Shown here: positions 1 through 64,000 of the stretch, in pieces
Numbering within the stretch: the first letter of the stretch is position 1
How the letters are laid out: each line of letters begins with the position of its first letter
Origin: Lytechinus pictus
Lineage: Eukaryota
Length of the DNA: 64,000 bases
Assembly (NCBI RefSeq): GCF_037042905.1
Contig: NC_087252.1
Coordinates: 5,024,001-5,088,000, forward strand
Reading direction: 5' to 3'
The notes under the pieces: model-generated
Told to the model about the DNA's origin: nothing
Database searches by the model: none
The model's input: the letters and a program-made list of their open reading frames with translations, nothing else
Made by a program: the position numbers and the translations under genes

Positions 1-11
1 TTGGAAAACGG

Positions 12-406
12 GTATGGTTCCAATTTTCAATTGGTCTAATACCAATTCGCCCATTTGCCAACTGGTCTTTTGCCAACTGGCCATTTGCCAAATGACCTAA
101 TTGCCATTTTGTCCACTCACCATTTCGTCTAATACCCAGTTGGTCCATAGCCATTTAGTCCTTATACAATTTGGTCTAATTAGACTAAGTGATAATTGGG
201 TGAAATGAATGAAAATAAAATAGGTATTAGACCAACTGGTTACGAGGCGAAATGGTCAAAGATGAACGGGTGATTAGACAAAGTGATGATTGGACCAAAT
301 GGCTGATAAACAAAATGTTGATGGACGGAATGGCATGAGACTATAAAACGAAGGTAGACCATATGATAAGTGGACAAGTCGGTAGTAGACAAATTGGCAA
401 TTTACC
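12..406. repeat. Dispersed palindromic repeat built from TTGGTCTAAT/ATTAGACCAA-type units
   Basis: Homologous to 22725-23145 and 25544-25816. Confidence 0.65.
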
Positions 407-796
407 TTTATATAGGCACACCCCAATAGAGCGTGCATACACTATTTTGTATGCGACAACACAATGAGGAATATGGACAAAAAATAAGTTTAATGCTTAA
501 TATGTGAATGAAAGGCTTGATGAAGATCTCATCTGGTGTTATTGGACAGGAGCCTGCAAAGTTTGTTGACCTCTGATCCTTGACTCCACCTAATGAGCAT
601 TACAGTGCAGTCTTGTTAAGTGAGTCATGATAATGACCTTCACTGCCACATCAAGCTGGTTACAAGGTATATAGAAGCAAGCAAGTCATCAACAGGTTTC
701 CATGTATAGACTGATTCAAATATGAAACTTTAATAAATGTATTTCAATAGAACTTCTTTAAGAAACACAAGGATGGTAAGAGTGGGAGGGGGCAAT

Positions 797-1224
797 TAAG
801 ACACCATTCTCACTACCTTCCTAAAACTAGTTAAACGTGTAATGAGAACGGTCGAAGCGATCTTCCAAACCGTTTCATAAAACCACCTCGCGATGTAGTT
901 TTCAAGATCGCTTTGCCTCGTTAAACTGATTTTAGCGTAAGTGAGGACACAACCGTTGTTCTGGAAGCGATCTTTGCAAATTTTGAGCGCGCTACTCCAC
1001 ACGACAGGTGTAGAATGCCTAGGCTGCGGTTTCAAATTTTGCGTGAAACGTGTCACCCCACTGAGAGCATTTCCGTAGCAACAAGATCGCTTTATGTGAA
1101 GTGATTTTGAAAACCACTTTCCTGTGATCAAATGGGAACGCAAGCAAAGCGATCTTCCAAACTTGTTTCCTGAACCTCTTTCCAGTAAACTAGTTTTAGA
1201 AAGCATACTGAGAAAGGTGTCTTA
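797..1224. mobile_element. MITE with TIR TAAGACACC(A/T)TTCTCA
   Basis: Terminal inverted repeats; internal repeated AAGCGATCTT motif. Confidence 0.7.
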
Positions 1225-1883
1225 CTTTATTAAGTTATTGACCTACGACCTCAGTAGCTTTAGTTATAACCTATTCTGCATGTTTTCTGTCTGAATCAAA
1301 CCTGTCTTTAAAAAATAGAATTCAAGATAGCAGAAAACCCTAGATTAATATGAGGTTCAAGGTACTACAAACAGGAGGTGATGAACCCTGAAAAGAACCT
1401 ATTTCCTCTTAAGGCAATATCTTTTTCTCCTTTATATAATCTCCCAAAAAATTGCCCCAATTAAAAAAAAAACTTTTCTAAGTATGTAATATTTTCATCT
1501 TTCCTTAACCAGCAAAAACTTCGGTCTCTTTTGTATTGCCCATGTTCACAAAGTAATTGCGCGCCCCCTCCCTGGAAAGTTTGTAGTTGAGTAGATATCC
1601 CATAGAAATATGCGTTTAGATTTAAAATATTTTTTTTTCAATATCATGATTGAAAGGAGTATAATTAAACAAAATTGCAGGCATTTAACCCCATGTATGT
1701 CTAAAAGTTTTAATTTTCAATGTTAAGTTTTTAAATCAGCTGAGATTGAAGAGAAACATATTTGAGCATTTTCCTATTGTAACATAAGATAATGATTATT
1801 CGAGTGAATACAAGAAAGAATCTAGGGAGTTAAAATGGTCCTAAATAAGGATGATTTTACAACCAAATTTAGCTCTAACTTAC

Positions 1884-2201
1884 GTTGCACATCAAAGGTC
1901 AAGCTTGACGTCATTGGCTCAGTAAGAGCTGCATTTGATGCACGGCACTCATATAACGGCCCGTGGTCTATCAGTCCAGGCGTCACGGTAAGCTCACTGA
2001 CAGCATCCCAAAGCTTGCCAGAGACATCATTGGCTGCTCGTCCTGAACTGTATACGGCGCCCTCTAGGGGTTCGTTATCACGGAACCATTCTATGGTGGC
2101 AGCGGGGTTGGCAGCGTTGGCATTGCAGGTGAGGTTGACTTGCTCCGTGACCTCGACAGACATCGTTGGACTGCCATCAAGGGACACGGAACCCGGTGGT
2201 C
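1884..2201 (-). CDS. KIRREL-like exon, Ig2
   Basis: RPPGSVSLDGSP...NLTCNANAANPAATIEWFRD...YECRASNAAL; GT-AG. Confidence 0.9.
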
Positions 2202-5200
2202 CTACAATCAGAGAACATCATCAAGACTTTGAAGCATTTTTATTTTACATGAACGCTCAACATTTTCCAAGCCCTGGTAAGTGTTTCTTAATGCTGTTCA
2301 TAAGTTAGGTGTGATGCTACGAATCAATGGTGATCATTTTTTTAGGCGCTGAATCAACATAAATTAAAATTTTATGTATATCATTAACCACAAGAAAGGA
2401 TCACCAGTCGTTGTATAGTAGCTCGTAACTTATGAACAACGTTATGAAACACCTACAAGTTGAGCATTTCACTGAAAATTGTTATAAGTTACTGAAATCC
2501 TTGCATCTGATTGGCTGAGGGAAACTTTCTCAGTGAATCCCCGACAAGATCCTTCATGACATGCTCCCTATGTGGTACAGGAGAATCTTAGGCAGACACA
2601 GAGTTGGAGGGTCAAACCACTGTCAACACACAATGGCCTGCCCTCTAATATTTTGTGGAATCATTGTAACAAGGCTCTGCAGCCATCACAACCAAGATTC
2701 ATATGGTAGTCACTATAATGACACAGGTACCAGTCGTAGGTCTTAACAAAATGACTCCTGAGTGGTGTTTCACAAACGATAAGTGTGACTTAGAGTCGTG
2801 CTTAAATTCCCAGTTGTGTCCAAGTACAGGTCATATCATGCTAGAGGATGCATGCAGTATGTATTAATCAATAAGATTGCATGTTACATATCATGTGAGA
2901 TTCAGCATTTAAGCAGGACTCTATTAAGTCAAACTTAATGTAAGTCTTTATGAAACACCCTCTTGAACTTTCATACACCACTGTGGCTGACTTACTCTGG
3001 ACGGTTAGTTTGGCCGTATTGGATTTGAGTCCCTCATCCGTAGCACTTGGTGTCACCTGGCACTGGTAAAGACCATCGTCCGCCAGGGTAACATCTACGA
3101 TCTTCAGGTTATACTCTCCGGCTGAGGCATCTCCTACGATGGAATAACGGGAGCGGCCGGGAATGTTGACATCTTGGTCCGACCCGATGTGCTCGCCATC
3201 TTTGATCCAGAAGAGTTGGCCGGTTTTGCTGGCTACCGTGCAGTGGAGGGTGACGGAGCCGACACCGGAGTTCACAGCTGTTTCCGCAGGTTGTTGGGTT
3301 AGACTCTGGGTGGCAGAAGCTGACAATGAAAAACAGAGCTAGTGAATTATGTCTATTTGCATCTGTACCACAACCAATAAAGAAAATAGACAAGATGATT
3401 TCCTCCTAGAATAATGTAGACAGCTACATTGTAAATGGTTATTATAAACACTACGAATTACAAGCCGACTATATTCCTTCTTTAAGAATGGAGCAGTTTC
3501 AGATAAAACCTATACTTTTCAAAATAGGCCTCTATACATGTACATTGCAGTCTATTCCATTGTCATTCTGCTATAAATATTTCGTGAAAATGTGTCAAGT
3601 ACAGATTGTCTCATTTTATTTTATATTACAAAATCAGTAACAGAGCCTTTGTCAAGACAGACCATTGAAATCATCAAAAAAGTCTTCTTTCGTCCCTGAC
3701 AGGCAAAGCTGTTTATTTTGCTGTTGTTTACAATATATTTGTTTAAATTCATTTTCCTTTCTCTCTCTCTCTTTCTTTCTCATACTACCCTTTTTTAGAG
3801 TGCTAAGAGACTTAACTGTAATTTGCGATATCTAAAAACTGAGTATCATTATTAAAAATAAGCAATAATATTCATATTTTATAATGTAGGACTGAGTTAT
3901 ATGAAAAATTAAATGCTTATCAATAAACGGACGGTAAGGATTAAAAGGCAGGGTTTTAATAAACAAGTGGAATGCCTCTGGCCGTCTCACCTGCATCACG
4001 CGATTCAATATAGCAGCAGTGCTGATTTTGAAAACTACTATAACTCGCACAAGATGTTCAGTGATACTTGGTTACTCTGTTTTCCACGTTTTATGAACTA
4101 GACCAATACACTTATAGAGATATGATGGCAATTCAACAAATACCCCCAACGTGGCCAAAGTTCTTTGACCTTACATGACCTTTGACCTTGATCATGTGAC
4201 CTGAAACTCGCACAGGATATTCAGTGATACTTGATTACTATTATGTCCAAGTTTTATGAACTAGACCAACACACTTTCAAATTTATGGCTGTAATTCAAC
4301 AAATACCCCAATTTGGCCAAAGTTCATTGACCCTAAATGACCTTTGACCTTGATCATGTGACCTGAAACTTGCACAGGATGTTCAGTAATACTTGATTAC
4401 TATTATGTCCAAGTTTCATGAATCAGATCCATAAACTTTCAAAGTTATGATGGTAATTCAACAGATACCCCCATTCGGCCAAAGTTCATTGACCCTAAAT
4501 GACCTTTGACCTTGGTCATGTGATGTGAAACTCATGCAGGATGTTCAGTGATACTTGATTAACCTTATGTATAAGTTTCATGAACTAGGTCCATATATTT
4601 TCTAAGTTATGATGACATTTCAAAAACTTAACCTTAGGTTAAGATTTTGATGTTGATTCCCCCAACATGGTCTAAGTTCATTGACCCTAAATGACCTTTG
4701 ACCTTGGTCATGTGACATGAAACTCAGGCAGGATGTCCAGTAATACTTGATTAACCTTATGGCCAAGTTTCATGAACTAGGTCCATATACTTTCTAAGTT
4801 ATGCTGTCATTTCAAAAACTTAACCTCAGGTTAAGATTTGGTGTTGACGCCGCCGTCGCCGTCGCCGCCGCCGCCGCCGTCGCCGTCGCCGTCGGAAAAG
4901 CGGCGCCTATAGTCTCACTCTGCTATGCAGGTGAGACAAAAATCCCCCCCCCCAGTTTCTGAAATTTCACATCTTAACATCCATCACATGGCCATTTTAT
5001 TTTCAATTCAATTCATTTAAATCTATTTTTCTCAGTATAAAATCAACAATATGAATAGTACAAACATGACATAAATCAAACAGCAACTTATAGTATAAGT
5101 GACTTATCGTAAAGTATTATACTGAAAGGGTAGCAGCCAAAAAGAAATCAACCTTTCTACGGCTAACTCATATTTCCTTGAAATTATTTTGATTTAGTTC

Positions 5201-8200
5201 GAAATTATCAAGATAAAGAAGAACATTCCCTTCTTGTTTGACTCTAATACCCCTTTCATAAACCCAATAAAACCTATCCTCCAATTAGCCGCCTAAGAGT
5301 AATATGCGGATAATTCAATAAAAATTGTGTTCACAAACTCCGAAAATTATCCGCATTATTTTTACTAGCGCCCGTCCTGAAAAAGGCGGATAATCGTCAT
5401 GACAACTGGACACGCCCCCTCCGATGCGGTTGTGTTGGAAAAGGGCGACCTTGTGACCGCACCATGGCAATTATCCGCATTATTTGGAAATACGTTCATA
5501 AACTCAAAATCTTGTCCCGATGCCGCTATTATGCGGATAATAGCAGCATCAGAATAATGCGGATAACTCTTGTCCTCCTCTGATTTTACGACCAAATTAT
5601 GCTGCTATTAGCCGCATAATTGGGTTTTATTGGGTTTATGAAAGGGGTATTAAACATTGTTTTCAGTTGATGTCAAACCAGAGATCTACTAACTTGAATG
5701 TCTCCAAGCAAAACACAACTTAAAATTACAATTTATTCCAATGGATTAGCCAAGAATAAGATTTATATTCATTGATATTGAACTTATTTTATATGCCTTG
5801 GGGCTCCTCTTCTCAATATGAAAAAAAAAAGAGATTGTATCATCTTTAAGATGGACATGAATATTAAACAAGAATAACATTTCCTTCTGTACCACCCTAG
5901 AACTTGAAACAAATTCACTACTTTAATTTTCAGGAAGAAATAACCACTGAATGAGAAGACTATCAGCAAAGAGGCTTGTAAAGTTTGGGAGAAGCTGTTA
6001 CACTTCATCACTGAGTTGTTTATACTTCAAACCTGTTTTGTTTGTGACAAAGTATGGCTATAGGCAATTGAAGGAAGGTCAAATTCCATAGTTTGTCTTC
6101 AATATCCACTTTAAATCTGCTGAAGAACTTGAGCATTTCTTTCAGTTTTCATTAAAGTTGTCTTCCAAGATGCTTTATAATCAGAGTGCATGGATATCTT
6201 AATTTTACTCTGGAACAAGCCAAATATTAAAAAGACTTGGACTTAACTGGACTTGGAAAATTACTGATTGATCATATACATGTACAATTGATTGTTATGA
6301 TTGTCTGTAAAGAGTGATCAAGGAAAATCAATATTTTCAAAGGTCAAGTCCGCCCCCAAAAATGTTGATTTGAATATTAGAGAAAAATTAAACTAGCATA
6401 TTAAACACTGAAAATTCATCAAATGGATGTAAAAGAAGAAAGTTTAAAGACATTTTAAAGTTTCGCTTATTTTTCACAAATTCCACATGTTCAGGGAGGC
6501 GGAGGAATAATTGTTAATTCACAGTTTGGCAGTGAGGAAAGAAAAAAATTATTTCATATTTCGCATAATAAAATACAAAAGAAATAGTGAGTGGATGATG
6601 TCATCAGTCTCCTCATTTGCATACTGACCAGGATGCGCAACTGTTTTGTGAAATTACGCAAATCTTTAAAATGTCATAATAACTTTCTTATTTTACATTC
6701 GCTTTTGGTGAAATTTTCAGTGCTATGCTTGTTGGATCTTTCTCTTTTTATTCAAACCAACTTTTCATTGGGATGGTGTCCTTTAAGGCGCCAATTCAGG
6801 GTCAATTGCTACGATGAGTGTAAAGGGGGGGGGGGGTCAAGATTGGAACTCATCCCCTTTATTACTGTGATTATGAGCCTTCATTGGTGTTCCTCTCAAT
6901 ATTGATTTGAGAAATGACACCAGTCTCAAACAATTGAAACCAAACAGTCTCTGAAGATTTCATGTCACATTCAAGGGAAAGTCCAGTCAGTCAAACCCAG
7001 CTGGTTTGCAGAGAAGTGGAAAAATAGAGGAAGAGCAAACTTTCATTTATTTGAGAAAATTATTAAACTAGGGTCAAGGAATTTCGTTGTTGAATACAGA
7101 TGAACCCCTGCTCCCTCAAACCTGGCGACTCTGTCATGCATCCTATAGTGGGCTACTTATTTCATTATTTTCATATCAATTGTTTTTATCAGTGAATGAA
7201 TAATACAATTTGTGGTTTAGAGTATACTTTTCAGTTGTAATAACTTTAAACATTTTACTCATAATATGTTATCATCTTATTTATGCATTGCCTTCAGAAA
7301 GATATTGATGTTATTTGTTATCATGATTCTGTGACATCGATGTTATTTTTTTATCTGATTCTGTTTTCATCATCAGGTCATTGATGAAAAACAGCTTTTT
7401 ACCCAAATAAAATTATTCTCATAAAACAATTTTGTCAGCTCCTGCTGAAATTAGTTGCAGCCTATGCCCATCTATAATTTAGAAATATTCTTCACCCTAA
7501 AAAAATTCATGTATGTATCATTTTACAAATCTGCAACCCTCAATAACCATTAATAATTTACCAACCTACAACACCTAATGATATAGCGGTAGGAGTCAAA
7601 CAAGAATCATTGTGTTATGTTATGTAATCACTTTTACTTTACCCATGTACCTCCAAATGGTGGCAGCAGTGGGATCATGAAACACTCACAAAAAATTACA
7701 TCAAACCATGGACCTACATAGTAGGTCCATGATCAAACTGACTACTTGAACCAAAATACATGTACATTGTAGTTCTTTGGGTTCAACACTCACAGGTTTC
7801 AAAACTGAATGTCAATCTTATTTTTTATTTTCATTTAGGTATGGACCTCTCCTTTTAACAGTTTTTGATCGTTCTTATTTCCCCACATTTAGGCATGGAC
7901 CTCTCCTTTAAAACAGTTTTTGACACAATCAATGTCAATGTTTATCACTCATGAATCAAGTCCCAGCAGGACAATTAGATTCCTGCAGAGAGACTGGTTT
8001 GATAGTCTAGTCTTGATAGATCATCTACCCAGCAACTCACAGCCAAGATCTGTGTTCATGTTTTAAAAGTGTCTGTGACGCTGTGAAACCACTCTCACAA
8101 TATGATCTAGTTTAGCTGCTTTGGACACAGCATGAAATTTATAAACAGCTTCATCATTTATACTCATGATTACAAGAGTAAACATGTAGTGGTACACCCA

Positions 8201-11200
8201 GTGGCGTACCTAGGATTTTCCAGAGGGGGGGGGGGGGCAAAATCGGCCGCCAAAAAAATTGACAAGCAAAAAAAAGAAGAAAAAAAGAAAAAAAAGAAGA
8301 AGGTCTTCAAAGCTCGTCAGGGGGGGCAGTGATATGTATTTTGTATGGGTTGTGGCTCGTCAGGGGGGGCAGAGTGCCCCCTGCCCCCCCGTAGGTACGC
8401 TAGTGGGTACACCTGTAGGGGCTTTCAGACCAACTGGAAAACTGAGATAACCTGGCATTCTCTCTACCCTGATCCCATCTCCATGATCAAAATTTGAGGA
8501 ACAATAAAGCTGAACATTTCACTGAATCAGATGTAAAATAAGAAAGTTACATAACATTCAAAAGTTTTTTTTCTCAAAACAATATATTAGGCCTACAGGT
8601 ACATGTATGCTATACGTGTATAAAGGAGGGGGGGGGGTGATATTAAATGTATACTACATTTTTACACATACATGTAATTACAAAGGATTATATGATTTCC
8701 CATTTTCCATTGCTCTTGATATGGGTTAATATCCTGTCAAGGTAGGTATTCTTCTCTCTTATTGTATTTTATATCCTGTGATATTCTTGACGAAGAACAT
8801 CAATCAATAAATATGCTGACAAAACTGTCAACATGTACATGTAGGCCAATAAAAATCATCATCACTGTTCTGAATCTGATCAATATCTCACAATTCTGTA
8901 ATCCATTCTCTCTTTATATTTTATGTTTTCATGAACAATAAAGTCAAATCAAATAGCGGTACTTATGAATTATTACAGGGTATGCATTTCTCTTTCATGG
9001 AATTTGAAAAGGGCTCTGGTCTTTTGGTTTGGCACCGACTTTGTATCTCCATTCCATCTACCATGCTTCCTTGAAAATGAAAGCGCCTTTATTTGGGGGG
9101 GGGGGGGAGGAGCAAACTTTCATCTTATTGTTACTATGCCAACCAGGGCAATAGGTTGGTAGATAGGAGACAGTTATCCAATGTCAAAGGTCAAAGAGCG
9201 TTCACTGAAGGAGCTTGTCAACAGCTCCATGCTCCTTCAGTAGTCTTGATAATCAGACCTATTAAACCAATCACTTGCAAGACTTCAGTTCTGGGAAGAA
9301 GAGAAATACTAAATTTGGATATCACCAGCAGATAGGCTAAGCAAAATATTCATGACATCACCATTTTTTTTTAATTCATTAAAATGTAAAATATCTATTT
9401 TTTGTCTCATTACAATGTGAAACAAGGTTTGATTCCTCTCTGATCATTTAGAGAGTTGTGTCATTCTTGCGACCTATTGTGATTCATAAAGATGTTCCTT
9501 ATTGTCCAATCTGCAAAAATTGAAACATTCTGTATTTCATACACATATGTGTAAGGTATTTTAAAGAAACAGTAAACATCAATGCTCTCATTTGTATCAC
9601 TGTGTGGTGCATATTGGACTTGCTAAATTCTTTTTGTGAAAAATATGCAAAACTTTAGAATACTGTTCATAAAAACTTTCTTCTTTTACATCTAATTTTT
9701 AAGATATTTTCAGTGCAAAACTTTAGATTACTCTTCATAAAAACTTTCTTCTTTTACATCTAATTTTTAAGATATTTTCAGTAATGTATTATTTTTTTCC
9801 CTCTTTTCATTAAATTCCACTCTTGTTGGAGTGGACTTGATGTGAGCGAGAACACTTGATGTACACATCCTGCATGCATTAGGCCTCAATAGGGATTTTG
9901 TCACAGCTTTGAGCAAACGAGTCTGGGTAAAGTAAGACTATGGATGCGCTGAGGTATGTTCCTTCCAAAGATTTATGGGAGAGTTGTATTTGGATCAAGG
10001 TAGGATGAATTACTCCATGTTGTACATGAAGTTTGATGGATGGTGTTCAAAGGAAGAGGCATGTTTATAAACTTATAGCCTACATGTATTGCATCATTTG
10101 TATTCTTTTCTGTATTTTCTGAAATGAAAAGAGAAATACATGTACAGAGTATTTATTATGTGCTATACAAAAGAACTGACTATTCTTACTATCATAATTA
10201 GTATTAATAAGTTGATTTGTTTCATCATCACCATGAGAAAAAGGAACAAACCAATTCATCATCAGTTGTGTGAAGTTATCCCCCTCTTTTTCTATATTGT
10301 TTACAGTATTGAATTTGAAAATTGAAGTCTTGATTGATAGCATAAGATTTAGGGCTAACTATAGATAGTCTTGTTTTCTGTTTTTCTGTTTACCAGATTG
10401 TAAAAAAACCCAAAACAAAACAAAATAGACTATTAAACTTTTCTTTTATTCCATTGTTTATTCCTGACCTATATGTACAAGCATAATAGGCCTATTGCCA
10501 TTGGTGGCTTTTACAGTACTAGGGCCTACATGTATCTCTGTATCGCCCAAAGGCCAAACATTTTAATGTAGGCCTATACAAAGGTCCCTTCTGGTTCAAA
10601 AATTCCAAATTTTCCTCTGCCCTTCTCAAGTAATGTACAAATTAATAATCATAACAAGTGGAACGCCTCTGGCAGTCTCGCCTGCATTACGCAATTTAAC
10701 ATAGCAGCAGTGCTAACTTTGAAAACTACTATGAAATAATCATTCACAAAAACACCATTCATATAATGATATAATACCACGTTCATTGACCATAGATGAC
10801 ATTTGAACGGTGACTTAAGACTTGTCAACTACACCCATGTCCACATTTCATTCATTCTCTATCCATAAACTTTCAAAGTTATGATGGCACTTCAACAATT
10901 ACCCCAACATGGCCTAAGTTTATTGACCTTAACTGACCTTTGACTTGGTCTTGTGACCTGAAACTCACAGGGGATGTTCAGTGAAGCTTGATTACTCTTA
11001 TATCCCAAGTTTTATGAACTAGATCCATAAACTTTCAGAGTTAGGATGGTAATTCAACAAATACCCCCAACACGGCCAAAGTTCATTGACCTTTAATGAC
11101 CTTTGACCATGGTCATGTGACCTGAAACTCGTACAGGATGTTCAGTGATACTTGATAACTCTTATGTCCAAGTTTTATGAACTAGATCCATAAACTTTCA

Positions 11201-14200
11201 GAGTTAGGATGGTAATTTAACATATACGCCCAACACGGCCAAAGTTCATTGACCTTAAATGACCATTGACCATGGTCATGTGACCTGAAACTCACACAGG
11301 ATATTCAATGGTATTTGATTAACCTAATGTCCAAGTTTCATGAACTAAATCCATAAATTTTCAAAGTTATGATGGTAATTCAACAAATACCCCCAACTTG
11401 GCCAAAGTTCATTGACCCTAAATGACCTTTGACCTTGGTCATGTGACCTGAAACTCAGGCAGGATGTTCACTAATACTTGATTAACCTTATGTCCAAGTT
11501 TCATGGACTAGATTCATAAATTTTCAAAGTTATGATAGTAATTCAACAAATGCCCCCAACTTAACCAAAGTTCATTGACCCTAAATGACCTTTGACCTTG
11601 GTCACGTGACCTGAAACTCGAGCAGGATGTTCACTAATACTTGATTAACCTTATGCCCAAGTTTCATGAACTAGGTCCATATACTTTTTAAGTTATGATG
11701 TCATTTCCAAAACTTAACCTTCGGTTAAGATTTTGAAAATAATTTTCCCAACATGGTCTAAGTTCATTGACCCTAAATGACCTTTGACCTTGGTCATGTG
11801 ACCTGAAACTCAGGCAGGATGTTCAGTAATACTTGATTAACCTTATTTTCAAGTTTCATGAACTAGGTCCATATACTTTCTAAGTTATGATGTCATTTCA
11901 AAAACTTAACCTTAGGTTAAGATTTGATGTTGACGCCGCCGCCGCCGTCGGAAAAGCGGCGCCTATAGTCTCGCTCTGCTATGCAGGCGAGACAAAAACT
12001 AGAAGTAATTTACAAGTTTCAACTTCCTAATAAAAATATAGAGCAATATTGGAAAGTAGAGCATACAGGGATTCAGGGAATAATTTTCCTGGTATCGCAT
12101 CGCAATTTGCTCTACATTTTTTAAAGACAGCTACGCATGAAGTATTTTGTTTAGCATATTTTTACATAGGATTGTACATTATACTTGAGAAGTTGAGAGC
12201 TTTTCTCTAACATGTATGACCAAAAATGCCATTCAAATTTGTAAAGCAAAATTATTCCCTGGCATAGAAATTTTGAGTTTGTAAGGATGTTGAATGAGTT
12301 TTCAAAATAATACACATTTGAAATTTTTTGGGGGACTTGGGACATTCTACTTGTCTGAGAATCTGAGATGATCCCTAAATTGCCTTAGGGTCCATGTCAA
12401 CTCTTGCTGTTAAGAGTTTACATTTGTGGTTAGCCCCATGCTGTTAAAATCGATAGTGATTTGGAAATCCACAGGTTTTTTGTTGCATAGACAAAATATT
12501 CCTAAAGGACAGATTATGAGATGTATGAAAACAGTATTTCAATCATAAAGATGACAGGTAGAATAAAGGGATAGTCTCAAACTCATCTCTGTAATAACCA
12601 CAAAGCTTTCCTGCTTTTACCTCAGTCACATTTGCTCTACAGCGGCCAAATGGCAAGTCGAAAACAGCCGTTTTAACATTTTTTGTAATAGCTTTATATA
12701 GGTGGTTTGAATAAAAATGAATAAAACGGCTGTTTTCAATTCTCCGAAGAGCAAATGTGACTGAGGTATTTAGTAACAAAGATGATCCCCTCAAACCAGC
12801 CCTGCCTCAAATCATAGTTGATACAAAAATCAAAGTTTTTTGGTATTTTAATAAGAATGAAACCCTTGAATCAGTTGAATTCATATCAAAGAGAAAAATT
12901 TGAGAAAAAAATGAATGATGTTAATTGTTATGAGAGAATTACGAGCAATTGAATATTATTGTCAATGTCTCTGTCAATTAGATCCTCAAATTGGCAATGC
13001 AACCAATATCTTGGGCCTGTTTCAGAAAAGTTAACTACAGTACATTTATTTATTTATTTATTCATTTCTGCATGTCATGACAATGTACATAGTGTGACCA
13101 TCACAACATTAAATACATTAAATTTTACATAGTAATAATGTATAATTATGATCATTTACACAACTGATTAAACCAAGGCTGCAGTACATTAATAGTAACT
13201 TTATCATTCAATGGTAACTTCCTGAAAATCCTTGATTCTGATTGGCTGTTGAGTTTTGTTACCATGGTAGTTGCCATAGAAAGGCAAAGTTATAATACCA
13301 GAATAATACTAGTTTTATGCAACAGGCCCTGTGACGTAAAATACAACTTCCCAAAATATACTTATTTTTAGTACATATGCATATTTCACTTAAATTTTCT
13401 CTTTTATTTAGTCTACACATGAGATAAAATATTATGTAAAATAAAGATCTAATAAGGTTTCACAACATACATGCACCTACATGTACATACCATCATACTT
13501 ATTTTTTTCTCTTAATTCTAGGAGCAGGTGTGTGATACAATAAAAAACATTTTTTTCCAATTTTCTGAGAAAATGACATTTCAAATCCCAATGACTTTTT
13601 ACCAGTGATACACACATGTAGGTTAAAAAAATGCTCACATGCATGTATTTCACATATCAAATAACTAAAATTCAAATAACTTTTTTATTCTTTGATGGAT
13701 TTTCCTCAAACATTCACCAAGGTCCAATATTTTTAATCATTTTTTCTGCTATTTTTTACAATGATTTTCTTTTGTCACGGTGAACTTCCCCTTTAAAAGT
13801 CCACCCCCGAAAAAAGTTGATTTAAATAAATAGAGAAAAATAAAAAATGAATAACGCCGAAAACTTCATCAAAATCGGATGTAAAATAAGAAAGTTATGA
13901 CATTTTAAAGTTTCGCTTATTTTTCACAAAACAGTTCTATGCTCAACTCAGTGATATGCAAATGAGAGAGTCGATGATGTCACTCACTCACTATTTCTTT
14001 TGTTTTTTATTGTTTGAATTATACAATATCTCAGTTTTTACGAATTAGACAATTAGGAACCCCTTGTATTGCTGGAACCACAAAATGTTAAAATAATGGA
14101 ATTGCACGTGTTCAGGTAGGAATGAAACTTTGTTTCACATGACAATGACGAGAAAATCAAAATATTTCATATTTCATATAATAAAATACAAAAGAAATAC

Positions 14201-16355
14201 CAAACAGGATGTGCATATAACTGTTTTGAGAAATTAAGCGAAATTTTAAACTGTTATAACTTTCTTATTTTACATCCGATTTTGATGAAATTTTCAGTGT
14301 TATGCTTGTTTGATTTTTCTTTTTCTATTCAAATCAGTTTTTTGTTTAGGGTGACTTGTCCTTTGAAAAATCATCACTGGTAAAGATGACAAGTTCAATG
14401 GCCACAAATTTCTATAAGTCTCAAATTAGGATTTTTTCTCCCCCCACCCCATTTTTTTATTGGAGGGGGGGGGGGGGTAGGTAGGGCAGGGTGATGATGG
14501 GGTTCACCTAACAATTAGAGTTAAGATTTAACATGGATTTCTTTTTATTTCACAAAATCTTTCAGAACAATGTTTAGATCTATATCATGAGTAATACCCC
14601 TTTCATAAACCCAATAAAACCTACATGTATCCTCCAATTAGCCGCCTAAGAGTAGGCCTAATGCGGATAATTCAATAAAAATTGCGTTCACAAACTCCGA
14701 AAATTATCCGCATTATTTTTATGAGCGCCCGTCCTGAAAAAGGCGGATAATCGTCATGACAACTGGACACGCCCCCTCCGATGCGTTTGTGTTGGAAAAG
14801 GGTGACCTTGTGACCGCACCATGGCAATTATCCGCATTATTTGGAAATACGTTCATAAACTCAAAATATTGTCCCGATGCCGCTATTATGCGGATAATAG
14901 CAGCATCAGAATAATGCGGATAACTCTTGTCCTCCTCTGATTTTACGACCAAATTATGCTGCTATTAGCCGCATAATTGGGTTTTATTGGGTTTATGAAA
15001 GGGGTATAAGTGTGCCAAATATCTCAGAATAACAATTTAAAAGATATGATTTTCTTGGAAAAAAACCTTGGGCAGTCATTTTCAGATTGAATAAAAAAAA
15101 TGGTGCCCCATGTCTGCGACTGCGCACCCATTCACTTTGCACACGATTCAGGGATTTAAGGCTGCATTTTGAGGCCGTCACAGATTTTTAAAACAATATT
15201 TGTCTATGTATTGCGTGTGTAAATTTTGTGTTCGTTGCGCATCTTCTTTTACTAGTAGAATCGCGCAGATACGCGTCTGCGCAGACAAGGCCGGACTGTG
15301 CAGACTTTGGGGAACTTGCCATAGGCATAGAGAGTAAATCTAGATCCAGTTGTTGTGTGTCCGGACTTTAAAGGTCAAGTCCACTCCAACAAAATGTTGA
15401 TTTGAATCAATAGAGAAAAATCAGACAAGCACAATGCTGAAAATTTCATCAAAATCGGATGTAAAATAAGAAAGTTCTGACATTTCAAAGTTTCGCTTAT
15501 TTAAAAAAAAATATTTATATGAACGAGCCAGTTACATCCAAATTAGAGAGTCGATGATGTCACTCACTCACTATTTCTTTTGTTTTTTATTGTTTGAATT
15601 ATACAATATTTCAATTTTCACGAATTTGACGATTAGGACCTCCTTGCCTGAACCACAAAATGTTAGTATAATGGAATTCCACGTATTCAGGGAGGAATGA
15701 AACGTCATTTCACATGACAATGACGAGAAAATCAAAATATTTCATAATTCATATAATAAAATACAAAAGAAATAGTGAGTGAGTGATGTCATCAGTTCCC
15801 TCATTTGCATACCGGCCGGGATGTGCATACCGGTATAACTCTTTTGTGAAATGAAGCGAAACTTTAAAATGTCATAACTTTCTTATTTTACATCCGATTT
15901 TGATGAAATTTTCTGTGTTATGCTTGTTGAATTTTTCTCTTTTTATTCGAATCAAGTTTTTGTTGGGGTGGACTTGTCCTTTAAACAGCTATTGCCTATT
16001 TTGGCATTACCGGTACTTCACAAAGTTAACAAGCAAATGCAAAGTCTCATCAATTTTAGAACAAAATGTTATGCAATATCAAAGAGAACAAAATTGAAGA
16101 AGATTACAATATTGAATTCATATTTTTTGGACAATCCAATTCCAAACACCAAAGTCATGACAAAGAAAAAGAAGGCTTCAAAACTCCCAACCGTTGCCGC
16201 GGGCCAACCCCGGCCCACACCCCAATCCCAGTCCCCCCATCCTACAAAAATCACATTAACGATTCAATAAATTTACCATATTCCAGATGCAATCCAGATG
16301 ACAAAAGAATACAGATTAGCAGACAGCAATTCGATGGACTTTCGATAGAAAACAT
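1884..16355 (-). CDS. KIRREL: KIRREL/NEPH/Kirre-Rst/SYG-1-like Ig adhesion protein, 5' part (continues beyond the left edge of the window)
   Basis: Exons 16355-16277 (signal peptide MFSIESPSNCCLLICILLSSGLHLEY, G|gtaaat), 3319-2996 (Ig1) and 2201-1884 (Ig2), all phase 1 and in frame. Ig2 (PP..LDGSP..NLTC.A.AANPAATIEWFRD...EGAV..S...GK...VSEL...P...D.G....CRASNAA......L.FDVQ) closely resembles KIRREL1 Ig2 as I recall it. Gene symbol is by resemblance. Confidence 0.78.
2996..3319 (-). CDS. KIRREL-like exon, V-type Ig1
   Basis: VTLHCTV...WIKDG...RYSIVGDASAGEYNLKIVDVTLADDGLYQCQV; GT-AG. Confidence 0.9.
3962..4942 (+). mobile_element. Non-autonomous Helentron-associated (HINE/Tsp/pearl-like) element with ~162-bp internal tandem array
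   Basis: Subterminal inverted repeat GTCTCACCTGCAT / ATGCAGGTGAGAC, tandem units, (GCC)n microsatellite, 3' hairpin, A-rich flanks. Confidence 0.75.
5248..5649. mobile_element. PIF/Harbinger-like MITE, copy 1
   Basis: TIR TACCCCTTTCATAAACCCAATAAAAC; TAA/TTA flanks; near-identical to 14595-15006. Confidence 0.8.
6341..6782. mobile_element. Kolobok-like MITE, internally deleted copy
   Basis: Same termini and arms as 15372-15980. Confidence 0.68.
8199..8405. mobile_element. hAT-like MITE
   Basis: CAGTGGCGTACCTA...TAGGTACGCTAGTG with 8-bp TSD GGTACACC. Confidence 0.8.
10653..11998 (+). mobile_element. Second HINE/Tsp-like copy with a longer 163-bp tandem array
   Basis: Same ends as 3962-4942; unit marker at 10914, 11077, 11240, 11403, 11566. 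Confidence 0.78.
12618..12768. mobile_element. Small MITE (TIR TACCTCAGTCACATTTGCTCT); second copy ~18388-18493
   Basis: Perfect ~21-bp terminal inverted repeat. Confidence 0.65.
13797..14363. mobile_element. Kolobok-like MITE copy
   Basis: Homologous to 15372-15980. Confidence 0.68.
14595..15006. mobile_element. PIF/Harbinger-like MITE, copy 2
   Basis: Same TIR; TAA TSD on both sides. Confidence 0.82.
15372..15980. mobile_element. Kolobok-like fold-back MITE (TTAA TSD, AGG termini)
   Basis: ttaa|AGGTCAAGTCCAC...GTGGACTTGTCCT|ttaa with long imperfect inverted arms. Confidence 0.75.
16277..16355 (-). CDS. KIRREL-like exon 1, signal peptide (absent from ORF track)
   Basis: ATG at 16355, hydrophobic core CCLLICILLSS, phase-1 donor matching the acceptor at 3319. 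Confidence 0.7.
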
Positions 16356-17318
16356 TCTTGACTTCCAATATTCTCAGGACCCAAATCTCCCGTAGCGTAG
16401 AGCGCGTAGGCCGTATCCGATGCCTGGATGAAGCCACTGATGATGCCCAACTCTACCTTTTGACTTCAAATTGTTCAAATTTTATTATAATTTGGAAAGC
16501 AAAAAATTTGGTTACAGGAAATAAAGAACGAGAAACATGAATTCACGCTGTAATGGCTATTCAGAAGTATCCTATGTCTGTTGTTTTGATGTTCATATCG
16601 CCGGAGAAATATTGAATATCTTGGTTTAAACGCCACCTTTTCCAGATTCAGTCCACAAATCACAGCAGTACAGCCACGGCCACGCGAATAAGTGTTGCAA
16701 TCGATCTTGTAATCTGCGCCGCGTCTCCCCGGCCGCCCCGCACTTTCACTGGTCGCGATCGACGAGCTTGAGCGACTTTGCGATGCAGGATGCGAGTGTG
16801 TACGAGTTGAAAATGTGATGAGGCGGACCCTAAACTTCGAGGGAAAACTTTTGATTGACAGCTACCTTCTTACCTGAATTTCAGTGCATGTATTTTCTGT
16901 ATTCAATATAGATGGGTTGAAAACATAGATCTTTTCATAATTTAATAAGCAAAATGTTGATAATCATGGTATTATTACTAAACATTACTTGCATTTTGAA
17001 TTCAATGGTAAAACATCATTTTTTTTTTTTTTTTGAATTGAATTGAAACATCATTTGACCCAGAAATTTATTTGTAATATTTTGGGACTTTATCTAGATG
17101 CATTATGGTTCTGAGATATCCAATATCTTGTCGATTGAGGTAAGATAGAAAGGGACCGCATCCGACAGTTCGCCTGTAGCTAGCTAGGCTAGCTACGTCG
17201 CATCGTGAATTCGAGATGACTCCGAAAATCGAGATGATCTAGTAGTAGTCCTGAGTGAAGTTGTGAGAGACAATACACAATAAATAAAGATTGATTCTGA
17301 AGAAGAATACTGAAATTG
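16356..17318. promoter_or_regulatory. Putative bidirectional promoter / 5' UTR region between the KIRREL-like and nephrin-like genes, with a probable non-coding nephrin first exon ending at 17318
   Basis: Locally CpG-rich unique sequence (16380-16420, 16670-16840, 17155-17230) in AT-rich DNA; + strand donor G|gtaagt at 17318/17319; the first nephrin coding exon has an upstream acceptor and so needs a 5' UTR exon. Confidence 0.55.
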
Positions 17319-18844
17319 GTAAGTATTGTTAGTTGACATCCATTAGTGTTAAGTTACAAATATAAAACTAAGTAAAAGTTGGTGAAAGCATGAAGAGTTC
17401 GGTGAGAAACTATGGATAAGGTCTGGGGCAAGTCGTAATTTTCGGATTGTGTAGTTGTGGTGGCCGGTCGATCACAAAATCGGACAATGCAGTGTGTAAT
17501 GCAGATGAGTAGAGAAACACCTCATGATTAATATTCCTGTGCATGTTTTATCTTCTGTATGGTGTGTGGATTTATGTAAATGAGAATCTAAATCTACTTT
17601 GGTTGACTTTTGGATGGAAATTTAATTATCATGTTCACTTTTAATTTGAGAACTTTCACTTCACTTCAGTTCAATTGTGAATGTGAGTAGGCCTAGCTAG
17701 GACTAGGTTGACTTTCAAGTTTCAGTTTCAGATAGAGGACTATGTGATATGATCTGCCAGTTGCACTGTCTTTGTTGAAACAGGGACGTGTCCCTGGTTG
17801 AAATGATAAAGGCCTAGTAACAGATTCAATTTTCTGTTAGTAAAATGCTTGAGCAGAAGTGGGTAAAATTAAAGTCCATATAAAAGCTGGCAGACCCGAT
17901 CAAATAACTCATTTCATTGTGGCAGATGCTTTTACCCATGGACCTACTTGGTCCATGGTCCACCAAAGTTAGCTCCACTGTAGTCATGGTAGGAGCGCAT
18001 AGAGCTTATCCAATTGCCTATCCTAAGTAAAGTGTAATTGATACCTTCCTAATCCTAATTCCTATTTATTGTGTGATTAGCATCAATGAGCCTAGTTGTA
18101 TGTAAATACTCTGATCAATAGCTAGTCTTGTTAAGTTGTTGAATAGCATCACAACAAGGAACAATTGAATCTGTTTCAATGCTGAACACAATTTAGATGA
18201 TCAACAACCAATAAAGGATGATTATGTTCCACTAAATCTTCTTTGTATTCTGTAAGTGAAATGCAATAAAATGAACAAAGAGAAAAGGTAGGCCTAACTT
18301 GTTTATGTGCAAAGTGCGTTGTAACTTGAAAGATCAATTACACGATCAGTTTCAATTGTACTAGGAAGTTCCTATTGATTTTAAGAATACCTCAGTCACA
18401 TTTGCTCTGTAGACAGAGCCTGTGTGGCGAGTTAAAAACAGCTGTTTTAACATTCTTTATAAGAGCTGCATATAGGTGGTTGTGATTGAGGTACAAGTAC
18501 TGCAGGCTATACATGTAGGCCAATGACTACATGTACTTTAAAGGGGTACCCTGGGCTGAAATTAATCACAACTAAATAAATAAAGTAAAATTACATCCAG
18601 AGCAAAAGGCTTGATATGTCATGAAAATTTGGTAATAAATAAAGTTATTGAATTTGTAATTTTAGCAATGTTTTGTGAAAACAGTTAAGGGCCTATTCAC
18701 GCCATCATAATAGGTGTGTTGATGATAAGATGTCCCCACTTTTTTTTTTAATGCCATGATTGTTTCATATCTGTCTCCCTTGTACATGAAACAAAATAAG
18801 TTACAGCAGTGATTAGTATACACAATTAATCAGAGGTCAATTCA

Positions 18845-18896
18845 TTTTTTGTCTCACCTGCGAAGCAGAGTGAGACTATAGGCGCCGCTTTTCCGA
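18845..18896 (-). mobile_element. 3'-end fragment of the HINE/Tsp-like family
   Basis: gtctcacctgc...gagactataggcgccgcttttccga. Confidence 0.6.
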
Positions 18897-21087
18897 ATAG
18901 TACAACACAAAATGTCTGATTTTGATGAAATTTTCAGTGCTACATGTAGGTTGTCTGGTTTTATTTTTATATCTGTTCCAATCATATTATTTTTAGCCTG
19001 GATTACCCACTTTCATTAATACAGGTATGCTTGTGACTTGATAAAAGTAAATCATTTTGATTCTTGAAAAAAATACTGTACACGTTTATACATAAAATGT
19101 AGCCTACACTGTACATGTACTTGAAACATGGAGCTATGCTTGAAAGTAAGTTTTTGTTGGTTGACAGTTTTATTCCATATCAAAATAAAGGTATCTACAT
19201 ATAATATGTCTCATCTTGAATAATGTAGGTTTTTTGAAATGGTAAAGAATGTTCTCACCATGTGCTGTATTGAAATACAAGATCAGCCATTGGATTAGAA
19301 TACCGGAAATTTATTGCAAATTCAGTACATGTATTTTCCACAATGAAATGGTGTAAAGAGTAAAGATTTTCACTCTTTTCGAAGGAGAGTGTATGCAGTA
19401 AGACTAGTAACGTACTCATGTCATGCTGGGTCCTTAAGTGGTTTGAGGTCAAAGGTTAAATTACCACAGTGGTCATACTGTGAAGTTACCAAAAAACGCA
19501 GTACAGGTGGATGAACTGGATTTGAAGGCTCTCCACTGGACTTGCTGTAACATCCCTTCCAATCCTCTTTCTAAAAGACCATTCACACTCAAAGAAATTT
19601 TGATTTTTAAATACTTTAATTTTTAATAAAGTTTCTTTTTTTTTTAAAGTGTAGTTGTGTGAAATGTATTTTTATGAACAAAATTTCCCGGGTTTTGTAC
19701 ATTGTGGTATTTATTGTTTTAGTATCAGATAATATAAGGTATGAGAATTTAGAAATTTATTTTTTAGAGATCAAAGAATGTCAAGAAATTTGCATCACAT
19801 CTGGGTAGGATTACTGTAGCTATATTGGTAAATTTATGAAAAATCACATTTAGGCTCCAAAATGTGCTATATTCATTAAGTAGTCATCAACTTGAAATAA
19901 ACTGCCTCCCATTTTGATGAACAATCATCCCAAGTTGATAAAATCCATGTAACTTCATGGTGAATTACTTACTAAATTTTTAATGCAGTTGAAATTTCAA
20001 TGAAATGAGCAGAGAACATATGATAAAACTGAGAGAAGAGGCCAGCTTTTCCATGCTTCATGTACGCATCTCATTACATGTACATGTAGCTCATACAGTT
20101 GTGACAACAGCCATCTTGATTGATAGTTGTAATCTAAACATGTTGTGGAACCCAACCCATCAGAGTTTATACCAATCACATCACACTTGCTTGCTCTCTC
20201 CCATAAACACAGCACCCCCATTCATAAACAACAGCTTAAAGGGGGAAATCAGATACATGTTGTAGTACAGGTGTATCTTGAAAAAAATGGCATTGACTGC
20301 AAGCTGGCTGAACTACAAACAAGTGGCCTGAGACTGATTTTTCTCCATAAAGTAAAAAGAAAAGTTTATTGTAAAAAAAAAAGATTGTATCATTAAGAGC
20401 CAGCATACATGTAGGTCTATACTAATGTATATGTCCCTGAACAGCAAATAGGAGAATGGGAATTAAACACCTTTGCTTGATCTAATAAATTCAAAATTGA
20501 ACAGTGATCATTTTCTGTATACTTTTCACCATAACACTTACTTTTTTTTCCGACTAACAGTCATGAATTTTAGCCTACTATACCATTAATTTACTAAATA
20601 ATTATTACATTAAAAAAAAGTTTACTATGATCATATTCATAATGGTACTTTAATTAACGGCTTAGCAAGATAACTAGGGGAACATTTGTTTGAATGAGTT
20701 TGATTGCAACATTGTTAATTAAATCCTTTTTGAAATTTGAGCGCTTGCCTTAAAATATTCATCTTCATGGTCAAAATAGCATGCGCCTCAAAAAAAGGAA
20801 AAAAAGAAGAACATCAACGAGACTCTGTGAAAGTACATGTACCATTGGCAGTGATCCCTCAGTTTTCATGAAATCATCGCTCATGAATATTCTCCTAGTA
20901 CTAGCCTAGCACATCCTATATAGTATGAAGCATTTGCAGAGAATCGTTATCAATGGTTTTAGGAAGGATGAACTGTCATACCATTCTTATCTCCATGGTC
21001 AGAAGTCATCATCTCTTTCTATTTTCTTTTCTCTATCTCCCTTTCACAGGTTCAAAGTAAAAGAGATAACACAGACATTCTCCCACC

Positions 21088-21169
21088 ATGATTCACATCT
21101 CTTCCTGCCCAAGACGCCATCTTGCTTTGCTCGTTGCATTCACTAGTCTGTGTCTTCAAGTCTTTCCAG
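21088..21169 (+). CDS. Nephrin-like coding exon 1: signal peptide MIHISSCPRRHLALLVAFTSLCLQVFP
   Basis: ccaccATG context; polypyrimidine acceptor upstream (exon starts at 21050); donor G|gtatgt in phase 1 joins the 26846 exon. Confidence 0.8.
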
Positions 21170-24100
21170 GTATGTTTCTAGAAGTCCATGGTTCATGTTC
21201 TAAAATCGAAATATCTTTAATAATAATATGCATGGGTATCTTTGGAAAGAGAAAGCTTGTCACGTTCAAAACAGTTGTCATGTATCAAAGTAACAGCACC
21301 CCTACCCTTTTTTCTTAAATTTCATTTGAGTTTTTTTATCAATGAATAAATCATGCAGTTTTTATGTTCTATTAATGTATTTTCTATTTTGATGATCTTG
21401 ACATTTTATTCATTTTCAAGTTATTTGCTTGTGTAAAAATGTATTATTTGTTTCACTATAAAAAGCCTTTCCTAGTTGATAATTTTTTCCGGTGATGCTT
21501 TGTTTCATGTATGTCTATGATAGTGATATTTTTTTTTGTAATTGTTGATATTTTTTCATTGGGGCATTGATGAAAAACAGAAAAATGCTTAATCTTTGTA
21601 CTTTTTAAAATATATTCCAGTAGATAAATAAATGAATAACCAAGTATTCATGAATGACTGAGTGACTGAATGAATGGATATATATAAATGAATAAATAAA
21701 TGAAGAAGTGATTGAATGAATAATCGAAAGATAAATAAATGAATGTACAACTGAATGAATAAAAAAATTAATTTTTTACAATTACTGATCAAAAGCCAAT
21801 ACACAAAACAGGGTTTCCTTGTCTTAATGGAGGAACATGTATCAGCCTACATTTGCATTGCAATTGCAACAACCTATATGCTCTTTCTCTCTCTCTCTCT
21901 CTCTATTTCGTACTCATTATTTCTCCATTTCAATGCTTTTCAATAATTCTTAGCTCAGTTTCATAGCACTTGATAGTTTTTCACGTTCCTTTAATTTCCT
22001 TCCATTGTGATAAGACACATTGCAATTACCCCTTTTCCAGTAGGCAATCCTGAAGTCAAACCATTTTTTCCAGCGTTTCCATGAAAACCAAGATGGCCGC
22101 CTGTTATTTACCCTATAGCCTTGGCCTCAAGGGTATTTTATATTACATTGCTCCACAGTAGGAATTTGACAGCTACAGTCTACCTTGGCAGAAGTGAACT
22201 AAATCAAATATAAGCGAGGAGCTTTGAAGCTCCTTGATATAAGGGACCTTCTTGGAACTACATGTAGGCCTACTCCATACCATTGGCTGAAAAGTTTATA
22301 GTTATTCAAGGAAATTTGAGCTGGGCAGTATTTTCATATTATCAAAATTATGCGATATTGAAGAAATCTTGAATATTCGATAATAGTTTTAGTATACTAA
22401 TCTTTTGTGGAAACATGACATGACCTTTTTGTCAATTTTGTGAAATGTTAATCACCATTTACATGTATTGACCACAAATACTGCTCTGTATAAACCAACT
22501 CATAACTTTGTAAAAGTTGGTAAACTCTAAAAACGAAGAGCTGATTTATAGCTCCTAAAGAGCGTGTATAGCGACTGCACTTCGGAGTGCTGATTTGTCT
22601 AGTTCAAATTCGAACGAGAAAAATCAGCACTCCGAAGTGCAGTCACTATACACTCTCTTTAAGAGATATATTAGCCCTTTGTTTTTTATTACAAGCACTT
22701 ATATGGAATAAGCCTTCATAATGGATTTATGTTTTTCCAATTTGTCTAATGCCAATTCGTCCAATTGCCAACTCGTCTACTACCATTTGGTCTATCATCA
22801 GTTCGCCTACTCACCACATGGTCTACTTTCATTTAGTCTAATGCCATTCCATCTAATAACCAGTTGGTCCAAAAACCATTTAGTCCATATACCATTTGGT
22901 CCAATTAAACTAAAGTGTTAATTGTGCAAAATGAATGAAAAGAAAATGGATATTAGACCAACTGGTTATTAGATAAAATGGTAATAGACGAAATGGTGAT
23001 TAGACAAAGTGATGATTGGACCAAATGGTTATTGTACCAAATGGTTGTTAGACGAAATGTTGATAGACGGAATGGCATGAGACTAAATGAAGGTAGAGCA
23101 TGTGGTGAGTGGACGAGTTGGCAGTGGACAAATTGGCAATTTACCTTCATAATTTCCCCCTTCCCTACTCTCACAGGAGTGATGTACACATGTCATAATA
23201 AACATAAACAATTTCAGACTCTGCAATATATTGTGTTATCGGTGATATTTTGCTGTGATAATCGACTAATACCCCTTTCATACTGCCCTCTTCATTTTTC
23301 ACCGGCGAACTTCGCCGGCGAACTTCTCCGCCTCGCATTCCTCACTTCACCGGCGAAGAAAAAATGTACCCTTTCGCACTGACATTTCTTCCCCGGCGAA
23401 AGTCAACGGGCGATTGCAGATCAAACGAAAGAAAATTGTAAACATTACTTCTTACCTATTACGAAAAGGTATCAAAAAATTAATTACAACATATTTTGGA
23501 AGTATTACGATAAAAACCATTAATATCACCTTGTTTTTATATCTTAGCGCATTTTATAGTATGTTAAAAGTGCTTTTTAATAAATATCGTTAGTAAAAAA
23601 AAATATGTTCGAGGGAATTTACTTGGCCATAGCATTCAGCTGAGCTTGCAACTATCGCGCGCAGAATCTCGGTACAGGGGACTTCGGGAGAGAAAAAATT
23701 GACCTCTGACGTCATTAAAGAGGAGAAGTTCTCCGGTTTGCTTTCATACTGGCCTTTTCACTGGCGAACTTTGCCGGTGAAACAGTTTCGCCGGTGAAGT
23801 TCTCCACCTCTAGAGGTGGAGAAGTTCACCGGTGAAGTTCTCCTGTGTACCTTTCATACTGGACACTTTCCCCTTCGCTGGCGAACTTCGCCGGTGGAAA
23901 GCGCAATATGAAAGGGGTATAACATTGAAAAGAAATTTCTAACAGCATTACTTATAGGAAAGTAGTCTGAATAAACAGCCTGTATGTAAAGTCCATGATT
24001 TGACATCTGCAGAAATTGTAACAAGTTGTAATTTGTGCTAGTCTTATGCCAAGAAGACCCACTAGTTTCAATCAGGGTCTGTGCCTTCAGACTAAACTGA

Positions 24101-27100
24101 TAATGGTGTGTTATTGAAAAATGCGTGATCATTGGGTGGTAAGAAAGTGAACCCCCAAAACATGGATACCTTCATAAACTAAAAAAAAGGGTATGCATTT
24201 AACTCATCATCAGACACATTTATTCACGAACCTTTGAAAAATTTAATTTTTGGATATTGTACTTGACTTTAGGATAGCTGCTTGCCAGTGATGTCATAAT
24301 TTCACAAGCAAAATGAAATATTCTTATAAAATCTTCATGTGATGATGTTTACTCTAAAAGTTAATATTTTTCTGCTTTTATTGAAACCAACTGACAACAT
24401 CTTTCATTTCCTCCATCTTACCATCATCCACAATGCAATTTGATGCTCCTTAAATCATACAAGAGGGAATGTCTCTAAACTCTATTATGACAAAACCACA
24501 ATCACTATATCTACTTGTACAAGCCATTATCCTTGACTTTGACTTTCATAATGCCATTCAATCAAATACCTGAAAGCGTGCACTTTAAGACCCCCAATTC
24601 TGTCACACAATGGGGTGTTTAACTTTACAAAGATTTTCCATTCAGAGGTGAACCAAAATAGGTGGTTTCAGACCGCCTCGAAGTTCGCCAGTTCCAGGTA
24701 TTCTCTGATCGGGAAATTTACCCCGATCAGAAAATACCAGGTATTTTGGCGGTCTGAAAGCAAACTACGCGTAATATCCCCGAAAGAAAATACCCGATAA
24801 ATAGTAGGTACTTGGCGAAATTACGAGAACTTTCGCGGGGATTTTTCCAAGGTCGTGGGTATTTTGGCGGTCTGAAAGCAAATTACGGGAACTTTTAGCC
24901 CAGCGTGTCGTTGGGTGCGGCGCCGTGCATGGGTTGCTGCTGGGCTAGTGATTTTGAATTTCGCGCCTTGCTGCTTATCAGACCATACTGCGCATGCTCG
25001 TAACTTCAGGAACTTATCCCGAAGGGTATGTTTCAGGGCGGTGTGAATGCAGGAATAATTAATGGGTATTTTTCAGCCTAAAAAAGTTCTCGTAATTTAA
25101 CGGGGATTCTTGTGATCGAGGCGGTTTGAAACCACCTATTGTCTGCGGGTGTTTGCGCTTGGGATAATTTTTCAGCGTAATTCTGTTGTCAGACTTTTGT
25201 TACAATTTCAGTAAATTGGTGCAAAGGTGCGACCTCTGTTAACCCCCGAGGCATTTGGATTTGGTGTTTGATTTCTTGAGTGGAATTTGCAAAATCTTTC
25301 CAAATTATCCATGAGGTCAGACTCAGAATTTGGAGAGTGTTCACATGGTTCTTTAACTAAGCCTAAAGTAATATTTTATAATTTTTTTTTAAGGGCAAGT
25401 TCCTCAATATTTAGGCAAGAAAGATGGACAGAATTCGTTACCTTTTTTTGATGGGTGTATTTTCATGCCAGAATTGACCATTTTCGGAGAGAGCATCTGC
25501 TTGTAGGCCACATGTAAATATGGATGATGTCTATTAAAATTTTGGTTTATTTCCAATTCGTCAAATGCCAATTCGTCCAATTGCCAACTTGTATACTACC
25601 AGTTTCGTCTAAAACTTGAGTGTTAATTGTGCAAAATGAATGAAAAGAAAATGGGTATTAGACGAAATGATAATAGACGAAATGGTGATTAGACAAAGTG
25701 ATGATTCGACCAAATGGTTATTGGACCAAATGTTGATGGATGGAATGGCATCAGACTAAATAAAGGTAGACCATGTGGTGAGTGCACAAGTAGGCAGTGG
25801 ACGAATTGGCAATTTACTAATATTTTCACATCACGTTCATTGAAGCACCTCCATGATAGAAGTAGCCCTACAGTGTACTGTATGTTTTTAGCATAAGAAT
25901 ATTTTCACAGTTCATTACTAATTCCATAAAAATGCCATTATCTCATACCCACTTCTGTATTAAAGAAATGTGCATAGGCTTTATTTATCTTTTTAATAAT
26001 CATGAACCATAAAAAAATGGGAATTAGTGGATGACATATCAGCTGCCTATGCTTACAAGATGTCCCACATTCAAACTTAACAAATTCTAACTCTTACTCT
26101 ACATTGTACAGTAGAGGCTCTACCTTCTCCAAGATGTTTTTCTTAGGCCTGTAAAACAAACTTTTCGTCAGGGTTAACTTCCCTGTCAACAATTTTTTAA
26201 TAAAGGTAAAAAAAAATTGCCATCCCAACAGCGATTTAATGTACTTTGATGATATAAAAGCTACAGGTCAGGACTAGGCCCATGTCTGTATGTAGAATCT
26301 CACGTTGAAACCAAAGGGGGTGGGGCAACCTAAAGGCACCTATTATCTTGAGGTCGTACCCTTTCCACAGTCTCTTGAAAAATTAATGTGGCAGAGAAAT
26401 ATGAGGTTGAACAGAGTCAAGAGAGAGGGTCCATTTGTCAGGTGGAATAAGCAGGTTTAAAGGTCCAGCAGGTGTTTTCTTAGATTTTGGAAATTCAGCT
26501 TATTCTATTATTTTAAATATTTATTAAGTTTGCTTTCTTAGAAATTTCAGTTTATATCTTGAATATTACTGTAAATCAAGCAAAAAATTGTTTTGTGTGT
26601 AAATCTGCGACATTGGATTTATAAGCTTTAACATTGCAGTGATTCAATGAATGGGGGATTGTCCAGAGCTCTTTCGAGCATTTTGGGGACATAATCTCCC
26701 CGAGCCCTGTGTATTTTTTCCCCTGCTGTAAATGTCTTTCTGTTTGATATATTTATTTTTTTTAACAAAAAAGTTATAGATGTGACTTCTCATTTGTTTT
26801 TAACAATACTTATTTTTCTGATTGTTTATGTATTTCACTATGCAGTCCGCTGCCAGCAGAGCTTTGCGACCACGCCGGTGGACACCGAAGTTGTGGAGGG
26901 GCAAGACGTGACCCTTCAATGTGCCGTGGACAATCTTCAAGGTCGTATTATCTGGTCCAAAGACGATGTTTTACTTGGATCAGATAGATCACTACCAGGA
27001 TATGACAGATATACAGTGAAAGGTAAATGAATTAAGGCTGTTCTTGAGACAAATACCATATTTACTGGGGAATATTTATTTTTTTACCAGGCCTCTAAAT

Positions 27101-30100
27101 TTTTTTAATGTAATAGCTTGCCCTCTGGCAAGCAAATTATACAAAAAAGTTTTTAGAGTTCAAGAATATGTTGTATAAAGGAGGAACTGCTTGCCCGAAT
27201 TGTCTTATTACATTTTTTTCTCATTTTTCTGTAAGAACTACATCTCATCCTTTTCATCTCATTATTTTTCCTTAAGACTTTAGAAAAATAAAAATCTAGA
27301 AATGTATTAGAACTCTCTCTGGACTTGGCTTCTTGTCCACATACCTCCCTCCCCTACCCGGCCCACTCCACCCCAAACCACCCCCTCATTTATGGGTCAA
27401 TTTTAATATCCTGAACTGCGTGCATATATCCTTCACCACATGAAAGCCGATCTATATGAGATTTCTTCTTCAAATATGGCTTACTCCTGGCTCACCCCAA
27501 ACCCAGAAGAGAAACAAATTTAAATCTCTCTTCACCCCCTCTGCCCCTGCTTTAAAATTGCTTTAGAGGTCATCAAAACAGGCATAGATTTGGGTCTTTA
27601 AAGACCTCTTGGATATATGACTATTTCTTCAAAATTCATATCTATAGGCTCTACAATAAGTGGAATTATTTTTAATCTACAGTGCGTATCAAAAAAAAGT
27701 TTACACTTAGAAAAATTCCTGTAATATTACACATTTGTAATATCCTGAAGATTTTTCCACATTTTAACATTGGTACAGATCCATTTAAGCAAATGACGAT
27801 ATAACTCTCGAAAAATATTTCCGCTTGAGTGAGCACCACCTACTTTTGAAAAGTTAGTGAAAAATGATTTGCGCAGAACTTTGAAATAGTTATGCGAATA
27901 AAAGTAGACCTTAATCATGAAGAACACATGGAATTTAGCAAGTAAAATTGATTTGAAGATATCTTTTACCTTTTTTCACTTGTTTCCTTGCCCAAAACAC
28001 TTCGAAGAGTGCATTGTGCCCCACCCCACTCCCCCACACAGTACACACCGAGGCCTTCGTGACGATATTTGCTTTACACTGAGCTGTGATTTACATGAAA
28101 TGGCTTAGGCTTGATTTTCATTTTGTTAATCATTGTCAAGCTTGGGAAAGTGTGGAGAAACAAGTATTAAATGAAAAATGAAATGTAGACCCACTTTAAA
28201 TTATAAAAACTTAGTGAAAAAATGCTGGAGATGTCTGATATAAACTTTTGTTCAGATTCAGTTATGTCCTCAGATCCAGCTGGCACAAAAAGTGTAAAGG
28301 TTGTGCTTACTAAGTGTTGAAATTTCAATTTGGGTGGCAAAATTGTTACAAAATGCTTGAATGTATCCGTTTTATTTCAATTGACTAAAAGTGCAAGGGA
28401 AATGTATGAGAAATGTTTCGCAGGGTAAGTTTGATTTGGCCCTTTCCCCTTGACACAGCGTGAAAACTAGCATTTCTGCGCAAACAGATTTCTGCGAGCT
28501 TTACAAAAATGGACAGTGCTCACTCAAGTGTAACATTCGGTCAAAACTTTTACTTTCATTGGATAGATGAGACCCAAACCCAAGATTATATGTGAAAAAA
28601 TTACCCACATGCTGTATATTTTTTAATTTTCAGGGCTTTTTCAAAGTGTAAACTTTTTTTGAAACACACTGTATAAACTACAAGATAATAATGCTCACTA
28701 TACTGCAAATCTTAAATCTTCAAACATATGTCTCACACAATGACACAAGTTGCTTTTTATTCATATATTGTTATTCAATGATTTCATCACTTGTGTTTTC
28801 TGTTAGATATTTACTTTTATACAGGCTGTCATATAGGCCCTCTTCTACATTTTTTTTATGACTCACAGTAGAAAAATTATCAGATATAAAGAAACATAGC
28901 AACCCCTCTTTAAATGCTTATTACAAACATCTTGGTCTGTATACAAAATATTAAATTTGAAGGAAAATGTAAATATGTCTTTAATCAATTTTAAGATATG
29001 TGAAATCATAGAATCATAGGACCATTAAAAATGTGTGATTCAAATTATATTAATCCCATCATGTTCAAATTTGTTTTGAGGAATGAGAGAAGTCACAATC
29101 GAGTGTATTTCGATGTTCCAACTCATAAAAGCATTATTAGCAAAACAGTTCTGAAACACTCTAGGCTCAAAGCAAGTACATACAAGTGTATTGAATTAGA
29201 TGAAAAGCTATAGAGATTTATTTGTTCATTTTCCTGCTATAGATTGTTTAGGCCAAGTGTACATGTACAGAAATATAGCTTAGACCTGATATCAAGGTTA
29301 GATGAGTTTTAAGTAATTTAATGGGAATTGAACTTCTCCCGACCTCCATGAACTCTGACCTTGTAGCCTTGCTTTTTAATCCTAATGGAACGCCAAGGAA
29401 ACTCAGAATAGTCTCGATTCTAAACCCTTTGTTTGTTTCATTTTGAATGTACAGTATTACACTTGGATGAAGATTTGGTCATTTAGATATCGGCCTTTAT
29501 CATAGTGAGCATCAAATTTTCAACAACAAAATTGCAGGCTTACTTTCATATAAACTATGTAGGCCTATATATTAAGGTCATACGAGTCATGTTTCTTTCT
29601 TTCTCCTCTACTCTGGGAAGACAATTGATCAGGAAAACTAAATGAAGGATAGAAAGAGTGAAAAAAGAATGAAAGACAAAATTTTTTATCCAGTCTACAT
29701 TTTCATTGCCTAGATCATGACAATCACCCCTCCCCTATTCTATCAGTTTTGTTTTGATAAATTGGCTTTGTTTCAAATCTACGGAAAAACAAGTAAATGA
29801 TAAAAAAAATTAAGGATAGGATAAATTTGAAATAAAGAAAAGAGAAATTCATTCAGTCCATTTCTTCATCAACCTTTAACATGTAGCCTACTTTATCATT
29901 TCTGTTTTGTTTTGTTTGATTTCTACAACAAAACAATGGCATGTTTTGAAATTTGTATAAATATTTGGACTTGGGATCTAGATTTATTTTGAGATGTAGG
30001 CCCTACATGACTTGTGTTCCTTTTATCTTAAAAAAGTACAATGCCATCTTCAACCCTGATCAGACCAGCTTAAGCATTCAGACTGATTTTATTTTGTTTC

Positions 30101-33100
30101 ATTGTATTGTTTCAACTGTTTTTGGCATTTGAAAAAAGAAAAACAACAACCATTTGTGGATCATCTCAACATTAAGTATATAGCAATACCATACACCTGT
30201 ATGTGCATTAGGACTGTATGAATATGGAAAATGAAACCTTTGAAACATGATAGCTTGTGCGAAAACAGAACAAAAATCAAAGAAACAGATAAACAAAAGT
30301 TTGAGAAAAATTGAATAAACAATCAGAAAGTTATGAGCATTTGAAGTTTAGATCATTATTTTAATGTAGATCCTCCTATTGGCAATGTGACAAAGATGTG
30401 TGATGTTACATTTGAACAACTTTGCCAGTACTTTTATATACAGTATATCACATTTATCAGTAGATCATGTATTCTTTCTATAGGAGGGCATGTAATACAG
30501 ATTTTCAAAGAATACATTATGTAGATAAAGATTTTGTATCACCATAAGAAAGAGCAAAAAGAGACATTTTGGGGGCATTTCATAGTCAGTCAAAGGGAAA
30601 ATTGTTTACATGTGACATTGTAGTATTTAGGAACTCAGAGACATAAAACTAGATACAATGAATTTAGAAGTAGAGATGATTTAATCTATTCCAAGATGTC
30701 CGATCATATTGAGATCATGTGTACATAAAGGGGACTGAGCCCTCGACGTTGACTGTTAGCACAGTCTTACAAACACAACATATTTCCCTCCTTTAAAGAG
30801 ATGAATAATGTTATATAACTAAGTCCAGATATGAGTTCAAAAGTTTATGAGTCCAGAAAATAAAACTTGTTTATTAACAACAAGCCTGAAATTTTATTAA
30901 CCTATATTGAGCAATTGTTTCATATGAGTCCAAAACTTAAACGTTCCAGTTTTTTAATTTCTATGCTCAATACTTGTCGGCTCTAAGGATTTAAGATCTG
31001 TAATCTCGTAGATATCCAGGTCGTCTCCTTAGACGCTGAGAACGACGAACAGTTCGCGGTTCTGCTCGCTGTTGCTCTTGATCTTCAGTGCTTGTAGGGA
31101 ATGGAAAGGTGTCTTCCCAATCGCTTTCATTCATGTTGCCTGGCTTGCTCGCGATAATGCGTCTGGTGTTCCATCGCGTTCCGTCATCTAGTACAAATGC
31201 ATTCGAGCCGAGCTTGTTCACGATCTGTTTGGGTTTCGATACCCCCGAAGCTAGCTTGTGCTTGCGATTTGGACGCTTTACACGAACCCAGTCACCGATA
31301 GCGAATTTCGGTGTGATTGCTCGTCTGCGTTTGTCAGTGTACGCTTTCATGCTTTGCTGTTTCCTCTCAATCTCTCTCGCTTCAGCCTGTGTGCTTGCAG
31401 GCTCTGAAACCGGTGGTTTCAGGATGTTGAATGGCATACGGAGGTTCCGTCCCAACATCAACTCTGCTGGAGTTTTTCCGGTTAGCGAATGAGGTGTTGA
31501 GCGATACGTGCGTAGTAGGGTCTGGATGGCCTTATCGAAGGTCATTCCATCTGCGAGATTCGCTTTCAAGCTCTCCTTGATTACCCGGTTGAAACGCTCT
31601 ACGCCGCCATTGCTTTGAGGGTTGTAGCGAGTTGTGAGGCGATGTTGAATTCCATTAACGGCTAGGAATTCTTCGAACTGTTCAGACGTGAACTGTGGTC
31701 CATTGTCCGTGGTGATAGATTCTGGAAGACCCCACTTGGTAAACATCTTCTCCAAGATGCTAATGACTGATGTCGTAGTGACTGAGCTTGTTGCTGCTAT
31801 CTCAGGCCACTTGCTATGGAGGTCGTGTACAACTAACAAAAATCGCTGACTTTGAGGAGCGGCTTGGACTTCCCCAAAGATGTCGACTTGAAGTTGCTGC
31901 CATGGCTTCTTCGGCCATGGGGTCGGCTGCAGTGGTGCTGGCCGCGGTTGAGTTTTCTCGCTGAGAGTACACGCTTCACAAGATCTGACGAGATCTTCTA
32001 CGCGTCGATCGATCGCTGGCCACCAGATTGCTTCGCGACATCGTTGCTTCATCTTCACCACACCTGGATGACTTTCATGTGCGGTTTGTAACAAACGATG
32101 TTGAAGCGATTTCGGGATTACCGCTTGGGTGCCACGGGCGATACACGTGTCGTCGAAGATAGCTAGCTCATTGCGAACACGATGATATGGAACGAGGTCT
32201 TCGGAAATCTCTCTAGGCCATGCTGTTTGGAGATAATGACAGACCTTCTGTAGAGTTGCGTCTGCGGCTGACTCTGTTTTCAGCTGCTCACGCGTCACAA
32301 GCTTTGCGGTCACGTGAGAGATCACCATAAGAACGTAGTCTTCGACGTCGTCTTCGATGTCGCTTCTTGCATGGCTATCGCGATTGCTATTCGCGTTCGG
32401 TGTACAGCTAAGCATATCTGCTACTCGGTTGCGTGAACCCGCGAGATATTCGACCTTGAAATCATATTGGTGCAGTCGATCTGACCATCTGTAGATGCGG
32501 AGTGGGCGGTGTCCAGATCCTGAAGTGCTCAACAAGGTTGTTAAGGCTTGATGGTCAGTACGAAGTGTGAACTTGCGACCGTAGAGGTACATATGCCAGT
32601 GTTCGCAGGCATAGATGCATGCGAGAGCTTCGCGTTCTCCTGTAGAATACTTTCGCTCTGTGTCCGACAACGCTCGAGATGCGAATGCGACCGGACGTAC
32701 ACTGCCGTCGATCGTTTGCGATAACACTGCTCCGATAGCGAACGCTGACGCGTCTGTAGTCACGTACGTTTCAGCGCTTGGAGTGAAGTGAGCGAGAACT
32801 GGCGGCTCTGCGATTCTTCCTTTGAGCGTGTTGAATGCGGTCTCTTGTGCGTTGTGCCATTCCCAAAGCGCGTCCTTCCGGAGAAGCTTCTGCAGAGGTT
32901 CTGCGATTTCTGCGTATTGTGGCACGAATTTGCGGTAGAAGTTCGTTGTTCCCAAGAATGAGGCTAGCTCCTTCACATTCGTTGGGGCTGGGAGTGTTCC
33001 CTTCTTAAGTGTCAGACCGTCATCCTCCATTAACAGACGTTCTCTAATACGGGGAATAGACGTCTTTTCGATTAGTTGATCTCTAACCAGTTCATCGTTT

Positions 33101-36100
33101 AAGGTGCCAAACTTGCACTTGGATGCCAGTTCGGTTATGGCTGCCACATATTGTTTTACTGGCTCCCCATGACCTTGTACTCTCTGTCGGAAATGATATC
33201 GTTCAATCATCACACTTGTTTTTGGCCCAAAATATTTCTCAAGTTCATCAACAGCTTTATCGTACGTACCGGTAGTAGACACTTCCAGCTGTCCGAAGAT
33301 CCGCTGCCCCTCCCTGCCCAAACAGTGGATCAGGATTGCGCGGCGGCGGAGGTCGGGTATCTCCGCTGTGTCCAACCCGCTTGCAGTCAAATACGTTTTG
33401 AAGCTCAAAATCCATCGTGACCAAGGCACAGGAGGTTCTCCTGGGGTTGCTAGGAATGGGTTAGGTGCTACAAGACCTATTCCAGCCATCCTCGTCGCCA
33501 GATGTAGTATTTAGGAACTCAGAGACATAAAACTAGATACAATGAATTTAGAAGTAGAGATGATTTAATCTATTCCAAGATGTCCGATCATATTGAGATC
33601 ATGTGTACATAAAGGGGATTGAGCCCTCGACGTTGACTGTTAGCACAGTCTTACAAACACAACAGACATCACACATCTTTGTCGCATTTCCAATAGGAGA
33701 ATCTCCATAGCATTTATTAGTGATCACAATATTCAAGTGCTCATAACTTTCTCATTATTTGTCCGATTTTTCTCAAACTGTCTTTGATCTTATTCTTTGA
33801 TTTTTCTGTTTCCACACAAGCCCACTTGTTCCAAAGGTTTGATTCCCCTTTGATTTCTCCTTGCCTGGATATATACATGTACATGGAATATTGAATATGC
33901 CAAAAACAGCAACAATAACAATTGTAAAAGACCCCCCTAGACAAATAAAATCTACAATGCTAAGCAGTCTATTACACATACACATACACCTGTACAAACA
34001 TGTGTAGCAACACCACCAGTGCCAAGACCATAGCAATATCAGAAATGAAATTGATTGATTTAGTGAATTTATCTCTGCATTCACTTCAATAACATGATAC
34101 AAGATAATACAAACATGATACAAAATAATACATAAACACATTTTTTTTCAGTCTTCACTTCTTTCATGTACAAGAAAATATTTATGGGGAAAAACACTAT
34201 TTATTGTGATTTAAATTTTTATTTTTTATTTATTTATTTGATTTAGGGGATGCTACAAGAGAGGGTAATCTAGAAATCCAGAGAGCTGATATCAGTGATG
34301 ATGCTGAATATAGATGTCATGTGACAGCAACTGATGCTACACATCAGAATCTAAGATCAGAGCCTGCTGCTGTTATTGTGCTATGTAAGAATGCTTTTAT
34401 CATTTAATCAAGTCAACATAAAAAAATATATTATTGCAGTAAACTCTCAGTATAAATTTGATTTTAGGTATTATGGTAACAAGGATGATGACAGTTGATA
34501 ATGATTATGATGATGATGATGATAATGATGATAGTGATGATAGTGGTGATGGTGGTGGTGGTGATGATGATGGTGATGGTGGTGACGATGATGATGATTA
34601 TCATGATAGTGGCAATGGTGGTGGTGGTGGTGATGATAGTAATGATGATGACAGCGGTTGTGATGATGATGGCGGTGGTGATGATGAAAGTGATTTTGAT
34701 GATGGAAGTGGTGGTGATGATTATGATTTTAATGATGGTAGTGGTCGTGATGATTATGATGATGAAGATGATGATACTGATAGTAGTGATGGTGATGACA
34801 GTGATGATGGTGATGGTGGTGGTGGTAGTGTAGTGATGATGGAGGTGGTGATGATGAAAGTGATTTTGATGATGGAAGTGGTGGTGATGATTATGATTTT
34901 AATGATGGTAGTGGTCGTGATGATGATGATGAAGATGATGAAGATGATGATACTGATAGTAGTGATGGTGATGACAGTGATGATGGTGATGGTGGTGGTG
35001 GTAGTGTAGTGATGATGGAGGTGGTGATGATGAAAGTGATTTTGATGATGGAAGTGGTGGTGATGATTATGATTTTAATGATGGTAGTGGTCGTGATGAT
35101 GATGATGATGAAGATGATGATACTGATAGTAGTGATGGTGATGACAGTGATGATGGTGATGGTGGTAGTGTAGTGATGATGGAGGTGGTGGGGGAAGTGA
35201 TAATGATCTTCATGCTTTGTTTCTCATTTGTTCCTGTACAGTACCACCTGACCCTCCGGTTATTGATAATCAGGCCAATGGGTCAAGCATCACCATCCAA
35301 CCCCCTGCAACAGTCACTCTACCATGCAGAGCCAACAATGGCAAGCCAGCACCGGTCATCACCTGGCTCAAGGGAGGGGACGATCTGGCGTACGGGAACC
35401 CAGAGGTGGTGTCGACACCAGCCGGGGATCCTACTGGTCAGTATGCTTGGGTAGTGGTGTTACGTTAAAGTGACACTGAAGTAACACCAAGGTTACACTC
35501 TGAAAGATCAATGATTTTACAGACATTCTCATGAAATCAGTGTTTACTGCAAGTACATTTGTTTATTTTTAAACTGGTGTAATGCCAGGCATATTGTGCA
35601 GTAACACCTTGTTAACACCTAAATGACAGCAGGATGAAACGTACATTTTAGCTACCATGTTCTGATACAACTATCACCCATTTAATACATGATGCTCACA
35701 TTCCAACACCTAGTTGACACCCATTGAACACCTCTACACAATGCTTATACTTGATTATAATTTCTCATTAGGTAAAAGAGTGAATGCAGTCAGCACCCTA
35801 ACACTCAACCCTGAGAAAGAGGATAATGGTGTAACCTATGCCTGTAAGGTGTCTCATGGAGCCCTTTCATCTCCTCTCTTGACCTACGTCACCCTCGATG
35901 TCCGATGTAAGTAATAAAAAAAGTCTAACCACTGGAAAACACAGGTCGTGTGGTCTAGTGGTTAGAGCATTGGACTCATAATCGCAAGGTTGTGAGTTCA
36001 GATCCCCACTCTGCCATTGTCTCCACTTTGAAGGCCCAAGAGTAATATCTGTCATCTGTAAGGTCAGCCAATACGACTGATTAACCTAGACGTAAAATAT

Positions 36101-39100
36101 TTCCTAGGTAATTGCTTATATACCAGCTTGGCGTTTACCAGCAAAACGCTGTCCTGCCGAGTTCCTGCGGGAGTTACCATAAAACAGAAAACAGAACAGA
36201 ACAGAAAACAGAAATTTTATTTTTAATTTTGCAGTTCCATAATATTATGTGCAAGTACCTGTATGCAGGAGAGATGATCTGTTTTTTATTTATCTCTGCT
36301 TTTTAGTTCATGGGAAAAAGATGTACATTTATGTGCTGAAATGATCTTGGATTGAGAATTTCATTTGGGAAGGAAAAATTGAGAAAAATAACGGGTAAAC
36401 ATGTACAAAAGGATTTATTTTATAATAGACTTGGCCATTTATCACTTTACTATGTCACTGGCTATTGGTATTTTGTTATTTGTTGTTGTAATGTATTTTT
36501 GTTTTTGTTTATGCATACACAACATGTAGGTAGGTGAATGCAGTATGTATCGAATACCATTGAGTTATGCACAAGACATGTGCCTGATCTAAAGTCTGTA
36601 ACTTTCTTATAATTATCAATTTGTCGAGGTCAAAATTCTATTTATTCATCCATTTCATACCTTGTTTATAAGTTGTCTTATTTCATCTGCATGTGCATCT
36701 TGATTGCTATTACAGGCAGATGTACATTATGCTCTGTATATCTTTAATTATCGTTTATTATCACATTCCATTTTTCAATTTTTCTTTTCTCAATCATGTT
36801 CCATAGTTCCACCATCAGCGCCTGTCATCTCAGGGTACTCGGCAGGTACCATTGTTAAAACGGGGGACGTGCTGCTCCTTCGTTGTACTTCTCTTGGAGG
36901 GAACCCACTAGCAGAGGTAAATTTATCGCTAGAGAATTTATTATAGCTTAAGATATTCCCTCATCGGCTAAATACTACTATAAGATGGAACTAGGAAACA
37001 CCATGAATCAGTAATAGTTGCTGACTTGCTGTTTTTGTGGCCAAAAGCAATGTTTACTGATATTTACTGTCGAGGGACATCGTGGCCTAGTGGTATTGAC
37101 TAGCCTTTCAGTCATATGGTCGCAGGTTGGAATCCTCGCCTTGGCCTGTTTTCCTTCAGCAAGAACTTTATCCACACTGTGCTGCACTCGACCCAGGTGA
37201 GGTAAATGGGTACCTGTCAGATTCAATTCCTTGAATGCAATGAGCGCCGGGGGAAAAAGTGGTAGTTTTAAACTAGAGCTGGGGTAATAATAGTAGCACT
37301 TTGTATCCTAAGGCGAAATTGCTATATAAATCCAGCTATTATGATTAATTGCGCGCTGATGTTGCAATCTTGTACATTCATACAATTAAATTCAACAATC
37401 TTAATAATTAGTTTTTTCCCCTACCTTCAAGTTAGATAAGCTAGTAAGAAGCAATAGTTCTTGGATAACATCTATTAAATAATAGTAAGTATCAATGGTG
37501 CAATATGGAAATCTTGAATTAAAGAAAATAACATGGAAACAATTGTCATTATTATTCCCCCAAAATTAATTGTGCAAAGAGTTAAACAATAATGAAGTGT
37601 TACTCCCCATTCCCAAAACTGTGTTAATAGCAAACTACATACATGTATATGATTTTCTGATTATTTTTTTTTAAAGTCCTATGTATCAAGACTAAGCTAC
37701 AGCACACAAGTCTATTAAATGCTCTCCATTACAAGTACCTTGCTTCCTTTTTTCTGCCTCTCAAAGGTGTACTGGTATAAGAACGATGCTAGGATGGATT
37801 ACTCCTTCATGACGGATGGAGTCAGTGCCTTCAATTCTCTGCCTCTTGATGTCGACTACAGTGATAATAACGCCATCTACAAATGTGTGGCTACCAGTGT
37901 GGTCCTGGCCGAGCCTATGAGTACTCAGATACAACTTAGTGTCAACTGTAAGCATGCTATCTATAGTGTTGATAATGGTATTGATAATGGTATTGATAAT
38001 GGTGTTGATAATGGTACCGGTATTGATAATGGTTATGACAATGGTATTGATTATGGTATAGATAATGGATATGGTGTGGAATATGGTGTTGATAATGGTA
38101 TTGATAAAGGTTTTGATAATGGTATTGATAATGGTGTTGATAATGGTATTGATAATGGTTTTGACAATGGTATTGATTATGGTATTGATAACGGTATTGA
38201 CAATGGGATAGATAATGGAAATGCTATGGAATATGGTGTTGATAATGGTATTGTTATTGGTGTTGATGGTAGACCTGATCGAATTTACAATAATGCCATC
38301 ATGTATAAATGTGTTGCTTGTGTTGTTGGCGATGATGATGTGGATGATTCAAAAGGAAGCAACAGTTGCAGTAGTGCTACATAAAATGAAAATCAATTAT
38401 AGGTCCAAATCAGCCTCTTTATTAACCCAGTACCAAATTGATTGAACAACAGCTTGATATCAGTAGTAGATGTGAAGATAGTGTGAAATATTTACTGCTT
38501 TATAAGAATTATATTGACACCTAGATAGATCCTTGTTAGTTTACAGTTTATTGGTTGTTTGATATCAATCACTTAGCCCATTTTACAATGACATCATCAT
38601 TGAGCAATTTTGATTCCATATGATTTTGTCCATTGCTTGCTTGCCCGACCACCGGCGCTACACATAAACACTCTCCATTAGCAGTGCGACATTCACCAGA
38701 CAGTGCATCCACTGCATACACTTTTGCATCCAAATTCATGAATGTCAAATGAGAAGGATCTATTTTTTTTTCATTTGTGCACTGGACAGAATACTTCATT
38801 CCGTGTAAGCTGAAATAAATGTTCTATTTAACTCTGCAACATCTCATTAGATCATTTCATCTTTCACCTCATGAAGTATTCTGTCCTTTGCACTCACAAA
38901 TATTCATTATTTGTATACTATTGACCATGGTGAGGGAAAACATTACTTTGGCTTTTTCCAGCGCGCGACACTGGCACTGGTCCGACAGTCAGAGACCAGT
39001 AAAAATTGCTGTTGGGCCAGTAACTTTTCAGAAATAGCCAAGTTTACTGGTCCGACATGACCAGTAAAATATATCAAACTAATACAAATGATATTTTTTT

Positions 39101-42100
39101 CTCCTTTGTTAAATATATAAATGGCTCTGGTGTCTCAAAAATGGCTCTTTGAAATTGAGAAATAGTTCTCATGAATTATGTTGTGTATGTGTGTGTGTGT
39201 GTACTGTTTTTTTTTTTTTTTGGGGGGTAACAATAAGCTATAAAAGACAGCAAAATAAACTAAAGTTTTTTAATATTTTTCTTTTTTTTACCAGTAAAGT
39301 TTAGGTTCGGACCAGTAAAAAATAGAAAAATTGGGTATCTACTGGTCCAGCACGACCAGGTCGGACCAGTAGAAAAAAGGGTTAGTGTAGAGCCTTGCTT
39401 TTTCATCTTCTCATCTCCTCCCATTTCCCTTTATATTATTTGATAAATTGATATATCATGTATAATGTATTATATGTCTTGATGTATTGTAATTTTGCAG
39501 TTGCCCCAGCATATGTGAATATCACCGGTCATGAGAAAATGGTTCAGTCAGATGCCACGCTCACACTTAAATGCACATCAGGTATGTGTAAGAAGTAGTT
39601 CTGTTAAGGCCACCGCACACATTATGATTGATCTATGATTTGATGTTTGGAATGAAACATAATACGTTTGGCTCAGTCGGTAATGCGTCTGCCTGTCGAA
39701 CCAAAGATCATGGGTTCGAGTCCACCCCGGGCGGATGACTGAAGCCAGTGCATTGTGTGTAAACGTCTCTCCCATGTTTCATAGATGCAGCCTATGTTAC
39801 AGTGGAAACACTCCGTCCCTCGGATTAGACGTTAAATGGAGGCCCTGTGTAGAGGAGAGTCACTGCCTTTGCACGTTAGGAACCCACTGCACTATTCGTA
39901 TAAGAGTAGGGGGAAACCACTATGTAGTGGTCCACCTGCACTCCCTCCCAATCAGTTATATCAGGAGGAGAGACCTGCAGGTCATAGTGATTCAGTTCGC
40001 TTTTCGACTCCCAGGCACAGGTGACACCAAACAAATAATAATAATAATAATAATGATAATAAAATTTGATCAAATATTGAGACATGGAGCATGTTGCTGT
40101 GTAAAGTTCTAAATTGTCATACAAATATTTATCCTAAAACCTTTGACTATGCGAACATCCTTATTAGAATAAAAATAGCGAATTGAATGTCTAGTTGTAA
40201 TGACGCCATAGCAATTGTATGTTTGGCTACGATTTGAATCCAATTTGGCCTTTACTCCAAAATAATGCTTGCAATCATCCAAAATCGGTATTAGTATTCT
40301 TACAGCTATTTTGAACCTCAAATAAAAAGAAATTTTTCATTCACATTTTTAGAAAGAGCAAAATGCGATATGTTCCAAGATCGGGTCGTAAGGTGTGCGG
40401 TGACCTTTATATAAAGGCAGAATGTCTTCGGTACAAATAGAAACAAGCTAATCATTACACCAAAAAATAGTACATACAAGTTCAATTCAAGTTCAATTCA
40501 ATTTTCAATCATAAAATCATAAAATATATATATACAAAGTAACATGAAGCAATTGAGATTTAATCTAATGAATGAAATTGGAGACTAATATGGAAGTTAA
40601 AAAAACTTGTAAGGCATAGTCATAAAGCATAAGGCAAATAGGGAAAAGAAAAACATGGTTGAACATGTTACAATATAATACATACTGCCTTAAAAATGAT
40701 GTACATTGCTGTTTTTACATATATAATCTAAGTTTGGCCTGAATGTTTTAGCCATAATTTGTTGTAATATGTCAGTGAACCATTTAGTAAAATTTTACTT
40801 AGTATATATTAGTATATATCTCACAACCCTTGTAAAAAAGTACCATACAGTACCATGGTATACTATGGTAATATCAAAGTATACCATGGTACTGTATGGT
40901 ACTTTTTTACAAGGGAATAATTGTTTCTTTCTTTACAACAAATTTTTATTTGGTAATGATTCCCAAACTTCCATCCCTTCGTGTTTCCCAGCCAACAGCA
41001 ACCCGGCGTCTTCCATCTCCTGGTTCACCGGCGGACGTCAGGTCCACACTCACGATGACGTAGTGGTCGAAGCCCCCAATGGAGGCTTCGTCACCTCGCA
41101 GGAACTGACGATCACGATGACGGCCGATACGGACAGCGTAGATTACATGTGCCAGGCAACCAATCAGGAGCTTTATGAGACCACTTCTGATACGGTGACT
41201 GTCAATGTGATGTGTAAGTATTTTCCATCGTTTTTGACTGTTGAAGCATTACAAATACCTTACATTCAATTCCAAACCCAGCCTAAGCCCCAATAGCAAG
41301 TATAATTGGGTGTTGCATGGAAGTTGATTTGGAGATGAAAGCAAGTAAAATTTGCATTTGACATAATGATTTTAAGATATTATGTCTCAACTAGAAAGAA
41401 TCCGCTAGGAGGTGTTAAATCTTGTGATGCGTGTAACTATAGCCTCGTGAATCAGGTCCTTCCTGTTGAATAGTGTATGCAAGTCCTCTGATGAAGCTAA
41501 CATGTACACCATAATACTCTAGATAAATGAGATATCCTATTTTTTTTCCCTCCAAAGATCCCCCAGAAAATCCTGGAATTACCGGCTATGAGGTTGGCAC
41601 GGAAGTCAAAGCCGAGAACCTTCTCCGTCTGGTGTGCTTTGCGATGGGCGGCAACCCTCTCGCCACTCTCGTCTGGTATAAGAATGGAGAGGTCCAGGAG
41701 GCGGAGACCGGAACCCAAAGCATTCTTTCCACCAGTACGCTGAGGATAATCTTGGATGAGACGGACAACGGGGCGGTGTATTCCTGTAATGCTTCCAACG
41801 AGGCCACGCCTGTTCCTCTACAGGCCAGTGTTACCCTCAATGTCCTCTGTAAGTCTGAAATCAAGCGCCATTTTGCAGTTCAGCTTTACCTCATTCAGGG
41901 ACATAAATTTCCTCAGGACTACATTAATTATTTTAACTCTTTTCACTCCTGAAATTGACAGATTTTTTTTCTTCTAAACCTTCTTCATAGTTTGAACCTC
42001 TCCAAAACACACTGGATGTATGTATAAAAATGAAAGATAACTTAAGTTTGATGATGCCAACTATAATATTTGAATAGGGATACATAATTATGTTACATGT

Positions 42101-45100
42101 AATAATCACATTGCCAATAGGGATGGTTGATGGCCTAGACTAAAATAATTGCTGATTCTTGGATAAGCGATTAGAAGTTCAAAGTTCATAGCCATCAAGT
42201 ATTAAAAGTTATACAAGAATAATTGCCAACTATCAAAGAGAGGGCAGGCATATACCAGTAATCACTTTTATTAAATATATTTGTTTGATCTTTTGGGCCT
42301 GACGTTACCATCATAGTATAATGGAAAATAACCCATATTTACCAGGACTGTAAGAAGCAGAATTGAACGGGCAGTCATCCCAGACCTTTTTAAATACAGT
42401 TTTTTTTATCATTCCCAGAGTTTGGCAGGTCTGGGCTAGGAGCCAAGCTACTAATCTTAACCTCTAACCTCCCCATTTGCTTTAGTCCCACCCAGTTCCG
42501 TTACTGTGAGTGTTGACCCACCTGAAGCCAAGGAGGGTGATAGTGTTACGGTGACCTGTGAGACGGCAAGTAGCAACCCAGAGTCTGAGATCTCATGGTG
42601 GAGAGATGGTGTTCCAATAGAAAGTAAGTCATCAGGGTCCTGCTACATAAATAATAATATTACATCTACATCGGTCATGAAGAGAGGTGTTCGTGGTAGG
42701 TCAACAAGCCATCACATGATCATAGCTGCTAGGATCGCTTTTGTAATTTTCTAGGTTTTAATGTAGCCTTAGTGAATATAACTGTGTTGTGAATATTGGT
42801 GCAACTTATTTTGCTACAAGAGAGACATATCATACATGTAAGGAAATGTGATTAATTTTGATTTCACTAAGAAATAGAAAGTGGGGACATGCAGATTATT
42901 GCTGTTAGTTGACAACATAAAATGATTTATTGACACTGAAATAGTTTTTGATATAAAATATTTAATTTCTTGATAGAGTCTATAAAAATACTTTTTATAT
43001 ATCAACCCTACTTTAATAGGGCTTATACAGATCAGGATATTTGGGGGATGAGGTTCACTCTCTTGGCAAGCTGGATATACTCACTTTTTTCCCTTCATTT
43101 TCGCTTCGGAAAGATACCTACATCCAGCTTGCCTCGAAGTTGATAGTTTTCCTATCATATTCACCAACAGTGATTATTGCTTACCATTATACTCATCATA
43201 ATCATCAGTAATTTTGATTTCAATTTCTCTTTACACTGTAGATACTAACAACATAAGTACTGAGGTATTAGATGCAGAAAATGGAGGCAAAAGGACTCGT
43301 AGTCGTCTCCATCTTGAATCTGTCACCTCGGCCAACAATGGGGGTGTTTACCTTTGCCGTGCAATGAGCGATCTTGTTGTCGAGAGCGTCAACGATGGTG
43401 TCACACTTGATATCAAATGTGAGTTGTGTTTCCATGACACTTGTGATTTATATACCATAATAATGATGATGGTGATGATGATGATGATGGTGATGATGTT
43501 GGGGATGATGATGATGATGGTGATGATGATGATGGTAATGATGATGGTGATGATGATGGTGCTAATGAAGATGATGATGATGATAATGGTGGTGATGATG
43601 ATGAATGACTACAACAACAACAACAACGACTAAGAGAGGTAGCCCCTCTGTACTGGTGGTCATTAAAGGGATGGTCCAGGCTGTAGATATTTATATCACA
43701 ATAAACAGAGTAAAATTCACAAAGCAAAATCGGATAACAAATAACAAAGTTATTGAATCTTAAAGATTTGCATTATTCCGGTGAACAGTTATAGGCATGT
43801 CTTTATGTCTTTTGGTCTCTTTACCTCATTTCAATTTTCTAGTCAAACCCAAGATAACCACCCCTACTGGAATATCTTTGAGCAGCCATGAAGTTCCCGG
43901 TGACTTGGCTCTCAACTGTTCTGCCGAGGCCAACCCTCCCGATGTCACTTTCACGTGGAACAAGGACGCCGCCGAGATTAACGTCGCTGAGACGGAACGA
44001 TATACGCTTGATGAGGAAGGATCGTTGCTTATTCACAACGTGTCGCGAGAGGAGGCAGGGACGTACATGTGTTTAGCAAGCAATTCGGAGGGAGCAAGCA
44101 ATATAACAGCCACCCTAGATGTGCTTTGTAAGTTGAAATAAATTAATACTCTAAATGTAGTTTATTCATGATGTAGTATCAATACGTGGCATGCTGCTTT
44201 ACTTTTAGTGGTGCAGAACATATTAAAACAAATACAGAGATAAACATACACATGGTGAAACATATTGGCCCAAATTCACAAAGGTGGTTTTGAAATCCCA
44301 CAGTTGAGTCCATGGTTTACCGGGTATGCAGATTTCCTGTTTAAAATTACGCTTATTTTGCTGTGTATATTAAAAATGTCCAATGCTGATGCGTGCTTTT
44401 GTCACAGTGCGCCAAATTGACGCCTGTTGCCGTGGTTATTCACGCTATTTTATTCATGAGTCCACTGTTTTGAATTAATGAGTCCACTCTTCAAACAGTG
44501 GACTCATTGATAAAATAGCGTATCTATAACCATGGTAACAGGCGTCAAGTTGGCGCACTGTGATAAAAGCGCGAATCAGCATTGGAATTTTTTATACACG
44601 CGCCCGATATGTGCTAATTTAAGCGTAATTTATACAGGAAATCTGCATAAACCATGGATTCAACCGTGGGTTTTCAAACCCACCTTTGTGAATTCGGGCC
44701 AATATGTATCATGAATTGATTATGGACTTTTCCACAGCCCTTATGCTCCCACACACACACACACACACACCCTAACACACATAACAATATGGTCAAAAGT
44801 CACATATTTTTATTTGAATGTTTTATGAGTTAATGTAGGTATGTCTACAAGAGAATAAGAGAATTTGTCTAGTTGATCTCATTAGGCCTATAGCATAATG
44901 TATAATTTTAGCAATCTCTCATGACGTCATTACACAATGTAGTTATCATATCATTATATCAACATGTAAATCATTTTATTTCATCATTTGTTATTGTATA
45001 TCATTATATCACAGTTATATATCTCATTAGGCCTATAGCATAATGTATAATTTTAGCAATCTCTCATGACGTCATATAAAGTAATAATCATATCATTATA

Positions 45101-48100
45101 TCAACTTGTAAATCATTTTATTTTATCATCATTTGTTATTGTATATCATTATATCACACTCTTTAGTAATATGTTTTATTTTCATATGATCTTTGTCCAC
45201 ACTAGATTCTGCTAAGGTGACCACTGGAGAGGCAATCACCATCACCCTCAACACCCCTGGAGAGCTGGCCTGTGAAGCGGACGCCAACCCCAAGCCAGCA
45301 GGGTACATCACCTGGACCAGGCCGGGGTTTGACCTGACAGGTTACGCCCATGAGTATGTAGATGGGCGTGGCATCATGAGGGTGGATAACGTCACCAAGG
45401 CCGTCAGCGGGATGTACCTCTGTCACGCTGATAATGGCATCCCACCAGCAGACACCAAGAATATACAAGTTATCATTCAGTGTGAGTTAGAAAACTTGAT
45501 GGATGGCGTTTTTATAGGTTGACTTATCCATGAATTCCCAATTTTGGCAATGATCATGAAATGAATTTAGAACAGAATCCAACAAAATTTACCACCCAGG
45601 TGTTAGTATGAATAAAACATGCGCCCAACGATTCCTGAAGAAGTGAGTATTTGCTGAAGAAACGAACAAGGCATAGGTGACGCCATACAAATAATGATAA
45701 AAAGAACTGTGGCATTCTGTATTGTGCATTGTAAAATGTCCCCTAAATTTTTTACAATGAAAGGAAAATAAAGATGTATTGTAAATATTTTATTGAGTTA
45801 TCTTTTTCATGAATGTAAATATTAGTTTTATCAACTTTCCGCGGAATGTTACAAATAATGGTTTAATTAATTGTTACAATAATGGGTTCTGACATAGTCA
45901 TCATGTAAAGATGATATGTAATGGCATCCCACCAGCAGATACTAAGAATATTCATTAATCAGTGTGAGTTATAAAGCTTGATGGATGCGTTTTTATAGGT
46001 TGATCTTACTATGAATTCCTATTTTGGCAATGATCATAAAATGAATTTAGAACAGAATCCAACAAAATTTACCACCCAAGTGTTAGTATGAATAAAACAT
46101 GCGCCCAACGATTCCTGCAGAAGTGAGTATTTGCTGAAGAAACGAACAAGGCATAATGATTAAAAAGAACTGTGGCATTCTGTATTGTGCATTGTAAAAT
46201 GTCACCTAATTTTTTTTACAATGAAATGAGAATAAAGATGTATTGTGATTATTTCAATGAGTTATCTTTTCCTGAATGTTTATATTAGTTTTATCAACTT
46301 TCCATGGAATGTAAATGATAATAATGGTTTATTTAATGATAACAATAATGGGTTCTGACGTAGTCATCATGTATATGGCTTTAGCATAGGTGCTAGATTT
46401 TTAGAGTGGTAATTGACTTTATGAGCTGTTCATGTAGACTGAATTTTATTCATCTTTTTTTTATTGTTTCCTTAGACCCTCCTGAAGTAGACCACTCCAT
46501 GCCAAACAAGGTAGCCAAGAGCACCGGCCAGACCGCCCTCCTCCGCTGCAGGGCTGAAGGATCCCCTCTCGTCCAGTTCAACTGGTTCAAGGGGTCGGCG
46601 GAGGTCAACTTGACCAGTGACCACTACACGCTGGACATCAGACAAGATTTGACCTATGCTAATCGTTACGAGAGTCGGTTGATCATCAGTCAGATCGATG
46701 AGATTGATGATTACGGGACGTATGTCTGCAAGGCTTATAATGACCTGGGAGAGGCTCGCTTTGAGATACAACTGGAGAAGACGAGTAAGTCCTGTGGCCC
46801 TGTGACATAAAGATTAGCAATCAATCGTGTTGATTTTTATGATTAATCATAAATGATAACCTTAGAAATCACTCTCGTGATCAATTGCTGAGCTTCATGT
46901 TACCGGGTGCTTTGGCTCTTGTTCAGGGGCCTGTTGCAGAAAGAGTTGCGTTTAAACGCAAGTCAAAATATCAAGCGCAAGTCCCGAATATGGGTGCTTC
47001 ATTGGCTGAAAATCAAGTTGCGCAAGGTTTTTTGAGTTGCATTTGATCGCAACTCTTTCTGCAACGGGCCCCAGATATGGCATGAAAATAAACCCTACCA
47101 ATATTACAGAACAGTAAAGTGCCACTTGGTCTGTATCCACTGTGTATTTGGTCACATCCCACATGATGTAATCCCAATATGTCTAAAACCAGTTCATCTA
47201 ATTAACAACCAGTTAGTTTTTAAAACCATTTTGTCTAATATCTACTTGGTCTATTACTCACCTAGTTTTAATTAGTCGACTAGGTAAACTGATTAATTTG
47301 TAAATATAGTTACGTAGTTAACTATATAACTTGTAAACCTGGTCATCTGAAACTATTATTTGATTCTTTTCGCTGGATAGGTCCACCTGAAGCCCCATCT
47401 AATCTTCAAGTTGTTGAAATCAGCTTTGATTCAGTCACTCTCAATTGGACCAAAGGTAAGTACTTACAGAATAGATGGATTGATGTTGTTAATGATTTAA
47501 GTAGGGCCTTGAAAGCATTTCATGATAGAAATAGTAAATTTCACTGACAACTTTTAGAAGCTACTGAAATCCTTACTTGTGATTGGCCGATAACAAATTT
47601 GTCAGTACAGTGAAAATCACATGATATCTGGATTTTACCATCATCTTGCATGTCCTTGCTCGCATGTATGGATTTTGGTTGCGTTCTGTTGTGGATGTTT
47701 GAAAAAGCTTCAAATTATCAAGCTAGAATGCAAGACCTCTGCTTTAGTTGCCTATTGACCTTGTATTAGCTGATTTCATTGCATTGTGTTGCGTTAGACT
47801 GTGATTGTCTGCGTTCGGGCAATACGCAGCTGAACGCAAGCCCCTAGGCTTCTAAAGGGAAACTGACTCAGTAAGGTAACAAAGGTAAATTAAATTCTGC
47901 ACAATGACAATCTATAGAATTTTTCATTTTTGCTTTGCTCATTCTTTACCACCCTTCTAGGTTTTGATGGTGGATTGGATCAGACCTTCCAGGTCCGCTT
48001 CAACCAGAAAGGTGGGAAGCAGTATCAGTATGTTGACGTTTCACCATCCACTTCAACAACATTCACAGTATCCAACCTTAACCCCAACTCTGACTACGAG

Positions 48101-51100
48101 TTTACCGTGAGAGGGCGCAATGCGCAGGGAGACGGACCGTATTATCTTGGAATCGTGTCTGCCAAGACAACTGGTAAGTAGGCATTGTGGTTTAGTGCTT
48201 CTGAATCCAGCCGATTAAGTAGAGGATAATGGGTTCAAATCTTACTCCTTGCATTAATTTCCTTTCTGGGAGCTACTTTTCACAACCTGCCGTGTAAATC
48301 TTCAACATGTATAAGCTTTAACATTGCAGTAAATTTTGATTTTCCAGATTTTGTTTTAACTTTCCAGAGCTCTTTTGAGCATTTTGGAAGTGAAATAACC
48401 CCATGTCCCTGTGTATTTTTCTTCTGAGTTGATGGTATTTCCAACCTTTGTTTTTCTATTTTGTTGTCTCTTTTGCACAGAAGAACGATTAAATTAATCG
48501 ATTGATAAGTATATAAATACAAATATTGGTACATGAATAAAATCATTATCAATTAAATAAGATTCAAACTTTGGTTGCAGTGATGGAAAATTGAGTGTAC
48601 TGGCTTCATGGTTTTTCAGTGATGTGGGTCCTTATATTCCATGGACAGAATGTCTATTGTTATAGTTGCTTGTATTTTGAAATGTAAATTTGACACGTTT
48701 TCTCTTGTTTTTCATTTCAGTCAAGCCCACAGAGCCTCCAGTTGAAATTCCAACACGTGAGTAAAGAAATCTATAAGCACAGAATTCACAGAAGATGGTT
48801 TTGAATACCTGGTTTGAATCCATAGTTTGTGCAGATACTAATTATTTATGTATATTGAGAAAGGTTCCCATTGTAAGTGGCGGTTTTGTCCCAGTAATTC
48901 AAATCTGTTGGCTCATTAGAGCTTAATCCGTAGTGAAAAGGTGGAATCCAGCTCCCTCTAACAGAGATGTGCTTTGATAAGTTGATTGTTTCCCATTTTA
49001 TGTGTACTCCATGAATTGATTAATTGATGCATAAATCTGCATAAATTCTCTCATTCTTTCAATCACTCTCTCGTTCTTTCTATCATTCTCAGGTTTATTG
49101 GTTGGTAACATCCCTCTCTACATGGTACTTCTCTTCTCATTCCTGTGCATCTTAAGCTGTGTTTTCATTAATATATTCCTTTGTTGCTGTCTCGTCAAAC
49201 GAAGGGAATCAAGAAAGAAGGTCGCAGGTGAGCTTGAACTTTATGATAGATCAATTTACCAAAGGTCATCGCACATAGTCTGATTGGTGTATGATCTGTT
49301 TTTTGGAACAAATTACATTTTTCATATTTCTGATAATAGATACTTATAGCAATAGGCCTATTTTAGTTTAGGCAGTTCAGAATAATTTTGTATGTTCTTT
49401 TCTTATTTTTGTCAAGTTAAGTTCAAATTGAATTTGAATCATAGCTGATTGTCCCTTTGTTATGATGTTGGGTTTGGATATACAAAAAAGGATAAATTTG
49501 ACTATTTCTGGGTATTTCTAGGGAATTGCTGTGTTATGGAATTACCTCTCCATGAATTTGGAAATTTAGATTAAGAGGATGGTGTTAATTTTGTTTTCCT
49601 TCCAGCAAAATCTTCATCGATCCAGAAGAAGACTGATGAAGTTGAACTTGTAAAACCAGTGTAAGTAATACTAGCTAATACTCTTTGTCAAAACAAATAG
49701 ATATGTGTTCCAAGTGAGAGTAGTAGTAAGAATCCAGGTTTTAATTCTGGTTGATTCCCTGATAATGGTGTGGCTGGATTTACCTCACAAAATTTGCTCT
49801 TACCCCCTACATTTAAGCTCTACTCGGAATCCCGGGAGGGGGGGGGGGCAGTCAAATATATTGCTGTACACATGCGTGACCCAAAAAACGCGTTTAATTG
49901 GGTGTTTTTTTCAGTTTTGGACGCGGGCTGCACGTGCACATGTTAAGGGTATAAAAAACACTGATTTTGAAGAAAAAGAGTGGTTTTGAAAGACTGGTCA
50001 CTGGTCAATCACGGGGTCAAACGTATTTAGGGTATGTATTTTTTCCAAAGTTTTTTAAAATGCTAGCCAAACATGTTTAGGGTACTGTTTTTACTCCCAA
50101 GCTTTTTCCCCATGGTCATATTCTGGCGACAACTTGTTTGGGGGCCAAAATGTGTAAATCAAGCCAGCGAAAAACTTGTGTAGGGGTTATTTTGTACACA
50201 CAAAAAAACTTGTTTAGGGGGTCTTTGGAAATTACTTGGTCATGCGTGTGTACAGCAATATATTTGACTGGAGCCCCCCCGGGCTCGGAATATCCTCCTT
50301 CCATCCAACTCTTCTATTCTTCTCCACCACTCCTTCCATGTCTTCTTTGGTTACCCTGTAACATTCTGACCATCAAAGCATGTGGTAGAACTATGGTAAT
50401 TTATGGAGATTAATAATGTCATGGATATAACCACCATTCTTTCCTTCCTATATTAAAAAGGTCTTCTCTGTTTCATGTACTGGTAAGATAATTTTTGTGT
50501 CTTGCATTGAAAAAACAAAAATTAATTTGAAAAAAAATTGCTGTGTTAGAATATATCACACTTGGACTTAACAATAGACAAACAACTTTCTTTCTTACCA
50601 GTCAAAAAAACAAACAAAATATGATACTCCAGCTTATTCATGTAGAGATCTAGCAGGGCTCGTTAGTGAAATTTATCCAGTCAAGATAATGTATAATATA
50701 TTTTTGGTACTGTATGTTGATGCAGTCATTTATGGCACTACTTTATCATTTATTTTTGCAGTGAGCGCCCTGAGAGTCCTGCTTACAGCGACTCCAACAC
50801 AGACAACATGTCTCACCGATCTGAGCATGACGATCGCTACTCGTACGACAATGTCAGCTACGACAGACGACGCTACGACGACTACAGCGATGGACGATCT
50901 GAAAACTATGACCATTACGATGACAGACAACCTCCTATCTCACCTCGTGTGGTCACTAGCCGAGGTGGACCAGGCTACTATGAGCATTCTACTCATAGAC
51001 CACCTTCCTATGCTCAGAGCTGGGATTCTTATGGTAAGAAAAAAAATGAATGTTTGCTTTAACAGAGGAGATAAACGTATCAGTAATTTTGATTCTTGTC

Positions 51101-52280
51101 TCGCCTGCATAGCAGAGGGAGACTATAGGCGCCGCTTTTCTGATGGCGACGGCGGCGGCTACGTCAACATCAAATCTAAACCTAAGGTTAAGTTTTTTAA
51201 ATGACATCATTACTTAGAAAGTATATGGACCTAGTTCATGAAACTTGGACATAAGGGTAATCAAGTATTACTGAACATCCTGCCTTGGTTTTAGGTTACA
51301 TGACCAAGGTCAAAGGTCATTTAGAGTCAATGAACTTTGGTCATGTTGGGGGTATTTGTTGAATTTGAGCATCATAACTTAAAAGTTTATGGATCTAGTT
51401 CATGAAACATGGACATAAGGATAATCAAGCACACATCCTAGATCACATGATCATGGTCAAAGGTCATTTTGGGTCACTGGACATAGTATTGTATTATCAT
51501 ATGACTGTTTTCTTTTGTGAATAATTATTCAATAGCTGTTTTCAAAGTCAGCACCGCTGCTATATCAAATCGGGTTATGCAGACGAGACTGCCAGAGGCG
51601 TTCCATTAGTTTATTATTCACCATATGATATAAAAGCTTCAAGATCTATGTTAAAATGGAGATGGACGGTCAGCCAGGTACAATTGTCCTCTGCTCACCA
51701 TATCGACAATATTCTACTTTTCCAACTTTGTTGAAAAAAATGGAGAACATTTGATAAATATAAGAGTTGGTCAGCACACTCATAATCTATTTCACTCTCT
51801 TATCAAATGTAAATGAAAAAATAGTAGTCTAGGGGTTTTACTAGTTTCGGTTGGTTACTGGCAAACAATATATTTTCTTGTATTGACAGAATAAATGACA
51901 AGATAAATGACTGAAAACTTATATCTGAGGAAATTGTTGGCAGTTGCCAGATCTATTAAAAATAGAACCCTTCTGGTTCCTAAAATAAATTCTGAATTTC
52001 CAACTGCATATATATTCTTCAACCTTATCTTCCTTACTTGACAGAAAACCCACCAAGCACTGGTCTCTCTGAATCCCAGATCGATGACAACGAGGAACGC
52101 GAGTATGCCGACATGCTACGACGTCAGCAGAAGGCCCAGTATATGGCCCATGGGGGTGCTATCCAGCCCCCTACAGCTCCGAGCCCAGTCCCCAGCAGCC
52201 TCGGGAATTTTGTGCCCCTACCTAAAGGGGGCTCTGCTGCCCCCAGCCAAGTAGGTAGTGAAGAAGGTTACCTGGTGTAG
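21088..52280 (+). CDS. NPHS1: Nephrin-like (NPHS1/Sns/Hbs/SYG-2 family) Ig-superfamily adhesion receptor, complete spliced CDS, ~1272 aa
   Basis: 22 GT-AG exons with consistent phases: 21088-21169, 26846-27022, 34247-34384, 35242-35436, 35772-35906, 36807-36916, 37767-37947, 39501-39581, 40992-41213, 41558-41848, 42486-42623, 43242-43418, 43843-44127, 45206-45481, 46476-46784, 47381-47455, 47961-48173, 48721-48756, 49093-49227, 49606-49660, 50762-51033, 52045-52280. They sum to 3819 nt, a multiple of 3. Architecture is SP + 9 Ig + FN3 + TM + tail. Repeated GGNPLA/SNP motifs, FN3 GFDGG, YDNV and C-terminal EGYLV (human nephrin ends GHLV). Gene symbol is by family resemblance. Confidence 0.9.
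22725..23145. repeat. Same palindromic dispersed repeat family
   Basis: Shared core AAGTGTTAATTGTGCAAAATGAATGAAAAGAAAATGG and inverted halves. Confidence 0.65.
23270..23919. mobile_element. PIF/Harbinger-like MITE, related family
   Basis: TIR TACCCCTTTCATA, TAA TSD, internal TTCGCCGGCGAA-type palindromes. Confidence 0.78.
24661..25136. mobile_element. MITE with TIR GGTGGTTTCA(G/A)ACCGCCTCGA
   Basis: Terminal inverted repeats with TA flanks; GC-rich interior. Confidence 0.72.
25544..25816. repeat. Same family, internally deleted copy
   Basis: Matches the ends of 22725-23145. Confidence 0.6.
26846..27022 (+). CDS. Nephrin-like exon, Ig1 N-half
   Basis: QQSFATTPVDTEVVEGQDVTLQCAV...IIWSKD; tgcag acceptor, gtaaat donor. 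Confidence 0.9.
27680..28671. mobile_element. Non-autonomous Tc1/mariner-type element
   Basis: TA|CAGTGCGTATCAAAAAAAAGTTTACACTT...AAGTGTAAACTTTTTTTGAAACACACTG|TA; no transposase ORF. Confidence 0.8.
30619..33664 (-). mobile_element. Gypsy (Mag-like) LTR retrotransposon, internally deleted, recent insertion
   Basis: 162-bp TG...CA LTRs at 30619-30780 and 33503-33664 with 1 mismatch; TSD GACAT; PBS TGGCGACGAGGATGG next to the 5' LTR, matching the tRNA-Ser(GCU) 3' end as I recall it; PPT AAAGGAGGGAAATA next to the 3' LTR. Confidence 0.95.
30991..33489 (-). CDS. Gag N-terminus fused in frame to RT-connection, RNase H and integrase (832 aa); no protease or RT catalytic core
   Basis: Gag-like YFGPK..VMIERYHFRQRVQ...RDQLI; then P.NVKELASFLG...Y.KF, RNase H TDAS/YSTGERE/TDHQAL, integrase HxxH...CxxC, D...TDNGPQF...E. 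Confidence 0.9.
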   Translation of the reverse strand: MAGIGLVAPNPFLATPGEPPVPWSRWILSFKTYLTASGLDTAEIPDLRRRAILIHCLGREGQRIFGQLEVSTTGTYDKAVDELEKYFGPKTSVMIERYHFRQRVQGHGEPVKQYVAAITELASKCKFGTLNDELVRDQLIEKTSIPRIRERLLMEDDGLTLKKGTLPAPTNVKELASFLGTTNFYRKFVPQYAEIAEPLQKLLRKDALWEWHNAQETAFNTLKGRIAEPPVLAHFTPSAETYVTTDASAFAIGAVLSQTIDGSVRPVAFASRALSDTERKYSTGEREALACIYACEHWHMYLYGRKFTLRTDHQALTTLLSTSGSGHRPLRIYRWSDRLHQYDFKVEYLAGSRNRVADMLSCTPNANSNRDSHARSDIEDDVEDYVLMVISHVTAKLVTREQLKTESAADATLQKVCHYLQTAWPREISEDLVPYHRVRNELAIFDDTCIARGTQAVIPKSLQHRLLQTAHESHPGVVKMKQRCREAIWWPAIDRRVEDLVRSCEACTLSEKTQPRPAPLQPTPWPKKPWQQLQVDIFGEVQAAPQSQRFLLVVHDLHSKWPEIAATSSVTTTSVISILEKMFTKWGLPESITTDNGPQFTSEQFEEFLAVNGIQHRLTTRYNPQSNGGVERFNRVIKESLKANLADGMTFDKAIQTLLRTYRSTPHSLTGKTPAELMLGRNLRMPFNILKPPVSEPASTQAEAREIERKQQSMKAYTDKRRRAITPKFAIGDWVRVKRPNRKHKLASGVSKPKQIVNKLGSNAFVLDDGTRWNTRRIIASKPGNMNESDWEDTFPFPTSTEDQEQQRAEPRTVRRSQRLRRRPGYLRDYRS
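34247..34384 (+). CDS. Nephrin-like exon, Ig1 C-half (absent from ORF track)
   Basis: GDATREGNLEIQRADISDDAEYRCHV...SEPAAVIVL with Ig DxxxYxC motif; tttag acceptor, gtaaga donor. Confidence 0.9.
34485..35195. repeat. (GAT/GGT)n low-complexity intronic repeat with ~170-176-bp higher-order triplication
   Basis: Marker ATGATGAAAGTGATTTTGAT at 34681, 34851 and 35027. Confidence 0.9.
35242..35436 (+). CDS. Nephrin-like exon, Ig2 N-half
   Basis: PPDPPVI...LPCRANNGKPAPVITWLK; donor gtcagt. Confidence 0.88.
35772..35906 (+). CDS. Nephrin-like exon, Ig2 C-half
   Basis: KRVNAVSTLTLNPEKEDNGVTYACKVSH...LDVR; GT-AG. Confidence 0.88.
35943..36212 (+). mobile_element. tRNA-derived SINE
   Basis: A box TGGTCTAGTGG, degenerate B box GTTCAGATCC, (AACAG)n-type tail. 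Confidence 0.65.
36807..36916 (+). CDS. Nephrin-like exon, Ig3 N-half
   Basis: PPSAPVISGY...LRCTSLGGNPLAE; phase-0 donor gtaaat. Confidence 0.88.
37074..37345 (+). mobile_element. tRNA-derived SINE (degenerate)
   Basis: TGGCCTAGTGG A box, GGTTGGAATCC B box, ACTCGACCCAGGTGAGGTAAATGGGTAC core. Confidence 0.6.
37767..37947 (+). CDS. Nephrin-like exon, Ig3 C-half
   Basis: VYWYKND...DNNAIYKCVA...LSVN; donor gtaagc. Confidence 0.88.
37969..38270. repeat. 12-bp minisatellite (GATAATGGTATT)n
   Basis: Directly visible; intronic, starting just after the donor at 37948. Confidence 0.9.
39501..39581 (+). CDS. Nephrin-like exon, Ig4 N-half (absent from ORF track)
   Basis: FAPAYVNITGHEKMVQSDATLTLKCTS; ttgcag acceptor, gtatgt donor. 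Confidence 0.85.
39605..40407. mobile_element. MITE (TIR AAGG(C/T)CACCGCACAC) with a nested SINE
   Basis: Inverted termini at 39606-39620 and 40393-40407. Confidence 0.6.
39666..40062 (+). mobile_element. tRNA-derived SINE with Deu-domain-like core and (AAT)n tail
   Basis: A box TGGCTCAGTCGG, B box GGTTCGAGTCC, CGGATTAGACGTTAAA...GAGG core, (AAT)n end. Confidence 0.7.
40992..41213 (+). CDS. Nephrin-like exon, Ig4 C-half
   Basis: NSNPASSISWF...NGGFVTSQEL...YMCQATN...VNVM; donor gtaagt. Confidence 0.88.
41558..41848 (+). CDS. Nephrin-like exon, Ig5
   Basis: YPPENPGITGY...CFAMGGNPLATLVWYK...DNGAVYSCNASN. Confidence 0.9.
42486..42623 (+). CDS. Nephrin-like exon, Ig6 N-half
   Basis: FPPSSVTV...VTCETASSNPESEISWWRDG; donor gtaagt. 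Confidence 0.88.
43242..43418 (+). CDS. Nephrin-like exon, Ig6 C-half
   Basis: ENGGKRTRSRL...NNGGVYLCRA...LDIK; donor gtgagt. Confidence 0.88.
43460..43630. repeat. (GAT)n/(CAA)n microsatellite
   Basis: Directly visible; intronic. Confidence 0.9.
43843..44127 (+). CDS. Nephrin-like exon, Ig7
   Basis: LNCSAEANPP...FTWNKD...GSLLIHNVSREEAGTYMCLASNSEG. Confidence 0.9.
44261..44706. mobile_element. Long fold-back MITE (GGCCC termini)
   Basis: ~200-bp imperfect inverted arms; smaller relatives at ~46925-47072 and ~53007-53160. Confidence 0.7.
45206..45481 (+). CDS. Nephrin-like exon, Ig8
   Basis: LACEADANP...ITWTR...SGMYLCHADNGIPP. Confidence 0.9.
45432..46373 (+). repeat. ~470-bp tandem duplication spanning the end of the Ig8 exon and the intron start
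   Basis: 45432-45907 is repeated at 45919-46373. Confidence 0.85.
46476..46784 (+). CDS. Nephrin-like exon, Ig9
   Basis: LRCRAEGSPLVQFNWFK...DYGTYVCKAYNDLG. Confidence 0.9.
47381..47455 (+). CDS. Nephrin-like exon, FN3 N-part (absent from ORF track)
   Basis: SPPEAPSNLQVVEISFDSVTLNWTK; donor gtaagt. Confidence 0.87.
47961..48173 (+). CDS. Nephrin-like exon, FN3 C-part
   Basis: GFDGGLDQTF...NLNPNSDYEFTVRGRNAQG. Confidence 0.9.
48721..48756 (+). CDS. Nephrin-like 36-nt juxtamembrane micro-exon
   Basis: strong pyrimidine tract + ttcag; VKPTEPPVEIPT; donor gtgagt; phase 1-1. Confidence 0.7.
49093..49227 (+). CDS. Nephrin-like transmembrane exon
   Basis: IPLYMVLLFSFLCILSCVFINIFLCCCLV followed by basic KRRESRKK stop-transfer. 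Confidence 0.88.
49606..49660 (+). CDS. Nephrin-like cytoplasmic exon (absent from ORF track)
   Basis: AKSSSIQKKTDEVELVKPV; phase 1 to 2, required to put the next exon in frame. Confidence 0.8.
49831..50283. mobile_element. MITE with CCCGGG termini and 8-bp TSD (superfamily unassigned)
   Basis: TSD CTCGGAAT at 49823-30 and 50284-91; inverted CAGTCAAATATATTGCTGTACAC arms. Confidence 0.8.
50762..51033 (+). CDS. Nephrin-like Tyr-rich cytoplasmic exon
   Basis: ERPESPAYSD...YSYDNVSYDRRRYDDY...RPPSYAQSWDSY. Confidence 0.85.
51093..51607 (-). mobile_element. Third HINE/Tsp-like copy, short array
   Basis: Reverse complement of the same termini and unit. Confidence 0.72.
52045..52280 (+). CDS. Nephrin-like terminal coding exon
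   Basis: ENPPSTG...SEEGYLV-stop; PDZ-ligand-like terminus. Confidence 0.85.
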
Positions 52281-53763
52281 TCCCACAGGGATGTTGTTTT
52301 TCAACTGTCTTGTTTTGTCATATTGGTATTGCCAAAAAGAACCGATTTGCATATAATCTGTTTTCAATCAGTACAAAGGATTCAGTTATCCATTGTGATG
52401 TGCTCTTTCATTCTTTTTTTTTTACTGCCGAAAAAGGGTTGATTATCATATGGATAAAGTTCTGATCAGGACAAATAAAGTTCTACATAAATCTTGCCAA
52501 AAGGGTTGATTTTTATCTTATGCTTAAAGTTCTACTTGGTAGAGAGAAAAAAAAGGTTGATCATTGGACTACCCCCTTTGTCTTAAAACCATTGTATAGT
52601 AATGTAATTAGAACAGAAGTGTGAAAGGTGGAGTATGCCAAGGATTTGTTTTTGTCTTAGTGTTTTTTCGGCATAGCATGAGACATCAGTATCTCAAGAA
52701 CATCCTTTTACATTCTAGTTTATTTCAATCCAGTTTTGCCAAACGGCCTTGATCTTACCGATGCAGAAAGTTTAATAAACCTTGCCAATCTAGGTACTAA
52801 CTGATTACATTTGACAACAGTACAGATTTAGTTGGTAGCGAGGATCATTAAAAGTTTATCAATATGGGCAGAGATCAGTACCGGCTGCACAGGAACCCTG
52901 TTAGCACTAACGGTAGGCCCATTCACATCTTTTAAATTGTCCTGTCAAACGTTGATTCAAGATGTAAGTAACACATTGTGAATAAAGGCATTGCTGTGAC
53001 ATCACATGGGTCCGTTTCATAAAGGACTTACAACTGTTGTAACTTTGCCATAATGGCAACTACCATGGCAACAGGGCTCAGCAGCCAATCATAATCAAGG
53101 TATCATGGTAGTTGCCATAATGGCAAAGTTACGACAGTTGTAACTATGAAACGGGCCCCTGGTTGTAACAGGGTCTCTCTCGGCGTATTGTTAAGTCTTA
53201 CAACATTTCTGTGCGCCCAGTCTAGAATGTTACCTAATGACAGGACTACCCACTTGAGTGTGAAAGGAAGTTCGCCTTTGAGTCTTCCTGAATTGCCTTG
53301 AAATGTACTATAGAATTTATTAATGTGTTCATATATATGCAACCTTGTGTATTGTATTCTATGTCAACATTCCTATACATGTAACTGACTATTTTGTGAA
53401 AGCTTCTTGTACTTTATACAGAACCAAAGACATGTATGTACTAGACCAAATTATAGCCCAGTCTGTGTCATCTGTATTCCAACATTATCATAGGATGACT
53501 TATAAATGGTTAACCTGTTGAGTACTGAATTTTAGGATTTCTATTGCATTGTCCTGGGACCATCCGGTTCCATTAGGCAATGGGTTAAAGTCACAAGAAT
53601 ACAGACAAAAATCTCTGTAGCTGAGGATCAAAGTCTCAAGAAAAAGAAGGAAAAAAATCTTTGTCTTGTTGGGTATTAGCCAACTTGTCACTTTTTTAAA
53701 GAACATATTTTTGATGTTATATTAGTTCAAATGACTGAATGATGAAAAAATGTCTATCATTAA

Positions 53764-54310
53764 CCTTTTGAACCCTGAATTATTAGGGGCGGCGGTGATC
53801 CATACCCTGAATTATTTGCACGTATCGACCACATTCACAAACTCCCATGATGCGAGAACCAACAGCATCTTCTCCCCGCTAGTACCCGGACCGAGCCGGC
53901 TGAAGTTGTTTACCTTCTCGTAGACCTAGTCTACAAACAGAAATATCAACTTTAGTGTCTGTTTTGGGCTCAAAATCACTGTTTTTACAGTCAGATATAT
54001 CAATTGCTTCCCCATAGTAAGCATGTGACTTGCCGCGTATTACACCGTGTATTACCGCACATACGACACGAGCAACCGCAGAAAAGTGGCATATTTTTGC
54101 CATTTTTTATGCTAAATCCTTCCGAAATCATTGCCAATCTTGACTGAAATTATCGACTAAATATTCCTACACGTATTAGAAAGATGACGTCATTTTTAAA
54201 AGATCACCTGACATTTAGAATCCATGTTTTTGAAGTCACATGGCTGTAGGCCGATCGGGTATTTGCGCGCTCACTGGTAGGCCGAATACCGGCCTATCAG
54301 GTTCAAAGGG
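53764..54310. mobile_element. piggyBac-like MITE
   Basis: ttaa|CCTTTTGAACC...GGTTCAAAGGG|ttaa. Confidence 0.72.
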
Positions 54311-57300
54311 TTAAGGGGCCATCAGTTTAGACATGTTTTTTTTAAAAAGTCTATACCAATTGGTTAACTTGAAAATGGATTTCGACGTAAGATGAGTTAT
54401 CTCTCTTATTGTAACCTAGTTGGCTTTGCGTACAGCACTTACAAATGTAGGTCCTTGTACACATGTACAAGTACACGCCTGCATAGTACATAATTATTAT
54501 GTATTTTTACACTATTGTTTATTTTCCCTTCGTCTTTCTTTCCACCCCTTTCCCCCTTACAGAAATGTAAGCATGCTATAATGTAGTAACTAGCTTAATA
54601 GGAACCAGCTGGTGGCTAGTTTATCTCTTTGGGGCATGATTCATTTTCCAAAGACCCTAGCCATTGCTATGTCAGGAAAAGGGCATAATGGGTTCACGAG
54701 TGATCGCAAGCTTATGAACAGTGAATGCTCACAAACAGATCACTCAAAATGTCTGCATGTCTGTTACAAACTTCATAGATTAGCCATAAGGGCACTGTTA
54801 CAGAAAAGTTGCTATTATAGAAAGTTTGCTTTTCAATGGTAACTACCACGGTGACGATACTCAACCAATCAGAATCAAGGATTTTATTTTCAGGTAAGAT
54901 ACCATTGGATGGCAAAGTTACCTTGTGAGTAAATTTTATGCAATGGGTCCCTGCTGGTTGGCTCATAGCATGCTTTCAATTTCTGTTCTGTCCTCCCCCT
55001 TATACATGTTTTTATTCTTTCCCTTTCATTTTCATTATCTAGATGATATTCTAAGTGGAGTGTTGCTGCTTCAGTATTCTTTCGTATCTGTATATGCATA
55101 AGAATGTATAGCTATCTTGTGTCCTTCCTCTATGTATTGTATGAGTAAAACGTATTAGCATACAGATATATATATGAGTTGACTTATGCAGTGTATTCAG
55201 AGGTTTCCATGATTTTGTTCTTGTATAGAAGTGGAAAATTTGGCAAAGTTTGGCTGCCAAAAGTAGCAAAAACGATATGACGGCAAAGATGTTTGCTTGC
55301 TGGTATTCACTATTACAGTAGAACTGTAATATATTGCTGATTAGGTATTTTGTTAGCTTTGAAGTCTGTGATGGCGATATTGCTCCCTGCAGTTACTAAT
55401 TTTCAGATGATCAGGTTATGTTCACAGATCACTTTTTGAGCTTAGGCTGACTGATGCAGAGATAGGTGAATGAAGTATGCCAGATGTTTTTGCCATGCAA
55501 AAATCATCGGCTATTTTCATATTGCTGTTCTTTGGCATTATTGTACCTTCAAAATAGATTACATATGATGTATACATGTATGCTTTTACATCCTGCAAAA
55601 CAGTAATTTTATCTCTGATCTTGTGAACCTGTTTAAATATGTGTGCATAAATAAATAAATAATAAAATACATAGGTGAGGCTAAATTGCCATTTCACCCC
55701 ACCTAATGTACGTGGGGGGGGGGGGGGGGAAGCTTAGCCAACTTATTTTTTTACACCTAGGGCCAAAGGAGCCAGAACTGTCAATCAGAGATATGCACTC
55801 ATAAATGACTACAAGATTACAAAATTATGTTTGAGATAAGCAAGCATTACCTTAGCAATGGTTGGTCAGAAAATTTGGCATGTGTGAAAAGGAAAAAATT
55901 TAATATGGAATTAAGGATAGGACAGGGTTAAGAAAATCCAGTGTAAAAAGTGTTAAGGAGACGTACGTTATGAATAATGTGCTATCATGAGAGTTTCTGT
56001 TTTCCTCTTAACATGGTAATGCATGTATATACCATCATCTGATGAATTTACATGATTAGAATATATATCTCATTTTCATTCTTTTTGTTTCATTAAATAG
56101 GATGTTTGGAAATGGTGTTTGATGCTTAGGCCAGATTTAATGAGCTAGAACTGTTTGAGATTTATGTCACAATTGGCTATCCATAGTTAAATCACAACAA
56201 TAAGTGACACACGTAATTATACAGGTATATGTATAAAATGAAATGTACATTTGATCTATTGTTAGCTTCATCCATTTTCCCCTAATTATGTCCCAAGAAT
56301 TGCAAATGAATTATATTTATAATTAATGAATTTTACTTATTGTATACCAGTATATCCAGCATTTTAAAAGAAAATAGAAGAAGAAAAAGTAAAAGAAAAA
56401 ACAGAAAAAGGAAGTTATTATTAATGAGATGCATTTATTCATCTCATTAATTCATCATCTATAAAAGATGAGATTTGGAAAAAAAGTGAGGGGGGGGGTT
56501 ACCTTTTATTGTGTATAGTTTTATTGTTGTTAGTATCCTTTTAGTAAGAAAAGTTAAATCTTCATGCTCTATATATTTTTTTTTATCTTGCCAGCATTTA
56601 TCCATATTTTGTATCCTTTTTCGTGTAGATTCATGAGTTAAAGGATGTTTACTCTAAAATAATGTACTTTTCATGTATTTTCATCACTTGAGTTTTTTTT
56701 CATCCGATTCATCCTGTATGTGCCAAGTAAATTTTTGCTTCAATGAACTTGTTTTGTACTTTGAATAAAAAATGAAGATCTTTTACAGAATTCTTATTTA
56801 ATGTCATTTACTTTTGTGCTGTATTTATATCCTAAGATTGTTTTGTTTGTTTCAAAATTATTATTCTTATGGAAGCTTAAAACTTCCACCAAGATGTTCA
56901 TATAATCATCTAGTTATATCTACATCCCTTACAAAAATGACCAGATGAACATCTGTGTGGCATTTTTAAGTTTCCATAGTTTCTATTGACAATTTTGATC
57001 CTGTTAAAATTTAGCAAAAAGCTGGCTTAAATTCTATCTTTAAAAAAAGGGAAGGAGGGATAAGTATGAGGAGTAGGACAAGAATGGAAGGATGAGAAAT
57101 GTAAAGAGATGGAAGAGAAGGGGAAGGAGGAGAAAGAAGATTGAAGAGGGGGAGAAAAAGGAGAGGAAGAAAAGGACGAGGGGAAATAGGAAGAAAAAGA
57201 TAACTAAATAGATGAAGGAAAGGTAGAGAATGGTTGAAGAGGTTTTAAAGAGAAGGAAGTAAAGAAGGAGGAGAATAGGGAGAGAGAAAGAGGACACAAG

Positions 57301-57791
57301 AAAAGATGATAGATACCGAGTCAATAGAATAGACTTCAAGAGGAAGTTCACAAAATATTGAAGGTTTGTCGAAAATCTGTTAGTTATTACGAAAGTTTTA
57401 TAATTTTTATTTTTTCTTTATTTGTGACGTCATATAAGAGCAGCTGGCCCATTGAGTTAAACAATGCAAACATTTTTAACTTTTTAATGGTGCACGATAA
57501 AAAAAATCTTTCAGGAAGTGAGTGTAAAATAATTTTTTGATACAGAAGGTACAATATAACCCATTTTCATTTTTCTGAGAAAATGACATTTCACTGATTT
57601 GCGATGCATGGGAAGCTGTTTCAATATGTCACTAATGAAAAAAATTAAATTGTAATAACTCTTTGAATCTATGATGGATTTTCCTCAAACCCTGGTTGCT
57701 AGCTTACAAGCATTCATGCTTTCTTAGCAATCAGGTAAAAAATCACCACCATATTTAGCTATTACCATTCTCACATTCCTCTGATGCAGTC

Positions 57792-60700
57792 TGTGGCTGC
57801 CGCCCTTTATCTGGGTCAAAGGGCGGCAGCCACAATAAAATACAATTGCTGTAGACATTTACGCTTCGTACGGCATGAGTGAGCGAGAAACATCGGTGAG
57901 GATGACGTCGCTGAAAGAAGCAACCAGTGATGAGGACCTGCAGAGCGAAGTAAGTGGTAGCAGTAGCAGAATGAGCAGGATATCAAGTAGATCAGCAAAA
58001 AGTGAACTTTCTGCCCGTAGAGCCTCACTGGAAGCTAAAAAGGAAAATGAAAGTAAAATGCTAATGTTGCTAAAAGAGGACAAAGAAGCTAAACAAGCCT
58101 TTCATCAAAATAGGAAGGCTGTTCTTGTCCCGGTTCTTGTACAAAAAATGAAGACTCTCTTGAGCTTGAAGAAAAAGATATGGAAAATGTCTATCTTAGT
58201 GAGCAGAAAGTGATTGCTGCTCAAAAGTCTATAGTAGCTGCAGACATAGAAATCTCAGAACTGGCTAAGTTGGAAGAATGCTGCGAAGATGATAGTGAAA
58301 CTGATGATGAGGTTTCTATTAAAGGACTGACGCGGGAGAAAAAAAGTGAAAGTATGGAGCGATTCTTTGACTCACAAGAGGAAGTCGCAGTGAAAAATGT
58401 CAAACCTGAGCCTCTTGTGGTCAATACTCCACCAGCTAGTAGCCCAGCAGTGCAAGCAGGACGGGATACAGCCGCATCGACACTGGAAGATTGCCTGCAA
58501 CAGCTGACTCGTTTTGTAGCAGGACAAAACGCAGCCAGTAACCAACTAGCCGCATTCAGTCAACTCCCTAAAATCGACGTACCAATCTTCTCTGGTGATC
58601 CTCTGCAGTACACGCTGTGGAAAATGCCTTTTACTGTACCATGGATTCAAAGCCAATTGGTGAGCAATACAAATCGAATTATTTGAATGCATATGTCAGT
58701 GGCAGGGCTAAGGAGATAGTAGAGCATCATCTTTTGATAGGAGGGAGTGATGCATACCAAGAGGCTTTGAAGCAGCTAGAGGACAGATTTGGTGATCCAA
58801 ATACAATAAGCATCTCGTACACTAAGAAACTGACTTCATGGCCGAAGATCTCAAGCCGTGATGCCAGTGGACTGAGGGACTTTGCAGATTTTCTTCAGAA
58901 AGTTGTGGCAGCCAAGAGAAGAGTCTGCAACTTGGGAATTCTGGATTACCCTCAAGAAAATGTAAAGCTAGTGGAGAAGTTACCAGGCTATTTGGAGGGA
59001 AAGTGGCGTGATGAAATCGATAGATGGCGTTCTCATAAAGGCCCACAAAGCTTCCCTTCGTTCACAGAATTTGCCAAGTTTAATTGTTATGAAAGCTGCA
59101 AACAAGGCAAATATCCCTGAGATGGAGCCATTATCTAAGGAGACAAAGCCGAGCTTCCAAACGAATCAAAGGAGTGTGAATGCAAGGACCTTTGTTACAA
59201 ACGGACAAGATAATGAACCAAGCAAGCAGTCCAAGGTATCGTCTAAGCGTAGGCATGGCCTCTTCTCAATGTGCCCTTTTTGCGAGAGAGATCATCATAT
59301 TGAAGATTGTAATCATTTCGCAAAAAACTCTATCCAGGTGAGAAAGGCTTTCTTCAGGAAGAAGATGATATGCCTTGGGTGTGGAGGAACAGACGATAAC
59401 TTTGTCAAAAATTGTCAGCAGAGAAAGTCATGCAAACTATGTGAAAAAATGCATCTCACATGCCTCCACTACGACCAAACCCAACCAGAAAAAGCTGAAC
59501 TGCAGGAAGGAACATCGAATTGCACATCTGTATGTCTGATGCCTGAGCAGGATGGTAAGGATCACAGCATGATCGTTCCAGTTTGGGTAAGGCATGTGGA
59601 TCGACCATCAGAGGAGATATTAGAATATGCCATTCCTGATGACCAGTCGAACGTGAGTTTTGTCTCCAAACGCCTCTGCAAGAAGCTAGATGTTAAAGGA
59701 GAGAAAACAAATCTTCTCCTTACAACAATGCACGAGACAGTGAAGATAGAAAGTGAAAGGATTAAAGGTCTTGAGGTACTGGACTTCAACAAGGAGAATG
59801 TCATCCAGCTGCCAATTACTTTGTCCAGGGATTCGTTACCCGCATCCCGCTCCCAGATCCCTAAGCCAGACGTAGTCAAGCAGTGGCACCATCTGAACAG
59901 TGCAGCAAGTAAAATGATGCCAAACAGGAAAGATGTAGAAGTATCGTTACTTATTGGTAATGATTGTACAAGAGCAGACGTTAGACCACGTGAAATCATA
60001 AGTGAAAATGAAGATGACCCATATGCCCAGAGATCATTGCTTGGATGGGGAGTAGTTGGGAAAGTGTGTAAAACTCCTGGAGAACTCAAGTCTGCAACTT
60101 GTAACAAAACCTCAGTCAACTCTTACCCCAACTTCGATTTCCAGACAAATATTGAGGAAATTATCTGCCCTGAGAAGATTATCCAAGCATTTGAAGCCGA
60201 CTTCAAAGAGGAGAAGGAAGGTCGTCCACCATCAGTACAAGATATGAGGTTTCCTGATATCTTGGAGAAGGGAATAACAAAGAGTCAAGACAGGAATTAT
60301 GAAATGCCTCTACCCTTCAAGTCAGATCATGCCCAAGTGCCTAATAATCGTCATCTTGCTGTAAAGAGCTCGAATCAGCTGAATACTCCCCATTCTTCTC
60401 ACATGGGGGGAGCATGGGAAAGGCAGATTGCAAATGTTCGTCGTGCTCTAGAGCCCCTGCTACTCAGCTCAGGAAACCATCTCGAAGATGAGTCTTTCAG
60501 AACATTCTTAATAGAGGTTGAATCAATAGTCAACTCTAGACCTCTTTCGACGACAAACCTTTGTTCTCCAGATGCTCCTGAGCCTCTAACACCAAACCAT
60601 CTGTTGACTATGAAACCTAAAATTGTGCTACCACCTCCTGGAAAATTCCAAACGACAGATTCCTATTGTCGCAAATGGTGGAGACGAGTTCAGCATCTCT

Positions 60701-62534
60701 CCAATGAATTCTGGCTGAGATGGAGAAAAGAATTCTTGGCTGAACTCCAAACCAGACAGAAGTGGGTCAAACCAAAGCGAAGCGTCAGGGCAGGAGATGT
60801 GGTCATTGTCAAAGAAGAAGGTGAATTTCGAGGTAATTGGCCTCTTGGTCGAGTAGAGAAAGTCCTTCCTAGCAAAGATGGTCACATACGCAAAGTCCAA
60901 CTGATGATTGCAAACAAGTGTTTAGACAAAGATGGACGAAGGAAAGGTCAGCCAACTATCCTTGACAGACCGATACATAAGCTGGTGGTCCTAATTCCTG
61001 CTGAAGAAACATCACAAAAAATGATGCAATCGGAAGACCAGAGGATTCCCAATCAGGGTTTTAAATTACTCGATTTCCTTCAAAAACATTTTTGTTTTCC
61101 GATTTGTAGCCAGGAAGAAAATAAGAAGTGATGTCTTACTGTAAATGTTTAATTTCTCTTTCTCTGAATCTGTCAAACTCTTTCCCTAGTGTCCTCATTC
61201 TCTCTTCTTCTTCATCTTCTCCCTCGACTTTCTCTCTCTTCTCTCTCTCCCTCTCTCTCGATCTCTTCTCTTTCGAAGTTTCATCATATTTTCTCGCATT
61301 CATTATGTATAGAGTAATTTTTGGAATGTATAAATTGCTTGAGGTGTAATTTGTAACAGTAAGATCACTGAGTAATATTGATTTAGATTGAAATCCATTT
61401 CATGGCATTGGTATCGTTAACATGTTTGAAGCTCTATTTATTATGATTTATCTACAGTCAATGTATTTCATGTGCCTGACATATCTATGTACTAAGTAGT
61501 ACAATTGCGACACTTGATTTTAGTAGTATTGTGCTAAAGATGATCACATAATCATTGTTAATCAGGTGATTGAATCATTTGTTTTAGTTTTACAAGATAA
61601 TTACACACTGAAATCAGAATATCATGATTCCTACTTGGGTTGTTTTTACATTGCAGTTTATACTGTAGCGAATATTCAATTATTTGAAATATTAATATCC
61701 TTAATCAATTTCTTTTGTAGTAATTTCATGATTTTATGTAACTGATAACAGGATCAGTTAAAGGAGCCATGTCACTGCAGCAGTGTGCAGTGAGTTCTAT
61801 GCAATTTTAATGCTGTATATATTTTGATATTATGTTGTTTAAATTCATATTCCACTTGGTTTCTCATTTCGCACTCTAGCATTTTCTTAATCTCTTTCTA
61901 CATGAAATCCCATAGGGCAGGTATGTGTTACAGTATAGGTACAGAAACTACAGAAAGAAACTAAAGTATAATCATATTATAAATCTATATGTTCGTATAT
62001 CGTGGTCTCAACTATCAATAGAAAGATATAGAGTAAAACTTATAAGCAATCTTACCAATTGGAGGCTATAAGACAATACACTTGGTTGCAATCAATACGA
62101 GAAATATCTTGACGGTCAGCTGGAGTTCTCTCTTCTATGTCTTTACTACGAACTGAAGTTTCTTGGCTTTTTGCATCTCTATTTAAAGGTTCTGAACTTC
62201 TGGTCAAGCCAGACTGCTCATTAGACAGTCTAATTAAAAGTTACAAGGAAGCTGGTACTGCCCAGCACTCTACACAGAACAAAACAATGAACTTGACCAT
62301 TCCTATACAAATTATAACAATAAAGGGTGGACGCGATTTTTGTCTATAGAATTAGCTTTCTGTACCTATACTGTAACACATACCTGCCCTATGGGATTTC
62401 ATGTAGAAAGAGATTAAGAAAATGCTAGAGTGCGAAATGAGGAACCTAGTGGAATATGAATTTAAACAACATAATATCAAAATATATACAGCATTAAAAT
62501 TGCATAGAACTAACTGCACACTGCTGCAGTGACA
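57792..62534 (+). mobile_element. BEL/Pao LTR retrotransposon remnant with rearranged (inverted) LTR ends
   Basis: TGT...ACA termini flanked by the direct repeat CAGTC (57787-91 and 62535-39); BEL-type gag, Cys-His knuckles, protease and integrase C-terminus inside; purine tract AAAGGAGCCA before the LTR start TGT at 61770. Confidence 0.85.
57875..61131 (+). pseudogene. BEL/Pao gag-pol pseudogene: frameshifted gag; RT, RNase H and integrase N-half deleted
   Basis: Four overlapping ORFs; LPKIDVPIFSGDPL.Y gag motif; CPFC..H..C and CKLC..H..LH knuckles; degenerate protease YAIPDDQSNVSFV; PLPFK...PNNR joined directly to integrase SHMGGAWER, VNSRPL, PLTPNHLL, FW.RW.KE, WPLGRV. Confidence 0.88.
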
Positions 62535-64000
62535 CAGTCACAGTCCCTATAGGGATAAACTACACACATAATACTGCACAATACTGTTTCTATTGGGATA
62601 AACTTATCACAGTATAATGAAACAAGCAACAAATATGTCAAACAAGAGTTAGAGAAAGTTTGAATAAATTTAATGGTGACCGAAAGTAGACATAGATTTT
62701 AATCTAAATACATGGACATACTAACCCAAGAAGAAAAGAAAACTAAAATTGAATCATTACATAAAAAAGTGGAATAAATTCTTCAATAAACGTGACTTAC
62801 ACTAAGCAGCCTTGTACCATAGAACAATAAATTATTAGACACTGCAAGCACATAAACATGCGTTTCATACAATAATGTGCACTTAATAACACAAGATATT
62901 CATAAAATATAAATATGATACACATTTCCAAACTAAAAACCTGTGAAACAATTATATGATATAAATCTAATCACTTCTTCCCCAAATCTTTAAACTATTT
63001 TCTTCTTGGTAATAGGTAATTCAAGTCATACTCTTTGAATAAATCAAAATACCCTCATACCAAGGCAATGACATGATTGTTTCTAATTTTATGAATTGTT
63101 TCTGGACTTACTTTTTGGCTTGAAAGCTTGAAAACAGATGTAAGCTTTGGACCTTGTGTGCTTGAAACAAAGAACATGTATCCATATTGCATGTGATCAA
63201 ATATCAATTCATGTAATCTGTTTCAGTGGAAAGGAGATACACATGATTTCATGAAATATTTCTTGAATTGAATTTATTTTCACATTTTTTTAAAGTGTAC
63301 TTACTAAGATTTTTTTTAGCATTGTCATCAGACTTATGATTCTTTATCTGGTTACTGGTGATTGTACACTAAATATAAATAAACCCACCTACATGAACAC
63401 TTACATCACTGAATATTTTAAATATCCTAATCCTAAATCACATAAATCCATGTGTATTAAATAAGAACAGCAGTTACTATTTCAGTTTTAAGAAATAGAA
63501 AACAAACTTGCATTTACACAATGTATCTGCTATGATAAGCCACATGCATACATCCATATGTATTTTGAATCAAAGCAAAAGCTTTATTTCAGTAATTACC
63601 AAAATAAGCCATTAAGCTAACTTTACATTTAGGTATGTACTTTTATGCAATGTAGATGCTATTAAATCTCACATGCATAAATCCATATGTATTTGAATCA
63701 AAGCAAAAGCTTTAATTCCAGTTTTACCAAAAGAGTCCCTCATAGTAAACCTTACATTAAGGTATGTACTGTATTTGCTAAATGATGAATATATTCCAAA
63801 GTTTATGTATAAGAATAATAGTTTTTCAGTAAACTATTTCAGTAAATTTCTTGTCAGGATGGTTGCATACTGATTTATACAGTATCAACTACATGACACT
63901 TGCAGCCATTATACATCTACCTAACAACCCATTCTCATCTACTTTCTTGATCTGGTTACCCTTACACTACTTCACAAAACTAGGAGATTACTTCGCTAGT

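Follow-up and report, generated by a model that had tools for sequence, protein, structure and literature searches.

Expression of nephrin, Kirrel and ZO1 has been used to argue that ultrafiltration organs arose only once. In fly and worm, members of the nephrin and Kirrel families are not known to be adjacent. Human NPHS1 (nephrin) and KIRREL2 (Neph3/filtrin) lie head-to-head, 5 kb apart (PMC2736951), and mouse Nphs1 and Kirrel2 have a common Ptf1a-bound bidirectional promoter (10.1101/387977), so that the mammalian arrangement invoked in an earlier, sequence-only reading of the locus described here is in print for both species. COL4A1 and COL4A2 are likewise paralogous partners in a bidirectional arrangement, kept across animals and lost in some protostomes (PMC12141075). 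The two collagen chains must share one cell, whereas binding between nephrin and Kirrel takes place across cells, and the two can come from different cells; for this reason the constraint is weaker for nephrin and Kirrel than for the collagens. A nephrin-Kirrel pair of a sea urchin or of pre-vertebrate age was not found in searches of the literature, where the lists of conserved paralogous pairs in the supplement of PMC3514665 could contain it; the four supplementary files of PMC6292497 gave no match, and the supplement of PMC8805411 holds no gene positions.

In the window, a stretch of 64,000 nucleotides of Lytechinus pictus, Kirrel (Neph) and nephrin are transcribed outward from a single gap no longer than 448 bp. 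The locus resembles NPHS1-KIRREL2 in that members of the same two families, encoding partner proteins that may be co-expressed in filtering cells, are adjacent and 5'-to-5' with starts less than 1 kb apart. It differs in its gap (at most 448 bp versus about 5 kb in human), in its Kirrel, which is the single pro-orthologue of Kirrel1/2/3 whereas the mammalian pair member is KIRREL2, and in its proximal 1.1 kb, which has no PTF1 site, unlike the Ptf1a-bound mouse promoter. SYG-1/SYG-2 of C. elegans and Kirre-Rst/Sns-Hbs of Drosophila are orthologous to the L. pictus pair and have the same domain layout.

Identity and structure of the two genes

The coding region on the plus strand (21088..52280; 22 exons, 21 GT-AG introns) yields a protein of 1272 residues that is identical at 1272/1272 positions to the database nephrin-like protein P0006. 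It has nine Ig stretches and an fn3 domain at 937-1018 (Pfam), a transmembrane segment at 1057 according to hydropathy and the PDZ-type C-terminus GYLV, to be compared with G-x-LV in most nephrin rows; its best PDB match is SYG-2 (8e-39). Upstream lies a non-coding exon 1 (17213..17318, its 5' end being a lower bound) with a G/GTAAGT donor at 17318, followed by a CpG-depleted GT..AG intron of 3731 bp (17319..21049) and, from the acceptor at 21050, exon 2 (21050..21169), which comprises 38 nt of UTR, the ATG at 21088 and the signal peptide. The splice from 17318 to 21050 is present in transcript contigs of all four runs, from two studies: the X5 contig shows the GT..AG joint with 3731 letters skipped, and those of X1-X3 have the same junction plus three extra letters.

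On the minus strand, an ATG at 16355 starts a hydrophobic exon of 26 codons with a GT donor at 16277. Joined in phase, 16355-16277, 3319-2996 and 2201-1883 encode 240 residues without a stop, 232 of which are identical in the L. variegatus RefSeq Kirrel, including the same signal peptide at its start. Exon 1 (16277..16764) thereby consists of the signal-peptide codons, with the same N-terminus as P0026, and at least 409 nt of 5' UTR; coding exon 2 (2996..3319) carries Ig1, the V-set, partner-binding domain, and coding exon 3 (1883..2201; AG/GT ends, in frame) the CD80-like C2-set Ig2 (Pfam C2-set_2 on P0003). The introns between them measure 13 kb and 0.8 kb, and the gene extends 3' of exon 3 past position 1, so that the window holds Ig1-2 only. 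Exons 2 and 3 match P0003, the L. pictus RefSeq Kirrel model, at 213/213 residues. P0003 has five Ig stretches (V-set and C2-set first) and no fn3 domain by Pfam, a hydrophobic transmembrane helix at 494 and the tail ATNV, where insect and vertebrate-type rows have ATHV/QTHV; the best PDB match is mouse Kirrel1 (8e-38). All four exon 1 contigs (523-2867 nt) depart from the genome exactly at 16277 and continue; the joint to exon 2, which lies beyond the contig-mapped stretch, is supported via the orthologous proteins. The first coding exon of P0003 (8041..8059, minus strand, outside the contig-mapped stretch) has six codons and no signal peptide, has no counterpart in the orthologues of L. variegatus and Diadema and is probably a mis-prediction or a minor form.

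A five-domain tree of 64 rows splits Kirrel from nephrin with an SH-aLRT of 100. With three outgroups (33 rows) Kirrel is recovered at 100/97 and nephrin at 96/88, each L. pictus protein nesting among orthologues from hemichordates and echinoderms. Of 16 outgroups considered for this tree, 3 matched over a sufficient length, and two of the three join on long branches. A quick Ig1-2 tree (113 rows) did not recover Kirrel as a single group; four outgroup rows lacking a long match had been dropped, two rows were mis-cut or mislabelled and the careful search was unfinished, and the five-domain trees were used instead. Architecture, best PDB matches and trees agree that the minus-strand gene is Kirrel and the plus-strand gene nephrin, as had been proposed from the sequence, and we see practically no room for doubt on this point. 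The minus-strand gene is not a nephrin paralogue or a member of another IgSF family, since it groups with the Kirrels in the five-domain trees. Nor is it kirrelL, a Kirrel-like Ig protein of sea urchins that is needed for skeleton-cell fusion and is encoded by a single-exon gene (PMC8903837), as the Kirrel described here has at least three coding exons.

The interval between the two starts

The contigs of the four runs end on the Kirrel side at 16678, 16693, 16743 and 16764 and begin on the nephrin side at 17213, 17218, 17250 and 17250, leaving between the transcribed units an interval of at most 448 bp (16765..17212), the candidate shared promoter. The Kirrel ATG and the nephrin donor had been said to be less than 1 kb apart, which the measured 963 bp bears out, and the transcript contigs place the two starts close together rather than far apart. 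The type of runs X1-X3 is given as 'RNA?', which is a guess, and that of X5 as unknown, and the contigs are unstranded, so that the spliced joints are what marks them as transcripts. Both genes are found in contigs of all four runs, which were chosen for containing this stretch, and depths were not used to rank genes; the lack of contig cover over 16765-17212 in these runs was not counted as evidence. The genes lie head-to-head with starts less than 0.5 kb apart, a conclusion of which we are highly confident.

The interval had also been described as the main CpG-rich unique patch of the stretch. Unique it is, as 16277-17318 has no self-match inside the window, and the CpG-rich shoulder over the Kirrel start (16551..16850; 23 CpG, o/e 1.29, GC 49%) ranks top of 585 unmasked 300-bp windows (1274 before masking). 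The runner-up (24751-25050) is nearly equal with 22 CpG, however, and instead of one GC-rich island there are two shoulders (about 16650-16850 and 17100-17250), each overlapping a first exon, on either side of a middle (16850-17099) with no CpG, 21-29% GC and a run of 16 T on the plus strand (17019..17034), possibly a nucleosome-excluding tract. Of 13 motif patterns scanned, two exceeded 300 shuffles, namely GC-box (P 0.04) and EGR/WT1-like (P 0.007); the shuffles ignore local GC clustering, and the GC-box/EGR-like site at 16733-16741 in the Kirrel shoulder is accordingly a lead only. A PTF1 site, sought as an E-box plus TC-box pattern, does not occur in 16277-17400, the one composite match in the window being at 26045. 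One haplotype carries three substitutions and four deletions in 16625-16733, which argues that this part is not tightly constrained.

The pair in other animals

Outside the window, linkage was read from contig size and from accession numbers, proxies that give neither distance nor orientation. Judged by equal contig size, nephrin and Kirrel share a contig in all nine invertebrate deuterostome assemblies with data, including a 205,160-bp scaffold of Acanthaster and a 1.6-Mb one of the crinoid Anneissia, so that by this proxy the linkage is present, not absent, in related taxa. The accessions of the two genes are within 2 of each other in four of eight deuterostome assemblies (L. variegatus, Diadema setosum, Acanthaster and amphioxus) and distant in the other four (L. 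pictus 190, Patiria 1,146, Asterias 402, D. antillarum 33,680); as the L. pictus genes are adjacent yet 190 accessions apart, this proxy misses true neighbours. The counts cover neither S. purpuratus Kirrel nor Antedon nephrin, nor do they include the contig of Saccoglossus nephrin or the accession of Anneissia Kirrel. A second D. antillarum copy, whose two models are both 5'-partial and on different contigs, was not counted; it fits a break between head-to-head genes and, equally, missed small exons.

Among protostomes, a published table (Table 2 of PMC8294545), the sole source for these two species, lists nephrin and Kirrel accessions within 3 in Lingula and within 4 in Capitella. Such closeness is absent in six of eight protostomes and in Ciona (1,285): the genes of Owenia are on the same chromosome with accessions 1,157 apart, those of Priapulus are on different scaffolds, and in Hypsibius, Brachionus, Macrostomum and Octopus the accessions are thousands apart. 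Two arbitrary proteins would fall within 4 accessions with an estimated chance of about 3 in 10,000, if a set of some 30,000 proteins is assumed, yet six assemblies, drawn from four phyla, show it. Of 193 candidate stretches in a metagenome scan 20 were confirmed, and both genes occurred together at none of these loci; the flanks were short and the scan hence uninformative. The proposal that the linkage may predate vertebrates is thus supported by proxy in other echinoderms and amphioxus and, beyond what had been claimed, in two spiralians. Inheritance of the arrangement from the deuterostome ancestor appears very likely, and from the bilaterian ancestor likely.

Origin and maintenance of the arrangement

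How could two partner genes have come to share one short interval? The simplest account is that a self-binding Ig adhesion gene was duplicated in inverted orientation in an early bilaterian, which would have given both the partners and the head-to-head layout; a homodimeric ancestor of nephrin and Kirrel has been proposed on protein grounds (PMC10084454). Echinoderms, amphioxus, mammals (NPHS1-KIRREL2) and probably some spiralians would have inherited this layout, and several protostome lines, as the proxies suggest, would have lost it. The interval may form one open chromatin region with two CpG-rich starts flanking an AT-rich core, enhancers being most likely situated in the long first introns. 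Orthology and published expression suggest that both genes would be switched on in the same podocyte-type cells of the axial organ and the larval left coelom, and that the proteins would bind across filtration slits, each via its first Ig domain. At tissue level, nephrin and Kirrel are both elevated in the axial organ of S. purpuratus (PMC12113024), the Kirrel locus of that species not being among those retrieved for comparison, and filtering cells of phoronid, annelid and hemichordate express both genes, while onychophoran kirrel is not co-expressed with nephrin in the filter (10.1101/2020.11.15.378034). In flies the partners act from separate cells.

On balance the pair is reasonably likely to be a relic of the inverted duplication by which nephrin and Kirrel separated, and to have been kept, like COL4A1/COL4A2, by shared regulation for podocyte-type co-expression; maintenance by functional shared regulation, taken by itself, is somewhat likely. 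Counted against this explanation were the proxies lacking distance and orientation, the four of eight deuterostome assemblies with distant accessions, the six of eight protostomes and Ciona in which the genes are not close, the missing PTF1 site, the onychophoran and fly expression, the haplotype changes, the unresolved Ig1-2 tree and two changed Ig1 positions in echinoderms. Several of these points, namely the protostomes without closeness, the partners expressed in different cells and the lack of a PTF1 site, together with the two distinct CpG shoulders around a CpG-free middle, would also suit inherited but passive linkage, in which the relic of the founding duplication persists because genomes rearrange slowly, two separate back-to-back core promoters have their own intronic enhancers and mammalian co-regulation is a later gain. 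Yet the short gap persists although introns of the locus are several kb long and repeat-filled, short 5'-5' spacing marks co-regulated ancient pairs (PMC3514665), and expression is co-elevated in the axial organ, so that we regard passive linkage as unlikely, if the most serious competitor. Improbable is that the arrangement arose separately in echinoderms, chordates and spiralians, or that the proxies mislead and it is confined to echinoderms and mammals: in one survey, separate tandem duplications did account for no fewer than 68% of the linked paralogue pairs (PMC3514665), and gene coordinates come from this window alone, but each family forms one group across phyla, which excludes a separate duplication per lineage, and chance closeness of accessions would be far rarer than observed. 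Very improbable, finally, and rejected, is a main Kirrel start near 8059, with 16.3-17.3 kb being chiefly the nephrin promoter, since, although P0003 begins there and the exon 1-exon 2 joint lay outside the mapped stretch, that exon encodes no signal peptide, orthologous Kirrels open with the 16355 peptide and the contigs of all four runs leave the genome at the 16277 donor.

An extended form of the duplication reading is tentative as a whole: the unit would be the trace of an inverted duplication in the bilaterian ancestor by which a single self-binding adhesion protein became the heterophilic pair of filter and synapse, and its shared promoter, by placing both partners in one cell type, would have helped to found ultrafiltration cells. 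Echinoderms, amphioxus, mammals, a brachiopod and an annelid would have retained the unit, which would have broken where the partners act from different cells, echinoderms having rebuilt the Ig1 face of both proteins together. If humans, amphioxus, echinoderms and, as is probable, spiralians have a head-to-head unit in common, it would be a genomic character for the origin of ultrafiltration organs, the NPHS1-KIRREL2 arrangement would date from before vertebrates, and the origin of the two families would be explained. Compared with its human counterpart, the sea urchin locus is about ten times more compact, and the species suits reporter and CRISPR work, so that the first co-regulation of podocyte genes, and the presence of true podocytes in echinoderms, could be tested with one 1-kb fragment.

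The partner-binding face of Ig1 was compared by mapping interface residues by motif spacing from published text. The F-strand Gln (Q128 of mouse Kirrel3, essential) is kept in seven of eight echinoderm rows, the C-strand Gln (Q52 of Kirrel2, a specificity site) in none of the eight versus 46 of 50, and the position of Kirrel2 L58 is polar or Gly in all eight. SYG-1/SYG-2 and Kirre-Rst/Sns-Hbs keep the C-strand Gln and the next Phe/Leu, whereas echinoderm Ig1 is without them. Structural modelling of both Ig1 domains, done without alignments, gave a median of 0.32 against a mark of 0.34, which is evidence neither way. By the motif-spacing mapping, the conserved C-strand Gln of the Ig1 interface is lost in both echinoderm Kirrel and echinoderm nephrin.

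Gene models and transcripts of the two genes

Single-exon protein searches matched two L. pictus proteins, one named 'kin of IRRE-like protein 3' (723 aa) and the other 'nephrin-like' (1272 aa), and one 42,376,555-bp contig carries both genes. The nephrin model on the plus strand comprises 22 exons between the ATG at 21088 and a stop codon at 52280, with GT-AG introns throughout, and agrees with the database protein in 1272 of 1272 residues. On the minus strand three Kirrel exons (16355-16277, 3319-2996 and 2201-1883) join to encode 240 aa, of which 232 are identical in L. variegatus Kirrel; past the signal peptide 213 of 213 residues match the L. pictus database entry. The sequence-only reading had proposed that Kirrel starts with a signal-peptide exon at ATG 16355, and orthologues indeed have the same start, unlike the L. 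pictus RefSeq entry, which uses a short alternative first exon without signal peptide (8041-8059, minus strand, ATG 8059). Because the RefSeq model begins there, the compact head-to-head layout is hidden.

Contigs of four sequencing runs from two studies (X1-X3 and X5) were aligned to 16000-21300 only, the joint between Kirrel exons 1 and 2 falling beyond this stretch; being unstranded, they bound transcription starts and do not map them. The postulated non-coding nephrin exon was confirmed, its donor at 17318 being spliced to 21050 in all four runs. Kirrel exon 1 is likewise covered in 4/4 runs by a contig whose genome match ends exactly at 16277 while the contig continues. Since the furthest contig ends lie at 16764 on the Kirrel side and 17213 on the nephrin side, the transcribed parts of the two genes are at most 448 bp apart. 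Both leaders contain two short upstream ORFs, of 11 and 8 codons in the Kirrel 5' UTR (16356-16764, minus strand) and of 8 and 2 codons in the nephrin 5' UTR (17202-17318, plus strand). In X1-X3 the nephrin UTR exon ends (17316-17318) with three extra letters absent from X5 and the genome, an allele or a microexon, and X3 shows a haplotype that differs by three substitutions and four small deletions within the CpG-rich UTR of Kirrel (16625-16733).

Family identity and the Ig1 interface

The Kirrel protein has five Ig domains, a TM segment and a PDZ-type tail, the nephrin protein nine Ig domains, FN3 and TM, the layouts by which the two families are defined (PMC10084454). The closest solved structures are mouse Kirrel1 and SYG-2, respectively. 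A quick tree of Ig1-2 only (113 rows) did not recover Kirrel as a single group. Kirrel Ig3-5 (residues 221-489 of the RefSeq Kirrel protein P0003) matches Ig7-9 of nephrin (residues 644-933 of the nephrin-like protein P0006) with a mean of 122 bits as compared to 68 bits for nephrin Ig3-5 (28 rows), and five homologous domains were therefore used for trees; judged by these alignments, what sets the families apart is four internal Ig domains together with FN3. The five-domain tree of 64 rows separates Kirrel from nephrin with an SH-aLRT of 100. The family assignment made from the DNA alone was upheld by a five-domain tree of 33 rows with three outgroups (Kirrel 100/97, nephrin 96/88), in which each sea urchin protein groups with its echinoderm and Saccoglossus orthologues. 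An identity of the minus-strand gene with the echinoderm Kirrel-like gene kirrelL was rejected, as kirrelL is a single-exon gene (PMC8903837) and the minus-strand gene is multi-exon.

The Gln directly before the Ig1 C-strand Trp occurs in 0/8 echinoderm Kirrels and 46/50 others, and in 0/9 echinoderm nephrins and 34/35 others, the other rows being mostly assigned as non-echinoderm from tree placement. The site corresponds to P0003 residue 43 (2996-3319, minus strand) and P0006 residue 63 (26846-27022, plus strand). Of the conserved columns, 3/55 and 4/60, the C-strand Gln among them, are lost in every echinoderm row. The Phe/Leu five residues past the Trp is also gone from both echinoderm partners; Saccoglossus has both positions intact. 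By motif spacing the Gln equals mouse Kirrel2 Q52, where specificity is set, and the residue equivalent to the Kirrel2 hotspot L58 is likewise altered; the essential F-strand Gln is retained in 7/8 echinoderm Kirrels and 4/9 echinoderm nephrins (sites from PMC8628261, which also describes variation at these interface sites among invertebrate Kirrels). It is a reasonable reading that specificity may have changed jointly in both echinoderm partners.

Linkage in other genomes and origin of the pair

Linkage elsewhere was read from two proxies, equal contig size for both genes and spacing of protein accessions. Among invertebrate deuterostomes, Kirrel and nephrin lie on equal-sized contigs in 9/9 assemblies for which data exist (L. 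pictus, L. variegatus, Diadema setosum, D. antillarum, Acanthaster, Patiria, Asterias rubens, Anneissia and an amphioxus hybrid), the contigs measuring 205,160 bp in Acanthaster and 1,610,592 bp in the crinoid Anneissia. Both accession numbers are on record for eight assemblies; they are at most two apart in four (L. variegatus, D. setosum, Acanthaster, amphioxus) and widely spaced in Patiria (1,146), Asterias (402) and D. antillarum (33,680). Wide spacing is no proof of separation, because the L. pictus accessions are 190 apart although the genes adjoin. The suggestion that linkage extends to related taxa is backed by the proxies in echinoderms and amphioxus, but accessions are distant in 4/8 deuterostome assemblies and in Ciona. 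D. antillarum has a second, partial copy of the pair, split between two contigs. In S. purpuratus two nephrin models (P0027, P0028) share one 53-Mb scaffold, and a full-length protein search retrieved no Kirrel.

Accessions are close in 2/8 protostomes. Among the reciprocal-best-hit orthologues listed in PMC8294545 (Table 2), they are 3 apart in Lingula, 4 in Capitella and 1,285-14,627 in Hypsibius, Brachionus, Macrostomum, Octopus and Ciona; that paper contains none of 'synten', 'chromosom' and 'head-to-head'. Owenia carries both genes on a single 37-Mb chromosome (accessions 1,157 apart), Priapulus on separate scaffolds. The human and mouse pair is head-to-head, oriented as in L. pictus, these being the species in which orientation is established (PMC2736951; 10.1101/387977).

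A self-binding ancestor of Kirrel and nephrin, each other's closest kin, was previously proposed (PMC10084454). An inverted duplication of this ancestor would create both paralogues and the head-to-head layout in a single step. Since each family forms one group across phyla, the duplication is older than the protostome-deuterostome split, and the patchy survival of the pair is most simply explained by loss. The mammalian pair and the invertebrate orthologues were already known, as was the analogous COL4A1/A2 pair (PMC12141075). No report of invertebrate linkage was found in the full-text literature, mostly outside subscription papers, nor a mention in the accessible parts of PMC8805411, PMC10565955, PMC4290089, 10.1101/462036 and PMC3514665, whose 110 conserved paralogous pairs may list it. 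The head-to-head arrangement in L. pictus is real, and the history of the pair is probably deeper than described.

Putative shared control and surrounding sequence

The intervening sequence had been described as a CpG-rich unique patch. It is unique, 16277-17318 having no repeat partner anywhere in the window, and the highest CpG count is that of 16551-16850 (23 versus 22 for the runner-up; 585 unmasked of 1274 windows); the CpG, however, is concentrated in two shoulders that overlap the first exons, and the middle is AT-rich and CpG-free and includes a 16-T run. The adjoining nephrin intron is CpG-depleted (o/e 0.06-0.37 over 17501-20500), and we infer that the pattern is compatible with an unmethylated promoter adjoining a methylated gene body. 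A motif scan detected no PTF1 site (E-box plus TC-box) in the proximal 1.1 kb and gave a GC-box/EGR-like match at 16733-16741, a lead only.

In the sea urchin both transcripts probably originate in a single open region, and the cell type would be set by distal enhancers within the long first introns. Such shared control is putative; in the main rival explanation the pair is inherited and each gene has a promoter of its own. For S. purpuratus, raised levels of both genes in the axial organ and larval expression are reported, the Kirrel locus being a putative orthologue (PMC12113024, section 3.1 and Table 1). Filtering cells of a further three invertebrates are reported to express both genes, and those of an onychophoran are not (10.1101/2020.11.15.378034).

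Further CpG-rich, mostly unmasked patches in the nephrin intron 2 region (24751-25200, 23201-23600) and 3' of nephrin (53801-54300) are possibly enhancers or repeats with a single copy in the window. A dispersed 51-nt repeat at 18846-18896, with inverted copies at 4892 and 11948, has very many matching contigs in 4/4 runs. Kirrel intron 1 (4042-4959, 10842-12045, 5304-5603, 14661-14960) holds two arrays of ~163-nt units and a 300-nt duplicate of 98% identity. Antisense in nephrin intron 2 lies a Gypsy-type retrotransposon frame of 839 codons (30994-33510, minus strand), the window's richest in CpG, with RNase H and integrase matches and no match to the reverse-transcriptase core. Downstream of nephrin, 57839-61128 (plus strand) contains BEL/Pao-type retrotransposon remains with DUF1759 and DUF5641 in several frames.

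Follow-up and report, generated by a model that had tools for sequence, protein, structure and literature searches.

A dead BEL/Pao retrotransposon copy in Lytechinus pictus with its body inverted inside correct outer ends

Intact BEL/Pao retrotransposons (Belpaoviridae) have two LTRs in direct orientation, TG...CA termini beside a short target-site duplication (TSD), the gene order gag-PR-RT-RH-IN with the domains DUF1759 and DUF5641, and a Gag with a triple Cys-His box (PMC554778 for the last; PMC554778 and PMC3118150 for the reference features in general, as given in the accessible parts of these papers). The copy that we describe here shares with this group DUF1759, DUF5641, TGT...ACA ends, a 5-bp TSD and clade-typical boundary motifs, but it has no direct LTR pair, its body is inverted, and reverse transcriptase (RT), RNase H and half of the integrase are absent.

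Several described systems resemble this arrangement in part. HIV-1 proviruses with inversions or asymmetric LTRs are likewise integrated and defective, with an internal inversion or unequal LTRs. Inversions were found in 2 of 88 sequenced integrated proviruses, their timing not being given in the accessible part of that report, and its authors ascribe the asymmetric LTRs to misalignment during reverse transcription (PMC9278108). However, these cases are somatic and the same part describes no flip of an entire body with both junctions inside LTRs, whereas the present copy is germline. Chromosomal variants of the DEL-INV-DEL class also hold an inverted segment between two deletions with junctions in repeats, and they made up 4 of 21 human complex cases, one of them arising via repeats at both junctions, in the portion of the study available (PMC6258378); here, in contrast, everything lies within a single element of 4.7 kb, and one of its termini is 26 nt away from a fold-back junction. 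The autointegration circles of SISYPHUS and Ty1 are LTR-element DNA with an inverted portion as well, but in the accessible account their termini join internal targets (PMC7197481), whereas here mid-LTR joins mid-LTR and the termini are native. DIRS-1 is another retroelement with an inverted LTR arrangement, its family traits, as far as the source is available, being inverted repeats at the two ends, an ICR and a tyrosine recombinase (PMC7192593). None of these was found here: the inverted pairs lie within each end of a single copy that has a DDE-integrase remnant and a TSD, and a DIRS-1-type element was rejected. Finally, Mu killer of maize is, like the present copy, a rearranged defective element with an inverted duplication and a potential hairpin RNA, but it derives from a DNA transposon and has a hairpin of about 4 kb with demonstrated silencing (PMC3440606, accessible text), against a computed 178-bp stem here.

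Our literature search, from whose scope most subscription papers fell out, returned no whole-body flip with both junctions inside LTRs in the accessible texts, and 'inverted LTRs' led to DIRS-1 only. The locus would be classified as a structural variant of BEL/Pao, single copy as far as tested; most probably it goes back to an isolated accident of copying or DNA repair and does not represent a novel type of element. A 23-nt pattern of the left end had no match in metagenome contigs, and an integrase query found no relative among viral contigs.

The element and its TSDs occupy 57787..62539 of the 64,000-nt stretch of DNA that was analysed (the window). From left to right it consists of a TSD, the last 17-26 nt of the LTR in minus orientation, junction J1, the last 17 nt of the LTR followed by 3935 nt of internal region, LTR nt 1-178 in plus orientation, junction J2, LTR nt 587-1 in minus orientation and the second TSD (Table 1). 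The preliminary description had proposed this order, with breakpoints inside both LTRs of a minus-orientation insertion. Contigs of other family copies, supplied by the 4 of 14 sequencing runs that were compared in detail, bear out the order together with the boundary motifs of relatives. Very probably, therefore, this is a single minus-orientation insertion with its body flipped between two non-native LTR-internal junctions, an anatomy that we treat as established along with the TSD and the LTR identity of the pieces.

Table 1. Features of the inverted copy (window positions; P0001 is the nearest protein, XP_041484991.1; a slash within a motif marks the LTR boundary)
Feature	Position	Strand	Basis
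Left TSD copy, CAGTC	57787..57791	+	direct sequence match
Outer left end: last 17 nt of LTR, probably with the 9-nt loop (26 nt)	57792..57817	-	
Inner copy of LTR 3' end (17 nt), begins at J1 (57817/57818)	57818..57834	+	
Primer-binding-site (PBS) position; nt 9-14 complementary to the 6 nt before the putative LTR splice donor	57835..57848	+	
Gag-protease remnant (DUF1759, Cys-His boxes 1 and 3, LIG)	57875..60387	+	84-94% identity to P0001
Internal-deletion junction	60379..60388	+	protein comparison and contigs
C-terminal integrase half with DUF5641, to stop codon	60379..61131	+	domain and P0001 comparison
Stretch with private insertion of about 45 nt	61056..61107	.	joint 61055->61108 in 4/4 runs
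PPT-position motif AAAGGAGCCA, directly before LTR start	61760..61769	+	relatives' GGAGCCA/TGT
Inner LTR 5' part, nt 1-178, ends at J2 (61947/61948)	61770..61947	+	inverted pair and contigs
Outer right end, LTR nt 1-587	61948..62534	-	contigs of other copies and motifs
Right TSD copy, CAGTC	62535..62539	+	direct sequence match

The outer ends are those of an ordinary insertion. As had been noted, TGT starts at 57792 and ACA ends at 62534, each directly beside one copy of CAGTC; 5 bp would agree at two given places by chance with a computed probability of 0.0009-0.0015, and the two inverted homologies, a hairpin on the left and a 178-nt pair on the right, end exactly at the TGT and ACA that adjoin this word. 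BEL/Pao elements duplicate 5 bp of target, and a 5-bp TSD is also present in one relative (L037). Self-BLAST of 57700-62700 against the window confirmed the reported absence of direct-repeat LTRs. As read from the sequence, the termini at 62534 and 57792 belong to a single BEL/Pao insertion in minus orientation whose TSD is 5 bp long.

At the left end, the perfect 17-bp hairpin of the preliminary description (57792-57808 and 57818-57834, with a loop of 9 nt) is indeed present and has a z of -8.6 against 200 shuffles. Taken alone it is weak evidence, since the repeat-rich window contains five perfect hairpins with arms of at least 14 and loops of at most 30, this one included. A contig from another family copy (X2 rec 19, depth 196) runs unbroken over 57818-58331, so the inner arm is natively joined to the internal region. 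Its alignment starts at 57818 and its first two letters do not align, and on this one contig the 9-nt loop is assigned to the outer arm. After the 5' LTR, three of the four relatives with a readable 5'-LTR end carry ACA/GTAA and the present copy ACA/ATAA, both of the form ACA/RTAA. The two sides of J1 are at most 9 nt apart in LTR coordinates, which is the geometry of a fold-back.

At the right end, the inverted pair 61770-61947 / 62357-62534 holds as first described: 178 nt with three substitutions and no indels, an arm divergence of 1.7% (95% CI 0.35-4.8%). The PPT-like motif reported before its plus copy also stands, and GGAGCCA/TGT occurs at the same boundary, the start of the 3' LTR, on the coding strand of 18 of 78 related loci and on the other strand of none, the 18 loci representing few independent families. 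These relatives are distant metagenome loci (33-58% amino acid identity). BLAST of their DNA against the LTR pieces gave four short hits only, of which none was informative, and two of the 78 contain inverted repeats of at least 40 nt. Relatives share the LTR-boundary motifs and contigs place both pieces in the LTR, in line with the proposal.

Contigs of other copies show how the right-hand pieces belong together. One (X12 rec 11) follows the plus strand over 61792-61922 and then the minus strand from 62356 down to 62056, and run X1 has the same strand change at a joint 61947->62332. Because elsewhere the 178-nt arm is followed directly by the complement of the 409-nt middle, 61948-62534 is LTR nt 1-587 in minus orientation. 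In two further contigs (X12 rec 12 and X13 rec 18) the match begins at 61952 and extends upward, preceded by 220 and 188 other letters, so J2 is non-native in those copies. We dropped the use of the 188-220 letters as a minimum length of the missing LTR because they may include flank. An 8-nt motif occurs on both sides of J2. Among the contigs listed, none joins the 587-nt piece directly to the 17-nt end piece, and the link between the two is an indirect one.

The rearrangement was lossy. The copy keeps 43 + 765 nt of LTR (808), where two LTRs would have had at least 2 x 613; the loss thus amounts to 418 nt or more, and the 409-nt middle is present once; a simple inversion without loss is ruled out by these figures. 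Loss at both junctions of an inverted segment, the hallmark of DEL-INV-DEL variants, is seen here in the 808 nt retained of at least 2 x 613 and in the departure of other copies beyond 61952.

The minus-orientation LTR piece contains a TATA-like motif at nt 348 and, at nt 480 (62055), GTAAG, the only GTRAG donor in its 587 nt. At the level of motifs, a putative intron of 108 nt with a pyrimidine tract and AG ends at J2, which would leave no more than about 5 nt between J2 and the putative splice acceptor of the LTR; the matches of both contigs that begin at 61952 end there, so the last four letters of this acceptor may be non-native. The complementarity of the 6 nt on the donor side to PBS nt 9-14 ties the piece to the PBS of the element. 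It was reached by 107 of 20000 shuffles and by 1 other of 42 GT sites, and it concerns the donor side only, the acceptor-side half of the match between PBS and exon joint being deleted in this copy. In 9 of 12 related loci (about five families) the PBS matches the exon-exon joint of the putative LTR intron over 11-14 nt, whereas matches of at least 11 nt occurred in 1 of 9 and 6 of 80 controls, and in 0 of 9 and 0 of 80 when a canonical donor was required. The part after the acceptor is 95-168 nt long in relatives, which suggests a full LTR of about 680-760 nt.

The coding remnants are most similar to a Lytechinus variegatus protein, XP_041484991.1 (P0001; 1892 aa, with RVT_1, Peptidase_A17 and Integrase_H2C2), and the retained parts, at 84-94% amino acid identity, follow the BEL/Pao order. 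Missing are aa 837-1657 (821 aa, about 2.46 kb), comprising RT, RNase H and the N-terminal half of integrase; the YVDD motif of RT and the RNase H, both present in P0001, are deleted with them. P0001 also matches all three Cys-His boxes and the catalytic protease motif (LLDxG), whereas in the copy box 2 and this motif go unmatched. Gag contains three frame changes, near 58156, 58620 and 59070, and no source for the insertion of about 45 nt was found within the window. The 2.46-kb deletion, the frame changes, this insertion and the intron-like segment ending at J2 are additions to what had been described before.

The internal deletion is shared with another copy, which we regard as established: contigs X12 rec 10 and X13 rec 15 span its junction unbroken at 5-6% divergence. 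As both derive from a single study, they are taken as one observation, and X2 rec 24, a possible forced alignment, was left uncounted. By comparison, X1 rec 6 and X2 rec 25 depart from the window at this junction, as full-length copies would. Runs X12 and X13 show zero depth over 57851-58852, to which we attach no weight. At a divergence of 5-6%, three or fewer differences between the LTR arms would have a probability of 0.005-0.02. Because the arms (1.7%) are closer to each other than the deletion-sharing copy is to this one, the internal deletion is probably older than the present insertion, and we infer that the RT-less form was mobilised in trans, dependent on a helper.

The most likely origin of the inverted body is template switching during reverse transcription, followed by normal integration, an explanation that we hold about equally liable to prove right or wrong, and the timing and templates of its steps are what we infer. 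A strand would start at the minus-strand primer and fold back after 26 nt, producing J1. The fold-back would copy 17 nt and the primer, and transfer would occur via PBS pairing. Plus-strand synthesis would then proceed to LTR nt 178, switch to opposite-sense LTR DNA near nt 587, producing J2, and run off at the PPT-defined end; the mirror-image order would yield an identical product. Because both outer ends would be natural and primer-defined, integrase would insert such a molecule normally, with a normal TSD. Consistent with this route, the two outer termini are native, as are the two inner boundaries inside the LTRs, and all four breakpoints lie in LTR sequence, none in flank. The inversions in integrated HIV-1 proviruses mentioned above (PMC9278108) also speak for it. 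Moreover, the fold-back at J1 falls at the very start of minus-strand DNA and the PBS comes next, as a primer-bearing fold-back would be expected to copy it, while J2 lies near where first-strand transfer would fall if the idea of a splice-built primer is right, with the 8-nt motif on either side. Fold-back self-priming of HIV-1 minus strong-stop DNA is known in vitro, but in the accessible part of that report the self-primed products are called dead ends and went undetected in endogenous reactions (PMC6088434). The route also requires two aberrant switches and a second template molecule, its positional arguments are post hoc, and the possibly non-native end of the acceptor weighs against it. 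Short homology with a small tandem duplication is a signature of polymerase-theta-type end joining, which fits J2 equally well.

The main competitor, possible though less probable, is a chromosomal DEL-INV-DEL event after insertion, in which breaks in both LTRs or a template switch at a replication fork flipped the middle with lossy joins; snap-back synthesis could account for the 17-nt homology at J1, and microhomology with templated duplication for J2. Its structure would be textbook for the class, an intact TSD is expected, and the arms would have had time to diverge by 1.7%. Synthesis-dependent end joining leaves junction signatures like that of J2, and the 8-nt motif suits it. On the other hand, two breaks would have to fall in one small element with all four ends in LTRs, one of them 26 nt from the terminus, and the fold-back continues into the PBS, not into host flank. 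No sequence feature separates the two routes, and reverse transcription is slightly favoured over chromosomal repair. A repair patch is distinctly unlikely: a minus-orientation solo LTR with the CAGTC TSD would have broken, and an LTR end, the internal region and the first 178 nt of the LTR would have been copied into it, in the opposite orientation, from another copy of the family. One local deletion would then suffice, and in 4 of 4 runs the LTR is covered more deeply than the internal region, as would be seen if solo LTRs exist, but the patch would be an ectopic templated insertion of 4.1 kb whose limits coincide exactly with native boundaries inside the LTRs, and the arms are 1.7% apart where family copies differ by up to 15%.

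Less probable again is a chimera of assembly or library, which draws on the lack of reads for the present allele (the best word share in the sequencing runs was 0.22, and 0 of 14 runs held half of its words) and on the three gag frame changes, which could be consensus errors. Against it, the arms differ by three substitutions and no indels, unlike a fold-back of one molecule, the junctions show microhomology only, no pair of inverted repeats encloses the flipped segment, the window contains no N and the TSD is exact. The preliminary description had named template-switched cDNA and post-insertion inversion with deletion, both of which we retain, together with autointegration, which we reject. 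Some LTR elements form inversion circles in abundance; in the accessible account, autointegration links the termini of the LTRs to a target inside the element (PMC7197481). Such a join with its short duplication is absent here: the inner junctions lack a TG/CA terminus and have no common 5-mer, direct or inverted, and all termini are in native or host context, making later integration of such a circle extremely unlikely. Hardly credible, finally, is the reading of the hairpin and the inverted pair as independent MITE-like elements with CAGTC matching by chance. Other hairpin repeats do occur in the window, but in other copies both structures belong to the LTR of the family, by which independent MITEs are rejected; in addition, the boundary motifs match those of relatives and the TSD has a chance probability of about 0.001.

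A plus-strand Ig/FN3 gene has its last detected exon at 47.9-48.2 kb; beyond 48.2 kb no host exon was found among the 42 of 85 ORFs that were scanned (37 plus-strand, 5 minus-strand). The left flank of the copy (57440-57752) is a high-copy repeat. Plus-strand read-through would, by computation, fold a 178-bp stem. The minus-orientation LTR piece, with its TATA-like motif and putative donor and acceptor, would point into the antisense body, and the promoter of the flipped element itself is predicted to be a possible source of antisense RNA. Since the putative promoter half of the 5' LTR is intact and now faces the antisense body, the copy might be read as a silencer of its family that arose from the family itself, the equivalent of Mu killer for an animal LTR element, and at the same time as a germline fossil of aberrant reverse transcription whose junctions record where priming began and where strand transfer took place in a splice-primed BEL/Pao element. 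This combined reading is rather unlikely.

LTR finders that require a direct LTR pair would be expected to miss such copies. Had chromosomal repair produced the inversion, this would be one more small complex structural variant of the ordinary kind, located in a dead repeat. If the element was born inside-out, however, any cDNA whose ends are correct is acceptable to a BEL/Pao integrase, and the junctions record replication intermediates of a poorly studied group of retrotransposons.

Among the distant BEL/Pao-related loci found in metagenome contigs, 12 were tested for complementarity between the sequence following the 5′ LTR and the exon joint of the GT-AG segment, a putative intron, in the LTR. 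In nine of these (L002, L003, L005, L007, L010, L042, L046, L047 and L048), the 11-14 nt following the 5′ LTR are complementary to this joint, and controls in which a canonical donor was required gave 0/9 and 0/80. The pattern fits the proposal that the primer of these elements is built by splicing. Two BEL-containing loci also carry inverted repeats, one of 82 nt (L043, 2063-2579) and one of 150 nt (L067, 526-1440).

Several other features lie within the window (see table). The interspersed repeat directly to the left of the BEL/Pao insertion is present in high copy, with summed contig depth reaching ~2e5 per bin. One of the three tandem arrays is oriented opposite to the others. The layout of the plus-strand Ig and FN3 exons is one that we take to be nephrin/kirre-like.

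Features in the window, by position
Feature	Position	Strand	Detail
V-set Ig exon	2868-3338	-	
Tandem array	4042-4942		~163-nt unit
Tandem array	10837-11998		~163-nt unit
Direct repeat with Gypsy-type element	30619-30780 / 33503-33664		162 nt, 99%
Gypsy-type element	30991-33510	-	RNase H and integrase domains
Ig-domain exons with one FN3 exon	about 37700-48200	+	
Tandem array	51091-51611		~163-nt unit
Interspersed repeat	57440-57752		
Deletion junction, BEL/Pao copy	60379-60388		
Insertion, BEL/Pao copy	61056-61107		~45 nt

The inside-out BEL/Pao element, whose body is inverted relative to its outer ends, has a private insertion close to the integrase end, and no source for it was found within the window. 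Its internal deletion removes RT, RNase H and half of integrase; most of RT is apparently missing from the Gypsy-type element as well. Because the BEL/Pao deletion is shared with a copy that is 5-6% diverged (sequencing-run contigs X12 rec 10 and X13 rec 15, from one study and thus a single observation), these sequences suggest a non-autonomous BEL/Pao subfamily that would retain gag, the protease region and the integrase C-terminus.
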